From assembly GCA_017432385.1 (NCBI GenBank), contig JAFRJH010000028.1:1-42661 (forward strand): a DNA stretch of 42,661 bases. Reading direction: 5' to 3'. Within the stretch, counting starts at the first letter, position 1. Each line of letters begins with the position of its first letter. Made by a program: the position numbers and the translations under genes. Below, one piece after another: positions 1 through 42,661 of the stretch. Under the pieces are notes generated by a model. It saw only the letters and a list, made by a program, of their open reading frames with translations. It made no database searches and had not been told where the DNA came from. This DNA is from Kiritimatiellia bacterium. GTDB lineage: Bacteria; Verrucomicrobiota; Kiritimatiellia; RFP12; UBA1067.

Positions 1-293
1 TCGTCGACCTCACGGCCGAGCTCGAGAAGCCCGCGACGTACGAGGAGATCTGCGCGGCGATGAAGAAGGCCAGCGAGACCGAGATCGCCGCCGGCGGTCT
101 CAAGGGCGTCCTCGGCTACACGGACGAGGCGGTCGTCTCGACCGACTTCCGCAACGAGGCGCGCACCTCCGTCTTCGACGTCAAGGCCGGCATCCAGCTC
201 GACCCGACGTTCGTCAAGGTCTGCGCGTGGTACGACAACGAGTGGGGCTACTCCAACAAGGTCGTCGAGATGATCCGCGTCATCGCGAAGTAA
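1..293 (+). CDS. gap: glyceraldehyde-3-phosphate dehydrogenase, C-terminal fragment (5' end outside window)
   Basis: The frame is open from the window edge (codons from nt 3). It reads [25 protein letters not shown]...[17 protein letters not shown]...[18 protein letters not shown], the conserved GAPDH C-terminal signature. Stop TAA at 291-293. Confidence 0.9.
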
Positions 294-313
294 TCTCCCG
301 CGGCAATGCGAGG

Positions 314-350
314 GAAGGCCCGCGGCGCTTTCGCCGCGGGCCTTCTTTTT
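314..350 (+). terminator. rho-independent terminator downstream of gap
   Basis: Perfect 14-bp stem: gaaggcccgcggcg (314-327), loop cttt, cgccgcgggccttc (332-345). A ttttt run follows at 346-350. Confidence 0.85.
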
Positions 351-358
351 GGTATAAT
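350..358 (+). promoter_or_regulatory. extended -10 promoter element TGGTATAAT for the purF-like gene
   Basis: tggtataat at 350-358. SD aaggagg at 374-380 and ATG at 385 lie downstream, so this is a leadered transcript. Confidence 0.6.
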
Positions 359-384
359 ATGCACCTGTCAACCAAGGAGGTAAT

Positions 385-1866
385 ATGGGCGGATTCTGCG
401 GCGTGATCTCGAAAGGGGAGTGTGTAAGCGATCTCTTCTTCGGCACGGACTACCATTCGCATCTCGGGACCCACCGCGGCGGCATGGCGGTGCTAGGCCC
501 CAACGGGTTCCAGCGGTCTATCCACAACATCCAGAACGCGCCGTTCCGCTCGAAGTTCGAGCACGATGTCGCGCGTTTCTCGGGCAGCGTAGGCCTCGGC
601 GTGATTTCCGACACCGATCCACAGCCGCTGATAATGTGCTCGAAGCTGGGCACGTTCGGCATCGTGACGGTCGGGCTCATAACCAACATCGCGGAGCTTG
701 AGAGGGAGCTTTTCCAGAACAACTCCGCCCAGCTGCAGTTCTCCACCAACTCCGGCATGGTCGGGCCGACGGAGGTCGTTTCGGCCCTCATCGCGACGCA
801 GAGCTCGATCGTCGAGGGCGTAAAGTACGTCCAGTCCAGGATCAAGGGCAGCTGTTCGATTCTCCTGATGACGGACGACGGGCGTCTCTACGCGGCGCGC
901 GACCGCTACGGCAGGACTCCCATCGTGGTCGGGCAGAAGGAGTCCGGCATGATCGCGCTCATGGAGAGCTGCGCGCTCCCCAACCTCGGCTACGACTATG
1001 TCCGCGACCTTGGCCCCGGCGAGATGGTGGAGATGTCCGCGGAAGGCATGAAGACCGTTGTCGAGCCCGGCGAGAAGATGGCCATCTGCTCGTTCCTCTG
1101 GGTCTACTACGGCTATCCCGCGTCGAGCTACGAGGGCCGCAACGTCGAGATGGCGCGCTATCGCTGCGGCTCGGCGCTGGCGAAGCGCTATCCGACGCCG
1201 GTCGACGCCGCATGCGGGATACCAGATTCGGGAACCTCCCACGCGCTCGGCTACGCCCACGAGGCGGGGATCAAGTACGCGCGTCCGTTCGTCAAGTACA
1301 CGCCGACATGGGCCCGTTCGTTCATGCCCCAGGAGCAGCGGCAGCGCGAGAGGGTGGCCTCCATGAAGCTCATTCCCATCCCTGGGCTCATCAAGGACCG
1401 CCGCCTCGTCTTCTGCGACGATTCAATCGTCCGCGGGACCCAGCTCGGCAAGCAGGCGGACCGTCTTTTCAAGGAGGGATGCCGCGAGGTCAACATCCGC
1501 ATCGCGTGCCCTCCGCTCCTCTACCCCTGCCGATTCATCAACTTCTCGCGCTCGAAGAACGAATACGATCTCATCACCCGCCGCTATATCCGAGGGCGCG
1601 AAGGCGAGAACGCCGACATCTCGAAGTACGTCGACCACGAGGGTGAGGCGTACAAGGGCATGGTCGAATACATCCGCGAGAAGCTCAATCTGACGTCTCT
1701 CGCGTTCCAGACCGTGGACGACCTTGTCGCCGCGATCGGAATCCCGCGCGACCGCCTCTGCACCTACTGCTGGACGGGCGAGGATGTCTCGATGCCGGGT
1801 TCCTGTGCGCACGGCTGCGGCGGGTGTCCCCACTCCTGTCCGCACGCCCGTGCCTCGGCCTCGTAG
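385..1866 (+). CDS. purF: amidophosphoribosyltransferase-like protein (class II glutamine amidotransferase + PRTase) with Cys-rich C-terminal tail
   Basis: 493-aa ORF preceded by an SD. N-terminal MGGFCGV places a Cys for an Ntn-type amidotransferase. PRPP-binding motif VFCDDSIVRGTQ. CTYCWTG resembles the Fe-S ligand motif of Bacillus-type PurF. The sequence diverges from canonical PurF, so it may be a paralog family. Confidence 0.7.
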   Translation: MGGFCGVISKGECVSDLFFGTDYHSHLGTHRGGMAVLGPNGFQRSIHNIQNAPFRSKFEHDVARFSGSVGLGVISDTDPQPLIMCSKLGTFGIVTVGLITNIAELERELFQNNSAQLQFSTNSGMVGPTEVVSALIATQSSIVEGVKYVQSRIKGSCSILLMTDDGRLYAARDRYGRTPIVVGQKESGMIALMESCALPNLGYDYVRDLGPGEMVEMSAEGMKTVVEPGEKMAICSFLWVYYGYPASSYEGRNVEMARYRCGSALAKRYPTPVDAACGIPDSGTSHALGYAHEAGIKYARPFVKYTPTWARSFMPQEQRQRERVASMKLIPIPGLIKDRRLVFCDDSIVRGTQLGKQADRLFKEGCREVNIRIACPPLLYPCRFINFSRSKNEYDLITRRYIRGREGENADISKYVDHEGEAYKGMVEYIREKLNLTSLAFQTVDDLVAAIGIPRDRLCTYCWTGEDVSMPGSCAHGCGGCPHSCPHARASAS

Positions 1867-1937
1867 ACATTCCGCACAAAGCCGGGCTTCCGCGCGGTGT
1901 CGCCATTTCCGCCGGGGAGTCTGCGTGGCTGGGTATT

Positions 1938-1946
1938 TGGTATAAT
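1938..1946 (+). promoter_or_regulatory. extended -10 promoter TGGTATAAT, 8 nt upstream of the ATG (leaderless-type)
   Basis: tggtataat at 1938-1946, ATG at 1955, and no SD can fit between them. Confidence 0.6.
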
Positions 1947-1954
1947 ATCCAGAC

Positions 1955-4900
1955 ATGAGAAACTTCGCGAAGTCGCTTGCGGGGGCCGGGCTTGCCGGAT
2001 TCCTGGCCGTTGTCCCGTTCGTAGTGTCCGCCGATGGCGGGGAGGTGCTGCTCGACTCGGGCGAGCCGCGGTCGTTCGAGCCGGGACGCAGCAAGTCCTG
2101 GGACGTTGCGCTGAAGCCCGAATGGGGGGTGATCACCGTCAAGACGCGCATGAAGACCGACGGCGTCGTCTGCGGCAGGGAAAGCTGGATGACCGCCCGC
2201 GTGCCGATGAGCTTCCACGACGCGGACGGCAGGCAGGTCGGCGGCTGGCCCCGCGTGTTCGGGTTCGTCGGCACGCACGACTGGATCGACTGCGAGCGCG
2301 ACTACAAGGTGCCCGAGGGCGCGGCGCGGCTGCGCATCTCAACCAGCAACCTCGGCGCCGCCGGCACGGCTGACTTCGACCGGCTCACTGTGTCGCTCAA
2401 GCGATTGCGCGCAACCGAGCCGTGCAACGCGCCCCTCCCCGGGGGCGCGCCTGCGGATCCGTGGGGGCTCGACGACGCCTGGCGGCAGACGACGGCTACG
2501 CGCGCGCGGTGGTGCCTCAACGGACTCTGGGGGTGGCGTCCGCCGCTCGACTCCGACAAGCCCGGCGTCGTGCCGGGCGAAAACGACGGCTGGGGCTGGG
2601 GCAAGGTCCCGTCCGTCTGGGCCAGGAAGGGCGAGCATCGGCGCGAGGGTCAGCTCGTGTACATCTCGCCGTGGCTCGAGGACAAGGACGTGAAGTGCGA
2701 AACCGGCGACCGCGCGTGGTACCGGCGCGACTTCGTGATGCCGGAGGAGTCCGCGGGGAAACGCGTCGTCCTGACGTTCACGATGCTCCAGACTCACGCG
2801 GTAGTCTATGTCGACGGGAAGCGCGCTGCGGAGGTTTCGTTCCCGGGCGGCGAGGCGGACATCACCGACTTTGTCAAGCCCGGCGAGAGGCAGTCGGTCG
2901 TCCTCGACGTTACGGCGTATCCGCTCAACCCCGAGACGCTGGACTTCAACGCGCCCGACCGCGCGACGGCCGCCAGGACGGAGGTGAAGTTCCGCGGCAT
3001 CACCGGCGACGTCTACCTCGACGTCGTGCCGAAGAAGGCGCGGGTCGTCGCGGCGACCGTGGAGTGCGACGTCGCGGACGGCAAGGCGACGTTTGTCGCC
3101 GAGTGCGAGCGCATCCCGGGCGAGGCGACGCTCGAGGCGCGCGTGTACGATACGGAGGACATTGCGAAGGCCGCCTTGCAAAAACCTGTCGCAGTTTTCT
3201 TCGGGAAGGGCCTTAGGCCCGACGCCGACGGGCGCGTCGCATTTGCCGCGGACTGGCGCGGCGCGAAGACGTGGGACGTGCATACGCCGCAGAACCGCTA
3301 TGTCTGCGCACTGGAGCTAAAGGACGCTGAAGGCCGGACGCTCGACGCGGCGCTGCCGTTCGCGTTCGGCTTCCGCGACGTGAAGATCAAGGGACGCGAC
3401 CTGATGCTGAACGGAACGCCCATCCACCTGCGAGCGCTCGTGAACCGCACGATGAACGCGGACGCCGGCGTGGCGTGCAGGGAGTCCGCGCTCGAGGCGT
3501 GCCGCCGCCTGAAGGAGATGGGCGTCAACTACGTCATTGCGGAAAACTACAACTTCTCGCCCGGCGCGGTGTCGTACATGGACGCGATCCTCGACGTGTG
3601 CGACGAGACGGGCATGCTCTTCTCGTTCTCGCTGCCCCACTCCCGCGACTTCGACATGAAGCTCGAGGATCCCGCCGTCGCGGCGCGCTACCGCGAGCTC
3701 GCGCGGTGGTGCATACGCCGGGCCCGGAACCATCCGAGCGTGGTCACGTACGCGATGAACCACAACCTTACGGGATACGTCGGCGACATGGACCCGCTCC
3801 GGATCGACGGAAAGTACGACCTGACGCCCGAGGAGGGGAACGGACGCGCGGCGGGCGCGATCGGCAGGCGCCGCTGCGCGCACATCGCATGGGAGATCGC
3901 GAAGTCGCTGGACCGGACGCGCCCCGCATACCACCACGAGTCCGGCAACCTCGACGAGTTCCACACGGTCAACATCTACCTCAACTGGGCGCCCGTGCAG
4001 GAGCGCAGCGACTGGCTTGCGCACTGGAGCGAGGAGGGCGTGAAGCCGCTCTTCTTCGTGGAGTGGGGCATGCCGCACATCTCCTCGTGGTCGAGCTACC
4101 GCGGTCCGCTCTTCATCTGGCGCAAGCCGGGGTACCAGAGCCTCTGGGCGAGCGAGTACGCTGCCGCGCTTCTCGGCGATGCAGCGTACCTCGGCGACGA
4201 TCCGCTGACGGCCAGGGCGCTTGCGAGGGAGGAGGAGCTCTGGAGGCGGCAGAGGCCATTCAAGTGGTATGAGCTCAACGGGCCTCTCCGCGAGATGGAG
4301 CTCCGCTACTCCGGCGTCCAGTCCGCCTACATGGCCGACAACTGGCGCAGCCACCGCGCGTGGGGGATCACGGCGATGCTGCCATGGGACCAGGGCGGCT
4401 TGTTCAGGGGCGGACAGGCCCCGATGCTCGTCAACCCGCGCCGCTGGGAAGGTCTCAAGCGCCCCGGCATCGTGCCGGACGAGATTCGCGACGAGGGCTG
4501 GGACACGGGGACGGGCGACGCGGCTCGCTATGCGCGTACCGGCATAGGCGAGACGTTTCGCAGGTGGAACGGCGACGACTGCGCGTTCATCGGCGGAAAG
4601 GGAGTCTTCACCGACAAGAAGCACCACTTCCGTCCCGGCGGAACCGTCGAGAAGACGCTCGTCGTCCTCAACGACCGCCGCGTGGACCAGGAGGTCGAGT
4701 GGACGTGCGAGCTGAAGGACGGCGGCAGGCGCTTCGGGGATGTCCTGCGCGGCAAGGTCTCCGTTCCGGCCGGCGGCCGCCGCGACGTGCCGGTGTCGAT
4801 TCCGCTCCCCGACAGGGCCGGACGCTACACGATCATCGCCGAATTCGCCTTCGCAGGCGGAGCGGGGCGGCGCGACGTCTTCGCCGTGGAGGCGTATGCC

Positions 4901-6232
4901 CCCGTGAAGGCGGACGACAAGTCGCGGACGCCGTTTCTGTATGATCCCAAGGGGCTGACCGCGAAGGAGTTCGACCGACTGGGCGTCAAGTATGCGCACC
5001 TCGGACTCGACGAGCTGAAGGCGAAGGCGTCCGACGCGGCTCTTGCTCCCGAGACGCCGTTCGTCGTCGGACGCGAATGCCTCACGCGCGAGCTGCTCTA
5101 CGGCGTGCTCGTTCCGGCGGCGCGCCAGTCGCGCGCACGTGTCCTCGTCTTCGAGCAGACGAAGGACACGCTCGAGTCCGTCGGGTTCCGCGCGCAGACG
5201 TACGGGCTCAGGACGGCGTTCCCGCGCTTCCGCGACGACAGCCTCGGACTTGGCCTCGACGCGGACATGCTGCGCGACTGGAACGGCGAGTCGACCCTGG
5301 TGATGCCGTACGTAGAGGGGATTCCGAAGAACGAGCAGTCGTACCTGACCGACACGTGGGCGGGGTACGTCAACACGCGCGTGTGGCGGTGCGGCAACCG
5401 CGGCAATGTGGCGACGGCGATTCCGGAGAAGCCGACGGTCGGCGACTGGCGCGCGCTCGCCGACGGCGGGTTCGACCTCCAGTACGCGCCGCTCCTCGAC
5501 TGGACGGTCGGCGACGGACGCATCACGTTCTGCCAGCTGGACGTCACGGCGCGCACGGCGCCCGACCCCGTCGCGGACGACGTCGTGCGACGTCTCGTCT
5601 CGCGTCTCGGCGACGGTGCGCGCATCAGGTCGAAGGGACCGCGCGCGTTCGGGCGCACGGCGTGGATTGCGATGCGCGACCTCGTGAAGGGGCTGAAGCA
5701 GGACGAGGAGGAGAAGGACGCAGGATCGGGATCCGTCTACGTCGTCTCGTCCGGAGCGGAGAAGCCGAAGGGCTTCCTCGACCTCGTCGCGAAGGGCGGA
5801 CAGGCGCTATGCCTGGGGTTTACCGCGAAAGAGGTCGCGGAATGGAGCCCCGTCCCGTTCGAGATGGCTCCGACGAACGGATGCATAGCTGCGCGCATCG
5901 GGCGTCCGCCCGCGATGCTGAACGGACTTTCCAACGCCGACTGGACGTGGCACGGCTCGATGGACTTCGACGCGTTCACGAGTCCGGCGGAGGACGGCAA
6001 CGCGGCGTTTCGGACGGTGGCGCACGGGAAGGGCCGGATCGTGTTCTGGCAGGTCCCGCCGTGGGCGATCGACGACGCGGCGAAGCCGTACCTCAGGACG
6101 ACGAAGCGGCGCGCGCAGTACATGCTCTGCCGCATCTTGGCGAACTTGGGCGTGAGCTTCTCGACGGATGAGGTCCGCTACGCCGACGTCCCCGTGCCGG
6201 AGGACGACCCATACCGCTACTACCGCTGGTGA
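1955..6232 (+). CDS. secreted GH2-like glycoside hydrolase, 1425 aa, with a long uncharacterised C-terminal region
   Basis: Signal peptide MRNFAKSLAGAGLAGFLAVVPFVVSA. GH2-type sugar-binding jelly-roll pattern (WYRRDFVMPEESAGKRVVLTFTMLQTHAVVYVDGKRAAEV...ADITDFV). TIM-barrel entry pattern FGFRDVKIKGRDLMLNGTPIHLRA...MGVNYV. NHPSVVTY motif. Confidence 0.7.
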   Translation: MRNFAKSLAGAGLAGFLAVVPFVVSADGGEVLLDSGEPRSFEPGRSKSWDVALKPEWGVITVKTRMKTDGVVCGRESWMTARVPMSFHDADGRQVGGWPRVFGFVGTHDWIDCERDYKVPEGAARLRISTSNLGAAGTADFDRLTVSLKRLRATEPCNAPLPGGAPADPWGLDDAWRQTTATRARWCLNGLWGWRPPLDSDKPGVVPGENDGWGWGKVPSVWARKGEHRREGQLVYISPWLEDKDVKCETGDRAWYRRDFVMPEESAGKRVVLTFTMLQTHAVVYVDGKRAAEVSFPGGEADITDFVKPGERQSVVLDVTAYPLNPETLDFNAPDRATAARTEVKFRGITGDVYLDVVPKKARVVAATVECDVADGKATFVAECERIPGEATLEARVYDTEDIAKAALQKPVAVFFGKGLRPDADGRVAFAADWRGAKTWDVHTPQNRYVCALELKDAEGRTLDAALPFAFGFRDVKIKGRDLMLNGTPIHLRALVNRTMNADAGVACRESALEACRRLKEMGVNYVIAENYNFSPGAVSYMDAILDVCDETGMLFSFSLPHSRDFDMKLEDPAVAARYRELARWCIRRARNHPSVVTYAMNHNLTGYVGDMDPLRIDGKYDLTPEEGNGRAAGAIGRRRCAHIAWEIAKSLDRTRPAYHHESGNLDEFHTVNIYLNWAPVQERSDWLAHWSEEGVKPLFFVEWGMPHISSWSSYRGPLFIWRKPGYQSLWASEYAAALLGDAAYLGDDPLTARALAREEELWRRQRPFKWYELNGPLREMELRYSGVQSAYMADNWRSHRAWGITAMLPWDQGGLFRGGQAPMLVNPRRWEGLKRPGIVPDEIRDEGWDTGTGDAARYARTGIGETFRRWNGDDCAFIGGKGVFTDKKHHFRPGGTVEKTLVVLNDRRVDQEVEWTCELKDGGRRFGDVLRGKVSVPAGGRRDVPVSIPLPDRAGRYTIIAEFAFAGGAGRRDVFAVEAYAPVKADDKSRTPFLYDPKGLTAKEFDRLGVKYAHLGLDELKAKASDAALAPETPFVVGRECLTRELLYGVLVPAARQSRARVLVFEQTKDTLESVGFRAQTYGLRTAFPRFRDDSLGLGLDADMLRDWNGESTLVMPYVEGIPKNEQSYLTDTWAGYVNTRVWRCGNRGNVATAIPEKPTVGDWRALADGGFDLQYAPLLDWTVGDGRITFCQLDVTARTAPDPVADDVVRRLVSRLGDGARIRSKGPRAFGRTAWIAMRDLVKGLKQDEEEKDAGSGSVYVVSSGAEKPKGFLDLVAKGGQALCLGFTAKEVAEWSPVPFEMAPTNGCIAARIGRPPAMLNGLSNADWTWHGSMDFDAFTSPAEDGNAAFRTVAHGKGRIVFWQVPPWAIDDAAKPYLRTTKRRAQYMLCRILANLGVSFSTDEVRYADVPVPEDDPYRYYRW

Positions 6233-6298
6233 GGTCCGGACCGTCGCGACTAAAGAATGGAGCCGGAGCCGACATGATTGCGTCGACGATGGAGATTT

Positions 6299-6307
6299 TG
6301 ATACAAT
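6299..6307 (+). promoter_or_regulatory. extended -10-like element TGATACAAT upstream of apbE
   Basis: tgatacaat at 6299-6307 in the intergenic region after the GH2-like stop codon. Confidence 0.45.
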
Positions 6308-6341
6308 TGGGGTGAGAATGCTGGCCGAAAGGATAAACGAC

Positions 6342-7217
6342 ATGAAGTTCTTGAAGGCTCACGTTGTTGTTTTGGTTTCAGCGATTGCCGCGGCCGTGCT
6401 GCTCTGGGGGTGTTCGCGCGAGCCGGTCGAGCGCGTCGAGTGGCCGGTGATGGGGACGATTGCGGCGGTGCAGGTGCGCGGCGGATCTGCCGGCTACGGA
6501 CTTCCCATCTCAACCTACCGCAAGTCCGCCGGAGGCGCGTTCGCCGAGGTCGAGCGGCTCTTGAACGCCCATGACGCGGAATCGGAGATCAGCCGGCTTG
6601 CGCCGCTTGACGAGGAAGAGATTCTCGTGAAGTGCGACCCGCGCATGAAGCCGTGCTACGAGGCGGCGTTCAAGCTGATGCGGGCGTCGGGCGGTGCGTT
6701 CAATCCGCGCTGGAAGGGGCCTGGAACGCTCGACCTTGGTGCGATAGCCAAGGGATTTGCCGTCGACCTGGCGGCGGAATCGATCTACGTCGACGGAAAC
6801 GACGTGCTTCTCGACCTCGGCGGAAACCTCAAGGCACTCGAGGGCGAGGGCGGTTCGCACAAGCCGTGGAAGACCGGCGTGAAAGACCCGGACGGCGGCG
6901 GATTCGCCGCGGTTGCCGATCTTCGCGAGGGCGAGGCGTTGGCGACGAGCGCGACGTACTACCGCGGCAGCCACATCTACGACGGAAGGACGGGGAGGCC
7001 CGTCTCGAACGATGTCGCGTCGGTAACCGTGCTCTGCCGGTCCGCGATGTGGGCGGATGGGCTGTCCACGGTGCTGTTCATCCTCGGCCCTGGGGAAGGA
7101 CGCAGGTTCGTCGATGAGACCATGCCACGGCTTCCGGTGGAAGGCGGCGTCTCCGTGCTTTGGCTGCTGTCCGACGGGAGCCGCGTCGCGGTCGACGCGG
7201 ACGGTAGGTTCAGGTGA
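6342..7217 (+). CDS. apbE: FAD:protein FMN transferase (ApbE family), probable lipoprotein
   Basis: MKFLKAHVVVLVSAIAAAVLLWGC is a lipobox-like signal. ApbE-type motifs are present: MGTIAAVQV, FNPRWKG...LDLGAIAKGFAVD, LLDLGGNL, ATSATYYRGSHIYDGRTGRP, WADGLSTVLFILG. The start is ambiguous: an in-frame ATG at 6318 is also possible, and I regard the track start at 6168 as an upstream extension. Confidence 0.8.
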   Translation: MKFLKAHVVVLVSAIAAAVLLWGCSREPVERVEWPVMGTIAAVQVRGGSAGYGLPISTYRKSAGGAFAEVERLLNAHDAESEISRLAPLDEEEILVKCDPRMKPCYEAAFKLMRASGGAFNPRWKGPGTLDLGAIAKGFAVDLAAESIYVDGNDVLLDLGGNLKALEGEGGSHKPWKTGVKDPDGGGFAAVADLREGEALATSATYYRGSHIYDGRTGRPVSNDVASVTVLCRSAMWADGLSTVLFILGPGEGRRFVDETMPRLPVEGGVSVLWLLSDGSRVAVDADGRFR

Positions 7218-7253
7218 CAGGCGGCTTTCCCGTTTATCCCTCATTTGGGTGAT

Positions 7254-7281
7254 TTGCCGAATTCCGCCGTGATGCTATAAT
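7254..7281 (+). promoter_or_regulatory. sigma70-type promoter (-35 TTGCCG, 16-nt spacer, TGCTATAAT) of the long CAZyme operon
   Basis: ttgccg at 7254-7259 and tgctataat at 7273-7281. The ATG at 7291 lies 9 nt after the -10, with no SD. Confidence 0.55.
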
Positions 7282-7290
7282 GTGGGCGGA

Positions 7291-8214
7291 ATGAGACAAG
7301 TCCTCACATCGCTGCTTTTCGCCGCCGCACTCGCTGTTTCCGCAGCCGAGCGGGACCGCGCTCCTGAAATAGGCGCGATCAAGACGTCCGGAACGGTCCT
7401 GGAGAGCCCTGATGGCGCGGTCGTGGCGTGGACGGAGGCGTCCGACCCCGAGGGCGGCGCCGTTTCGTGGCGCTGGGAGCTGTATGCCGACACTCCCGAC
7501 TTCGAAAAGAATCTTTCTTCCGCAACGGCCAAGGCGGGCATCGCCGGCTCGATAGTGTCCGGGCAGGGCACTCCGTCCGTCGTCGCCAAGCTCCCCTCGG
7601 CGGGCGCGTACCGCCTGTGCGCCTTCGTGTCCGATGCGGCCGGAAACGCCTCTCACGCGAGCGTCTCCGTCAGGCTGCCCTCCGGCGCGGACGACGCGGC
7701 GCTCCCCGCGGCGGAAATGCCGCGCGCGGTCTACCGCGACGGCTCTGCGGCGAGCTGGTTTGCGAGCGGATACATGGGCAACCGCGACGCGCTCTCGCTC
7801 GACGAGATGTGCCACGAGACGCCGCACGACGGCGCCACATGCCTCAAGATCGAGTATTCCGCGAAGGACGGCTGGGCCGGGGTCTACTGGCAGGACCCCG
7901 CGAACGACTGGGGGGACCTCCCCGGCGGCGCCAACCTCTCGAAGGCGACGGCGCTCGAGTTCTACGCCCGCGGGGAGCGCGGCGGCGAGAAGGCCACCTT
8001 CTTCATGGGGGGCATTACCGACAAGCGGTTCTCCGACACATGCCGCGCGGAGCTTAAGGACGCTGTTCTCTCCAGGGAATGGACCAGATGTCGCATTCCC
8101 CTCGCGGGACTCGACCTGAAGCGCGTGAAGAGCGGCTTTGGCTTCGTGTTGGCGGCCGACGGGGCGCCGGTGACCTTTTATCTTGACGACATCCAATACA
8201 TAGCAGAGAGATGA
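7291..8214 (+). CDS. secreted Ig-like + CBM-like (beta-sandwich) protein without a catalytic domain
   Basis: Signal peptide MRQVLTSLLFAAALAVSAAE. Both modules are paralogous to the C-terminal half of the next gene: SDPEGGAVSWRWEL vs SDPEGDRLIWKWTL, and WFASGYMGN...CLKIEYSAKDGWAGVYWQDPANDWG...FYLDDIQYI vs WFVSGYMGN...CMKISYSAGDNWAGIMWQSPANDWG...FYLDDIQYV. The track start at 7282 is a GTG; I prefer ATG 7291. Confidence 0.8.
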   Translation: MRQVLTSLLFAAALAVSAAERDRAPEIGAIKTSGTVLESPDGAVVAWTEASDPEGGAVSWRWELYADTPDFEKNLSSATAKAGIAGSIVSGQGTPSVVAKLPSAGAYRLCAFVSDAAGNASHASVSVRLPSGADDAALPAAEMPRAVYRDGSAASWFASGYMGNRDALSLDEMCHETPHDGATCLKIEYSAKDGWAGVYWQDPANDWGDLPGGANLSKATALEFYARGERGGEKATFFMGGITDKRFSDTCRAELKDAVLSREWTRCRIPLAGLDLKRVKSGFGFVLAADGAPVTFYLDDIQYIAER

Positions 8215-9998
8215 AAACACGCATCTACGGCACAGGACGGACGATTGGCGCGACGGCTGTCGCGGCATTTGCGGCATTCCATGCGATCGCGGGCTCGGTC
8301 GTCAAGATCGAGGGAACCGAAGGCGCCTGGCATCTGACGTTCAACGGAAAGCCCTACTTCATCAACGGCGGCGGAGGCGGCGGGTCGAAGGCTCTTCTCA
8401 GGGAGATCGGCGGCAATTCGTTCCGCACGTGGGGCGCCGACAAGGCGAAGAAGGAGCTGAACGAGGCGGCTAAATACGGCCACACCGTGATGCTCGGCTT
8501 CTGGCTCGGCCACCACAACCACGGCTTCAGCTACCTCGACAGGGCGGCGCTTGAGCGCACGGAACGCGAGGTGCTCGAGACTGTCTCGAAGATCAAGGGG
8601 CATCCCGCGCTCCTCTGCTACGCGCTCGGCAACGAGATGGAGCTCGGCGAGCCCAACCCGAAGGAGATGTGGACCTTCATCAACGACCTCGCAAGGAAGG
8701 TCAAGGCGGCGGATCCGGACCATCCAGTCGGCACCGTCGTCGCGGACATGTGGAAGGACAAGGCGGACGCGATCATCAGGTACGCGCCCGAACTCCAGTA
8801 CATGGGCCTCAACTCCTATGGCGGCGCGCTCACCGTCGGCAGACGCTGGCGCGAGCTCGGAGGCAGGATCCCGTATATCCTAACCGAGTACGGCCCGATG
8901 GGGGCCGACGAGTGCGGCAAGGCGCCGAACGGCCTTCCGCTCGAATGGACGTCGACGCGCAAGGCGGAGTGGTACCGCGATGTCTACGAGAAGACGATCC
9001 TCGACGAGAAGGGCAAGTGGTGCCTCGGCGGATATGTCTTCACATGGGGACACAAGAACGAGGTCTCGCCGACGTGGTTCGGCACGATGCTCCCCGACGG
9101 AACGAAGCTCGAGGTCGTCGCGACGCTCGCGAAGTTCTGGGGGCGGAAGGTCTCCAACCGCTGCCCCGTGATCGGGGAGGTGAAGGTCTCGAAGGACGCC
9201 CCCGGGGAAGGCGAGACCGTCGAGGCCTCGGTGTCCGCCAGCGATCCCGAGGGCGACAGGCTCATTTGGAAGTGGACGCTCGTCGACGAGGCCTCGTACT
9301 ACGGCGAGGCGGGGCTCGGACTTGCGATGCCCGAGGGATGGGACGAGGCGATTGTCGCCGGGCAGGGCACGGACAGGGTCAAGGTGAAGCTTCCCGGAGG
9401 CGGCAAGTACCGTCTCTACGCGTACTGCTTCGACGGCAGGGGCAACGCCGCGTACGCGAACTGGCCCATGCTGGGGAAGGGCCCGAAGCCGAAGAAGGAA
9501 CGCCGCGCCGAGAAGCTTCCGTTCGCCGTGTACGACGACTCTCCGCGCCACTGGTTCGTGTCCGGATACATGGGCAACACCGGCGCACTGAAGGTCGAGG
9601 ACTCGTGCGGGGAGAATCCGCGTTCGGGCGATGCCTGCATGAAAATCTCGTATTCGGCGGGAGACAACTGGGCGGGAATAATGTGGCAGAGCCCCGCGAA
9701 CGACTGGGGCAAGGCGGACGGGGGATTCAACCTCTCCGAGGCGAACACGCTCGTCTTCTGGGCGCGCGGCGAGAAGGGCGGCGAGAAGGTCAAGTTCTTC
9801 TGCGGAGGTTTGAAGGACTGCGCGTTTCCCGACACCGGCAAGGGCGAGACGGAAATCGTGCTGAAGAAGGGGTGGACGCGCTATCGCATCGCTCTCGACG
9901 GCCAGGACCTCTCGCGCATGAAGACCGGCTTTGCCTTCACGCTGGGCGGTCCGGCGAAGACTTTCTACCTTGACGACATCCAGTACGTGAGCCAGTGA
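8211..9998 (+). CDS. clan GH-A (beta/alpha)8 glycoside hydrolase with C-terminal Ig-like and CBM-like modules
   Basis: The ATG overlaps the upstream stop (ATGA at 8211-8214). GGNSFRTWG, LCYALGNEMELG (candidate acid/base NE) and PYILTEYGP (candidate nucleophile E). C-terminal modules begin at about 9162. The exact GH family is not assignable by eye (GH5- or GH158-like architecture). Confidence 0.7.
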   Translation: MKTRIYGTGRTIGATAVAAFAAFHAIAGSVVKIEGTEGAWHLTFNGKPYFINGGGGGGSKALLREIGGNSFRTWGADKAKKELNEAAKYGHTVMLGFWLGHHNHGFSYLDRAALERTEREVLETVSKIKGHPALLCYALGNEMELGEPNPKEMWTFINDLARKVKAADPDHPVGTVVADMWKDKADAIIRYAPELQYMGLNSYGGALTVGRRWRELGGRIPYILTEYGPMGADECGKAPNGLPLEWTSTRKAEWYRDVYEKTILDEKGKWCLGGYVFTWGHKNEVSPTWFGTMLPDGTKLEVVATLAKFWGRKVSNRCPVIGEVKVSKDAPGEGETVEASVSASDPEGDRLIWKWTLVDEASYYGEAGLGLAMPEGWDEAIVAGQGTDRVKVKLPGGGKYRLYAYCFDGRGNAAYANWPMLGKGPKPKKERRAEKLPFAVYDDSPRHWFVSGYMGNTGALKVEDSCGENPRSGDACMKISYSAGDNWAGIMWQSPANDWGKADGGFNLSEANTLVFWARGEKGGEKVKFFCGGLKDCAFPDTGKGETEIVLKKGWTRYRIALDGQDLSRMKTGFAFTLGGPAKTFYLDDIQYVSQ

Positions 9999-10009
9999 TT
10001 GAAAGGAGC

Positions 10010-13000
10010 ATGATGAAAAGACTTCTTGCTGTTGCGATCGCGTCCACGGCAGTCTCTCTCTCGGCCGGCACCTACACCTGGACCGGAGCGGCCGGCAACG
10101 GCCTGTACTTCACCGCCGGCAACTGGGACTACACCGACGACGGCGGCGCGACGACGTCCCCCGCCGCGACCTCGCCGGGCAGCACGCCCGCGGACGACAT
10201 CGTGATCGCCAACGGCGATACGGTGTCCTACGACCCCGGCGGCGACTGGAAGCCGAGCGGGACGACGACGATCTCCGGCGGCTCGACGCTTGTGCAGATC
10301 ACCGGCGGCGCCTGGGCGGAGATCCGCGGCGCGCTGGTCCTCGACGGCGGCACCTACGATTCCGGAACGGCCGGGCAGGTCCGTTTCGACGGGACGGTGA
10401 CGGTGCGCAGCGGCGGCACCCTCTTCCTGCGGGGGACGGCGAGCAACTCCAGCCTCGGCTCGTTCGTGATCGAAACGGGCGGAACGGTCGTCCGCACGGG
10501 TGCCTGGGCCGGCGCGATTCCGCTCGTGATGCGCGGAGGCTGGTTCGAATGCCAGGGCACGTTGTCCAGCCCGAACGCGGCCGACGAATACACGAGCGGT
10601 ACGATCTTCGTTTCGTCCGGCGAGTTCCAGCCGCCGTCGGACACGGAGTTCGACCTGGGCGGCGTGGACTGGATCGTCCGGATGATCTCGCCCCGCCAGA
10701 ACGGCGTCCCCGTCCTCTCCGGCGGCTCCCTCACTCTCTTCAATTCCGGCAACGACGGCTTCTACCAGATGGCCGGCGTCCACGCGAACCTGCCCGCCGG
10801 CTCCGGCGCGGCGGTGACGGTTCCTCGCGCTCCGGAGGACGTCTACTCTCGATACTTCTCGAACGGCAAGTTCACCGTCGCGGGCGCCACGCTCACGCAG
10901 GCCGAATTCGCGGAGCAGATCGTCGTGGAAGCCGCCGCGACGCCGACGAACGGCAACGCCTCGGCGTATTCGACGTTCCGCCTCGCGGCCGTCTCCCCCT
11001 ACGGCATCACGTCGCCTGCCGCCAGCGAAGTCGGCGAAACCTCGGCGACGATCTCCGCGTTCGTGTCGAAGACCGACCCCGGCGCGACGGTCTACGCGCT
11101 CTGGGGCGCGGCCGCAGCCGCGACGGACGACCTCTCCGCGTGGGACCATGCCGAGAGCGCAGGCGCGGCCGTCGCGGAAACCACCTTCACGAAGGCACTT
11201 TCCGGACTGGAGACGGACGTCCCCGTCCACTACGCCTTCGCGATCGTCACGAACGGCGCGGTCGCGGCCGCGACCGCCGTGAAGGCCTTCACGCCGAGCG
11301 CCTACTCCGCCGTCTTCACGGGCGCGGCGGGCGACGGGCTCTGGGCCACCCCCGGCAACTGGCGCGACGGCGTCGTTCTGACCGAGTCTGACACGATCCG
11401 CATCGACGCGGACTGCACGCGTTCCGGCAACCTCAACCTGCAGAACTGGGACATCACCGTGAACGGTGCCTCGTTCGTCTGTACCGCCGAGCTCAACCCC
11501 GGCCCGCGGACGGTCTTGAACGGCTCGATCACGGCCGTCACGTTCATCGCTGGCGGCACGGGCAACGCGCTCGTCGTCCGCGGCTCGTCCGTCGTCTCTA
11601 CGCGCACTAGCAACCTTGGCCAGGCCCCGCGCGGCTTCTACGGCGCCGATCCGCACTTCGACTTCCGCTCAGGCGCCCCGTGCTCCTATACCTACGCCTA
11701 CAATCCCGAGGGCGAGCCCCCGGACTTCTCGGCGGAGTTCAATGCGCTCTTCGCGGGCGGCAAGATCCTCGTGGACGGCGCCGCGCTCACGGCCGCCGAC
11801 ATCGGCCGCGTCGCGTATTCCACGAACACCACCGACCACACCGTGACGCTCACGCTCCTCGAGACGACGGTGAACGCCGCCTTCGCGAGAGCCGCGTCGG
11901 CGAGCGTCGACGGCCTCGCCGCGACGCTCTCCGTCCCGGTCGAGGTCGGCGGCGGAAAGCCGCTCTATCTCCTTTTCGGCACCGATCCGGCGTCCCTCGA
12001 GGAGACGCTCGTCGCAGCCTCCGCTGCCGACGCAACGACCTATACGTTCACGACCAACGGCGTCGAAGGGACGCTCTACCACTACCAGTTCCGCCTCGGC
12101 GAGGCGAACGACCCGGAGTCCGTCCTCGACTCCGCCACGCCCCAGACGTTCTTCGCCTCCGTGACGGGCAACCTCTTCACCGGCACCGCGAACGAGCACG
12201 CCAACGACGCCAGGAACTGGTCGAAGGGCGCGGTTCCCTCGGCTTCGGACATCGTCTACGTCGTAGCCGACGTCGCCAAGCGCGGCACGATGCAGTGGGA
12301 CCTCGAGAACGCGACCGTCGCCGGCTGGGTCCAGATCGGCGAGCGCGTGAACTTCCTGACCACACCCTCCAACGTGCTGACGGTCGCAGGCGACGTCTCG
12401 CTCTCCGGCGGCGCCAACTGGACGCACCTCGGCCCGTCCGCCGCGCCGGAGACGAGTGTCAACGTCGCCGTCACGGGCGACCTGTCGCTCTCCGCCGACT
12501 CCGTGATCCAGGCGGGCACAGCGAGCGACGCTGGCGCGCGACAGTCGCGCGGCTGGTCCCGCAGCGGCCCTGGCTACCGCGAGGACGCGGGTGGCTCGCA
12601 TGCCGGCGACGGCGGGCATTGCACCAACATTACCGGATTCGTCAGCTACGGCTCGATCCTCGACCCGCTTTCGTGGGGCTCCGGCGCGCCTGGCGACGGC
12701 CACGCCTACGCGGGCGGCGGCGTAGTGAAGCTCGTGGTGGGCGGAACGCTCGCGAACGACGGCCTCATCGCCTCGCGCGGCTTCGGCTACGCCCTGGAGG
12801 GCTTTGGCTCCGGTTCCGGGGGGTCCGTCAACATCACTGCCGGCGCGCTGGCCGGATCGGGCGCAATCGACGCCAACGGAGGCAACAACGGACTGCTCGG
12901 TCCCGGTTCCGGAGGACGCGTCAAGGTCGCGCTGACCGGCGCGAACGCGAGTTTCGCGAACTTCTCCGGCACCATCGAGGCGATCGGCGGCTCCATGCAG

Positions 13001-13471
13001 AACCAGACGCAGGCCGACTCGCGGGACATATCGCCCGCCGCCGCCGGCACGGTTTGCCTCTCGACTGCCGCGGACACGGCGCCGACCGTACGCGTCCACA
13101 ACGAATTCCACTACGGCAACGGCCCCGCCACCTGGCGCGTCGCGACCGATCCGGACGCAGTTCCTTCGGCAACGCATCTGCCGGCGATGCAGAACCACGA
13201 CTCGCCTGCGGCGCTCAAGCGCACCAGGTGGGAGCTCTCGGGCAACGGAGCGGTCCGCCTTACTTCCGACGTCATGGTTGCATCCCTTGTCCTTGCGTCA
13301 GGTGACGGCACGCAGATGGTCTACACGGACGGGTTCAAGCTTACGACGCCCACGCTGAGCGTCAATGGCGTCAAGCTCCACGGCGTGTACACGAAGGACA
13401 ATGCAGCCTGGGTCGCCGGCGACGGCTCGGTCACGGTCGGGGGCAGCGGATTCCTCGTATTCGTGCGCTGA
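10010..13471 (+). CDS. giant secreted beta-helix/adhesin-like protein, paralog A
   Basis: SD aaaggag at 10002-10008, then ATGATG at 10010/10013. Signal peptide MMKRLLAVAIASTAVSLSA, then GTYTWTGAAGNGLYFTAGNWDY. Gly-rich solenoid-like C-terminal module (GGSHAGDGGH...GGGVVKLVVGG...GSGGSVNITAG...GGRVKVALTG). Ends GSGFLVFVR. Confidence 0.85.
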   Translation: MMKRLLAVAIASTAVSLSAGTYTWTGAAGNGLYFTAGNWDYTDDGGATTSPAATSPGSTPADDIVIANGDTVSYDPGGDWKPSGTTTISGGSTLVQITGGAWAEIRGALVLDGGTYDSGTAGQVRFDGTVTVRSGGTLFLRGTASNSSLGSFVIETGGTVVRTGAWAGAIPLVMRGGWFECQGTLSSPNAADEYTSGTIFVSSGEFQPPSDTEFDLGGVDWIVRMISPRQNGVPVLSGGSLTLFNSGNDGFYQMAGVHANLPAGSGAAVTVPRAPEDVYSRYFSNGKFTVAGATLTQAEFAEQIVVEAAATPTNGNASAYSTFRLAAVSPYGITSPAASEVGETSATISAFVSKTDPGATVYALWGAAAAATDDLSAWDHAESAGAAVAETTFTKALSGLETDVPVHYAFAIVTNGAVAAATAVKAFTPSAYSAVFTGAAGDGLWATPGNWRDGVVLTESDTIRIDADCTRSGNLNLQNWDITVNGASFVCTAELNPGPRTVLNGSITAVTFIAGGTGNALVVRGSSVVSTRTSNLGQAPRGFYGADPHFDFRSGAPCSYTYAYNPEGEPPDFSAEFNALFAGGKILVDGAALTAADIGRVAYSTNTTDHTVTLTLLETTVNAAFARAASASVDGLAATLSVPVEVGGGKPLYLLFGTDPASLEETLVAASAADATTYTFTTNGVEGTLYHYQFRLGEANDPESVLDSATPQTFFASVTGNLFTGTANEHANDARNWSKGAVPSASDIVYVVADVAKRGTMQWDLENATVAGWVQIGERVNFLTTPSNVLTVAGDVSLSGGANWTHLGPSAAPETSVNVAVTGDLSLSADSVIQAGTASDAGARQSRGWSRSGPGYREDAGGSHAGDGGHCTNITGFVSYGSILDPLSWGSGAPGDGHAYAGGGVVKLVVGGTLANDGLIASRGFGYALEGFGSGSGGSVNITAGALAGSGAIDANGGNNGLLGPGSGGRVKVALTGANASFANFSGTIEAIGGSMQNQTQADSRDISPAAAGTVCLSTAADTAPTVRVHNEFHYGNGPATWRVATDPDAVPSATHLPAMQNHDSPAALKRTRWELSGNGAVRLTSDVMVASLVLASGDGTQMVYTDGFKLTTPTLSVNGVKLHGVYTKDNAAWVAGDGSVTVGGSGFLVFVR
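12170..13468 (+). repeat. conserved C-terminal module, copy 1 (shared with 14738-16078)
   Basis: Collinear protein similarity with paralog B runs from NLFTGTANEHANDARNWSKGAVPSASDIV to the C-terminus. The two genes share nucleotide strings such as accggattcgt, atcctcgacccgctttc and ggacgcgtcaaggtcgcgct. Confidence 0.8.
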
Positions 13472-13513
13472 GGGTCTCCTGCGGTGCAATACTGGTTTTA
13501 GAAAGGGAAAAAC

Positions 13514-16081
13514 ATGAAGAAAATCATTACAATCGCAGTCGCGGCTGTGGCAGGGCACCTCCTCGCCGGCACATACACCTGGACCGGTTCGGCCGGCGAC
13601 GGCCTGTGGACTACAGCCGCAAACTGGAACTATTACGGTGAAACAGCGACTTCGCATCCGGGTAATTCGCCTTCAGATGATGTTGTGATTGATGGAAATT
13701 ACAATGTTATCTATGATGTCGGGTCTGACTTCACTCCGCAGGCAAACGTTGTCATAACGGTATCCGGAGGGGCAACACTTACCCAACAAGGTGGCAACTG
13801 GCAGGACTTCAAAGAGGGGGCTGAACTGATACTTGACAATGGCTCCTACGACGGTGGCTCGGCAACCAATTTCCGACTCAACAATGGAAAGCTTACAATC
13901 AGGAATGGGGGAAAGTTCACTTGTTCTAACGGTGAGCTTAGCCGTAGTGATGCCTCGGTAGTCACTGTGGAATCTGGCGATATTACGCTGAAAGGTAATT
14001 TCAGGTTGCTTGCTTCAGATCGGTTCGTCAGTGGATCAATTACAACAGATGGTGAATTGGTCCCGACAACGAACATCACGCTTGATGGTTTTAGTTTGTC
14101 CTGCTCTACGATGACACCGGCGAATAATCCTGTGATCACCCTGAAGTCCGGTTCGATTTCTACAAGGCGAACAGCAGATGCATCGGATGCCGGTTTCTGG
14201 GGCGCATGTACCGTTGATATTCTTATTGGAAAGGTTGCTTCGTTTTCTGCGCTTGTCCATAATGACAAGACTGCTTATGCAGATACATATGGCACCACGA
14301 GATTTAAGTATAACGGTCCTTCGCTTACGGCTGAAGAATTTGCGGAAATATTCACGACGGAGATTACCTCTGATGGAGATTACTCTCGCTACACGATTTC
14401 TACATCTGAAGTTTCAGGCGCTCCCGCTATCGATAGCTATTCAGCAACCTACTCGGATTCTGCAATTTCATTCGAGGTTTCGCTTGAAGAGTCGTCGGCA
14501 CCGGACACTGTTCTCACACTTTACTATGATACTGCGGATCATGAGCATAACACGTCTTTTGGTTGGCCGAATAGCGTTCCGCTTGTTCTTGATTCGACAG
14601 ACGGTAAATACAAAGCCGTTGTCAATACAAACGTTGATGCGGTTTATTATTACTTGGTTTCTGCCTCAAGCGAATCGGCAGCCCAGACAATTTGGGCAAG
14701 TGGCACCGTTATTGCTGCTGACATGCCGACAGATTCAAACGTTTGGCTCGGCAACACATCAGACATTACACTTCCTTCCAATTGGTCGAAACAGGCGGTG
14801 CCTGGTGCTGACGACATTGTAGAAATTAGCCAGTTCTTCTCCAAGGGAAATCGAATCAACTGGAATGTAGCGGCTGTGCCAGAGGTTGCAGGATGGAGGC
14901 AGAGCAATGCAATGGTTGTTTCGTTCAACACGACAGCGTCATCCGCATTTCTAATCAGTGGGGACGCAAGACTCACGGCTGGTACTTGGACGCATGGCGG
15001 GCCGGCGGATGTGCCGACTGAAATGGTCAATGTTTCCGTTGGTGGCGCGATGACCGTTGGCGCGAACGCCCGCATTGTTGCAGGCACTGGATCGAATGCG
15101 GACGACAACGACGGTGCACCGCGCGGCTATACGCGTGCACATGGTCCTGGCTATCTGCGCACGGCCGGCGGGTCGTATGCAGGAGATGGCGGACACATCA
15201 CGAACACGACCGGATTCGTGAGCTACGGCTCCATCCTCGACCCGCTTTCCTACGGCTCCGGCGGCTGGGGCGACAACTCCGGCTACGGCGGCGGTGGCGT
15301 GATCCGGCTCGTTGTCGGCGGCGCGCTGACGATGGACGGCGTCATCCGCTCCCGCGGATTCGGCTACGCGCTCAACGGGACGATTCCCGAAACCGGGGAA
15401 AGCACCGCGGGTGGCGCGGGCTCCGGCGGATCTATCAACATCACCGCCGCTTCGCTCTCGGGCTCGGGCTCGATCGACGCCAACGGCGGCAATAACGGCC
15501 TCTACGGTCCTGGCAGCGGCGGACGCGTCAAGGTCGCGCTCACCGGCGCGGGAGAGGACTTCTCCGGATTCGCCGGCACGATCGAGGCTGTCGGCGGCTG
15601 GATGGAAAGCCTTGAGTCGCCGGAGTTTTTCGATGTGTCCCCGGCCGCCGCCGGAACCGTATGTCTGCAGGCTGGCGCCGCGAATCCCGTCGTGAAGGTC
15701 CACAATGTCTTCCGCATCGCGGGCGTCGACTCGACGTGGCGCGTCGCCACGGGCGAGGCGGTTCCCTCCGCCACGCACCTGCCGTCCATGCAGGGCGGGG
15801 ACGTGATGTCAGCGCTCAAGAAGACGGCCTGGGAGCTTTCGGGGCGCGGCGCGATCAGGCTCACTGCCGACGCGAGGGTCGCTTCGCTGACGCTCGCCTC
15901 CGACGGCGGCGACCAGCGCGTCTACACCGAAGGGCACACGCTGACGGTCTCCCGCTTCACGGTGAACGGGCTCAAGGTGCCGTATGGCGTGTACACCTCC
16001 GCCGACAAGCCGGGAATCATCATCGGCGACGGCGCGGTCGAGGTGAGGAACTCCGCCGGAATGGCAGTGTACGTTAGGTAA
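13514..16081 (+). CDS. giant secreted beta-helix/adhesin-like protein, paralog B (mosaic composition)
   Basis: Signal peptide MKKIITIAVAAVAGHLLA, then GTYTWTGSAGDGLWTTAANWNY. The C-terminal module is homologous to paralog A. Ends SAGMAVYVR. The central part of the gene is strikingly AT-richer than its surroundings. Confidence 0.85.
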   Translation: MKKIITIAVAAVAGHLLAGTYTWTGSAGDGLWTTAANWNYYGETATSHPGNSPSDDVVIDGNYNVIYDVGSDFTPQANVVITVSGGATLTQQGGNWQDFKEGAELILDNGSYDGGSATNFRLNNGKLTIRNGGKFTCSNGELSRSDASVVTVESGDITLKGNFRLLASDRFVSGSITTDGELVPTTNITLDGFSLSCSTMTPANNPVITLKSGSISTRRTADASDAGFWGACTVDILIGKVASFSALVHNDKTAYADTYGTTRFKYNGPSLTAEEFAEIFTTEITSDGDYSRYTISTSEVSGAPAIDSYSATYSDSAISFEVSLEESSAPDTVLTLYYDTADHEHNTSFGWPNSVPLVLDSTDGKYKAVVNTNVDAVYYYLVSASSESAAQTIWASGTVIAADMPTDSNVWLGNTSDITLPSNWSKQAVPGADDIVEISQFFSKGNRINWNVAAVPEVAGWRQSNAMVVSFNTTASSAFLISGDARLTAGTWTHGGPADVPTEMVNVSVGGAMTVGANARIVAGTGSNADDNDGAPRGYTRAHGPGYLRTAGGSYAGDGGHITNTTGFVSYGSILDPLSYGSGGWGDNSGYGGGGVIRLVVGGALTMDGVIRSRGFGYALNGTIPETGESTAGGAGSGGSINITAASLSGSGSIDANGGNNGLYGPGSGGRVKVALTGAGEDFSGFAGTIEAVGGWMESLESPEFFDVSPAAAGTVCLQAGAANPVVKVHNVFRIAGVDSTWRVATGEAVPSATHLPSMQGGDVMSALKKTAWELSGRGAIRLTADARVASLTLASDGGDQRVYTEGHTLTVSRFTVNGLKVPYGVYTSADKPGIIIGDGAVEVRNSAGMAVYVR
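14738..16078 (+). repeat. conserved C-terminal module, copy 2 (shared with 12170-13468)
   Basis: NVWLGNTSDITLPSNWSKQAVPGADDIV...GPGYLRTAGGSYAGDGGH...GGRVKVALTG...SATHLPSMQ... is collinear with paralog A. Confidence 0.8.
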
Positions 16082-16092
16082 TCCGGTCCGAC

Positions 16093-18210
16093 ATGAAAAG
16101 GATGCTTTCCATTTTCGCGGCCGCGGTGGTTTCCGCCGCGGCCGCCGCGGACGGCGCGCGCTGGATATGGTATCCCGGCGACTACGGGATATGGTGGGGC
16201 AACGAGCTCCAGGGCGAGAGGCTCCAGTGGGGTTCGCGGCTCGTTCCGTTCTGGCCGCTCTACGAGCCGCATTCGCGCGTGCTGTTCAGGAAGGACGTGA
16301 AGCTGGACGCGGACGAGCCGCTGGAGATCCGCTGCGACGGAAACGCCGCGGTCTGGTGGTGGGACGACAAAGGCGTCTACACTGAGAGCTCCGCGCTTCT
16401 CGGGAAGTTCACGCTGCCGAAGAACGCGACCTCCATCGAGATCAAGATCCAGAACAACGCGCGTCCGCCGTCGGTGTGGGTGAAGGGTCCGCACCTCGTC
16501 TCGGACTCCTCCTGGAACGTCGGCTGGACGACGACGTGGGACAAGGCGGAGGATGTTCCGTGCGATTCCTCCGCGCGCTTCACCGACCCCGGGACGCCTC
16601 CGGGCCTCGCGAAGCTTCCGACGCGCGAGAAGAAGCCCGTCTGGTGCCGTCCGCTCGACGGCGTGGAAGGCTCGATCATGGCGGCCGACTTCGGCGAGGA
16701 GACCTACGGATACGTCAGGTTCATCGACGTGAAGGGCGGCGGCGCCGTGAAGGTGATCTACGCCGAGAGCGAGGCGGAGCTGAGAGCCGTCGAGCTCGCG
16801 AACACGAAGGGCGGCGCGCTTGACGGATGGGAGATGCTCGAGCTGTCGGAGACGAAGGAGTTCCGGCGCGACATCGCGCACGGTTTCCGCTACGTCGGCG
16901 TCGTGCGCGCGGGCGGCGACGTCTCGATCGGCGGAATCGCGATGGACTTCGAGACGAAGGCCATGCCGGTTCGCGGGTCGTTCCGCTGCAGCGACGTGGA
17001 GCTGAACCGGATATGGGACGTCTCGGTGCACACGCTGGACCTCACGTGCCGCGAGGTCTTCATCGAGGGCGTGAAGCGAGACCACTGGGTGTGGAGCGGC
17101 GACGCCGTGCAGAGCTTCCTCATGAACTACTACGTGTTCGGGGACTACGACGGATGCCGCGACACGCTCTGGACGCTGCGCGGGAAGGATCCGGTGAAGT
17201 GCCACCTCAACCGCATCATGGACTACACGTTCTACTGGTTCGACGCCGTGGAGAAGTACCGGCTCTACTCCGGCGATCCCGTGTTCGCGCGCCAGGTGTA
17301 TCCGCGCATGAAGTCGCTTATGGAATTCGCGATCTCCCGTCTCGACGCCGCGGGGCGTCCGGCGGACCGCGAGGGCGACTGGATGTTCATCGACTGGGCG
17401 CCGAAGCCGCTGCCGAACAACGGCGGAGTCACGAGCTTCGAGCAGATGCTCCTGGTGCGCGCGCTCGAGGCGACGGCAGGGGTCGCGCGCGACGTCGGCG
17501 CGAAGGGGGACGAGGCGGCGTACCTCGAGCGCGCGAAGAGGCTGCGCGCGGAGATCGTGCCGCGCTACTGGAACGCGGAGAAGGGCGCGCTTATGCACAT
17601 GATCTACAACGACGGCAGGGTGGATCCGACGGTGACGAGGTACCCGAACATGTTCGGGCTCTTCTACGGCTACTTCGACGAGGCGCAGAGGTCTAGTGTC
17701 GTGAAGAACGTGATGCTCGGCGACGGCGTGATGAAGATCCAGACGCCGTACATGCGCTTCTACGAGCTCGAGGCGCTCTGCTCGCTCGGGATGCAGAAGC
17801 GCGTTCTCGGCGAGGTGAAGTCCTACTGGGGCGGCATGCTGCGCCTGGGGGCGACGAGCTTCTGGGAGCTGTACAATCCGGATGAAAGCGGCGAGGCCCA
17901 CTACGCCATGTACGGGCGCCGCTTCGGGAAGTCGCTCTGCCACGCCTGGGGCGCGAGCCCCGTCTATCTGCTCGGCAGGTATTTCCTCGGCGTGGAGCCG
18001 ACTGCCCCCGGCTTCGCGGAGTATGTCGTGAAGCCGGATTCCGGCGGTCTCGAGTGGATGGAGGGGGATGTGCCTACGCCGTCCGGGAGCATCCATGTGT
18101 CGGTGCGCGGCGGACGCGCGACCGTGCGCGGCAACCATGCCGGCAGGGGCGTCCTCCGCTGGAAGGGGAAAACGGCGGAGATACCGCCTGAAGGGAGTGC
18201 AAGCCTATGA
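16093..18210 (+). CDS. six-hairpin glycosidase, GH78 (alpha-L-rhamnosidase)-like
   Basis: Signal peptide MKRMLSIFAAAVVSAAAAA. ARWIWYPGD N-terminal pattern. FRCSDVELNRIWDVSVHTL...FIEGVKRDHWVWSGDA resembles the GH78 catalytic-domain entry (D.pkRD..gWtGD). SLCHAWGASPVYLL lies near the C-terminus. Confidence 0.6.
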   Translation: MKRMLSIFAAAVVSAAAAADGARWIWYPGDYGIWWGNELQGERLQWGSRLVPFWPLYEPHSRVLFRKDVKLDADEPLEIRCDGNAAVWWWDDKGVYTESSALLGKFTLPKNATSIEIKIQNNARPPSVWVKGPHLVSDSSWNVGWTTTWDKAEDVPCDSSARFTDPGTPPGLAKLPTREKKPVWCRPLDGVEGSIMAADFGEETYGYVRFIDVKGGGAVKVIYAESEAELRAVELANTKGGALDGWEMLELSETKEFRRDIAHGFRYVGVVRAGGDVSIGGIAMDFETKAMPVRGSFRCSDVELNRIWDVSVHTLDLTCREVFIEGVKRDHWVWSGDAVQSFLMNYYVFGDYDGCRDTLWTLRGKDPVKCHLNRIMDYTFYWFDAVEKYRLYSGDPVFARQVYPRMKSLMEFAISRLDAAGRPADREGDWMFIDWAPKPLPNNGGVTSFEQMLLVRALEATAGVARDVGAKGDEAAYLERAKRLRAEIVPRYWNAEKGALMHMIYNDGRVDPTVTRYPNMFGLFYGYFDEAQRSSVVKNVMLGDGVMKIQTPYMRFYELEALCSLGMQKRVLGEVKSYWGGMLRLGATSFWELYNPDESGEAHYAMYGRRFGKSLCHAWGASPVYLLGRYFLGVEPTAPGFAEYVVKPDSGGLEWMEGDVPTPSGSIHVSVRGGRATVRGNHAGRGVLRWKGKTAEIPPEGSASL

Positions 18211-20033
18211 AGACGCATATTCTCGCTGCGGCCGCGATTGCCGCGCTTTCGGCCTCGGCAGGTTTCAGGGACGCCCTTGGCCCCAACGTGCGCGTGTTCT
18301 CCCCGTCCGACGACCCGGCCGAGGTCCGTCGCGTCGCGGAGGAGCTGTTCAAGAAGCAGCACCACAGCCAGTTCGGGCCGAACCGCTACGCGCTCCTTTT
18401 CCTTCCGGGGGACTACGTCAAGGCGGGGACGTTCAATGTCGGCTACTACACGCAGCTGCTCGGCCTCGGGCGGACGCCCGACGAGGTGAAGCTCTGCAAC
18501 GTCAAGACGCCTGCGGCCCTTCCCGACAACAACGCCACTTGCAACTTCTGGGTCGGGATAGAGAATGTCGAGATCGTAGACACGGACCGCAACGACGACC
18601 CGTTCTTCGGTTTCCAGTGGGCCGTGTCCCAGGCCGCTCCCGCGCGGCGCCTGCTGGTCGGGCGCAAGGCCGTCTTCGACTGGTTCTACGGGTGGGCGTC
18701 CGGCGGATACGTCGCCGACACGATCTTCCGCAAGCCGGCCGGCTCCCATTCCCAGCAGCAGTACTACTACCGGAACGACACCTTCGAGCAGGGGGACTAC
18801 GGAATCAACTGGAACAAGGTCGTGCAGGGTTCGGACGGCAGGACCGGGACGACGAACTGGCGACAGGGTGGATCCGCCACGTTCCTCCAGACCACGCCGG
18901 TGATCCGCGAGAAGCCGTTCCTGTTCGTCGACGGCGACGCACTCAAGGTGTTCGTGCCCGCCCTCAGGCGCGACGCGAGGGGGACGAGCTGGAAGCCCGG
19001 CGAAATGGGCCGGGGGCGGACGCTCGACGTAGTCCGCGACTTCCACGTCGCCGTCGCCGGGCGCGACACGGCGAAGACCGTCAACGCCGCGCTCGCCGCC
19101 GGCAGGAACGTCCTCTTCACCCCGGGCGTATACCGCGTCGAGGAGCCGGTGCGCGTCGCCAAGGCGGGCGCCGTCGTTCTCGGCATCGGAGAGGCGACGC
19201 TCGTCCCCGAAAACCCGGACGCCGCGCTCGTGTGCGCGGATGTGGACGACATCACCGTCGCCGGACTCGTCTTCGACGCCGAGCGCGCCTCGCGCCGCTT
19301 CGTGGTTGTCGGCGAGCGGAAGGGCGGTGCGTCGCACGCCGCGGCGCCGACGGTTCTCCACGACCTCGTCTACCGCGTCGGCGGAACCGGCAGGCCGGGG
19401 AAGACCGAAGTCGCGCTTGAGATCAACTCGAACGACGTCATCGTCGACCAGACGTGGATATGGCGCGCGGACCACGGCGACCACACGGGGTGGCGGGCGA
19501 ACACCTCGAGGAACGGGATCGTGGTCAACGGCGACCGCGTCACCTGCTACGGCCTCTTCGTCGAGCACTTCCAGGAGCACGACGTACTTTGGAACGGCGA
19601 GGACGGGCGCACCTTCTTCCTCCAGAACGAGAAATGCTACGATCCGCCCGGCAACGCGGTCTGGATGTCCCACGGCGGGAAGAAGAAGGGCTATGCCGCG
19701 TACAAGGTCGCTGACGGCGTCAGCCGCCACTACGCGACTGGACTCGGCGTCTACGACGTCTTCATCAACACGGACGGCAACAGCGTCTTCCTCGACGACG
19801 CGATCGAGGTCCCCGACGCGCCGGGAGTCGTGGTTGAAAACGCCTGCATAGTCGAGATCGCCAAGGGGGACGGTCCGCTTGTCGGCATCAACCACATAGT
19901 GAACGGGCATGGCCACGGCATCAGGACGGGAAAGGGCTCCGGCGGCGGGTACGCCGTCCAGCGCGTCTACCGCTACTGCAACGGCAGCGCGGACGTCGCC
20001 GACGACTACTACGCGGCGCACAAGGGCAAGTGA
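18207..20033 (+). CDS. secreted right-handed beta-helix-like hydrolase, family unassigned
   Basis: The ATG overlaps the upstream stop (ATGA at 18207-18210). Signal peptide MKTHILAAAAIAALSASA. QFGPNRYALLFLPGDY...VGYYTQLLGLGRTPDEVKL...NFWVGIENVEIV, then WIWRADHG and repeated short beta-strand motifs. The function is inferred only from the operon context. Confidence 0.45.
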   Translation: MKTHILAAAAIAALSASAGFRDALGPNVRVFSPSDDPAEVRRVAEELFKKQHHSQFGPNRYALLFLPGDYVKAGTFNVGYYTQLLGLGRTPDEVKLCNVKTPAALPDNNATCNFWVGIENVEIVDTDRNDDPFFGFQWAVSQAAPARRLLVGRKAVFDWFYGWASGGYVADTIFRKPAGSHSQQQYYYRNDTFEQGDYGINWNKVVQGSDGRTGTTNWRQGGSATFLQTTPVIREKPFLFVDGDALKVFVPALRRDARGTSWKPGEMGRGRTLDVVRDFHVAVAGRDTAKTVNAALAAGRNVLFTPGVYRVEEPVRVAKAGAVVLGIGEATLVPENPDAALVCADVDDITVAGLVFDAERASRRFVVVGERKGGASHAAAPTVLHDLVYRVGGTGRPGKTEVALEINSNDVIVDQTWIWRADHGDHTGWRANTSRNGIVVNGDRVTCYGLFVEHFQEHDVLWNGEDGRTFFLQNEKCYDPPGNAVWMSHGGKKKGYAAYKVADGVSRHYATGLGVYDVFINTDGNSVFLDDAIEVPDAPGVVVENACIVEIAKGDGPLVGINHIVNGHGHGIRTGKGSGGGYAVQRVYRYCNGSADVADDYYAAHKGK

Positions 20034-20034
20034 C

Positions 20035-23000
20035 ATGAAGAGTGTCCTTCTTTCCTCCGCGCTCCTGCCCTGTCTCGTCCTCGCACAGGAGGTCGTCCGC
20101 TGCGGCGGGGGCAGCTACGCCTCCTACGCGCCCTGGCGCCTCGCGCGCTCGACGCGGCACCGCGGCGACCAGAGCCGCTTCATGCAGAACCGTCCCGTCT
20201 ACCTGGCGCCCGAGATGGCCCGCAGGGTCGCCGAGGGCGAGCCGATCCCCACCAACGACTGGTGGACTGACGCGCTCGTGAGCCGGTGGACGGGGAACCT
20301 GTGGAGCTATCCCGCCAAGGTGCGGGTCGGCGCGGACGGGGTACGCGTTGCGTTTCCGTCGTACTGGATAGACGACGGGACGGAGATGAAGGAGCGGACG
20401 GCGCTCGTCTTCGGCGCGAAGGGAGCGTTCGCCCCCGACGCGGCGCGCGTGGCCGGCTGGCATGACTGGGATGTCGAGCTCGAGCTCCGCGACGGCGAGA
20501 AGTTCATCCGCACGACGCTCGTCCACGGATCGCCGTTCACGTGGATCGAATACGGCGGCATCGAGCCGAAGATTGCGTCCGAAGGCGGGGAGATGTCGTC
20601 GGGCGGCGGGCTGGAGCGCATCGTCTCGGTCGGCGACGACCTCTACGGCGTATGGGAGGACGGCAGGTCGTTCGCCGTCATCGGACTTCTCCCCGACAGG
20701 TCCTCGTTCGCGGAGCTTTCGAAGTACGCCTGCGCGGTCATACGCTCCACCCGCGTCGACTGGAAGTACGACGAGTCGACTGCAATGGTGACGACTACGT
20801 GGAACGTCGAGACCGAAGACCTGCGCGGGAAGGAGAAGTCCCCCGCCGCGCTGCAGGGATTCCAGCCGCACCACCTCAAGCGCACGAAGCCGCGGTTCAG
20901 GTGCGTCGAGGGACTCGAGTGGCGCACCCCGCGCGGACTCCAGCGCGCCGCCTCCGGCAATTCGCTGTCCATCGACTACGCCTTCCCCGGAATGCTCCCC
21001 TACTGGGCTCCGCTCGGCGGAGCCAGGGAGAAGGGCGTGTTCGGGGAGCTCCTTGCGGACTACGCGGAGCGCGGGAACTTCGGCGGCGACACATACTGGG
21101 GCGGGAAGGGGCTTCTCCAGATGGCGTTCGCCATGATGGGGGCGAGGGAGAACGGCGACGAGGAGACGTTCCGCGCCGCCCACGCGAAGCTCCGCGCGAA
21201 GTTCGAGGACTGGCTCACGTGGAATCCCGGTGAGGAGCGGTTCTTCTTCTCGTACGTGCCGAAATGGGGCGGACTGGTGGGCGAGGGGACGAGCTACGAT
21301 TCCGATGCGTTCAACGACCACCACTTCCACTACGGATACTTCACGTACTCCGGCGCGCTTCTCTGCATGGCAGATCCCGACTTCGCGGCGAAGTTCGGCC
21401 CGATGCTGAGGCTTGTCGCCGCGGACTACGCGAACTGGGACCGCTCGGACAGGCGGTTTCCGCTCTTCAGGACCTTCGATCCGTGGGCGGGGCATTCCTT
21501 CGCGGGTGGCGTCGGAGACGGAAACGGGAACGGACAGGAGTCGTCGAGCGAGGCGATGCAGGGCTGGGGCGGACTCTACCTCCTTGGCCTCGCCCTCGGC
21601 GACGACGCGATGCGCGACGCCGGGCTCTTCGGGTACGTCTCCGAGGCGCGAGGGACTGCGGAGTACTGGTTCGACCGCGACAAGGAGAACATCGACTATA
21701 CGAAGTACACGAAGCCCTACAACTCCAACCTGACCTGCCACGGCGTCGGCTGGTGGACGTATTTCAGCGGAGACCCGGTCTGGATGCACTCGATACAGTG
21801 GCTCCCCAACACCCCTGCCCTCGACTATCTTAGCGAGGACCTTGAGTTCGCCAAGTGGGACTGGGAGACCATGTGGAAGTCGAAGGAGATCGGCGGCTGG
21901 TTCGAGAAGGGGCGGACGAAGAACGGCAGGGAGACTCCGCCCGTCGGAAACGAATCGCTCGGCAATGTGCTCCTCTCCTACCTCCAGCGGCACAACCCCC
22001 GCGAGGCGGCGGAGGTGTTCGACAGCCTTCGCGAGAGGGAAATGGGTGCGGGAGTGAACGCCGACACGGCGCATATGACGTACTGGGCGACCCACAGCCA
22101 CCTTGCGTACGGGGAACTCGACTTCTCGGTCCGCGCCGACTATCCGTGCGCGCGCGCCTTCGTGAAGGACGGTGCGCGCATTCTCATGGCGTACAACTGC
22201 GGCAGTGCTCCGCGCCGGGTGCGCTTTTTCGACGCCGCCGGGCGGACGGTCGGCGAGATCGAGGCCGCGCCGGGCCGCCTCACCGTCGGCGGACGCCCCG
22301 GGGCCCCTGTCCCCCGTCTCGCGTATGCCGCCCCCGCGAAGCCGGCGGACGGACTTGAGATCGAGAGCGAAAGGGCCGTCCTCAAGGAAGGCGAGCCAAC
22401 GGTCCTTAAGGCGGTCGTGCGCGTTGGGGGCAGGACAAGGGAGGTGAAGGCGGAGTGGTCCGGCGAGGGCGGCTCGTTCGGGCCTGGCGGCGCATTCACC
22501 CCGCACGGGGCGCCGTTCGCCGCCGTGACTGCAAAGGCCGGAGGACTTTCCGCCTCCAAGAGGATCCCTGTCGAAGAGGCGCTTGCCGTCTCAACGCTGT
22601 CGTTCGCGTCCAAGAACCTCGTTGCGATCGTCGGCGATGGCGTGCGGCTCGGGCTTTCGGCGACCGACCAGTTTGAAGGGAGGATGCCGCTGAAGGGGAT
22701 TCAGCTCACGGTGTCCGGACCGAACGGGGCCAAGTCGCCGCCGGATTCGTACAAGCTCCGGAAGGGCGGCGTGTTCGTTCCCCTCAAGCCCGGGAAATAT
22801 GTCCTTTCGGCCGCTCTTGGCGGTGTGTCCGCGACATGCAGCGTGACGGCCGGCGAACTGAAGGACGTCAATCTCGCCCGCCTTGCCGCGGTCACGGCGT
22901 CCGGCGAGGAGAACGGCGGACTTCTCGCGCGGTTCGCGGCGGACGGCGACATGAAGACGCGCTGGTCGAGCCGCCACCGTGACGGAGAATGGATCGCGTT

Positions 23001-23247
23001 CGACTTTGGATGCGAGCGGATGGTCTCGTCGTGCACGATCGAGTGGGAGCATGCGCGGGCCGAGGAATACTCCATCGAGGTCTCGACCGACGGCGTGGCG
23101 TGGAAACGGGTTGCGGACGTTGCCGGCAACGGCGGCGGGCGCCGGGAGCATCGCTTCGCCCCGGTCAAGGCGCGCGCGCTGCGCATCACCGGACGGAAGC
23201 GCAGCACGCCCTACGGCATATCGATCTTCGAGACCGAGATCCGCTGA
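20035..23247 (+). CDS. GH81 endo-beta-1,3-glucanase with C-terminal Ig-like repeats and an F5/8 type C (discoidin/CBM32-like) domain
   Basis: Signal peptide MKSVLLSSALLPCLVLAQ (the track start at 19909 overlaps the upstream gene). GH81 signatures FNDHHFHYGYFTYSGALL, FRTFDPWAGHSFAGG and GNGQESSSEAMQGW. C-terminal discoidin pattern AADGDMKTRWSS...EWIAFDFG...YSIEVSTDGVAWKRV. Confidence 0.85.
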   Translation: MKSVLLSSALLPCLVLAQEVVRCGGGSYASYAPWRLARSTRHRGDQSRFMQNRPVYLAPEMARRVAEGEPIPTNDWWTDALVSRWTGNLWSYPAKVRVGADGVRVAFPSYWIDDGTEMKERTALVFGAKGAFAPDAARVAGWHDWDVELELRDGEKFIRTTLVHGSPFTWIEYGGIEPKIASEGGEMSSGGGLERIVSVGDDLYGVWEDGRSFAVIGLLPDRSSFAELSKYACAVIRSTRVDWKYDESTAMVTTTWNVETEDLRGKEKSPAALQGFQPHHLKRTKPRFRCVEGLEWRTPRGLQRAASGNSLSIDYAFPGMLPYWAPLGGAREKGVFGELLADYAERGNFGGDTYWGGKGLLQMAFAMMGARENGDEETFRAAHAKLRAKFEDWLTWNPGEERFFFSYVPKWGGLVGEGTSYDSDAFNDHHFHYGYFTYSGALLCMADPDFAAKFGPMLRLVAADYANWDRSDRRFPLFRTFDPWAGHSFAGGVGDGNGNGQESSSEAMQGWGGLYLLGLALGDDAMRDAGLFGYVSEARGTAEYWFDRDKENIDYTKYTKPYNSNLTCHGVGWWTYFSGDPVWMHSIQWLPNTPALDYLSEDLEFAKWDWETMWKSKEIGGWFEKGRTKNGRETPPVGNESLGNVLLSYLQRHNPREAAEVFDSLREREMGAGVNADTAHMTYWATHSHLAYGELDFSVRADYPCARAFVKDGARILMAYNCGSAPRRVRFFDAAGRTVGEIEAAPGRLTVGGRPGAPVPRLAYAAPAKPADGLEIESERAVLKEGEPTVLKAVVRVGGRTREVKAEWSGEGGSFGPGGAFTPHGAPFAAVTAKAGGLSASKRIPVEEALAVSTLSFASKNLVAIVGDGVRLGLSATDQFEGRMPLKGIQLTVSGPNGAKSPPDSYKLRKGGVFVPLKPGKYVLSAALGGVSATCSVTAGELKDVNLARLAAVTASGEENGGLLARFAADGDMKTRWSSRHRDGEWIAFDFGCERMVSSCTIEWEHARAEEYSIEVSTDGVAWKRVADVAGNGGGRREHRFAPVKARALRITGRKRSTPYGISIFETEIR

Positions 23248-23290
23248 TTGCCGCCGAGCCGCCGCATGGCCGATATCCGGCGCCGGGATA

Positions 23291-23299
23291 TGGTATAAT
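23291..23299 (+). promoter_or_regulatory. extended -10 promoter TGGTATAAT, 7 nt upstream of the folD ATG (leaderless-type)
   Basis: tggtataat at 23291-23299, ATG at 23307, no SD. Confidence 0.6.
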
Positions 23300-23306
23300 A
23301 TCCGCC

Positions 23307-24170
23307 ATGAAGACGATAGACGGAAAGCAGCTGGCGGCGAATCTGCGCGCCGAAATCGCGGAGGGAGTGCGGAAGCTCAAGGAGGAGAAGGGCGTTACGC
23401 CCGGACTTGCGGTGATACTGGTCGGCGACAACCCGGCGTCCGTGAGCTATGTGACCGCAAAGGAGAAGGCGTGCGTCGAGGCCGGCATGTACTCTCGCGA
23501 GATACGCCTTCCCGGGACCACTTCCGAAGACGAACTCGTGAAGCTAGTCGGGGACCTCAACTCCGACCCTGCGATTCACGGGATTCTCGTGCAGCTTCCC
23601 GTTCCGAAGCACATCCGCGACAAGGCCGTGATAGACGCCATATCTCCCGAAAAGGACGTGGACGGCTTCACGCCTGTGAATGTCGGTCGCATGCTGATCG
23701 GCGAGAAGTGCTTCCTTCCGTGCACGCCCCACGGGATCATCAAGCTCATAGAGTTCGCCGGGATGGACATCCGCGGCAAGCACGCCGTCGTGATCGGGCG
23801 AAGCAACATAGTCGGCAAGCCCTTCGCGGCGCTTCTCTCGCGCAAGGAGACGAACGCGACCGTCACGCTCTGCCACACGGGCACCCCCGACATTTCGAAG
23901 TTCACCCGCGAGGCTGACATCGTGGTCGTTGCGGCTGGCCGTCCGAACACCGTCACCGGAGACATGCTCAAGCCAGGCGCCGTAGTCATCGACGTCGGCG
24001 TCAACCGCATCCCCGACGCCACCAGGCCCAAGGGATTCCGGCTCGTCGGCGACGCGGACTTCGAGAGCTGCTCGAAGGTCGCCGGAGCGATCACGCCAGT
24101 CCCAGGCGGCGTCGGCCCAATGACTATTACGATGCTCCTCTGGAACACGCTCGAGGCCGCCCGCGGCTAG
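23307..24170 (+). CDS. folD: bifunctional 5,10-methylenetetrahydrofolate dehydrogenase / methenyl-THF cyclohydrolase
   Basis: MKTIDGKQLAANLRAEI...PGLAVILVGDNPASVSYVTAKEKAC...AIHGILVQLPVPKHI...PEKDVDGFTPVNVG...PCTPHGI...GKHAVVIGRSNIVGKP...VTLCHTGT...PVPGGVGPMTITML. 287 aa, typical FolD length. The track start at 22989 is an upstream extension. Confidence 0.95.
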   Translation: MKTIDGKQLAANLRAEIAEGVRKLKEEKGVTPGLAVILVGDNPASVSYVTAKEKACVEAGMYSREIRLPGTTSEDELVKLVGDLNSDPAIHGILVQLPVPKHIRDKAVIDAISPEKDVDGFTPVNVGRMLIGEKCFLPCTPHGIIKLIEFAGMDIRGKHAVVIGRSNIVGKPFAALLSRKETNATVTLCHTGTPDISKFTREADIVVVAAGRPNTVTGDMLKPGAVVIDVGVNRIPDATRPKGFRLVGDADFESCSKVAGAITPVPGGVGPMTITMLLWNTLEAARG

Positions 24171-24273
24171 CCGTCGCGCCGCCGCGTGCGGATCCGCCTG
24201 GCGTCCCCCTTCGCCGTAGTGCCGCGGACGGGGGCGAAAATGGGCGTCACGTGTTTATGAACTGCCCGAAATC

Positions 24274-24282
24274 TGGTATACT
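24274..24282 (+). promoter_or_regulatory. extended -10 promoter TGGTATACT, 6 nt upstream of the ATG (leaderless-type)
   Basis: tggtatact at 24274-24282, ATG at 24289, no SD. Confidence 0.55.
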
Positions 24283-24288
24283 ACCGGC

Positions 24289-25440
24289 ATGGGGAAGTCT
24301 AAGCCGAGGGCAAGAGTCGAGCGCGAGATGGTGGACGGCGAGCCGGTAGTGCGCGTCGTGTTCGGGCATTTCGGCGCTCGCTGCGTTTTCCTGATGGTCT
24401 GGCTCGCCGGATGGTCGCTTGGATGCTTCAAGATCGTGTCCGAGCTTTCCTCGGGTCGGCTAGAGCCGGGAAAGGCGCTTTTCGCGCTGCCGTTCTTCGC
24501 CGCGGAGATCGTCGTCTCCTGCGTCGTGCTCCTGATGATCTTCGGGAAGACCGTGATGACGTTCAGGCGCAGAGGATGTACGAAGTTCTTCGGTGTCGGG
24601 CGCTTCGGCCGCACGAAGGAGTTCCCCTTTCCGGAAAAGGGCGAAATCTGCACTGATGAAGTCGTGCGCCGCGGGAGCAAGGGCGGGTCCTATACGGTCT
24701 ACCGCCTTGTGGTGAAGACGCATCCCGAGTCCGACGCGCCGCTTGTGGTGTACGATTCAATCGAGTCGGGCATCATCAATGTCCTCTGCGAGGCCGCGAA
24801 GGAGGTTGCGGTCCTGGACGTCGCGCCTGCAGCCGCCCCGATGACGTCCCGGCCGGCGGAGCACTTCGCCGATGACGCCGCTCCGGAGAACCAGGATGCG
24901 GAACAGCGCGACTACGAGCTGCTTGCCGGGAAGCCCCCGAAGGGGATGTCCGTTGCGCGCGACCTGGAGGGCCGCGTCGTCATATCCCTTCGCCGCGTCA
25001 GTCTGCGGCCGCTGGTTGTCATTGTCGTCTTGCTGGCCCTGTTGGCAGGGTTCATCTGGCATGTGATTCCGGATCTGCCGATTCCGTTGATGGTAATCAT
25101 CGGGGTCGCGGCGCTTTTCCCGCCGTCCGTGCAGCTCGTCTTCTCGCTGTTCGGCAGACGTGTGGTCACGCTCGACCATGGCAGCGGAACGACATTCGCC
25201 GGGATCGGACCTGTCGGGTTCCGCCGGCGGTTCAGCTACGTCTCGTACTCCGACGTCAGGGTCGTCGGGAGCGGCGTGCTGGTGAACGGAAGGCAGATGG
25301 ACCAGCTTGTGGTCGCCGGGCCTGACGGGACTCCGCAGAAGATATGCATGACATGGCCGAACGACGTGAAGCCCTACCTCGCCGCGATCCTGCGACACCC
25401 AGGCTCCGCGCCCGCGTCGGTCGGCGCGCCGGCGCTGTGA
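24289..25440 (+). CDS. hypothetical integral membrane protein with an internal duplication (two 2-TM + soluble-domain modules)
   Basis: Hydrophobic pairs CVFLMVWLAGWSLGCF / LFALPFFAAEIVVSCVVLLMIF and LVVIVVLLALLAGFIWHVI / LMVIIGVAALFPPSVQLVFSLF. Each pair is followed by a ...F.G.G..G.... segment. I recognise no catalytic motif. Confidence 0.7.
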   Translation: MGKSKPRARVEREMVDGEPVVRVVFGHFGARCVFLMVWLAGWSLGCFKIVSELSSGRLEPGKALFALPFFAAEIVVSCVVLLMIFGKTVMTFRRRGCTKFFGVGRFGRTKEFPFPEKGEICTDEVVRRGSKGGSYTVYRLVVKTHPESDAPLVVYDSIESGIINVLCEAAKEVAVLDVAPAAAPMTSRPAEHFADDAAPENQDAEQRDYELLAGKPPKGMSVARDLEGRVVISLRRVSLRPLVVIVVLLALLAGFIWHVIPDLPIPLMVIIGVAALFPPSVQLVFSLFGRRVVTLDHGSGTTFAGIGPVGFRRRFSYVSYSDVRVVGSGVLVNGRQMDQLVVAGPDGTPQKICMTWPNDVKPYLAAILRHPGSAPASVGAPAL

Positions 25441-25481
25441 CGTGGCGACAGAGGACATGGAAACTCCAAAAGAGGATTGAA

Positions 25482-26531
25482 GTGAAACCGACACTCGTAT
25501 TTGCGGCAGCCGCGGCGGCGGCGCTTGCCGCGGGATGCCGCATGCCTTGCGGCTTTGCGCTGCACGAGCCCGTGAAGGTCATACTCGACACGGACATGAT
25601 ATCCGACTACGACGACATGGGCGCCCTCGCGTGCCTCCATGCGCTGGCGGACGCGGGGGAGTGCGAGATCCTGGCGACCGTCAGCTGCACGAGGGGGAAC
25701 GGCTCCGTCGCGGCGGTGGAGATATGCAACGCCTACTACGGACGCCCCGGCATCCCCGTTGGATGCTCCCGACTCGATTCCGCGGTGAGCGGACGCGACA
25801 AGGGCGGACACGGGAAGTTCCTTGATCTTCAGAAGAAGTATCCCGGAAAGTTCCGGTACGCCGACAGCGACGAGGCACCGGACGCCGTCGACGTCTATCG
25901 CCGCGTGCTGGCGTCGCAGCCGGACGGCAGCGTCGTGATCTGCTCCCTCGGATTTCTCACCAACCAGCGCGCGCTCCTGGAGTCGAAGGGCGACGCGCAC
26001 TCTCCCCTCGACGGCAGGGCGCTCGTCGCGAGGAAAGTGAAGAAGTGGGTCGCGATGGCGTGCTTCTACCCGGAGGGGCACGAGTACAATTCCGACGGGG
26101 ATCCCGTCTCCTCCAGGATCGCGCTCCGCGACTGGCCGACGCCGATAGTCATTTCAGATTTCCAGTACGGACGCCACCTCTACGCCGGACGCGCCATCGT
26201 GGAATCAGACCGCGAGGGCAGTCCCGTGAAGGACGTCTTCCTGGCTGACCTCATGCCGCGGGAGAGGGTCAATGCGCGTTCGTGGGACCAGCTTGCCGGT
26301 CACCCGGCGTGGGACGAGAGCGCGGTCCTCGCCGCGGTGCGCGGCGAGGAGTCGTACTTCGCCGTAGAGAACGGGTTCTACGAGATGCTCGACGACAAAG
26401 GCCATGACATATGGCGCTACGACCCGGCGTCGCCCAGCTGCCGCATTCTGCAGAAGACGCCGCGCGTAGAAGTCGGCAGGATCATCGACGAGCTCATGCT
26501 CCGCGTCCCCAGGAATCCGTGGGGAAAATAG
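25482..26531 (+). CDS. secreted lipoprotein with an inosine-uridine-preferring nucleoside hydrolase (IUNH) fold
   Basis: GTG start at 25482, 5 nt after SD aaagagga. Lipobox LAAGC. KVILDTDMISDYDDMGAL resembles the IUNH N-terminal Asp cluster. Paralogous to the N-terminus of 27605-31123. The track start at 25344 overlaps the upstream gene. Confidence 0.65.
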   Translation: MKPTLVFAAAAAAALAAGCRMPCGFALHEPVKVILDTDMISDYDDMGALACLHALADAGECEILATVSCTRGNGSVAAVEICNAYYGRPGIPVGCSRLDSAVSGRDKGGHGKFLDLQKKYPGKFRYADSDEAPDAVDVYRRVLASQPDGSVVICSLGFLTNQRALLESKGDAHSPLDGRALVARKVKKWVAMACFYPEGHEYNSDGDPVSSRIALRDWPTPIVISDFQYGRHLYAGRAIVESDREGSPVKDVFLADLMPRERVNARSWDQLAGHPAWDESAVLAAVRGEESYFAVENGFYEMLDDKGHDIWRYDPASPSCRILQKTPRVEVGRIIDELMLRVPRNPWGK

Positions 26532-26633
26532 TCAAGACCGAGCCTTGCGCGCAGGCCAACGTCACGTGCGAAGTGCTGGCCGGCCGTCCTGTCTGCCACG
26601 GGGTTCCGTGGCCTCCCCCTCTGTTCGTAGGTA

Positions 26634-26662
26634 TTGGCAGACCCCTGCTCTAGTGGTACAAT
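26634..26662 (+). promoter_or_regulatory. sigma70-type promoter (-35 TTGGCA, 17-nt spacer, TGGTACAAT) of the rbsK operon
   Basis: ttggca at 26634-26639 and tggtacaat at 26654-26662. SD ggacggagg lies downstream, and the ATG is at 26703. Confidence 0.65.
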
Positions 26663-26702
26663 AGGGCGCGTAGGACAGGTCAAACGGACGGAGGTTGACT
26701 AA

Positions 26703-27602
26703 ATGGACAGGATAGTCGTTCTTGGCAGCACAAACACCGACATGGTTATAACCGCGGACCATCTGCCCGTTCCGGGCGAGACGATCTGCGACGGCAGCTT
26801 CAAGATGCACCCCGGGGGGAAGGGCGCGAACCAGGCCGTCGCCGTGGCGCGGCTTTCCGCGGAGCCGGGCGCGTGCGAGTTCATCGCGAAGGTGGGCGAC
26901 GACGTGTTCGGCCGCGAGACCGGCGAGCGGCTGCGCAGGGACGGAATCGCCGCGAACCTGATCGTCGACCCTGTCAATGCCTCGGGCACGGCGCTCATAC
27001 TCGTCGACTCGAAGGGACAGAACGTCATATCGGTCGCGCTCGGTGCGAACGGCGCGCTTTCGGAGGACGACATCTCGCCCTACATGGACGACATCCGCGC
27101 CGCGAAGGTTCTCCTCATGCAGCTCGAGACGCCCGTCCCGACCGTCGCCGCCGCGGCGGCGTGCGCGTACGCGGCGGGAACGACGGTCGTCCTGAACCCC
27201 GCGCCCGCGGCAAAACTGCCGCGCGAGCTTCTCGCGAACGTCGACTGGATCACGCCAAACGAGACCGAGGCGGAGATACTCACGGGCATCAAGGTGACCG
27301 ACGGAGCGTCCGCCCGGCAGGCGGCCGACGCGCTCAGGGCGCTTGGCGTAGGGCACGTCGTGATCACCATGGGCTCGAAGGGGTGCTACTCCGCCGACAC
27401 GGACGAGGTGTATCCGTGCCGCCCCGTGAAGGCGGTGGACTGCGTGGCGGCGGGCGACACGTTCAACGGCGGGTTCGTCGTCGCGCTCGCCGAAGGAAAG
27501 TCCGTCGCCGAGGCGATCGAGTTCGGCCAGAAAGCCGCGGCGATCTCCGTCACGCGCGTCGGCGCGCAGCCGTCCGTGCCGTACAGAGGGGAGATCGCCT
27601 GA
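26703..27602 (+). CDS. rbsK: ribokinase (PfkB family)
   Basis: IVVLGSTNTDMV...VPGETI...GGKGANQAVAVARL and the C-terminal VDCVAAGDTFNGGFVVAL...AAAISVTRVGAQPSVP (PfkB signature 2 with the catalytic Asp). Confidence 0.85.
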   Translation: MDRIVVLGSTNTDMVITADHLPVPGETICDGSFKMHPGGKGANQAVAVARLSAEPGACEFIAKVGDDVFGRETGERLRRDGIAANLIVDPVNASGTALILVDSKGQNVISVALGANGALSEDDISPYMDDIRAAKVLLMQLETPVPTVAAAAACAYAAGTTVVLNPAPAAKLPRELLANVDWITPNETEAEILTGIKVTDGASARQAADALRALGVGHVVITMGSKGCYSADTDEVYPCRPVKAVDCVAAGDTFNGGFVVALAEGKSVAEAIEFGQKAAAISVTRVGAQPSVPYRGEIA

Positions 27603-27604
27603 CC

Positions 27605-30600
27605 ATGCGCAGATTCGCCCTTGCCGCCGCCGCGCTGTCGTCGCTGGCTGCCTTCGCCGAGCCGACGCGCGTCATTTTCGACACGGACATGTGCGGCGAC
27701 TACGACGACGTTGGCGCGCTCGCCGTGCTGAACGCGCTCGCCGACGCCGGAGAATGCGAGATACTGGGCGTCGTCTCGTCCACGCGCAGGACGCCGGCGC
27801 TTGCCCTGTCTGGCGCCATCTGCGGGCACTACGGGCGGCCCTACGTCCCGATGGGCGCCTGCAGGGAGATCGGCGTCGTGGCGGACGACGATCCCGGCAG
27901 CGTCTCTGGCGTCCTTTGGTCGATTGCCAGGGCGCATGGGCCGCGCCACCTTCAGGATTCCGACGAGGCCGACGACGCGAACGAGGTCTACCGCTGCCTT
28001 CTCGCGGCGGCGCCGGACCACTCCGTCACGCTGTGCGTCGTCGGGTTCGCGACAAACGTCCGCCGGCTCCTCGAGACGAAGGGGGACTGCATTTCGCCGC
28101 TGTCGGGACGCGACCTCGTGGCCCGGAAGGTGAAGGCGTGGTACCAGATGGGAGGCGTGTTGCCAGGCGGCCTCGAATGCAACCTCCGCATGGACGCGGA
28201 GTCCTCCGACAAGGCGATCCGCGAATGCCCCGTGCCGATATACTTCGTCGACTTCGGCCTTGGCGTCGACGTGCTGACGGGGCTCTCCGTCGCGAGGCGG
28301 GGAATCGCGGCGGGCCCCGTTGCGGAGGCGTTTGCCCGGTGCCTGAAGGTCTGGGACGAGGAGCGCTGCGGACGCCCCTCGTGGGACGAGCTGACGGTGC
28401 TTGCGGCCGTGCGGGGGTGGGAGCGCGACTTCGGCCTCGAGCGCGGCACGATGTCCGTCGACCCCGCGACGGGGTCCAACACCTGGACGAAGGCGGAGAA
28501 CGGCCCGCACGGCGTCCTAGTGGAGAAGACGCCGAAGGCCGCCCTCCGCGACGTCATAGACGAACTGATGGCGCGTCCGCCGGCCTGCCGCAGCGAGGGC
28601 TCGAACTCAAAGCCGTTCGTCTGGTGGCACTGGTGCGGCACGGCCGTCACCAAGGAGGGGATAGTCCGCGACCTCGACGCCATGAAGGCGGCTGGCATCG
28701 GCGGGGCGACGATCTTCCAGGTCGCGCGGGGGCCGTGCTCCGAAGTTCCCGCGTTTGGATACGAAGACGATACGATGAAAGACTTTGAGTTCGGCGGCGA
28801 CAAATGGTGGGAATACGTCGCGTTCGCCGCGAGCGAGGCGAAGAGGCGCGGACTCGAGATTGGCATGCACAACTGCCCGGGCTACACCGTTTCCGGAGGT
28901 CCGTGGATAACGCCCGAGAATGCGATGAAGAAGCTCGTGTGGACCTCTGCGCCGAAGGGCTCCGCGCCCGCGCAGCCGGAGATGCTGCTCGGCTTCTACC
29001 GCGACATCGGTACTGTTGAAAGCGGCGGCAAGGTGTACCGCTTCGGCTACACATGCACGGGCTCGCAGTGCATGCCGGTCGCGAAGTCGCTTGTGGGCAG
29101 GTGCCTCGAGGCGGACAAGATGAGCGCAAGGGCCGTGAACCTCCATCTCGACAACGTCCTCGCAAGGGACGTCGGCCTCGACTTCATCCTCATGGACAGC
29201 TACGAAGCGGGTCCGTACGACTGGACGGACGACTTCCGCGCCGAGTTCGAGAAGCGCCGCGGCTACGACCCGCTGCCGCTTCTGCCGGCGTATGTCGGCG
29301 CAGTGTCCGAAGGCGCGGAGAAGATCAAGGCGGACATGGCCCGCACGGTCGCCGAGCTTTCGACGGAGCGCCACTACTGGGTGTTCCGCGACCGCATCCA
29401 CGAAAAGGGCATGCGGTTTTTCGTGGAGCCCTACGGCGGTCCGTTCGACCAGTGCGAGGCCGCGTACGCGAGCGACCAGCCCACGACCGAGTTCTGGGGC
29501 GCGAAGCCGTTCTGGGTGCAGGAAGGCGCAGTCGGCGGAAGTCCGCAGCTGGGCGGCGCCGTCGGGCGCGCCGCGGGCCGGACGGTCATTGCGGCTGAGG
29601 CGTACACCGCGATGCCGTTCCAGGATCCGTATGTCCTCGCGCCGCGCGACTTCAAGGCATGCACGGACGCGTCGTTCGCGCGCGGCATCAACCGCATGGT
29701 CCTCCACCACTGGGTGCACCAGCCTTTCCCGGCATGCCGCAGGCCGGGAATGAACATGGGCTACTGGGGCGCACACTTCGGCGAGAACCAGACGTGGTTC
29801 GAGCCGGGAAAGGAGTTCTTCGCGTATCTCTCGCGCTGCCAGGAGCGTCTGCAGCGGGGAGAGGAAATGATCGACGTGCTGGCGGTCGAGGAATTCGGCG
29901 GACGCACGGACGGCGTGGACATCTTGCCGCGCCGCGTCTTCAAGGGCGACGGCGTCTGCTTTTCCGACGGACGCTGCGTGGTGAGGCTTGTGGATGCGGC
30001 CGACGACGCATGCGAGGGCCAGCCGTCCCGCAGGACGCGCTCATACAGGTACCTCGCAGTGCCGCGCGGGCTTATGTCCGACCCGGAGATCGCCGCAAAG
30101 GTCGCCGCCGCAAAGGCCGCGGGCGTCGAGGTGCTTGACGAGACGAGTCCGATGCCCAAGCGTCCGTTCAGCGTCGTGGGAGGAGTGGAGGCCGGGCCGA
30201 ACGGACCCGTGCTAGGCGTGGCTCGGAAGTGCTTCAGACCAGGCTCGCAGCCATTTTTCTTTGTCGCAAACGTGTCCGGAGGGGCTGTCTCCTTCGACGC
30301 CGACTTCAGGGCCCAAGGGCAGGTGGACCTATGGTATCCCGGGAGCGGCGAGACGGAGATACTTGCGCCCGTTGAGCCGGACGGGGAATACACGCGCCTG
30401 CACATGTCTCTTGGACCGCAGGAGTCCGTCTTCGTGACGTTCCACTGCCAGGGCCGTTCGTTCGGCTCGCCCCCCATGCGAGAGTCGCGCCGCGCCGAGG
30501 CTTCGCGCGTGAAGCCGGTTGCGTGTCCGTGGACAGTCTCGTTCGCTTCGCCGTGCGGGGCCGCCGCGCCTGAGCGTGAGTGGCCGTCGCTCGCATCCTG

Positions 30601-31123
30601 GTCGGAGAGCGGGGAGCGTGATGTCCGCTACTTCTCGGGCACGGCCGTCTACCGGGCGAAGTTTGCGCTGACTCGCGAGGAGGCGAGGGCCGCGCGCAGG
30701 ATATGCCTCGGCGACGTGCGTGACATCGCGCGGGTGCGGCTCAACGGACGCGACCTCGGCGTCGCCTGGCACGAGCCGTTCGAGGTGGCGGCGTGCGACG
30801 CCGCGCGGGAAGGGGAGAACGTGCTCGAGGTGGAGGTGACGAACGGATGGCACAACAGGCTGCTGGGCGACCACCTGCTTCCGGACGACGACTGCGAGTG
30901 GGGACCGGAGCGCTTTCACCAGTGCGCTATGGACGGGTCGAAGGGCGCATGCGGAAGGGGGCTGAGGCGCATTCCGGACTGGGCGTGGAACGCGGATGGC
31001 GCACGCCCCGCCTCGAACCGCGTTGCGTTCACTAGCTGGGACTACTTCGTGGGCGGCGAGAAGCCTCGTCCCTCAGGCCTTCTCGGCCCCGTGACCGTAA
31101 AGCTCCTGGAGGCCGTGAAATGA
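27605..31123 (+). CDS. secreted fusion protein: N-terminal IUNH-fold domain + GH106-like (alpha-L-rhamnosidase-like) glycosidase with a C-terminal galactose-binding-like domain
   Basis: Signal peptide MRRFALAAAALSSLAAFA. RVIFDTDMCGDYDDVGAL is paralogous to 25482-26531. From about residue 340, PFVWWHWCGTAVTKEGIVRDLDAMKAAGIGGATIF, and a C-terminal YFSGTAVYRAKF...VRLNGRDLGVAWHEPFEV...GENVLEVEVTNGWHNRLLGD, a pattern I associate with GH106-type enzymes. The track start at 26873 runs through rbsK in another frame. Confidence 0.65.
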   Translation: MRRFALAAAALSSLAAFAEPTRVIFDTDMCGDYDDVGALAVLNALADAGECEILGVVSSTRRTPALALSGAICGHYGRPYVPMGACREIGVVADDDPGSVSGVLWSIARAHGPRHLQDSDEADDANEVYRCLLAAAPDHSVTLCVVGFATNVRRLLETKGDCISPLSGRDLVARKVKAWYQMGGVLPGGLECNLRMDAESSDKAIRECPVPIYFVDFGLGVDVLTGLSVARRGIAAGPVAEAFARCLKVWDEERCGRPSWDELTVLAAVRGWERDFGLERGTMSVDPATGSNTWTKAENGPHGVLVEKTPKAALRDVIDELMARPPACRSEGSNSKPFVWWHWCGTAVTKEGIVRDLDAMKAAGIGGATIFQVARGPCSEVPAFGYEDDTMKDFEFGGDKWWEYVAFAASEAKRRGLEIGMHNCPGYTVSGGPWITPENAMKKLVWTSAPKGSAPAQPEMLLGFYRDIGTVESGGKVYRFGYTCTGSQCMPVAKSLVGRCLEADKMSARAVNLHLDNVLARDVGLDFILMDSYEAGPYDWTDDFRAEFEKRRGYDPLPLLPAYVGAVSEGAEKIKADMARTVAELSTERHYWVFRDRIHEKGMRFFVEPYGGPFDQCEAAYASDQPTTEFWGAKPFWVQEGAVGGSPQLGGAVGRAAGRTVIAAEAYTAMPFQDPYVLAPRDFKACTDASFARGINRMVLHHWVHQPFPACRRPGMNMGYWGAHFGENQTWFEPGKEFFAYLSRCQERLQRGEEMIDVLAVEEFGGRTDGVDILPRRVFKGDGVCFSDGRCVVRLVDAADDACEGQPSRRTRSYRYLAVPRGLMSDPEIAAKVAAAKAAGVEVLDETSPMPKRPFSVVGGVEAGPNGPVLGVARKCFRPGSQPFFFVANVSGGAVSFDADFRAQGQVDLWYPGSGETEILAPVEPDGEYTRLHMSLGPQESVFVTFHCQGRSFGSPPMRESRRAEASRVKPVACPWTVSFASPCGAAAPEREWPSLASWSESGERDVRYFSGTAVYRAKFALTREEARAARRICLGDVRDIARVRLNGRDLGVAWHEPFEVAACDAAREGENVLEVEVTNGWHNRLLGDHLLPDDDCEWGPERFHQCAMDGSKGACGRGLRRIPDWAWNADGARPASNRVAFTSWDYFVGGEKPRPSGLLGPVTVKLLEAVK

Positions 31124-31147
31124 CGACGAGTTTTCCCGCGGCGCCGT

Positions 31148-31771
31148 TTATATCTTGAGGAGGTGCTTGCGGAAGGCGATGGCGACGGCCTCGGCGCGGT
31201 TCGCCGCGCCTATTTTCGCGAAGGTGGTTTTCAGGTAGTCGCGCACGCTTGTCGCGCTGATGCCGAGCTTGTAGGCGATGTCCTCGTTGGTGAGCCCGAG
31301 CGAGACGAGCTCTATTATCTCTGTCTGGCGTGGGGAGAGCGGAGTGCAGGTGGCGCTGGACTTGAGCACCTGCTTGATTTCGTCCGAGACGAATATCTCG
31401 CCTTCGGCGACGGTGCGTATGGCGTTGAGGACGTCGTCCAGCTCTGCCTTCTTGACGATGGCGCCGCGGGCGCCTGCGTCGAGCGCGTGGCCGATGCCGT
31501 CGGCGGTCTCGTACGTCGTCAGGATGACGACCTTCGCCTCCGGCCATTTCTCGATCAGCGTCTTGGTCGCCTCCGCCCCGTCCATTACTCCGGGCATGAT
31601 GAGGTCCATGATCACGACGTCGGGCCTCAGAGATAGCGCCTTCTCGACTGCGGACGCGCCGTCGCCGGCGTCGCCAACGACCTTTATGCCGTTCGCCGTT
31701 CCAAGAAGCGAGGCGAGGCCCATCCTGAATATGGCGTGGTCGTCTACGAGGAGTACCGTTGTGTCCTTCAT
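31148..31771 (-). CDS. NarL/LuxR-family response regulator (REC + HTH)
   Basis: MKDTTVLLVDDHAIFRMGL...DVVIMDLIMPGMDG-type receiver domain. C-terminal LSPRQTEIIELVSLGLTNEDIAYKLGISATSVRDYL is a GerE/LuxR HTH. Its ATG overlaps the kinase stop (ATGA). The track ORF extends to 32230, but that part overlaps the kinase. Confidence 0.9.
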   Translation of the reverse strand: MKDTTVLLVDDHAIFRMGLASLLGTANGIKVVGDAGDGASAVEKALSLRPDVVIMDLIMPGVMDGAEATKTLIEKWPEAKVVILTTYETADGIGHALDAGARGAIVKKAELDDVLNAIRTVAEGEIFVSDEIKQVLKSSATCTPLSPRQTEIIELVSLGLTNEDIAYKLGISATSVRDYLKTTFAKIGAANRAEAVAIAFRKHLLKI

Positions 31772-33585
31772 GTCGCGTCTCCTTTGTGAAGCGGGATGGT
31801 GAGCACGGCCCTGGTCCCGCCGTGGGGCATGGCGGCGATCTCGAATTTCCCGGAGAGCGCGTCGACGCGCTCGCGCACGCCCATCAGCCCGAAGTGCCCC
31901 TCGGCGATCCTCGGGGCCGTGTCGGGGTTGTATCCCGAGCCGTTGTCCGAGACGGAGATGCGCAGTACGCCGTCCTCCGCGACGCCGGCTATCCTGATGT
32001 GGTCGGCTCCTCCGTGCTTGATGCCGTTCAGCGCCAGCTCGCGGACCACGCGCAGGATGGTATGCGCAGTGTTGTCGCAGATGCGCGACCTGGGGACGTT
32101 GAAGCGCACGTCGAGGGAGACTCCCTTCACGTGGGGCAACAACGTCCGGCGGACTGCCGCGGACATGTCGGACTCCTCGAGGGCCTCGCTCCTGAGGTCC
32201 CAGAGGCAGTTCCGCAGGTCCGCGTGGCACGAACGCAGCGTCCGCTCCGCGATGACGAGGTGGCGGGCTCGTTCCTCGTTATGCGATGGGGGGATGCGCT
32301 TGGCCGTCTCGAGCTCCATCAGGACGCCCGAGAGGCTCTGGACGATTGAGTCGTGCAGCTCGACGGCGAGACGCGTGCGCTCGCGGGTGCGCATGTCGGC
32401 CTCGGCGCGCGCGAGGATCTCCCGCGAGAGCTCGCGGCCGCGCCTGAACGCCTTGAACCAGAGGATGCGGTTCCAGAGGACGACGACTGCGAGGAACCCG
32501 CACAGCGCGGCGACGATGGACCATGCCCGCCCCGGGGTGAGCCACGGCGCGGTCGCCGTGACGCGGATGTCTTCGGGGAGGCTCGGGATGACGATGAGAC
32601 CGCGTATCCGCGGCAGAATCATGTCGGGCCGCCAGAAGTCTATGTCGAGGACGCATGTTCCCGTCACCTCCACGGTGCATCCGCGCGAGACGCGCTCCAG
32701 GGACCCCGTCACGGTTGACGCGTCAATGGTGATGAGGCGGTCTCCCTCTTCGATCTCGAAGCGACCGGAGTCGATGTCGGATATGCCGCGGACGATGCCA
32801 GAGAGCCGTATGACCTGTCCGTGCCGCTTCGACTGGTAGCACCGTTTGCCGCTGTCGTCCACGAGGAGGGACTTCGCGGTCACCGGCACCACGGAGCGCG
32901 AGAGGCCGACCGGCGCGTTCGTCGGCCGCCAGCGTGCGTGGGAGAGGCCTATGTTGTACGTGTCTGTCTCGACCGCGCCCACGGCCTCGACGGCGTCGCC
33001 GTATGCCGGCGGCTTCGCACCGGCCGACAGGCGGAGCGTGACGGGACGGCCGTCGAATGTCCTGATGAGGACGCTTCGTCCGCTCCAGACCGCGAGTACA
33101 TGGCCCGAAACGCGCCTTCGTCCGAGTCCGTGCAGCTCCTCCGGAAGCATGCCGTCGCGAAGCGACAGGACCGGCACGTCGAACGGATCCGGGTCGCCTC
33201 CCAGCGTGACGACGCCGCTTGGGTCGCTTACGGAGAACATCCTCCCGAGGTAGGCGCGGCTTACCAGCGAATACGTCGTGCGGACATTGCCATGGACCTC
33301 GACGTTGCGGCCTGCCAGGGAAAGGAGCCCTCTTGGGTCCTCCCCGTCGAACTTGACCGACACCAGCACCTTGCGGCCGTCGCTGTCGAGGATGTAGTAG
33401 AGGAACCTGGGGTCGACTTCGTCAAGGAATGCATCCTCGACAACGCCGCGAAGCCGCACTGAGTCGATGTTGCCATCCGACTTGAGGAATTCGTCGGACG
33501 AGAGCGGATGCTCGTCGGCGTGCGCCGCCGGCGTAGTCAGCGCCGCCAAGGCGGCAAGCAGATGTGCATTGAAAATCACATGCAT
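31768..33585 (-). CDS. sensor histidine kinase (HisKA_3 / HATPase_c) with a large periplasmic sensor domain
   Basis: Signal/TM1 MHVIFNAHLLAALAALTTPAAHA and TM2 WSIVAALCGFLAVVVLWNRILWF. H-box LAVELHDSIVQSL. ATPase motifs ELALNGIKHG, ISVSDNGSGY and GHFGLMGVRERV. The start is ambiguous: ATG 33585 or GTG 33579. The track start at 33657 would place the palindrome and promoter inside the coding sequence. Confidence 0.85.
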   Translation of the reverse strand: MHVIFNAHLLAALAALTTPAAHADEHPLSSDEFLKSDGNIDSVRLRGVVEDAFLDEVDPRFLYYILDSDGRKVLVSVKFDGEDPRGLLSLAGRNVEVHGNVRTTYSLVSRAYLGRMFSVSDPSGVVTLGGDPDPFDVPVLSLRDGMLPEELHGLGRRRVSGHVLAVWSGRSVLIRTFDGRPVTLRLSAGAKPPAYGDAVEAVGAVETDTYNIGLSHARWRPTNAPVGLSRSVVPVTAKSLLVDDSGKRCYQSKRHGQVIRLSGIVRGISDIDSGRFEIEEGDRLITIDASTVTGSLERVSRGCTVEVTGTCVLDIDFWRPDMILPRIRGLIVIPSLPEDIRVTATAPWLTPGRAWSIVAALCGFLAVVVLWNRILWFKAFRRGRELSREILARAEADMRTRERTRLAVELHDSIVQSLSGVLMELETAKRIPPSHNEERARHLVIAERTLRSCHADLRNCLWDLRSEALEESDMSAAVRRTLLPHVKGVSLDVRFNVPRSRICDNTAHTILRVVRELALNGIKHGGADHIRIAGVAEDGVLRISVSDNGSGYNPDTAPRIAEGHFGLMGVRERVDALSGKFEIAAMPHGGTRAVLTIPLHKGDAT

Positions 33586-33626
33586 AATTTTACCATAAAT
33601 CTGAGCGAAGTGGAGAGTCCGTCCGT

Positions 33627-33647
33627 CCCCTACTTTTGTAGGGGTTG
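33627..33647. promoter_or_regulatory. 7-4-7 palindromic operator/activator site CCCCTAC-TTTT-GTAGGGG(TTG), copy 1
   Basis: Perfect inverted repeat in the divergent intergenic region between the kinase and the beta-helix gene. It is 20/21 identical to 38669-38689. Confidence 0.6.
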
Positions 33648-33673
33648 CGCACCGCACACGCGGGTGCTACAAT
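33645..33673 (+). promoter_or_regulatory. sigma70-type promoter (-35 TTGCGC, 17-nt spacer, TGCTACAAT)
   Basis: ttgcgc at 33645-33650 and tgctacaat at 33665-33673. SD aaggag at 33696-33701 and ATG at 33710 lie downstream. Confidence 0.6.
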
Positions 33674-33709
33674 GGAGACGTCTTGAATGCACAAAAAGGA
33701 GTCGCCTCC

Positions 33710-35230
33710 ATGAAACGCAAAACACAGTCCCCGGCCTCGCTTTCGGTGTGCGTCCTCGCGTCGCTTGCCGCGGCCTTCGCGTCAGCCGCGACCTACGATG
33801 TCTCGACCGTCGACGATCTTTCCGATGCGGCTGCCCGCGCGAAGAGGGGCGATGTCATCCGCGTCGCCGCCGGGACGTATATGCTCTCCGCTACCGTAGA
33901 TGTTTCGAACGACGGTGTCTCGATGGTGTCGGCCGGCGGTAAGACGGACACCGTCCTCGACGGCGGCTCGGCCATCCGCATACTCGACGTGTCCGGCGCG
34001 GACTTCAGGGTCGAGGGCATTACCTTCAGGAACGGGCGCACCACGGGGAACGGCGGCGCAATCCGCTACAGCTCCTCGTCTGTGTCGCAGACGACCGTGG
34101 TCAAGGACTGCGACTTCATAGACTGCGTCGCGAAATACGGCGGCGCGATCTACGCCGGGCAGAACAGCTACGCGTCTTTTCTGCCGCGCGAAAACTACGG
34201 CGTCGTCCGCGGCTGGACGTTCCTCAGGTGCGGGATAGACTCGACCGGGACGTCCGACAGCCAGGGCGGCGGCGGCGGGATATGCGGCGCGCTGTGGGTT
34301 GAGGACAGCGTCTTCGACGCCTGCTTCTGCACGACGCACAATGTGCAGGAATACCATCTTGCAATCGACGTCCCGAGCTACACGACCATTACGAACTGCA
34401 TCTTCCGCAACCACACAAACATCACGCGTGGGCTGGTCGGGTCCAAGGAGCAGCGGGAGCAGCTGGGCTGCGCGCGGCTCGTCGACTGCCTCATAGCCAA
34501 CAACACGTCGACCGGACCAGATGACGTGCTGTTCCACCGCAAGGTGATCCTCGACCGCTGCGTCATATCGAACAACGCATCCACGGTAACTTCGGCGATT
34601 TCGTCGCTGTACAGGCTTGACGCCACCGGCGACAGGGGCTTCAGCAGGGCGACGAGCTGCCTTTTCGTCGACAACCAGTACCCGTTCAACATGGCCAACC
34701 TGCCTCCGATTCTGAACTGCACGTTCGTCCGCAACGTCGGCGGCCTCGCCTGCGATTACACGGAGTCGCTGAAGTTCGCGATTACCAACTGCGTCTTCTG
34801 GGGGAACACAGCGAAGGCCGATTGGCCGTTCAACGCATCCTACAAGGGCGCCCCGGGCCTCTACTGGCACCCCAACACGCAGCTTCAGGACTTTGCGCGG
34901 CTTGCGAACGTAGTAATCGACGGCGGGAACGAAAACGCGGACGTCGCGGGCGTCCTCGCGACCGATTCGTCGGGCCGCTCCACGCAGCTCACCGCGGCGG
35001 CGGCAGCGAACGGCCCCGGCTTCAAGGACGCCGCAAGCGGCGACTGGACGCTCCACAGGGTGTCCGTGCTGGTCGACGCCGGCGTGCTGCAGGACTGGAT
35101 GGCCGCGGCGTGCGACCTCGCCGGCAACCTGCGTTGCCTCCTCGACGGCAGGAAGGCCCCGTCCGCCGTCCCGGACATCGGGTGCTACGAATACCGCTCG
35201 ATGGCGGGCTTTGCGATCCGCATGCGCTGA
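33710..35230 (+). CDS. secreted right-handed parallel beta-helix protein with Pmp-like GGAI / FxxN-type repeats
   Basis: Signal peptide MKRKTQSPASLSVCVLASLAAAFASA. Repeats ITFRNGRTTGNGGAIRY, CDFIDCVAKYGGAIYA, CIFRNH, CLIANN, CVISNN, CLFVDN, CTFVRN and CVFWGN. DIGCYEY lies near the end, as in many beta-helix proteins. Ends MAGFAIRMR. Confidence 0.8.
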   Translation: MKRKTQSPASLSVCVLASLAAAFASAATYDVSTVDDLSDAAARAKRGDVIRVAAGTYMLSATVDVSNDGVSMVSAGGKTDTVLDGGSAIRILDVSGADFRVEGITFRNGRTTGNGGAIRYSSSSVSQTTVVKDCDFIDCVAKYGGAIYAGQNSYASFLPRENYGVVRGWTFLRCGIDSTGTSDSQGGGGGICGALWVEDSVFDACFCTTHNVQEYHLAIDVPSYTTITNCIFRNHTNITRGLVGSKEQREQLGCARLVDCLIANNTSTGPDDVLFHRKVILDRCVISNNASTVTSAISSLYRLDATGDRGFSRATSCLFVDNQYPFNMANLPPILNCTFVRNVGGLACDYTESLKFAITNCVFWGNTAKADWPFNASYKGAPGLYWHPNTQLQDFARLANVVIDGGNENADVAGVLATDSSGRSTQLTAAAAANGPGFKDAASGDWTLHRVSVLVDAGVLQDWMAAACDLAGNLRCLLDGRKAPSAVPDIGCYEYRSMAGFAIRMR

Positions 35231-35263
35231 GCATGGCCGGCTGCGCCCGTGTCTTTGGGGGGA

Positions 35264-35292
35264 TTGCGCCGTTTTGCGCTGTGGGCTATAAT
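35264..35292 (+). promoter_or_regulatory. sigma70-type promoter (-35 TTGCGC, 17-nt spacer, TATAAT)
   Basis: ttgcgc at 35264-35269 and tataat at 35287-35292. SD ggagga at 35323-35328 and ATG at 35335 lie downstream. Confidence 0.5.
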
Positions 35293-35334
35293 GGCGCCGA
35301 AACTAGCAGAACAGAATCTACTGGAGGACCTGAG

Positions 35335-38300
35335 ATGACGATGACGACAAGATGTCTTAGGGCGGCCGCGGTCCCTGCGGTTGCCTGCGCATTCGCCGCC
35401 TCGGCTTTCGCCGCGCCGTACGACTACGAGGTCGAGTACGTCAAGTCCGCGCACATGAGCGTCGTGAAGACCGATCTGCTGCCCGATTCAGGGCTCTCGT
35501 TCAGGATGGACGTCATGTTCGAAGGCCCCTACAACCAGATCTTCGGCGGCAAATTCGACATGGCGAAGCAGACGACCGTCTTCTTCGGGCAGGAGGATCC
35601 CGCTGACGCTGACAGGGGGCGCGGACTCTACCAGCTCGAGTTCGGAGGACACGAGGCGCAGGCCTTCCAGTCGTCCGCCAGCTTCGGCAGAAAGAGCCAG
35701 GGCAAGTGGACCCACTGCGGCACGCAGGAGCTAAACGACTCCGTGGTCGGATCGCGCATCTCGATCTCCTACGACGGCAGCCGCGTCAGCTGGGGCAGCT
35801 TCAGCATGAAGCTCGGGGGGGCTCGCACCGAATCCAGCAAGGTCCCCGTCTCCTTTTTCGGCATGACGCGCGCCGATGGGACGCCAAAGTCCTACGGCTG
35901 CTACGACATGACACTCTACGGCGCGACTTTCTACAGGGACGGCAAGCCCGTGGCCGAATTCATCCCGGTCGTGAAAGGCGGCGTCGCCGGGCTCTACGAG
36001 AAGGTCTCGAAGAAGTTCTACGCGAGCGCCACGCGGGTTCCGCTGTCGGCCGGCCCGAAGGTCGCGGCAAAGGGCAGGTCGAAGGGCAGGGCGAATGTCC
36101 GCGGAAAGAGGGAGGTCGACTTCTCGGTGCCGATCTTCGAGGACGACTTCACGAGCGACAAGCTCTTCGCCGAGCGCTGGGAGTTTCTTGGCCACGCTCA
36201 GAAGACCATCTCCATAAAGGACGGCGCGTGTCGCATTCCCAGCGGCACCACGGGCGACGGCATCCGCTGGAAGGGCGAGCTTCCCGACGAGTGCGCGGTC
36301 GAGGCTGACTTCGTGTGCTATCCGGAGTGGAGCGGGATAAAGGATCCGAAGGACGGCGACTACCACTGGGCCTCGATGGGATGCGACTGCGCGAACTACG
36401 GTGTCCGAAGCGACGGCTACGGCGTGAGCCTCTACAAGCCCGAGCCGAGCCAGCCGACGAGGAGCTGCTATCCGTGGATCGCGAACTTCAAGGAGCGCGA
36501 GCCGGTCACGGTGCGCTTCGAGCGCCGCAGGATCGGCGACAGCATGGTGGGCTACACCTTCCTGCTCAACGGGGTCAAGGTCAACTACTTCACCGCCCCC
36601 GCGCCGAAGAAGACGGTCGGCTTCGACGGCGTCGAGCGGTCGAATCCGCTCGTCATCGACAACTTCAACTGCCCGTTCGAGGTGCGGCGCGTGACGGTCT
36701 ACGCACTCCAGGGCGGCGACAGCCCGAACCTGATCGCCAACTCCGGCTTCGAGTTCGACAGCGACGGCGTCCCGCCGCACTACTGCAACCGCGGCTGGTG
36801 CGACATGGGCAGGGTCTCGGTCGAGGACTACAAGGAGAAGTACCTCAGGAGCTTCATGGTCGACAAGTCCGAGAAGCACTCGGGCAGCCAGTCGCTGCGG
36901 CTCAGGATAGGCCCGTTCATCCGCAGCCTGGACTTCTTCGCCTGGAACACGCCGACGCAGAAGGGCAGGAGCGGCGTCCTCTCCGTGTGGGCGAAGGCAT
37001 CCGAGCCGGGCGTGAAGCTCAAGCTCAAGGTCTCCAAGGACGCCAAGGTCGTGGACCTCACTACGGACTGGGCGCGCTACGAGGTCACGACGACCAATAT
37101 GCCGGCTCCGGGATACTTCAGCCCCGCGTGGTTCGAGGTCCCCGACGTCTCGAAGCGCACGACCGATGCCTCTATCTGGCTCGACGACCTGCAGCTCGAG
37201 ATGGTCGACGCGCCCGAGGGCGGCTTCGACCCCAACAAGACCTATGCGACGGAGTACAAGCCCAAGTCCGGCGACGCCGAGAACTTCACGCTCGGCAAGC
37301 CGACGCCGCACGCGAAGCCGGAGCGCACCGCCCCGCTTTCGCCCGCAGAGAACGCGCTCTGCGGATACACGCCGCCGAAGGAAGGGCTTCTCCTCGGCCA
37401 CTACGACTTCTACATGAACGAGAAGACGGCCGACTTCCGCGCATGGGACGGCAAGGGCGGCTTCGAGCAGGTGTCGCTCGACATCTCCGGCATGCCCTGC
37501 GGCACAAACGCCGTGATGGTGAAGGCCCTTGGACGCGACTGGAAGGCCGAGGTCCGCAAGCTTCCTTTCAGGAAGGGCGCGACGCAGATCAACCAGTGGT
37601 CGCGCACGCTCGTCCACGACGGCGAGAAGGTGTTCATGAGCGCGCCGTGCCTCATCGGGCGCGAGAACGCGCCGCAGGGAGACGGCACGTCCAAGCCGGT
37701 CGACATACTCTGCGACGCAGGTTTCAAGTACCTCAACCTCCAGAACAACCTGAACGTCCGCGACATCGAGATGAACCAGAAGACGTTCGCCTACGCCCGC
37801 AAGAAGGGAATGAAGTTCACCGTCTGGACTGGCGAGGGGCAGACTCTCGACGACGTCGGCGAGATCAGGCGGTGGGAGGACAACTCGGCCACGGACTGGT
37901 CGCGCCAGAAGATGTACGAGATGCTCGGCAGCGAGGACGTCATCAACTGGCTTGTCCTCGACGAGCCTGAGTACCGCAAGGCCGACGAGTGCAAGGCGTT
38001 CATGAAGCGCACGAAGGCGCTCTTCCCCTACAACCCGGTGCAGATGAACAACTGCTGGCTCGGCATCAGCGGACGGTTCGCCGGCCTCCCGACCGACATC
38101 CTGATGGTCGACTACTACCTCACCACCGACGGCACTACGATGGAGATGGTCGTCTCGAAGGTGGACGTCCTGAGGTCCATCGCGCCAGGCAAGCCCTGCT
38201 GGTACTTCATGGAGAGCGAGAATTCGCTCCATCCGCGGATCCCTTCCTACAAGGAGCAGATCGCGCAGTGCTGGGGCTCCGTCGCCGCGGGCGCCTCGGG

Positions 38301-38667
38301 GCTGTCGTGGTTCGTCAACATGCCGACTTCGCGCTGCTGCTATGACGCGCTCGTCGACATCAACCGCGAGCTCATGGACAACGTCGACTTCCTCTGCTCC
38401 GACGAACTCTGCGGCGGCGCGGTCGCGAGCGAGACGGAGAACTACATCCGCTGCCTCACCAGGAGGCACGGCGACGAGTGGCGCGTCTACACGGCCAACA
38501 TAAACCCCCACCCTAACGCGAAGGTGTCGTTCGCGCTCCCCGCCGACGTCCCTCAGGGCGCGAAGGTCGAGGTTATGTACGAGAACCGCTCGCTTCAGGC
38601 GAAGGACGGCGTCTTCTCCGACGCCTTTGACGGCTTCTCCCGCCACATATACCGCATCGCGAAGTGA
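35335..38667 (+). CDS. secreted multidomain protein (LamG/concanavalin-like + CBM-like + putative TIM-barrel glycosidase-like C-terminal region), function unknown
   Basis: Signal peptide MTMTTRCLRAAAVPAVACAFAASAFA. FEDDFTSDKLFAERWEF is the entry to a LamG/DUF1080-like domain. NLIANSGFEFD...GSQSLRL is a CBM4/22-like entry. WLVLDEPEY and WYFMESENS suggest GH-A-like acid/base and nucleophile strands. The track start at 34822 overlaps the upstream gene. Confidence 0.75.
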   Translation: MTMTTRCLRAAAVPAVACAFAASAFAAPYDYEVEYVKSAHMSVVKTDLLPDSGLSFRMDVMFEGPYNQIFGGKFDMAKQTTVFFGQEDPADADRGRGLYQLEFGGHEAQAFQSSASFGRKSQGKWTHCGTQELNDSVVGSRISISYDGSRVSWGSFSMKLGGARTESSKVPVSFFGMTRADGTPKSYGCYDMTLYGATFYRDGKPVAEFIPVVKGGVAGLYEKVSKKFYASATRVPLSAGPKVAAKGRSKGRANVRGKREVDFSVPIFEDDFTSDKLFAERWEFLGHAQKTISIKDGACRIPSGTTGDGIRWKGELPDECAVEADFVCYPEWSGIKDPKDGDYHWASMGCDCANYGVRSDGYGVSLYKPEPSQPTRSCYPWIANFKEREPVTVRFERRRIGDSMVGYTFLLNGVKVNYFTAPAPKKTVGFDGVERSNPLVIDNFNCPFEVRRVTVYALQGGDSPNLIANSGFEFDSDGVPPHYCNRGWCDMGRVSVEDYKEKYLRSFMVDKSEKHSGSQSLRLRIGPFIRSLDFFAWNTPTQKGRSGVLSVWAKASEPGVKLKLKVSKDAKVVDLTTDWARYEVTTTNMPAPGYFSPAWFEVPDVSKRTTDASIWLDDLQLEMVDAPEGGFDPNKTYATEYKPKSGDAENFTLGKPTPHAKPERTAPLSPAENALCGYTPPKEGLLLGHYDFYMNEKTADFRAWDGKGGFEQVSLDISGMPCGTNAVMVKALGRDWKAEVRKLPFRKGATQINQWSRTLVHDGEKVFMSAPCLIGRENAPQGDGTSKPVDILCDAGFKYLNLQNNLNVRDIEMNQKTFAYARKKGMKFTVWTGEGQTLDDVGEIRRWEDNSATDWSRQKMYEMLGSEDVINWLVLDEPEYRKADECKAFMKRTKALFPYNPVQMNNCWLGISGRFAGLPTDILMVDYYLTTDGTTMEMVVSKVDVLRSIAPGKPCWYFMESENSLHPRIPSYKEQIAQCWGSVAAGASGLSWFVNMPTSRCCYDALVDINRELMDNVDFLCSDELCGGAVASETENYIRCLTRRHGDEWRVYTANINPHPNAKVSFALPADVPQGAKVEVMYENRSLQAKDGVFSDAFDGFSRHIYRIAK

Positions 38668-38668
38668 C

Positions 38669-38689
38669 CCCTACATTTGTAGGGGTTGT
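38669..38689. promoter_or_regulatory. 7-4-7 palindromic site CCCCTAC-ATTT-GTAGGGG(TTG), copy 2 (may also act as a terminator hairpin)
   Basis: Begins 2 nt after the TGA at 38665-38667. It is 20/21 identical to 33627-33647 and has the same spacing to the downstream -35/-10. Confidence 0.6.
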
Positions 38690-38715
38690 TGGGCGTCGCT
38701 TTTTGGGGTTATAAT
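38687..38715 (+). promoter_or_regulatory. sigma70-type promoter (-35 TTGTTG, 17-nt spacer, TATAAT)
   Basis: ttgttg at 38687-38692 and tataat at 38710-38715. SD aaagga at 38734-38739 and ATG at 38749 lie downstream. Confidence 0.55.
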
Positions 38716-38748
38716 ACCAGTGTAAACCAATGCAAAGGAAGTGCGCCT

Positions 38749-41541
38749 ATGAAAGCAAGTAGCCTAAAATGGAATGGACGGTATGTCGCGGCGGCTCTTA
38801 CGGGTGCTGTTCTGGCCTTGGCTCTGACGGCTGGGGCCGCAGACCTCTGCTGGAACGGCGGCTCCGGCGATTCCCTTGCCGACCCCGCAAATTGGGGCGT
38901 GTACGGCGGGTCGTCCCCTGCAGGCCGCGTCCCGGGCAGTGGCGATACGATTTTCATTATAGCCAGCAGACCGTTGACGTTCTCGGTCGACAATGAGACC
39001 GACATGGCCGTGGTGAACGGCTGCCAAGGCATCCTTCTGAGGGAGAACAGCCCTGCCACGACATGCAACGTCGTCGTTCCACCAGGCGCGGACGCGGCCA
39101 TATCCGTGCCGATCTACGGCTACGAAAGGGGGCGCGGCACCCTCAACTTCAGCGGCTCCGGAACCGTTAGCCTGACCTCCGGCGGCAAGGCGGACTATGC
39201 CGCGCTCTATCTGAACATAGACGGCACCGAAGTGCTGCTTCCGCAGGGCGACGGCCTTTCAACAGGGGCGATTGTCTACGGACACGTGGCCGTATCCAAT
39301 GGCGGGACGCTTCACCTTCCGACTGGCCACAGTGGTTCGACCGGCAGCAACTACATAGACATGCTGTCGCTTTCCGGCGACGGCACGGTCACCGCTTCCG
39401 AGCAGACCGAACTGCGCCTTACCAACGGCGGAGGCGTGTTCTCGGGCGTTCTCGAGACGAACATCAGCCTCTGGGTGACAAAGGGCCGCCACGACCTCAC
39501 GGGCACGAACTCCACGATGAACGTCAGGTCGCCGCGTGTTTCCTTCGCCACCGCGAACTGGGCTAACGAAGGCTCCGCGGTGCTGGGCGTCGCGAAGATC
39601 GGCCGGAAGGGCGAGAATTCCTCGCTGGGACGAAAGAATGCATTCGACACCAACGTATCGGGTGGAACATACGTGTATCTGGGCGAGGGCGAGGAGACGG
39701 ACAAGGCCTTCTACGCCTACGCGCACGACGGCTACAGCGTGCTGGACGCCGGAGCCACGGGCGGCATCGTGTTCAAGGGCGCCGGCAGCGGCCTTGAAGG
39801 CGGCGGAAAGTCCGAGTACAACTGCATATTCGGCCTTTCCGGCTCCAATACCGTGCCGTGCGTCGTCAGGGGCAAGGTGACCGAGAGGTCGGCCAACGAC
39901 CTTGTGACGATTGTCAAGAAGGGGACAGGGACATGGCGCCTGGCGGACCCGGCGCTTGACGGACTCGCCGTGAAGGACAACCGCAATTTCCGCGGGGCGA
40001 TCTCCGTGGACGAAGGCGTGCTGCAGTTCGATACGGTCGCGCCGCCCAACGAGTACTGCTCCGTGGGCCTCGCGACCATGCGCAAGACGCCGCAGCTCGG
40101 GGTGTGGGCGACGCTCGCCGACGTGGACTGGGCGTTTTCGCTGGGCGGCACAAACGCCGCGCTCAACGCCTTGGCGGAAGGCACGCTTGAATACACGGGC
40201 ACGGAGGCAGCACTCGCGGACCGCCGCCCCGTAATCCTGAATGCGGACGGACGCCTGCGCGCGAACGCCGCGAAGAAGATTCGCTACCGACTTCTTCCGC
40301 CCGTCACGGCGTGCGCGAAGACGCTGTCGCTGGACGGCTCGTCGCTCGCAACGAACGAGGTCCACGACGTGACGGACACGGCGGAGAATCCCGTTTCCGT
40401 GGTCAAGGAAGGGCCCGGCACATGGCTTATGGGCGGCGACCTGTCGTTCCATGGCGCCCTTGCCGTCAAGGGCGGCAAGCTGATTGTGCGCGACTACGCC
40501 CCGGGCACGAACTATTCGTGGTTCCGCTTTACGGTCAAGAACCTGTTCGATCCTGTCGCCGCCGGCAGCAAGGGCAACGTATCGGTGTCCTTCCTGGGGC
40601 TCTTCGACGGAACCGGCCATTGCCAGACAATGGATGCGCTTTCGTCCGAGAACATGCTTGCGGCCTCCATTGAGCCGGGCGAGGCCGGCTACGAGACGAC
40701 GCGGGCGCATTCAAGGGGAGGCTACTCGTCCAATGGCTGGAACAACGACAACATCACCAACCTCTTCCGCAGTGCGGCAAACACCGTGTTTGATCTGAAC
40801 ATGAAGGACAAGGCCGGCGACGGCAGCTGCTATCCGCGGCTCGAGGACGAATCGTCCTGGCTCCCGCTTGTCGTTCGGCTCACCAACGGCGCGCCTGCGG
40901 TCGCGTCCTACGACTGGGTCACGACCTATGGCTGGGCCATGAAGAACAACGGAGGCTTCCACTGGATGCCGAACGTCTGGTCGCTCGAGGGCAGCGTGGA
41001 CGGAATGCACTGGGAAAACGTCAAGACGGACGGCGGAGACTATTCCATCTCCACGAACGACTGTGCGTCTGCCGCGAGTGACGGAACCTTCATATTCGCG
41101 GGCGTCGCGATGGATCGCGACTATGCCTTGTATTCCGCGAAGAGCCCCGTCAACCACATGAGCGGCTGCGCGATACGCGGGACCTCCACCAACTCATACG
41201 ACGTCCTGTCGAACGTCCGTTCTCTGCGCGTCGACGCCGGCGCGACGCTGGAGCTCGAGAACGTCGAGGCCACGTTCTCGAAGCTCGCCGTCGACATGTC
41301 CGTTGGCGGCGGGACAATCAAGGGCGCGGCGTTCGCCGGCAGCGGTTCCATTGACCTTCTGAACTACGTCCGCACCGGCAGTCAGTCTGTTTCAATCGAC
41401 CTCGAGTCTTCCTCGGGTACGTCGGGCATAAGGTCCTGGACGGTGTCGGTCGCGGGCCAGGTGGATCCTCGCCTGCGCGCCAAATACGCCAATGGCGTCC
41501 TTACTGTGCGTTCGGGCGGAATGTTCGTGGTCGTGAGGTAG
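38749..41541 (+). CDS. secreted autotransporter-associated beta-strand-repeat protein with a discoidin-like C-terminal region
   Basis: Signal peptide ...AAALTGAVLALALTAGA, then ADLCWNGGSGDSLADPANWGVY. Repeats of the type TIVKKGTGTWRLAD and VVKEGPGTWLMGGDLSFHGALAVKGGKLIV. WFRFTVKNLF...WSLEGSVDGMHWENV is F5/8-type-C-like. Ends SGGMFVVVR. Confidence 0.8.
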   Translation: MKASSLKWNGRYVAAALTGAVLALALTAGAADLCWNGGSGDSLADPANWGVYGGSSPAGRVPGSGDTIFIIASRPLTFSVDNETDMAVVNGCQGILLRENSPATTCNVVVPPGADAAISVPIYGYERGRGTLNFSGSGTVSLTSGGKADYAALYLNIDGTEVLLPQGDGLSTGAIVYGHVAVSNGGTLHLPTGHSGSTGSNYIDMLSLSGDGTVTASEQTELRLTNGGGVFSGVLETNISLWVTKGRHDLTGTNSTMNVRSPRVSFATANWANEGSAVLGVAKIGRKGENSSLGRKNAFDTNVSGGTYVYLGEGEETDKAFYAYAHDGYSVLDAGATGGIVFKGAGSGLEGGGKSEYNCIFGLSGSNTVPCVVRGKVTERSANDLVTIVKKGTGTWRLADPALDGLAVKDNRNFRGAISVDEGVLQFDTVAPPNEYCSVGLATMRKTPQLGVWATLADVDWAFSLGGTNAALNALAEGTLEYTGTEAALADRRPVILNADGRLRANAAKKIRYRLLPPVTACAKTLSLDGSSLATNEVHDVTDTAENPVSVVKEGPGTWLMGGDLSFHGALAVKGGKLIVRDYAPGTNYSWFRFTVKNLFDPVAAGSKGNVSVSFLGLFDGTGHCQTMDALSSENMLAASIEPGEAGYETTRAHSRGGYSSNGWNNDNITNLFRSAANTVFDLNMKDKAGDGSCYPRLEDESSWLPLVVRLTNGAPAVASYDWVTTYGWAMKNNGGFHWMPNVWSLEGSVDGMHWENVKTDGGDYSISTNDCASAASDGTFIFAGVAMDRDYALYSAKSPVNHMSGCAIRGTSTNSYDVLSNVRSLRVDAGATLELENVEATFSKLAVDMSVGGGTIKGAAFAGSGSIDLLNYVRTGSQSVSIDLESSSGTSGIRSWTVSVAGQVDPRLRAKYANGVLTVRSGGMFVVVR

Positions 41542-41565
41542 CTGTGCCATTGGAGGAGTGCCGAG

Positions 41566-42661
41566 GTGAAGACAAAGACAACGCCGCCTAAGATGCTTGC
41601 GGTCCTGGGACTCTGCCTATGCGCGGCACCGGTGGCGCTGTTCGCGGCGTCCCCCGCCCCTCTGGACCTGATTCCGATGCCGCTGAAGGTGGTTCAGCTC
41701 GGCGGAACGCGTCCGTACGAGCCGGGGAAGGTGTCATGCGCGGTGGATTCGACCGTGCCCAGGGAAGGCTACAGGCTCGTCGTCGACCGCGAAGGGGTCA
41801 AGGTGTTCTCGTCCGACGACGCGGGCCGTTTCTATGCGGGAGAGACGCTCCGCCAGCTTGCGAAGCGGGAAGGCGACGCGAAGGTCGTCCCGTGCGTGGA
41901 GATCGATGACGCCCCAAGGTACCCCTGGCGCGGGTTCCATCTCGACGAGTGCAGGCATTTCTTCGGCAAGGAGACGGTCAAGTCCGTGCTTGACCTGATG
42001 GCGAAGTACAAGCTGAACATGTTCCACTGGCACCTTACCGACGACCAGGGCTGGCGGCTCGACGTGCCAGGCTATCCGGAGCTCGTCAAGTACGGCGCGG
42101 TGAGGTCTGCGAGCCTCCGCCACCGCGAGTGGGCTGCCACGGGGTCGAAGGAGGACGCCGACAAGCTCAACGGAACAAGGTACGGCCCCTATTTCTACAC
42201 CGAGGCGGACCTTCGGGAGATCGTCGCCTACGCGGCGGAGCGCCACATCCAGGTCGTTCCCGAAATCGAGCTGCCCGGGCATGTCTTCGCCGCATTGGCA
42301 GCGTATCCGGATTTCGCCTGCATCCCCGCCAACCTCGCCGCACGCGATCCACGCCTCGTGTGGGGGATAGAGCGCGATGTCCTATGCCTCGGCAACGACA
42401 AGGCGCTCAGGTTCATGGAGGACGTCCTCGACTGGACGTGCCGGGTGTTTCCCGGCGACGTCGTGCACATCGGCGGCGACGAGTGCCCCCAGGAGCGCTG
42501 GAAGACCTGTCCCAAATGCCAGGCCAGGATCAGGTCGGAGGGCCTGAAGGGCGTCGACGACCTCCAGCCTTGGGCGACGCGTCGCTTCGTGAAGTTCCTG
42601 GAGTCGCGAGGCAAGCGCGCGGTCGGCTGGGACGAATACCTGCTTGGAGACATACCGAAGA
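41566..42661 (+). CDS. GH20 beta-N-acetylhexosaminidase, N-terminal fragment (3' end outside window)
   Basis: Not in the ORF track because there is no stop within the window. SD ggagga at 41552-41557, GTG at 41566 (in-frame ATG at 41593). Signal peptide LAVLGLCLCAAPVALFAA. LIPMPLKV, IDDAPRYPWRGFHLDECRHFF, LNMFHWHLTDDQGWR and HIGGDECP (catalytic D-E pair). Confidence 0.85.
   Translation, partial: MKTKTTPPKMLAVLGLCLCAAPVALFAASPAPLDLIPMPLKVVQLGGTRPYEPGKVSCAVDSTVPREGYRLVVDREGVKVFSSDDAGRFYAGETLRQLAKREGDAKVVPCVEIDDAPRYPWRGFHLDECRHFFGKETVKSVLDLMAKYKLNMFHWHLTDDQGWRLDVPGYPELVKYGAVRSASLRHREWAATGSKEDADKLNGTRYGPYFYTEADLREIVAYAAERHIQVVPEIELPGHVFAALAAYPDFACIPANLAARDPRLVWGIERDVLCLGNDKALRFMEDVLDWTCRVFPGDVVHIGGDECPQERWKTCPKCQARIRSEGLKGVDDLQPWATRRFVKFLESRGKRAVGWDEYLLGDIPK

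Follow-up and report, generated by a model that had tools for sequence, protein, structure and literature searches.

Why do four large secreted proteins encoded within one stretch of Kiritimatiellae DNA end in the same short, arginine-terminated peptide? The stretch in question (hereafter, the window) consists of 42,661 nt of gut/rumen Kiritimatiellae DNA (GCA_017432385.1, contig JAFRJH010000028.1), and a preliminary description read the shared tail as a candidate sorting signal on surface proteins; both labels are readings of the sequence and are used here as putative. Translation places the tails at the very ends of the four genes (A–D; Table 1), as GSGFLVFVR (ending, with the stop codon, at 13471), SAGMAVYVR (16081), MAGFAIRMR (35230) and SGGMFVVVR (41541). 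The endings quoted earlier for other secreted proteins (YRYYRW, IQYVSQ and FETEIR) are likewise correct, and no other window ORF, in any frame, ends like the tail.

Table 1. Tail-bearing genes of the window, with their predicted signal peptides (slash, putative cleavage site) and C-terminal tails.
Feature	Position	Strand	Basis
Gene A, 1152-aa secreted solenoid, tail carrier	10013..13471	+	ORF; start from gene call on same contig (L016 19576 = window 10013)
Sec signal peptide of A, MKRLLAVAIASTAVSLSA/GTYTW	10013..10066	+	Predicted by eye; putative cleavage
Tail of A, G-F-L-V-F-V-R + stop TGA	13448..13471	+	
Gene B, 855-aa secreted solenoid, tail carrier	13514..16081	+	ORF
Sec signal peptide of B, MKKIITIAVAAVAGHLLA/GTYTW	13514..13567	+	Predicted; putative cleavage
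Tail of B, G-M-A-V-Y-V-R + stop TAA	16058..16081	+	
Gene C, 506-aa right-handed beta-helix, polysaccharide-lyase (PL6/chondroitinase B)-like, tail carrier	33710..35230	+	
Sec signal peptide of C, MKRKTQSPASLSVCVLASLAAAFASA/ATYDV	33710..33787	+	Predicted; putative cleavage
Tail of C, G-F-A-I-R-M-R + stop TGA	35207..35230	+	
Gene D, 930-aa secreted protein with autotransporter-associated beta-strand (PATR) repeat, tail carrier	38749..41541	+	
Sec signal peptide of D, MKASSLKWNGRYVAAALTGAVLALALTAGA/ADLCW	38749..38838	+	Putative, by eye
Tail of D, G-M-F-V-V-V-R + stop TAG	41518..41541	+	

Proteins A and B are paralogues (44% identity), and hence the window contains three independent families rather than the four unrelated passengers of the preliminary description. 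Profile searches against Pfam and NCBIfam (E<=0.1) give no match for A. Protein C, which is 100% identical to P0036, gives weak Beta_helix and Chondroitinase_B matches that lie under the Pfam cut-offs, while its Foldseek matches are chondroitinase B, PL6 lyases and Rhombotarget A. Protein D (98% identity to P0156, 930 aa) contains a TIGR02601 repeat (NCBIfam) at residues 550–580. The signal peptides of A and D were read by eye, that of A from a basic n-region, a hydrophobic core and small residues at –3/–1. In AlphaFold2 (AF2) models, which were obtained for proteins B and C, residues 1–17 of B form a low-pLDDT helix and residues 1–23 of C have a pLDDT below 50. The sequence GTYTWTG, just past the predicted cleavage site of A, is conserved among homologues.

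The tail motif is specific, and chance is excluded as its source. The six frames of the window contain 255 stop-to-stop segments with a length of 80 aa or more; 42 of these end in R, and only the four tails match the loose pattern h-x-h-x-h-[RK] at the C-terminus. At the DNA level, the pattern GGN NTN NNN NTN NNN NTN MGN TRR is matched four times in the window—by exactly the four tails—where 0.11 matches are expected by chance; four matches were reached in 0/100 shuffles. Both the arginine codons (CGC, AGG) and the stop codons vary across the four genes, indicating that the constraint acts at the protein level.

The tail is kept in ~190 homologues of the three families, down to ~25% identity. 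It is found at the exact C-terminus in 32/35 homologues of the A/B family, in 110/120 homologues of the C family (where at least three further tails were missed by the regular expression) and in 50/54 homologues of the D family, the last reaching ~25% identity; the homologues that lack it are mostly fragments. Most D-family matches in 41 metagenome loci extend to the final query residue, and in 59 related loci, 28 of the 29 DNA-pattern matches coincide exactly with the 3' terminus of the C- or D-family gene used to pick the locus. Flanking DNA revealed at least three further tail-bearing families, whose bodies are unrelated. Tails are carried by (i) family E (L001 18256–20307, L008 1761–4658 and L009 5112–7394), (ii) a 1310-aa and an 843-aa protein of locus L014, (iii) a 2119-aa protein of locus L018, ending ..IPKGTTIVFR, and (iv) an fn3/PKD protein ending ..SRGFYFICK. 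Overall, a few hundred relatives from at least six protein families, ranging from 219 to 2119 aa, bear the tail. Three tail proteins lie in a row in L014, and A and B are likewise neighbours in the window. The tail is so far known only from gut and rumen Kiritimatiellae, and has no description in any Pfam or NCBIfam model or in the literature searched.

These sequences allow the motif to be generalized to [G/P]-h-x-h-x-h-[R>K]-COOH, with G or P at –7, one of F/L/M/T/I/V at each of –6, –4 and –2, and any residue at –5 and –3 (both polar, K/S/R, in family C). Of 103 unique tails, 94 have R at –1, the others having K or, rarely, Q. Rare terminal residues among relatives also include L, Y, S, D and, once, W. 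The regular expression proposed earlier, G[FM].[VI].[VM]R, is too narrow and needs widening. In every case, the tail comes after a short strand (h-x-h-x) with a Gly/Pro turn. The combination of one conserved hydrophobic face and two free positions fits a strand that docks by one face.

In the DNA sampled, the tail goes together with a signal peptide. All carriers that were checked begin with a Sec signal peptide; in a heuristic gene set, the tail is present on 12/57 signal-peptide proteins versus 1/49 others, the lone exception being a merged ORF that holds an internal signal peptide. Across the ~0.7 Mb of related DNA surveyed—a sample picked through tail-bearing genes, and thus biased—all tails are on signal-peptide proteins, in line with the preliminary description, and housekeeping and cytoplasmic neighbours never carry one. 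The glycoside hydrolases of the same loci are also without it.

Could the tail simply be the last strand of a domain common to its carriers, an alternative named in the preliminary description? The AF2 models of B and C argue otherwise, leaving the tail unstructured beside a confident body. In B (mean pLDDT 82.5), exactly GMAVYVR (residues 849–855) falls below 50 and is without secondary structure, while the adjoining region scores 90–94. In C (mean pLDDT 90.5), residues 501–506 average 54 and the model shows no secondary structure beyond residue 482; the tail begins five residues past the end of the conserved PDIGCYEY motif. The modelled folds are a solenoid with sandwich domains (B) and a right-handed beta-helix (C), neither of them a barrel. 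In distant beta-helix relatives with varied N-terminal architectures, the tail follows the helix-end 'GCYE' by 10–13 residues. In the two-module proteins P0326, P0329, P0358 and P0268 it follows the last module only, the internal modules of two-module beta-helix proteins ending in 'DIGCYE..' with no tail; in P0236, P0249 and P0269, a C-terminal domain of ~95–165 aa replaces it. Together, the disorder in AF2, the end-only placement and the domain swaps point to a modular, appended tag. The earlier idea of a recognition tag stands in so far as unrelated families share the tail at their extreme C-termini, which is the behaviour expected of a modular tag; its sorting and surface roles are putative. 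We propose a Kiritimatiellae 'R-tail' class, whose members carry [G/P]-h-x-h-x-h-[R/K] at the exact C-terminus, a signal peptide, and a tail that lies outside the folded body.

Several known C-terminal signals invite comparison. The beta-signal of outer-membrane proteins (OMPs) is a C-terminal strand read by BamA/BamD, with the consensus LGLGYRF (PMC10629564). Like the tail, it forms the extreme C-terminus of proteins exported by Sec, places alternating hydrophobics after a Gly and a basic residue near the end, and, as the tail would be, is read as a beta-strand; against that consensus (PMC10629564), whose logic is h-G-h-x-aromatic-(+)-F and is matched by the core of the tail, the tail has the G/P at –7 and the hydrophobics at –6, –4 and –2. 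Unlike the beta-signal, the tail adds one residue after the last hydrophobic and ends in Arg rather than the aromatic F/Y/W, and it belongs to a soluble beta-helix without a barrel, instead of supplying the strand that closes a transmembrane one. The contrast with beta-signals drawn in the preliminary description is thus right about the Arg, but less sharp than it seemed, the core G-h-x-h-x-h being similar. A link between the two may be suggested by this resemblance.

The final strand of the T9SS CTD (beta7, 'motif C-t.'), with its conserved Lys, is essential for export, and deletion of the final CTD residues stops secretion (PMC11285876). Here too, a C-terminal strand with a basic residue is found on Sec-dependent cargo, often a beta-helix or adhesin; however, the signal of that system forms a whole folded domain, Ig-like and ~70–100 aa long, in Bacteroidota and relatives, whereas the tail is ~7 residues long and occurs in a PVC lineage. 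Type A and type B CTDs were rejected, as there is no Por_Secre_tail or gliding-CTERM match at E<=0.1 and the tail of C directly follows the beta-helix. None of the T9SS genes PorK/L/M/N, Sov, PorV and PorU was seen in the ~52 kb of source contig and the scattered loci.

The signals PEP-CTERM (exosortase), GlyGly-CTERM (rhombosortase) and LPXTG (sortase) share with the tail a modular, lineage-restricted occurrence on unrelated secreted proteins, and a plan of small motif, hydrophobics and basic end. The tail stands in the place, after 'G.G.h.V' or 'DIGCYE', where other phyla have such signals. The tail differs in lacking a transmembrane helix, with five hydrophobics rather than ~15–20, and in having one basic residue rather than a cluster, and no PEP, GG or LPXTG signature. 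PEP is absent from the four tails and from ~100 unique homologue tails (the nearest sequences being EPPT and MPT), only 5–6 residues separate the G/P from the terminal R, and there is no TIGR02595-type match in NCBIfam at E<=0.1; a sortase signal was rejected on the absence of LPXTG from the sequences and of any model match. As stated in the preliminary description, then, the tail is too short for a PEP-CTERM, LPXTG or T9SS CTD signal: the defining features are absent and no model matches.

Among other systems, the pilins of chaperone-usher pathways also have a terminal strand of alternating hydrophobics, which in their case is bound in trans, the carboxylate fixing the register of this C-terminal beta-zipper by beta-augmentation. 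Pilins are, however, small Ig-like proteins that lack a strand and are complemented by a donor strand, while tail carriers are large solenoids, and neither an usher nor a PapD-like chaperone was seen here. Autotransporters (T5SS) combine a Sec signal peptide with a beta-solenoid passenger with PATR repeats, as does D, yet the tail proteins end after a seven-residue strand with no barrel translocator; the classical type (T5aSS) was set aside because no match to the 12-strand Autotransporter barrel was obtained, only the PATR repeat of D. Type I secretion was rejected on the Sec signal peptides of all four proteins and their homologues: its substrates have no Sec signal, a C-terminal signal of ~50 aa and, often, RTX repeats.

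Our preferred reading, to which we give roughly even odds (a probability of about 0.5), is that the tail serves as a modular recognition peptide, C-terminal and specific to the lineage, on Sec-exported beta-solenoids (PATR-type proteins and polysaccharide-lyase-like beta-helices), bound in trans. The signal peptide would carry the protein over the inner membrane, and the solenoid body would fold in the periplasm while the final six residues, separated from the body by the Gly/Pro turn, stay free. As an amphipathic strand, the tail may be bound in trans by beta-strand augmentation, its hydrophobic face (–6, –4 and –2) sitting in a groove and its terminal Arg and free carboxylate setting the register. 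The likeliest receptor would be a beta-barrel of the outer membrane, whether an Omp85/BamA-like one with a lateral gate or one dedicated to anchoring, since the OMP beta-signal has the same G-h-x-h-x-h core. The protein would thereby be delivered to the cell surface or retained there, beside the glycoside hydrolases of the same loci. The variable terminal residue counts against this reading, as does the shortness of the free tail, six residues alone being too few to span a membrane, and no receptor, sortase or conserved machinery gene was seen beside the tail genes in any locus examined.

An unlikely, though serious, competitor is that the tail forms the last strand of a C-terminal hairpin capping the open edge of the solenoid, with the Arg as an aggregation 'gatekeeper' and neither partner nor sorting involved. 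AF2 could have misplaced such an intramolecular cap, given that nearly all carriers are of the beta-solenoid type or beta-rich and that the h-x-h-x strand and its Gly/Pro turn are invariably present before the tail; alternating hydrophobics are usual in any edge strand, and a hydrophobic strand followed by R may also close an ordinary fold (as in a DUF6259 protein ending ..LEPFSIAVIR). However, AF2 leaves exactly the motif unstructured beside a confident body in two families, internal modules manage without a tail, and the same body occurs with another C-terminal domain. The motif also recurs at the same distance from the C-terminus after structurally different last domains, which is unexpected of independent caps. 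A free tail might, alternatively, insert into an edge or groove of another tail protein, building fibres or a surface lattice rather than engaging a sorting machine. Donor-strand exchange of this kind occurs in pili, the tail is free, aggregation-prone and of fixed register, tail proteins lie side by side (A and B, and the three in L014), and the N-terminal GTYTWTG strand of the A/B family might act as acceptor. We consider this improbable: an acceptor groove was not identified, GTYTWTG is not shared by family C, and carriers of 219 to 2119 aa with many architectures would be unusual subunits for one polymer.

Two further explanations concern turnover and decay. The binding of C-terminal peptides by PDZ domains proceeds through beta-augmentation and includes recognition of the free carboxylate, and the tail, fixed in position relative to the C-terminus, would suit a proteolysis or quality-control tag read by a periplasmic PDZ protease (Prc/CtpA/DegS-like) that matures or senses the protein; or the Arg may shield a hydrophobic C-terminus from tail-specific proteases. 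Known bacterial PDZ ligands, however, end in hydrophobic or aromatic residues, not Arg; the loci examined showed no S41 or PDZ gene in the vicinity of a tail gene, and shielding alone leaves the G/P at –7 and the three-position hydrophobic face unexplained. We regard this explanation as very doubtful. That the tail is a non-functional vestige of a tripartite sorting signal (PEP-CTERM/GlyGly-CTERM type) whose transmembrane helix was lost seems hardly credible, although some tails look like signal starts (..GEPPTILVLR, ..MPTVILVR and ..PPGLTLSFR), the order of motif, hydrophobics and basic residue is the tripartite plan in miniature, and Rhombotarget A, of related fold, carries GlyGly-CTERM in other phyla. 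A dead remnant would decay, whereas the length, register and terminal Arg are conserved to ~25% identity in several families; full-length PEP-CTERM was not seen in the inspected homologues, nor did any PEP-CTERM model match.

Returning to a recognition peptide bound in trans, the resemblance to beta-signals suggests a more specific, and decidedly speculative, version: a seven-residue, beta-signal-like strand ending in Arg may be enough for a folded beta-solenoid that has no barrel to be passed in trans to a barrel, either of the Omp85 type or a dedicated one. Kiritimatiellae would then have a previously unrecognised route of outer-membrane targeting and anchoring. If true, the tail proteins would represent an 'autotransporter without its own barrel', by which PATR proteins and polysaccharide-lyase-like proteins would be displayed on the cell surface.

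Translation confirmed the four endings at issue: the secreted solenoid proteins A, B, C and D (1152, 855, 506 and 930 aa) all close with a C-terminal tail of the form [G/P]-h-x-h-x-h-[R>K]-COOH. The preliminary description had proposed this tail as a candidate sorting signal shared by four unrelated passengers and by no other secreted protein of the window. The endings it quoted for the window's other secreted proteins are likewise correct. The six frames of the window contain 255 stop-to-stop segments that are 80 aa or longer; 42 of them end in Arg and only four match even a loose h-x-h-x-h-[RK] C-terminal pattern. These are the tails of A–D. The supposed lack of relationship holds only in part: all four passengers carry the tail, but A and B are paralogues (44% identity), and the window therefore contains three independent families. 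In DNA terms, a degenerate pattern for motif plus stop (GGN NTN NNN NTN NNN NTN MGN TRR) matches the window (65% G+C, large genes all on the + strand) four times, exactly at the A–D tail sites, against an expectation of 0.11; none of 100 shuffles reached four. A chance origin of the four window tails can be excluded. Both the Arg codons and the stop codons vary among the A–D genes, indicating that the constraint acts on the protein.

Features discussed in the text, in the window and in related genome or metagenome loci (L numbers); P0236 is a homologous protein.
Feature	Location	Strand	C-terminal ending	Remarks
Protein A	window 10013-13471	+	GSGFLVFVR	no Pfam or NCBIfam match
Protein B	window 13514-16081	+	SAGMAVYVR	no Pfam or NCBIfam match
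Protein C	window 33710-35230	+	MAGFAIRMR	right-handed beta-helix, AF2 model pLDDT 90.5
Protein D	window 38749-41541	+	SGGMFVVVR	autotransporter-associated beta-strand (PATR) repeat
GH20-like gene	window 41566-42660			starts 25 bp after D, continues past window end; signal peptide and GH20 hexosaminidase signature HWHLTDDQGWR
Family E protein	L001 18256-20307		..ATVIVLR	PATR-like
Family E protein	L008		..GTIIIVK	PATR-like
Family E protein	L009		..GTLIMVK	PATR-like
1310-aa protein	L014		..PRGTTIIFR	beside D homologue
843-aa protein	L014		..PKGVILYLK	beside D homologue
2119-aa protein	L018		..IPKGTTIVFR	
fn3/PKD protein			..SRGFYFICK	
Asp_protease_2 protease	L003 2-1213; L004 271-1308; L013 358-1296			
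secY-linked tail genes	L012 8470-12616; L013 2676-11494; L003; L004			
~1045-aa protein	L014 12828-15974; L026 8964-12098; L010 1561-4857			no tail
CFYQIVVE module	L001 12309-16268; L003 13042-21120; L011 1415-8935; L013 12419-20533; L007 17-1813; P0236			

The tail is conserved well beyond the window. It is present in 32 of 35 A/B-family, at least 110 of 120 C-family and 50 of 54 D-family homologues, down to ~25% identity, and homologues without it are for the most part fragments. The D-family matches from 41 metagenome loci mostly extend to the query's last residue; across 59 loci, 28 of the 29 DNA-pattern matches coincide with the 3' end of the C- or D-family gene used to fetch the locus. 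An extra match, on the minus strand at L057 144–167, falls outside every ORF of 300 aa or more and probably arose by chance. A profile computed over 103 unique tails, with positions counted back from the C-terminus, has (i) G or P at -7, (ii) F/L/M/T at -6, I/V/L at -4 and V/I/L/F at -2, and (iii) R at -1 in 94 tails, with K or Q in the rest. Positions -5 and -3 are unconstrained: family C has polar residues there (K/S/R), A/B and D mostly hydrophobic ones. This profile indicates that selection keeps one face of a six-residue strand, together with its exact distance to the free C-terminus. In rare full-length members (P0329, P0268, P0134, P0172, P0202; L057 5302–8160; L026 5896–8727) the hydrophobic strand is kept while the R/K end is replaced by L, W, Y, S, D or Q (..LGMMLLVL, ..PGFLLQVW, ..ETVILIY, ..GMNINIS, ..GFVIIVD, ..PPGMTIIVL, ..PGTILTIQ), so the strand is more strictly conserved than the basic end. 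The window itself belongs to a metagenome contig; exact look-ups of the B product and of the product of its last small ORF matched no record. All named homologues and related genomes are Kiritimatiellae/Kiritimatiellia MAGs from rumen or gut, some of the rumen MAGs bearing older 'Verrucomicrobia' or 'Lentisphaerae' labels.

Flanking DNA encodes additional, unrelated tail carriers (family E, the L014 pair, the L018 protein and the fn3/PKD protein), all with signal peptides; A–D also start with typical Sec signal peptides. Counting over a crude gene set from the window and 11 genome loci, a sample biased by the use of family C to fetch the loci, the tail is found on 12 of 57 signal-peptide proteins versus one of 49 others, and that single exception is a merged ORF containing an internal signal peptide. 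Ribosomal, cell-wall, regulatory and metabolic neighbours in the sampled loci never carry it. The glycoside hydrolases around A–D (GH2-like, GH81, GH20-like and others) have signal peptides but no tail. Two adjacent secreted proteins at L015 14974–18192 and 18248–19717, one of them GH16-like, end in ..GADRGFMILRSGR and ..GADRGFMILRAVGR, a tail-like G-F-M-I-L-R followed by 3–4 additional residues; if related to the tail, these endings would speak against a free carboxylate on the Arg being strictly required.

Elsewhere in the window, the adjacent secreted products of 7291–8214 and 8211–9998 share the ending ..TFYLDDIQY(IAER/VSQ), and ..TFFLDDIEYVP closes a GH2-type enzyme in a related locus (L015 1149–3086). 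These endings probably represent the final strand of a carbohydrate-binding-type domain that the proteins share, and they contrast usefully with the R-tail. The neighbouring genes 25344–26531 and 26873–31123 encode inosine-uridine nucleoside hydrolase-like domains behind signal-peptide or lipobox-like N-termini. The latter product is a fusion with a large glycosidase-like region at its C-terminus; the Arg-rich start of this ORF is probably untranslated, the real start likely being MRRFALAAAALSS...

Several lines of evidence agree that the tail is an appended tag rather than the last strand of a common domain. AF2 models B with a pLDDT of 82.5; the final assigned strand is 841–844, and residues 849–855—exactly G-M-A-V-Y-V-R—fall below pLDDT 50 beside a region at 90–94; a PDB structural search with B gave no significant match. 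The model of C, which resembles chondroitinase B, PL6 lyases and Rhombotarget A, has its last secondary structure at residue 482, and residues 501–506 average pLDDT 54. Distant beta-helix relatives, recovered by a profile search of 1.84 billion representatives, differ in N-terminal architecture yet keep the tail 10–13 residues past a conserved 'PD[IL]GCYE' (e.g., ..KAGFSIIVR, ..KKGLLLLVR, ..IPGMLLFLR, ..NPGLMLIIK). Proteins with two beta-helix modules carry it after the last module only, and in three relatives a C-terminal domain of ~95–165 residues, ending ..CFYQIVVE, ..RFYEVLEK or ..RFFKALESNY, substitutes for it. Together, these observations indicate that the tail is a modular addition bound to the true C-terminus.

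The first of these substitute endings recurs: ..(E/N)(P/S)(S/T)CFYQIVVE closes a ~95-aa C-terminal module on very large secreted proteins, ranging from 598 to 2704 aa, as well as on a beta-helix relative of C, where it takes the R-tail's place. Neither Pfam nor NCBIfam recognizes the module, and these same organisms may use it as an alternative domain for sorting or anchoring.

Comparison with known signals revealed no equivalent. In Pfam and NCBIfam searches of A–D and other carriers, no model covers the tail. The exclusion of PEP-CTERM, LPXTG and T9SS-type domains was upheld on their defining features: PEP-CTERM and LPXTG, like GlyGly-CTERM, are rejected since both signature motif and TM helix are absent, and a T9SS CTD since there is no domain. 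Autotransporters are rejected because the carriers have no C-terminal barrel, and T1SS substrates because they have Sec signals. A classical OMP beta-signal is likewise rejected given the terminal Arg and absent barrel, as originally argued; the contrast was nevertheless overdrawn, because the beta-signal (consensus LGLGYRF; PMC10629564) has the same G-h-x-h-x-h core, the tail having one extra Arg where the beta-signal has its terminal aromatic. The C-termini of the top 150 profile matches include no recognizable other C-terminal signal on relatives outside the clade, and full-text literature on Kiritimatiell*/Lentisphaer*/Verrucomicrobia, sorting signals, autotransporters and beta-signals yielded no description of such a tail. 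Being undescribed and failing the known classes, the tail is rated a variant within a known kind, C-terminal sorting or docking signals, with a genuine chance of its marking a new pathway.

No candidate machinery gene was found beside the tail genes in any neighbourhood examined; the genes seen there code for glycoside hydrolases, GDSL esterases, regulators and housekeeping functions. Three related genomes encode, ~9 kb upstream of their family C genes, a secreted retropepsin-like aspartyl protease (Asp_protease_2), the sole protease seen near tail genes; this recurrence most likely reflects synteny among close relatives. The gene for P0203, a distant D-family tail protein, is directly downstream of secY at the end of a ribosomal-protein operon, and in other genomes secY is followed, ~6 kb downstream, by family C; either coincidence or synteny could account for this proximity. 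A conserved secreted protein of ~1045 aa, ending ..FYFGDDAQNLLARL or similar and without a Pfam match in precomputed tables, is encoded directly after D-family genes in two loci, which suggests a functional gene pair.

The work above establishes that the tail (i) is a short linear motif whose register is fixed relative to the free C-terminus, (ii) conserves a single hydrophobic face and ends in a basic residue, (iii) is separated from the body by a Gly/Pro turn, (iv) lies outside the folds predicted by AF2, and (v) is carried by proteins that are all Sec-exported and nearly all solenoids. The simplest mechanism fitting these points would be recognition in trans through beta-strand augmentation. 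An outer-membrane barrel is the favoured candidate receptor, given the shared beta-signal core (PMC10629564) and the T9SS precedent, where the last CTD strand, bearing a conserved Lys, is essential for export (PMC11285876). The destination would presumably be surface display or anchoring beside the co-encoded glycosidases, possibly with processing of the tail.

Other readings are less probable. The tail could be an intramolecular cap which AF2 fails to place; we consider this unlikely. Still more doubtful is a homotypic donor strand that builds fibres or lattices, and there is only a slight chance that the tail is a tag for a PDZ protease. Descent from a decayed PEP-CTERM is hardly credible, because the tail is strongly conserved and none of the relatives inspected has a full PEP-CTERM.

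Kiritimatiellae are abundant glycan degraders of the rumen, gut and marine sediments. To our knowledge, how PVC-group bacteria such as these place proteins on or beyond the outer membrane is essentially unknown. A seven-residue tag would rank among the shortest known bacterial sorting or docking signals; it could serve as a simple regex predicting the group's surface proteome, as a starting point for identifying the receptor (by phylogenetic profiling or peptide pull-down), and as a compact surface-display tag. Should the tail turn out to mimic a beta-signal, it would also be relevant to the reading of C-terminal strands by Omp85-family machines.

What the first reader, a model, noticed from the sequence alone, without database searches (positions are those of the whole stretch)
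13620..15050. Low-GC cassette embedded between conserved high-GC ends of paralog B
Seen: hand counts of 60-nt lines inside 13620-14900 give about 40-42% G+C (lines starting 13681 and 14281). The flanking parts of the same gene and the neighbouring genes give above 60% (line starting 12601). G+C climbs back between about 15000 and 15180. The first roughly 100 nt (signal peptide plus the GTYTWTG motif) and the last roughly 900 nt are high-GC and similar to paralog A, down to shared nucleotide strings of 11-20 nt. A single intact ORF runs through all three zones. Inference: the passenger region was replaced by recombination, using the conserved termini as anchors, with DNA from a lower-GC donor. 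The locus may be a cassette-exchange site for surface-protein variation.
Basis: partly seen in the sequence, partly recalled or inferred. Interest (0 to 1): 0.6.

Follow-up and report, generated by a model that had tools for sequence, protein, structure and literature searches.

The report
Mosaic secreted-protein gene, low-GC front
One gene for a secreted beta-helix protein in an uncultured gut-type Kiritimatiellae bacterium is a patchwork: its front two-thirds is a low-GC version that moves between related species and its last third is an ordinary high-GC version, joined by recombination at the family's most conserved stretch, which is a familiar kind of gene mosaic in a protein family nobody has characterised.

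Summary
Gene B (13514-16081, 855 aa) has about 47-49% G+C from about 13620 to 15000. The genome has 64% and the neighbouring genes 65-72%. GC3 is 0.4-0.55 up to codon ~550 and 0.82-0.92 after it.

The cause is a mosaic gene. Up to nt ~15198, B is 90-98% identical to alleles (P0003/4/5) that are low-GC over their whole length. These sit at syntenic or other loci in related metagenome contigs. From nt 15205 on, B groups with high-GC family members (P0034/35, 82-90% over ~300-450 nt). The breakpoint (max chi-square 432; permutation maximum 19) lies in the family's most conserved Gly-rich block.

The same N/C reassortment recurs in other family pairs from independent assemblies. Loci with ~90%-identical flanks carry four different B alleles. 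The low-GC segment has a lower dS than its flanks and shows no amelioration. This points to recent exchange between lineages.

I found no silent cassettes, invertase or DGR. This is ordinary homologous allelic replacement, not a programmed cassette system.

Two things stay unresolved. One is direction: low-GC import versus overwriting of the 3' third.

Phenomenon known; family uncharacterised. The scan's notes showed nothing like it on other DNA.

The parts
13514..16081 (+). Gene B: 855-aa secreted protein of an uncharacterised Kiritimatiellae family. Predicted layout: signal peptide, beta-helix, Ig-like sandwich, Gly-rich beta-helix. This is the mosaic gene.
   Evidence: ORF and translation. 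No Pfam, NCBIfam or PDB sequence hit. AF2 model with mean pLDDT 86.9.
13495..13569 (+). RBS (AGAAAGGGAAA) and signal-peptide codons of the low-GC-allele type. Homology with the relatives' B loci starts here. Upstream of it, the relatives' AT-rich promoter region is replaced by the 3' end of paralog A.
   Evidence: Alignments. At informative sites in 13514-13563, B matches P3 at 24 and P34 at 3.
13570..13603 (+). High-GC micro-patch in the GTYTWTG motif region. Eight consecutive informative sites match paralog A and P0034/35 rather than the low-GC alleles. It is either a candidate short conversion tract or retained recipient sequence.
   Evidence: The 14-mer shared with A at 13574 is.
13604..15198 (+). 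Low-GC segment (GC3 0.4-0.55). It is 90-98% nt identical to allele P0003 (L019/20/21), 81-96% to P0004 (76-81% only over its last ~250 nt) and 76-94% to P0005. It encodes the N-terminal beta-helix, the Ig-like domain and the first ~140 aa of the shared C-terminal module.
   Evidence: dS to P3 is 0.215, against 0.35-0.55 in the flanks.
15198..15205 (+). Recombination breakpoint (aa 562-564), inside the family's most conserved block GGS.AGDGGH.TN.TGFVSYGSILDP.
   Evidence: Maximum chi-square is 432 (P3/P34), 420 (P3/P35) and 274 (P3/A), against permutation maxima of 13-25.
15205..15700 (+). High-GC segment (GC3 0.82-0.92). Its closest relatives are P0034 and P0035 from 67-70% G+C contigs, at 82-90% nt identity. 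Identity to the low-GC alleles is only 56-76%.
15701..16125 (+). High-GC 3' end of B, the 11-nt spacer and the first ~11 codons of the rhamnosidase gene. No close relative was found (45-74% nt identity). Homology with all syntenic relatives resumes at ~16118-16125.
9995..13471 (+). Paralog A (1158 aa, GC3 0.89). Its C-terminal 436 aa are 55% identical to B and its N-terminal ~300 aa are 31% identical. It occupies the place where relatives carry a RAYT-like gene flanked by 28-nt repeat arrays.
16093..18210 (+). Alpha-L-rhamnosidase-like gene. It is the conserved right flank (89-91% nt identity to L003, L020 and L034) that defines the syntenic locus.
8211..9998 (+). 595-aa gene X. It is the conserved left flank of the locus in relatives (77-84% nt identity).

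Best explanation
Gene B is a real recombinant mosaic of two alleles of one secreted beta-helix protein family.

A ~1.7-kb piece runs from the ribosome-binding site to nt ~15198. It comes from a low-GC allele lineage that circulates among related Kiritimatiellae. It is joined to a high-GC 3' third (15205 to about 16125) of host-like composition.

The join was made by homologous recombination inside the family's most conserved Gly-rich block. That block acts as a recurrent crossover point, re-assorting N-terminal modules (variable, presumably specificity-determining) with C-terminal modules across the family.

The version I favour is that the low-GC piece was imported into a resident high-GC gene sitting between paralog A and the rhamnosidase. 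The 34-nt high-GC patch near the 5' end would then be retained recipient sequence or a micro-conversion.

Shown: the mosaic structure, the breakpoint, the tree incongruence, the allelic diversity at the locus, the lower dS, and the lack of amelioration.

Inferred: the direction of transfer, the existence of an unsampled lower-GC source pool, and any role in substrate or surface variation.
For: - GC3 steps from 0.4-0.55 to 0.82-0.92 at codon ~550.
- Sliding nt identity of B to P3 is 90-98% over 13664-15089, then 63-73%. Identity of B to P34/P35 is 26-48%, then 82-90%.
- A single breakpoint lies between 15181/15198 and 15205. Chi-square is 432, against a maximum of 19 in 200 permutations. On the left, 766 of 811 informative sites are P3-type. 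On the right, 155 of 234 are P34-type.
- In the N-part tree, B sits with P0003/4/5 (100/100). In the C-part tree, B sits with P0034/35/36/40 (97). Holding B with P0003/4/5 in the C part costs 71.5 lnL, with AU p = 0.025.
- Hinge reassortment recurs in independent assemblies. P0005/P0041 are 28% identical in the N part and 94-100% in the C part. P0006/P0039 are 28% and 89-100%. P0035/P0021 are 100% and 58-75%.
- The alleles P0003/4/5 are low-GC over their whole length, in contigs of 60-64% G+C. They occur in three different contexts.
- dS of the low-GC part to P3 is 0.215 (0.17-0.29). The flanks give 0.35-0.47 (R) and 0.55 (X). Against L006 the values are 0.325 for the low-GC part, 0.74 for X and 0.94 for GH81.
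- B-specific substitutions in the low-GC part are balanced: 23 AT->GC against 24 GC->AT.
- Loci with R 89-91% identical carry four different B alleles.
- An A-B tandem with an all-high-GC B of the same N-type exists in L028.
Against: - No read-level or independent-assembly support exists for this exact chimeric gene. The exact protein is not on record, and the metagenome scan found only the P0005 locus.
- The direction is not proven. Four syntenic relatives share one B-3'-end/rhamnosidase-start sequence, and only this genome differs there. This fits overwriting of the 3' third in this lineage equally well.
- No donor above 98% identity was found for the low-GC piece, and none above 90% for the 3' piece. 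No low-GC donor genome was found among the 442 genomes searched.
- The clade for the AU test was chosen after the identity data had been seen.
- NG86 dS values from genes with very different GC3 are only roughly comparable.
Confidence: 0.8

Rival explanations
1. The mosaic is the same but the direction is reversed. The lineage first held a wholly low-GC allele at this locus, as L019/L020/L021 do now. The tract 15205-16125 (the 3' third of B, the spacer and the first codons of the rhamnosidase) was later overwritten by a high-GC family member. The 34-nt 5' patch was converted from paralog A or a similar gene, and paralog A was inserted upstream.
For: - The RBS and signal-peptide codons on both sides of the 5' patch are of the low-GC allele type.
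- Four syntenic relatives carrying three different B alleles share the same B-3'-end/rhamnosidase-start sequence, and only the window differs.
- In relatives the low-GC allele is a whole gene with its own promoter region.
Against: - It needs more events: a whole-gene import after the lineages split (dS 0.215 against 0.35-0.55 in the flanks), then the 3' overwrite, the 5' patch and the insertion of A.
- The high-GC donor is not in this genome. Paralog A is only 57-75% nt identical there, and there are no other close copies.
- An A-B tandem with a high-GC B exists elsewhere, in L028. This suggests the tandem is old.
Confidence: 0.33
2. Metagenome mis-assembly. The contig switches between two co-occurring family members at conserved stretches, so the chimeric ORF does not exist in any cell.
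For: - The genome is a fragmented MAG: 355 contigs, 83% complete, 3.5% contamination.
- The main junction lies in the most conserved block of a multi-copy family.
- The exact protein was not found in any other assembly.
Against: - At least three switches would be needed, near 13495, 15200 and 16120, plus the internal 34-nt patch.
- Identity between the known allele types at the junctions is only about 10-25 nt long. That is short for assembler k-mers.
- No orphan halves are present in the MAG: no low-GC 3' third and no high-GC N-part of the P0034 type.
- The ORF stays intact across every junction.
- The same kind of hinge mosaic is seen in several independent assemblies of other family members.
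Confidence: 0.1
3. The composition is native. The low G+C is maintained in place by selection or local mutation bias (for example translation pacing of a secreted beta-helix), with no transfer involved.
For: - AT<->GC substitutions on the B and P0005 branches are balanced, so the tract looks compositionally at equilibrium.
- The low-GC alleles persist in several 60-66% G+C genomes.
Against: - Alleles of the same N-type exist with GC3 of 0.8-0.98 (P0008, P0011) and 0.55-0.86 (P0006/7/9), so the protein does not require low GC.
- The composition step coincides with a change of nearest relative and with tree incongruence.
- dS is lower than in the flanks.
- The identified genes in other low-GC tracts of this genome are classic horizontally acquired types.
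Confidence: 0.03

Closest known systems
Interspecies mosaic genes made by homologous recombination, such as penA/pbp2x in Neisseria and Streptococcus (from my own knowledge)
   Same: Blocks within one intact ORF have different nearest relatives and different divergence. The crossovers lie in conserved stretches. The donors are related species sharing a habitat.
   Different: No drug selection is evident here. The blocks also differ strongly in base composition (GC3 0.45 against 0.9). The exchanged unit is a whole N-terminal module set of a secreted beta-helix protein of unknown function.
Allelic-type mosaicism of secreted or surface proteins, such as the Helicobacter pylori vacA s/i/m regions and Neisseria tbpB/opa/porB (from my own knowledge)
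   Same: Discrete, deeply diverged allele types of the N-terminal or middle regions are re-assorted with other parts of the gene by recombination. Several alleles occur at one syntenic locus in a population.
   Different: Here the exchange crosses species boundaries: flank dS is 0.35-0.9. No role in host interaction is known, and the gene sits in a glycoside-hydrolase operon.
Module swapping in restriction-enzyme specificity domains and Rhs/polymorphic-toxin tips
   Same: The same genome shows intragenic low-GC tracts in an MmeI-family enzyme, where the tract covers the end of the methylase domain and the target-recognition domain (C281). It also shows one at the C-terminal tip of an RHS-like protein with no Pfam match (C32). 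Both have a conserved part next to a swapped, compositionally foreign part.
   Different: In those systems the swapped part is the C-terminal specificity or toxin module. Here the low-GC part is N-terminal and covers two-thirds of the gene.
Programmed cassette systems: pilE/pilS and vlsE silent-cassette conversion, shufflons, and diversity-generating retroelements (from my own knowledge)
   Same: The outcome is similar: a variable segment of an exported protein bounded by conserved sequence.
   Different: There are no silent donor copies, no inverted repeats or recombinase at the gene, and no template repeat. I did not search for a reverse transcriptase. The substitutions are not adenine-specific. 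Defining features were tested and not met, so this is not a member.

Membership tests
Mosaic gene by homologous recombination (allelic replacement) | Abrupt, statistically supported change of nearest relative along one intact ORF | tested here: met
   Maximum chi-square is 432 at nt 15181-15205, against a permutation maximum of 19.
Mosaic gene by homologous recombination (allelic replacement) | Phylogenetic incongruence between the segments | tested here: met
   N-part tree and C-part tree. The AU test rejects B+P0003/4/5 as a clade in the C part (p = 0.025). The clade was named after identities had been seen.
Mosaic gene by homologous recombination (allelic replacement) | Crossover located in sequence conserved between the parental types | tested here: met
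   The breakpoint at aa 562-564 lies in the block with many invariant or near-invariant columns (G552-P577). Other family pairs break at aa ~500-600.
Mosaic gene by homologous recombination (allelic replacement) | The junctions exist in the organism's DNA (reads span them) | not testable with these tools
No independent assembly of the exact gene was found.
Horizontally acquired DNA recognised by composition | Composition far outside the genome's distribution, mainly at synonymous sites | tested here: met
   The tract is 4.3 sd below the genome mean. GC3 is 0.4-0.55 against 0.89 in paralog A. Amino-acid composition shifts only modestly.
Horizontally acquired DNA recognised by composition | A donor lineage with matching composition is identified | tested here: not met
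   The closest alleles lie in 60-64% G+C contigs. No hit was found in 442 Kiritimatiellae genomes beyond 30-50% identity. There was no plasmid or phage match.
Programmed cassette variation (silent-cassette conversion, shufflon, DGR) | Silent donor cassettes or a template repeat near the expressed gene | tested here: not met
   Within the window, only paralog-level repeats of 71-77% identity link B to A. The own genome holds no other close copy.
Programmed cassette variation (silent-cassette conversion, shufflon, DGR) | Site-specific recombinase with inverted repeats, or adenine-specific mutagenesis by a reverse transcriptase | tested here: not met
   There are no inverted repeats in 9900-16200. 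The flanking genes examined by Pfam are glycoside hydrolases and ApbE, or have no Pfam match. B-specific changes are balanced between AT->GC and GC->AT. I ran no search for a reverse transcriptase.

The most novel reading that the evidence does not exclude
The B locus would be an interspecies exchange hot spot for an uncharacterised, CAZyme-operon-linked exoprotein family. A conserved Gly-rich hinge would serve as a built-in crossover site that re-assorts N-terminal specificity modules. The low-GC allele class would be re-imported repeatedly from an unsampled lower-GC donor population. This would explain three things: its balanced AT/GC substitution flux, its dS lower than that of the flanks, and its presence in at least four genomic contexts. 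In relatives, a neighbouring RAYT-like gene with 28-nt repeat arrays might promote the exchange.
Probability: 0.25. Interest if true: 0.5.

Novelty: new member of a known kind. Interest (0 to 1): 0.35.

Why it matters
It gives a clean, quantified example of interspecies mosaic-gene formation in Kiritimatiellae, a poorly studied gut/rumen-type lineage. It also identifies a large, unannotated family of secreted beta-helix proteins, with no Pfam or NCBIfam model, that sit in glycoside-hydrolase operons. In this family the N- and C-terminal modules are shuffled at one conserved hinge.

If the N-terminal module sets glycan or surface specificity, its exchange could be a route by which these bacteria retune polysaccharide use or surface identity. 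For annotation and MAG quality control, it is a reminder that an intragenic GC step can mark a true recombination joint.

The phenomenon itself is well known, so the general significance is modest.

Tried and rejected
- Independent assembly of the same chimera: exact-protein look-up found nothing.
- Donor hunt: 41 relatives and 401 genomes of the class gave no N-type match above 50% identity. Plasmid and phage collections gave no match.
- Function: Pfam, NCBIfam and PDB sequence searches were empty. Foldseek against PDB gave no hit with E below 1e-3, only local Ig-like or beta-helix resemblances. Some relatives have a weak G8-domain hit.
- DGR or silent-cassette idea: rejected. There are no near-identical repeats and no inverted repeats, and the substitutions are balanced.
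- Recent gene conversion of the 3' third from paralog A: rejected. Identity there is only 57-75% nt.
- Vertical inheritance of the low-GC part with the flanks: disfavoured by dS.
- Amelioration signal on the B branch: looked for and not found.
- One dS value (R against L020, 0.75) was an artefact of a frameshift in that contig. It was recomputed by frame.
Full report
**1. The observation**

The window is contig C116 of a 2.74-Mb MAG with 355 contigs and 64.1% G+C. Hit names place it in Kiritimatiellae.

Gene B (13514-16081, +, 855 aa) follows paralog A (9995-13471, 1158 aa) in a run of glycoside-hydrolase genes:
- a GH2-like gene;
- gene X (8211-9998), with no Pfam match;
- A and B;
- an alpha-L-rhamnosidase-like gene (16093-18210);
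- a 608-aa gene whose counterparts in relatives are LAM55/pectate-like;
- a GH81 gene.

The lines at 13681 and 14281 have 40.0% and 41.7% G+C, and the line at 12601 has 61.7%. The first 100 nt of B have 61% and the last 900 nt have 67.9%. The strings shared with A include a 14-mer at 13574 and a 20-mer at 15521.

In 200-nt windows, G+C is 0.435-0.52 from 13600 to 14999 and returns to 0.64-0.68 by 15000-15300.

Against the whole genome (1-kb windows, mean 0.641, sd 0.039), the tract is about 4.3 sd low and ranks about 30th of 9702 windows.

By codon position, the signal is mainly synonymous. GC3 is 0.36-0.56 from codon 26 to about codon 550, then 0.76-0.92. Paralog A has GC3 of 0.89. Amino-acid composition shifts only a little (FYMINK 0.22 against 0.18-0.19).

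**2. What the low-GC part is**

It is not unrelated DNA. B residues 1-283 are still 31% identical to the N-terminus of A, and residues 423-855 are 55% identical to the C-terminal module of A. The low-GC zone therefore covers the whole N-terminal part and about 140 residues of the shared C-terminal module.

A database search with residues 30-520 found full-length homologues that are 89-91% identical (P0003, P0004, P0005). Others are 64-65% identical (P0006-P0009) or 54% identical (P0010, P0011).

I fetched their DNA. It shows the following:
- P0003/4/5 are low-GC over their entire length (gene G+C 0.51-0.52, GC3 0.36-0.72), inside contigs of 0.60-0.64.
- P0006, P0007 and P0009 are intermediate.
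- P0008 and P0011 have GC3 of 0.8-0.98.

So the protein type does not require low G+C.

**3. The mosaic**

Sliding nucleotide identity shows two regimes:
- B to P0003 is 90-98% over 13664-15089. It falls to 63-73% beyond 15239 and to about 46% at the 3' end.
- B to P0034/P0035 is the reverse. These are the best hits for residues 575-855 and are high-GC throughout. Identity is 26-48% in the front part and 82-90% over 15239-15540, declining afterwards.

A maximum chi-square scan of informative sites puts one breakpoint between nt 15181/15198 and 15205. Chi-square is 432 for P3/P34, 420 for P3/P35 and 274 for P3/A. The maxima in 200 permutations were 13-25. Left of the breakpoint, 766 of 811 sites are P3-type. 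Right of it, 155 of 234 are P34-type.

The breakpoint falls at residues 562-564, inside the family's most conserved block (GGS.AGDGGH.TN.TGFVSYGSILDP). In the AF2 model this is a Gly-rich loop region of the second beta-helix.

Trees agree with this:
- In the N part, B nests with P0003/4/5 (100/100) inside a 9-member clade on a very long branch.
- In the C part, B groups with P0034/35/36/40 (97), and P0003, P0004 and P0005 are scattered.
- Forcing B+P0003/4/5 together costs 71.5 lnL, with AU p = 0.025. The group was named after I had seen the identities.

**4. The two ends**

*5' end.* Homology with the relatives' B loci starts at the RBS (about 13495). Upstream, the relatives share an AT-rich promoter-like region, whereas the window has the end of paralog A.

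The signal-peptide codons 13514-13569 are of the low-GC allele type. A 34-nt patch (13570-13603, in the GTYTWTG motif region) follows, where eight consecutive informative sites match A and P0034/35 instead.

*3' end.* Homology to every syntenic relative resumes only at about 16118-16125, eleven codons into the rhamnosidase gene. The last ~380 nt of B have no close relative.

**5. The locus in relatives**

| Contigs | R identity to window | X identity to window | B allele |
|---|---|---|---|
| L003-5 | 89-91% nt | 79-84% | P0007 |
| L026/27 | 89-91% nt | 79-84% | P0006 |
| L019-21 | 89-91% nt | 79-84% | P0003 |
| L034 | 89-91% nt | not on contig | P0009 |

L006 has X, then P0004, then GH81.

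Two contigs whose flanks are about 93% identical to each other (L019 and L026/27) carry B alleles that are only about 64% identical in protein. B is thus a hypervariable gene at a conserved locus.

In these relatives, the place of paralog A is taken by a 275/332-aa ORF. It has an HUH motif and weak IS200/Y1-transposase similarity, and it is flanked by 28-nt tandem-repeat arrays. Neither the arrays nor the ORF are in the window.

An A-like gene directly followed by a wholly high-GC B of the same N-type occurs in L028.

**6. Age and direction**

NG86 dS values:

| Comparison | Low-GC segment | Flanks |
|---|---|---|
| Window vs P0003 genome (L019/L020) | 0.215 (bootstrap 0.17-0.29) | R 0.35-0.47; X 0.55 |
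| Window vs L006 | 0.325 | X 0.74; GH81 0.94 |
| P0003 vs P0004 | 0.15 | X 0.52 |

The low-GC allele has therefore moved between lineages after they diverged.

Substitutions private to B in the low-GC part are 23 AT->GC against 24 GC->AT, and 46 of 62 are at third positions. P0005 shows 39 against 43. There is no drift toward the host's GC3 of about 0.9. This suggests that most of this divergence arose in a lower-GC background and that arrival here is recent. Selection for low G+C is the less likely alternative.

I favour import of the piece from the RBS to nt 15198 into a resident high-GC B. That reading needs fewer events and fits the L028 tandem.

The reverse is not excluded: a resident low-GC allele whose 3' third (15205-16125) was overwritten. 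Four relatives share one B-3'-end/rhamnosidase-start sequence, and only the window differs there.

**7. Generality**

Hinge reassortment is a property of the family (independent ENA, NCBI and Logan assemblies):

| Pair | N part identity | C part identity |
|---|---|---|
| P0005 / P0041 | 28% | 94-100% |
| P0006 / P0039 | 28% | 89-100% (from residue 561) |
| P0035 / P0021 | 100% (residues 1-400) | 58-75% |

This argues that the joint in B is biological.

**8. Rivals**

The exact protein is not on record elsewhere. But it would need three or more switches through identities of only about 10-25 nt, and it would leave no orphan halves in the MAG.

*Native composition.* This is contradicted by the coincidence of the GC3 step with the phylogenetic breakpoint, and by the high-GC alleles of the same type.

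*Programmed cassette systems or DGRs.* These are rejected. There are no silent copies, no inverted repeats and no template repeat, and the substitutions are not adenine-specific.

*Other low-GC tracts in the genome.* There are 46 islands of 800 nt or more, 2.4% of the genome. Those I examined are mostly whole small ORFs, among them an EcoRI-type methylase and a GT2 glycosyltransferase. A few are intragenic swaps:
- an MmeI-family enzyme, low-GC over the end of the methylase domain and the target-recognition domain;
- an RHS-like protein with a low-GC tip (no Pfam match; RHS-like by eye);
- a 1583-aa protein with a low-GC C-terminus.

**9. What the protein is**

It has no Pfam, NCBIfam or PDB sequence match.

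The AF2 model (mean pLDDT 86.9) shows these parts in order:
- a signal peptide;
- a beta-solenoid (about residues 20-250);
- a small alpha/beta piece;
- an Ig-like sandwich (about residues 306-401);
- a second Gly-rich beta-helix that runs to the C-terminus.

Foldseek found nothing with E below 1e-3.

Family members regularly sit next to glycoside hydrolases: GH2, GH3, GH81, GH129, rhamnosidases and Glyco_hydro_cc. From this I infer a secreted glycan-binding or glycan-acting protein whose N-terminal module sets specificity. That is inference, not shown.

**10. Verdict**

The anchors, the nature of the "cassette", the donor and the direction need correction or stay open.

The phenomenon, an interspecies mosaic gene, is well known. 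The family and its hinge-centred shuffling are undescribed as far as the libraries searched show. Earlier notes of this scan cover only this same stretch. Nothing similar was noted on other DNA.

Noticed in passing
L019:1044-1198 and 2255-2356; L026:2909-3172; L019:1246-2244; L003:6990-7817: In syntenic relatives, the slot held by paralog A in the window holds a 275/332-aa ORF instead. The ORF has an HUH motif (MPDHVHL) and weak IS200/Y1-transposase similarity (E = 7e-4 and 3e-3, below the Pfam cut-off). It is flanked on both sides by arrays of a 28-nt tandem repeat (TCTTGGCGCGAGGCCCTTAACGCTGTCG, 3.6-9.6 copies). This looks like a RAYT with REP-like arrays directly upstream of the variable B gene. 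The repeat is absent from the window's own genome. A distant homologue of the ORF is on C142.
   Followed up: partly
G000 contig C281:2506-5268: An MmeI-family restriction-modification enzyme whose GC3 drops from about 0.8 to 0.42-0.58 over codons ~480-840. That span covers the end of the methylase domain and the target-recognition domain. It looks like a second intragenic module swap in the same genome.
   Followed up: partly
G000 contigs C32:9797-10927 (-) and C35:885-5636: An RHS-like 376-aa protein (no Pfam match; RHS-like by eye) has a low-GC C-terminal tip (GC3 falls from 0.85 to 0.33). A 1583-aa protein with no Pfam match has GC3 that falls from about 0.9 to 0.45 towards its C-terminus. 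Both are candidate swapped C-terminal modules.
   Followed up: no
window 16093-16125: The first ~11 codons of the rhamnosidase gene (the start of its signal peptide) differ from all four syntenic relatives, including a 9-nt length difference. The rest of the gene is 89-91% identical to them. The odd tract that begins in B therefore runs across the 11-nt spacer into the next gene.
   Followed up: yes
L003:7985-10527; L020:3575-4680: In relatives, the B allele P0007 is split into ORFs of 680 and 168 aa, and the L020 rhamnosidase is split into ORFs of 230 and 139 aa. These are frameshifts or assembly errors. P0007 may be a decaying allele.
   Followed up: no
window 13442-16081 and alignment A2: The C-terminal Arg (R855) and the short hydrophobic tail before it are nearly invariant across 61 family members, although the last ~120 residues are the most divergent part of the protein. 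This is consistent with a conserved C-terminal signal.
   Followed up: no
L001:14245-15063 (-); L029:2999-4060 (-): Other contexts of B-type alleles have mobile-element genes within a few kb. A Y1 transposase lies 3.7 kb downstream of P0005, and an rve-type integrase (faint hit) lies next to P0011.
   Followed up: no

Follow-up and report, generated by a model that had tools for sequence, protein, structure and literature searches.

The window, that is, the whole stretch of 42,661 nucleotides that was analysed, contains the genes of a two-component system on one strand and three genes for secreted proteins on the other. The genes considered here are as follows.

31148..31771, minus strand: NarL/FixJ-type response regulator, the proposed binder of the palindrome described below; REC domain (D56), GerE helix-turn-helix, recognition helix ...ISATSVRDYLKTTFAKIG
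31768..33585, minus strand: sensor histidine kinase; signal peptide, periplasmic region of ~320 aa, one transmembrane/coiled helix, HisKA_3 and HATPase_c
33710..35230, plus strand: candidate target gene 1, a secreted right-handed beta-helix protein; weak matches to Beta_helix, Chondroitinase B and DUF5123; C-terminal ...GFAIRMR
35335..38667, plus strand: candidate target gene 2, a secreted 1110-aa protein with no family match, whose stop codon abuts copy 2 of the palindrome
38749..41541, plus strand: candidate target gene 3, a secreted 930-aa protein; one autotransporter-type beta-strand repeat (TIGR02601); C-terminal ...GMFVVVR

The regulator matches Response_reg (2.7e-24) and GerE (5.1e-14), its residues D56 and K107 are invariant, and its best NCBIfam match is NarL, with a score below the NarL cut-off. 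The kinase has the HisKA_3 H-box, and its structural model is confident (pLDDT 82.8). In particular, the periplasmic sensor (kinase residues ~40-345) is predicted to form about three consecutive beta-rich modules with pLDDT mostly between 80 and 90. No Pfam assignment was found for these modules, and in a PDB fold search with the kinase model, matches to the DesK-like cytoplasmic core dominated and none was informative for the periplasmic sensor. In some paralogues of the kinase, a faint OB-fold (tRNA_anti-codon) match to the sensor region was observed.

A short palindromic element occurs twice on the side of the secreted-protein genes. Copy 1, CCCCTAC TTTT GTAGGGG (33627-33644), and copy 2, CCCCTAC ATTT GTAGGGG (38668-38685), are both perfect 7-4-7 inverted repeats, and together with the trailing TTG they form the 21-mers CCCCTACTTTTGTAGGGGTTG (33627-33647) and CCCCTACATTTGTAGGGGTTG (38668-38688), which are identical at 20 of 21 positions. 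An earlier note on this DNA had reported such a pair of near-identical 21-mers, and the two copies are indeed the sole matches to the pattern CCCCTACNNNNGTAGGGG in the 42.6 kb when up to two mismatches are allowed on both strands; copy 2, which the note had placed at 38669-38689, starts one base lower, at 38668. For the same search, 0.09 matches are expected from shuffled sequence, and two were reached in 1 of 100 shuffles. Allowing three mismatches adds one further match, within a coding region and at chance level. Copy 1 lies, as had been described, in the divergent region between the kinase/regulator genes (minus strand) and the signal-peptide-bearing beta-helix gene 33710-35230. Copy 2 likewise precedes a gene for a secreted protein, 38749-41541, in which one autotransporter-type beta-strand repeat was matched.

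Both copies have the same orientation, with TTG and then a -10 element downstream. The operators and promoters predicted from this arrangement are listed below, with scores from a position weight matrix (PWM) built from nine sites.

33627..33644, plus strand: predicted operator copy 1; PWM 36.5 bits; kept in the orthologous loci L001, L005, L006 and L029-L032
33645..33673, plus strand: predicted promoter of target gene 1; TTGCGC 33645-33650, 17-nt spacer, TG 33665-33666, TACAAT 33668-33673
38668..38685, plus strand: predicted operator copy 2; PWM 37.0 bits; begins right after the TGA of the upstream gene
38686..38715, plus strand: predicted promoter of target gene 3; TTGTTG 38686-38691, 18-nt spacer, TATAAT 38710-38715

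The palindrome abuts the TTG directly and is separated from the -10 by 23 nt at copy 1 and 24 nt at copy 2, gaps that coincide with a family-wide peak (see below); hence, the -35/-10 spacers are 17 and 18 nt, respectively. The TTG does open a -35-like hexamer, as had been proposed, and the 17-nt spacer attributed to both promoters holds for that of copy 1 only. The dyad centre, formerly put at 31 nt from the -10 in both copies and at about -43, lies 32.5 nt (copy 1) and 33.5 nt (copy 2) from the first base of the -10, which corresponds to approx. -44.5 and -45.5 on condition that the -10 spans -12 to -7, the predicted start site being assumed 7 nt past the -10. Shine-Dalgarno-like sequences (AAGGAG/AAGGAAG) are followed by the start codons at 33710 and 38749.

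A palindrome of this kind might act as a nucleic-acid structure, either as a REP-like repeat or as an RNA hairpin with a terminating or stabilising effect on the upstream transcript. The hairpin RNA would be stable (-16.6 and -20.8 kcal/mol for 44-nt segments, z = -3.1 and -4.2), and copy 2, situated right after a stop codon, as well as the sites of loci L013/L020 and L019, follow co-directional genes. However, a terminator scan does not call the palindrome, and the stem is followed by TTGCGC or TTGTTGGG instead of a U-tract. Moreover, no Rfam covariance-model match to a known structured RNA was found in 33300-39000 at E<=1. Copy 1 and most sites of the wider family are located between divergent genes and upstream of both -10s, and are therefore unlikely to be transcribed. 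An intrinsic terminator was rejected on account of the negative scan, the missing U-tract, and the position of copy 1 between divergent genes; a secondary, minor terminator role is possible for copy 2. The copies are also few and all promoter-associated, and the TTG flank gives each a set orientation relative to the gene that follows. Taken as a whole, a function as nucleic-acid structure is highly improbable.

The part of this explanation that concerns repeats was addressed in a collection containing one genome per species (596 Gb), which was scanned for the exact pattern CCCCTACNTTNGTAGGGNTTG, so that the counts cover strict exact matches only. There were 18 matches, the rough chance estimate being ~17. 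All seven of those in Kiritimatiellae or rumen 'RUG' MAGs combine the palindrome, the TTG, 16 or 17 nt, TAnAAT, and a co-oriented downstream gene; the promoter geometry was absent from the CCCCTACNTTNGTAGGGNTTG matches in other phyla. The earlier note had named a genome-wide search as the means to recognize a REP-like element, and scatter of that type was not found. With two copies in 42.6 kb, at most two exact matches per Kiritimatiellae/rumen MAG, and promoter association throughout, a REP- or BIME-like repeat was rejected. The genes downstream of the MAG sites encode large surface-type proteins or a beta-lactamase-family protein. Between the target at one of these sites (L019, 1725-6083) and the 930-aa target of the window there is no homology, and the content of the regulon thus appears to be only partly conserved.

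The element is also conserved at orthologous loci. Divergent regions next to kinases that are 53-92% identical to that of the window (92, 60, 55, and 53% in the contigs first compared) keep the arrangement, with palindrome, TTG, and -10 at the same place, in the form CCCCTAC-(T/A)TT(T/C)-GTAGGGA-TTG-N17/18-TA(C/T)AAT. In the orthologue whose kinase is 60% identical, the palindrome copy is degenerate. Metagenome loci L029-L032 contribute three further orthologues. In an alignment of eight such regions, the invariant columns are those of the palindrome, the TTG, and G..G.TA.AAT, with two A columns in the leader as the exceptions; elsewhere, in the spacer, the leader, and the flank towards the kinase, the sequences have drifted apart. 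The kinases behind this footprint are 92, 58, 57, 55, and 53% identical. Phylogenetic footprinting in relatives, which had been suggested as a check, therefore gave the expected picture: palindrome, TTG, and -10 were kept while the flanks diverged. The named kinase homologues are annotated as Kiritimatiellae, most homologues come from ENA and Logan metagenome assemblies, and the sample labels of these assemblies look like those of ruminant-gut studies.

Paralogous systems, in which the kinase is ~40% identical, carry different palindromes at the same position. Two examples are the following.

L028: TTCCCTC ATTT GAGGGAA-TTG-17-TATAAT
L025: CCCCTTA AGGT AAAGGGG-TTTCAG-17-TAAAAT

To cover the family, 80 loci were fetched by kinase homology alone, and all fetched loci together with the window were scanned for a 7-4-7 palindrome with no more than one mismatch that is followed by TAnnnT at 22-24 nt. 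The 78 family loci contain 45 C-rich 7-4-7 palindromes that have a -10 at 22-25 nt to one side or both, compared with 2-10 (about 5) in twenty dinucleotide shuffles of the same loci. At least one such site is present in 37 of the 78 loci, and in 28 of the 61 loci with enough upstream DNA, it lies within 800 nt of the start of the kinase alignment; about half of these 61 loci thus lack a site under the strict criteria, which counts against a role throughout the family. With a strict -10 (TA.[AT]AT), the gaps cluster sharply at 23 nt towards the target gene (17 sites) and at 24 nt towards the kinase gene (10 sites); in the latter direction, a minor group of -10s is located at 33-35 nt, approximately one helical turn farther. 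At thirteen sites, a -10 follows at 22-25 nt in either direction, so that one symmetric site stands between two back-to-back promoters. Family-wide, the -10 is strong, and the -35 region shows little conservation, being weak or absent in many cases.

Several loci depart from this pattern. L026 has only a degenerate CCCT-N9-AGGG. In L025 and L027, an AAA_14/DUF4143 ATPase gene (2725-3954 and 2402-3757, respectively) is inserted between the two-component system and the palindrome promoter, so that the L027 site lies past the inserted gene; these are unrelated paralogue loci, and in their relatives L018 and L103 the system and the promoter are adjacent. In L058, whose regulator has the helix VRDHTT, three CCCCTAC AAYT GTAGGG(G/A) promoters stand in a row, at distances of ~355, 1774, and 2557 nt before the point where the kinase alignment starts, an arrangement that resembles the multi-promoter regulon of the window.

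The variety of palindromes allowed them to be compared with the regulators encoded next to them. A 20-residue segment covering the recognition helix of the kinase-adjacent regulator was tabulated against the nearest palindrome, and several of the classes are given below.

Helix VRDYLK: CCCTAC..GTAGGG
Helix VKEHVES: CCCCCAC/CTC..GTGGGGG
Helix VKEHV(A/N)ATF: CCCCTTC AAAA GAAGGGG
Helix VN(E/D)HV: CCCCCTA/CATA..TATGGGG
Helix VKSHIKI: TTCCCTC AMAT GAGGGAA

The same or similar helices go with the same palindrome arms. In a set of 30 different helix/arm combinations, the distance between helices correlates with that between arms (Mantel r 0.58, reached in 0 of 5000 permutations, a count that is not a true probability because adjacent DNA and protein share ancestry). 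The mean number of arm mismatches (of 14) rises from 0.8 at 0-2 helix differences to 6.7 at 12 or more. The helix classes VRDYLK, VKEHLT, and VRDHTT share the half-site CCCCTAC with different central tetranucleotides; helix-to-arm specificity is thus not one-to-one.

These data bear on the question of which protein binds the palindrome. It could be another dimeric protein encoded elsewhere, the linkage to the two-component system being only positional. Such a binder would account for the sharing of the CCCCTAC half-site by different regulator classes, and also for the sites of MAG202 and Tb.RUG.298, around which no two-component system was found within the 8-kb loci; one of the MAG sites does adjoin a two-component system. 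Nevertheless, an unlinked binder is disfavoured because the arms covary with the adjacent regulator, the class of the palindrome tracking its helix over the 30 combinations. In addition, most loci have the site in the divergent region next to the kinase, and no different DNA-binding gene is consistently linked in the loci examined. We regard a binder of this kind as improbable, if somewhat less so than a structural role of the element.

Taken together, these observations point to CCCCTAC-N4-GTAGGG(G/A) as the operator of the adjacent NarL/FixJ-type regulator 31148-31771 and, more precisely, as an activator site of the class II type, a reading to which we assign a probability of roughly 0.78. 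The data show the sequence, geometry, and conservation of the element, its association with promoters, its recurrence in the family, and its covariation with the helix, whereas binding by the adjacent regulator, activation, start sites, and signal are inferred. The proposal that a regulator operator lies at the -35 of a local secreted-protein regulon is supported by the comparative evidence of the footprint, the promoter-linked matches, and the covariation with the helix; the identical geometry claimed for the two copies has to be given up. In all, the element is most likely an ordinary kind of bacterial regulator switch in an uncultured, rumen-type Kiritimatiellae bacterium.

According to the proposed mechanism, the periplasmic sensor kinase 31768-33585 would detect a signal, probably a glycan-related one, and phosphorylate the regulator. 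The regulator would then dimerise, with each GerE helix-turn-helix reading one CCCTAC half-site, and the dimer would occupy the site at approx. -53 to -36, against a weak -35 of which only the TTG is conserved. From this position it may recruit RNA polymerase in class II fashion to a -10 that is near-consensus and often TG-extended. The predicted geometry is compatible with a class II site, for which a centre near -41.5 to -45 and a poor -35, abutted or overlapped, would be expected. The promoters of 33710-35230 and 38749-41541 would be driven strongly; 35335-38667 and the 26703/GH106 operon (see below) would probably be driven weakly or in a vestigial manner. The divergent kinase promoter may be under the control of this symmetric site as well.

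The operator of this regulator could also repress, if a dimer at the -35, phosphorylated or unphosphorylated, blocked the access of sigma region 4 or alpha-CTD until a signal relieved it. The site abuts the TTG of the -35, a protein that occupies -53 to -36 might conceivably act as a repressor, and near-consensus -10s, often TG-extended, might work without an activator. On the other hand, there is no case of overlap between the site and the -10 or the predicted start site, and a constant 23/24 nt separates the site from the -10 in many classes of paralogues, a good number of which have a weak -35 or none. Moreover, activation is the usual effect of LuxR- and NarL-type proteins bound at such a position. 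The fixed upstream position, the lack of overlap with the -10 or the start site, and the poor -35 across classes favour activation over repression, and weak -35s combined with strong -10s are as expected for activator-dependent promoters. Repression is therefore unlikely, although it is less remote than either of the two alternatives discussed above.

Under the activator reading, autoregulation has to be judged separately for the window and for its relatives. In the window, the -10 candidates on the kinase side (minus strand) are TATGGT (33597-33592) and TAAAAT (33592-33587), 29 and 34 nt from the palindrome. TATGGT is kept in L001, and the kinase ATG (33585) lies 6 nt past it, which suggests that the kinase mRNA may be leaderless in the lineage of the window. 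In the 53-58% orthologues, TGnTATAAT stands on the kinase side at 24 nt from the palindrome, with a leader of ~25 nt. Thus, the autoregulation postulated in the earlier note is likely in distant orthologues, and in the window, with candidates at 29 and 34 nt, it is possible.

Considered across paralogues, the architecture allows a wider and more tentative interpretation, to which we give somewhat less than even odds. In a large and hitherto undescribed family of two-component systems of rumen-type Kiritimatiellae, a single C4-N3-N4-N3-G4 palindrome may stand 23 nt away from the -10 of the target gene and 24 nt from that of the kinase gene, the latter sometimes one helical turn farther, so that one dimer would activate both promoters; the three inner bases of each half-site and the C/G register would then form a code, matched to the recognition helix, that limits cross-talk among dozens of paralogous glycan-sensing circuits per genome.

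The closest parallels are found among other GerE/LuxR-type regulators. In the lux box, which is an inverted repeat of 20 bp, the centre lies at -42.5 (PMC3376562). Lux and tra boxes resemble the present site in that an inverted repeat of 18-20 bp is bound by a dimer of GerE/LuxR-type helix-turn-helix proteins and abuts or overlaps a weak -35, the centre here being predicted at about -44.5 rather than -42.5. They differ in the protein, which is an acyl-homoserine-lactone receptor instead of a phosphorylation-controlled REC-domain regulator, and in the sequence of the palindrome, which is unrelated. The divergent promoters of traA and traC, moreover, share one tra box.

E. coli NarL recognizes 7-2-7 heptamers (TACYYMT-N2-AKRRGTA). 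The two systems have in common the regulator family, a HisKA_3 kinase of the NarX/NarQ type, and C/G-rich heptamer inverted repeats with a TA. However, the NarL heptamer is TACCCCT, with the TA outermost, a 7-2-7 spacing, and multiple variable sites, whereas here it is CCCCTAC, with the TA on the inside, a 7-4-7 spacing, and a single fixed site. Identity with the NarL heptamers was rejected because half-site register and spacing differ from the NarL consensus.

The boxes of DosR/DevR, RcsB, and ComA (TTGCGG-N4-CCGCAA) are dyad-symmetric dimer sites just upstream of the -35, and that of ComA has a 4-bp centre as well. Sequence, phylum (here Kiritimatiellae), and sensor are different, and here one architecture extends across dozens of paralogues with systematically varied half-sites.

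In terms of gene neighbourhood, the locus resembles the control of polysaccharide utilization loci (PULs) in Bacteroidota by hybrid two-component systems and SusR, where the sensor/regulator is likewise encoded beside glycan-degrading and surface genes. The glycan-type genes are GH106 and the beta-helix, lyase-like gene in the window, and GH28, GH31, GH2, and GH92 in paralogue loci. In contrast to the Bacteroidota systems, which have a hybrid kinase and an AraC output, a two-protein system with a GerE output is present here, and there are no SusC/D genes. In Pontiella, HisKA_3 kinases and regulators have been described beside GH and sulfatase genes (PMC10880615). In the open-access literature, no cis-element or operator was found described for two-component systems of Kiritimatiellae. 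If correct, the present reading would provide the first prediction of a cis-element and a regulon for the HisKA_3/GerE systems that stand beside glycan-degrading genes in Kiritimatiellae. Members of this group are uncultured and abundant in gut and rumen, and we know of no genetics for them. The table of helices and half-sites would supply data for a DNA-recognition code of GerE-type helix-turn-helix proteins and for assigning target genes to sensors from metagenomes. Since a dimeric regulator at a class II position is textbook knowledge, a specialist will find the element useful rather than surprising; the added value lies in the family-wide and apparently programmable architecture.

Two weaker sites that the earlier note had omitted are also present in the window.

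35246..35292, plus strand: degenerate third site; CCCGTGT CTTT GGGGGGA 35246-35263, TTGCGC 35264-35269, 17 nt, TATAAT 35287-35292
26616..26662, plus strand: tentative, weak fourth site; CCCCTCT GTTC GTAGGTA 26616-26633, TTGGCA, 17 nt, TACAAT 26657-26662

The third site lies upstream of gene 35335-38667 and scores less than 8 bits. At the same position, the 92% relative L029 has an intact CACCTAC GATT GTAGGGA with TTGCGC-17-TATAAT, and in L006, CCCCTGC TTTT GTAGGGA TTG-23-TACAAT is found upstream of a 77%-identical homologue of 35335-38667. The fourth site scores 19.8 bits, compared with a shuffle maximum of 16.5 (1 of 20 shuffles), and has its -10 at exactly 23 nt. It is located upstream of ORF 26703-27602 and of the gene with GH106 and IU_nuc_hydro domains (26873-31123). 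From these predictions, the local regulon would consist of two strongly controlled genes and two doubtful ones.

The GH106/IU_nuc_hydro ORF (1416 aa, GTG at 26873) overlaps the 299-aa ORF 26703-27602 in a different frame, and its orthologues are only 1155-1181 aa long. Overlap and length indicate that the true start of the GH106 gene is probably near 27580 and that 26703-27602 is a distinct upstream gene.

A further sequence of related form, ATCCCTC ATTT GGGTGAT followed by TTGCCG, 16 nt, and TATAAT, occurs at 7236-7281. As its left arm matches the operator class TTCCCTC AMAT GAGGGAA (L028/L064/L096), it could be a decayed or weak site that belongs to a different two-component system, whose genes would lie beyond the window.

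Four secreted proteins end in a shared tail, G(F/M)x(V/I)x(V/M)R-stop, in the following forms, given in the order of their positions.

13445-13471, in ORF 9995-13471: GFLVFVR
16055-16081, in ORF 13514-16081: GMAVYVR
35204-35230, in ORF 33710-35230: GFAIRMR
41515-41541, in ORF 38749-41541: GMFVVVR

The tail may be a C-terminal sorting signal or beta-signal. A shared tail does exist, as had been stated, yet it does not mark the regulon: it is also present on the palindrome-less 9995-13471 and 13514-16081 and is absent from 35335-38667. ORFs 9995-13471 and 13514-16081 have stretches of 75-76% identity near their 3' ends (12587-13004 vs 15164-15611), and the G+C content is 0.48 at 14001-15000, within ORF 13514-16081, vs ~0.65 elsewhere. 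The shared 3' stretches suggest that the two ORFs are tandem paralogues with one divergent low-GC segment.
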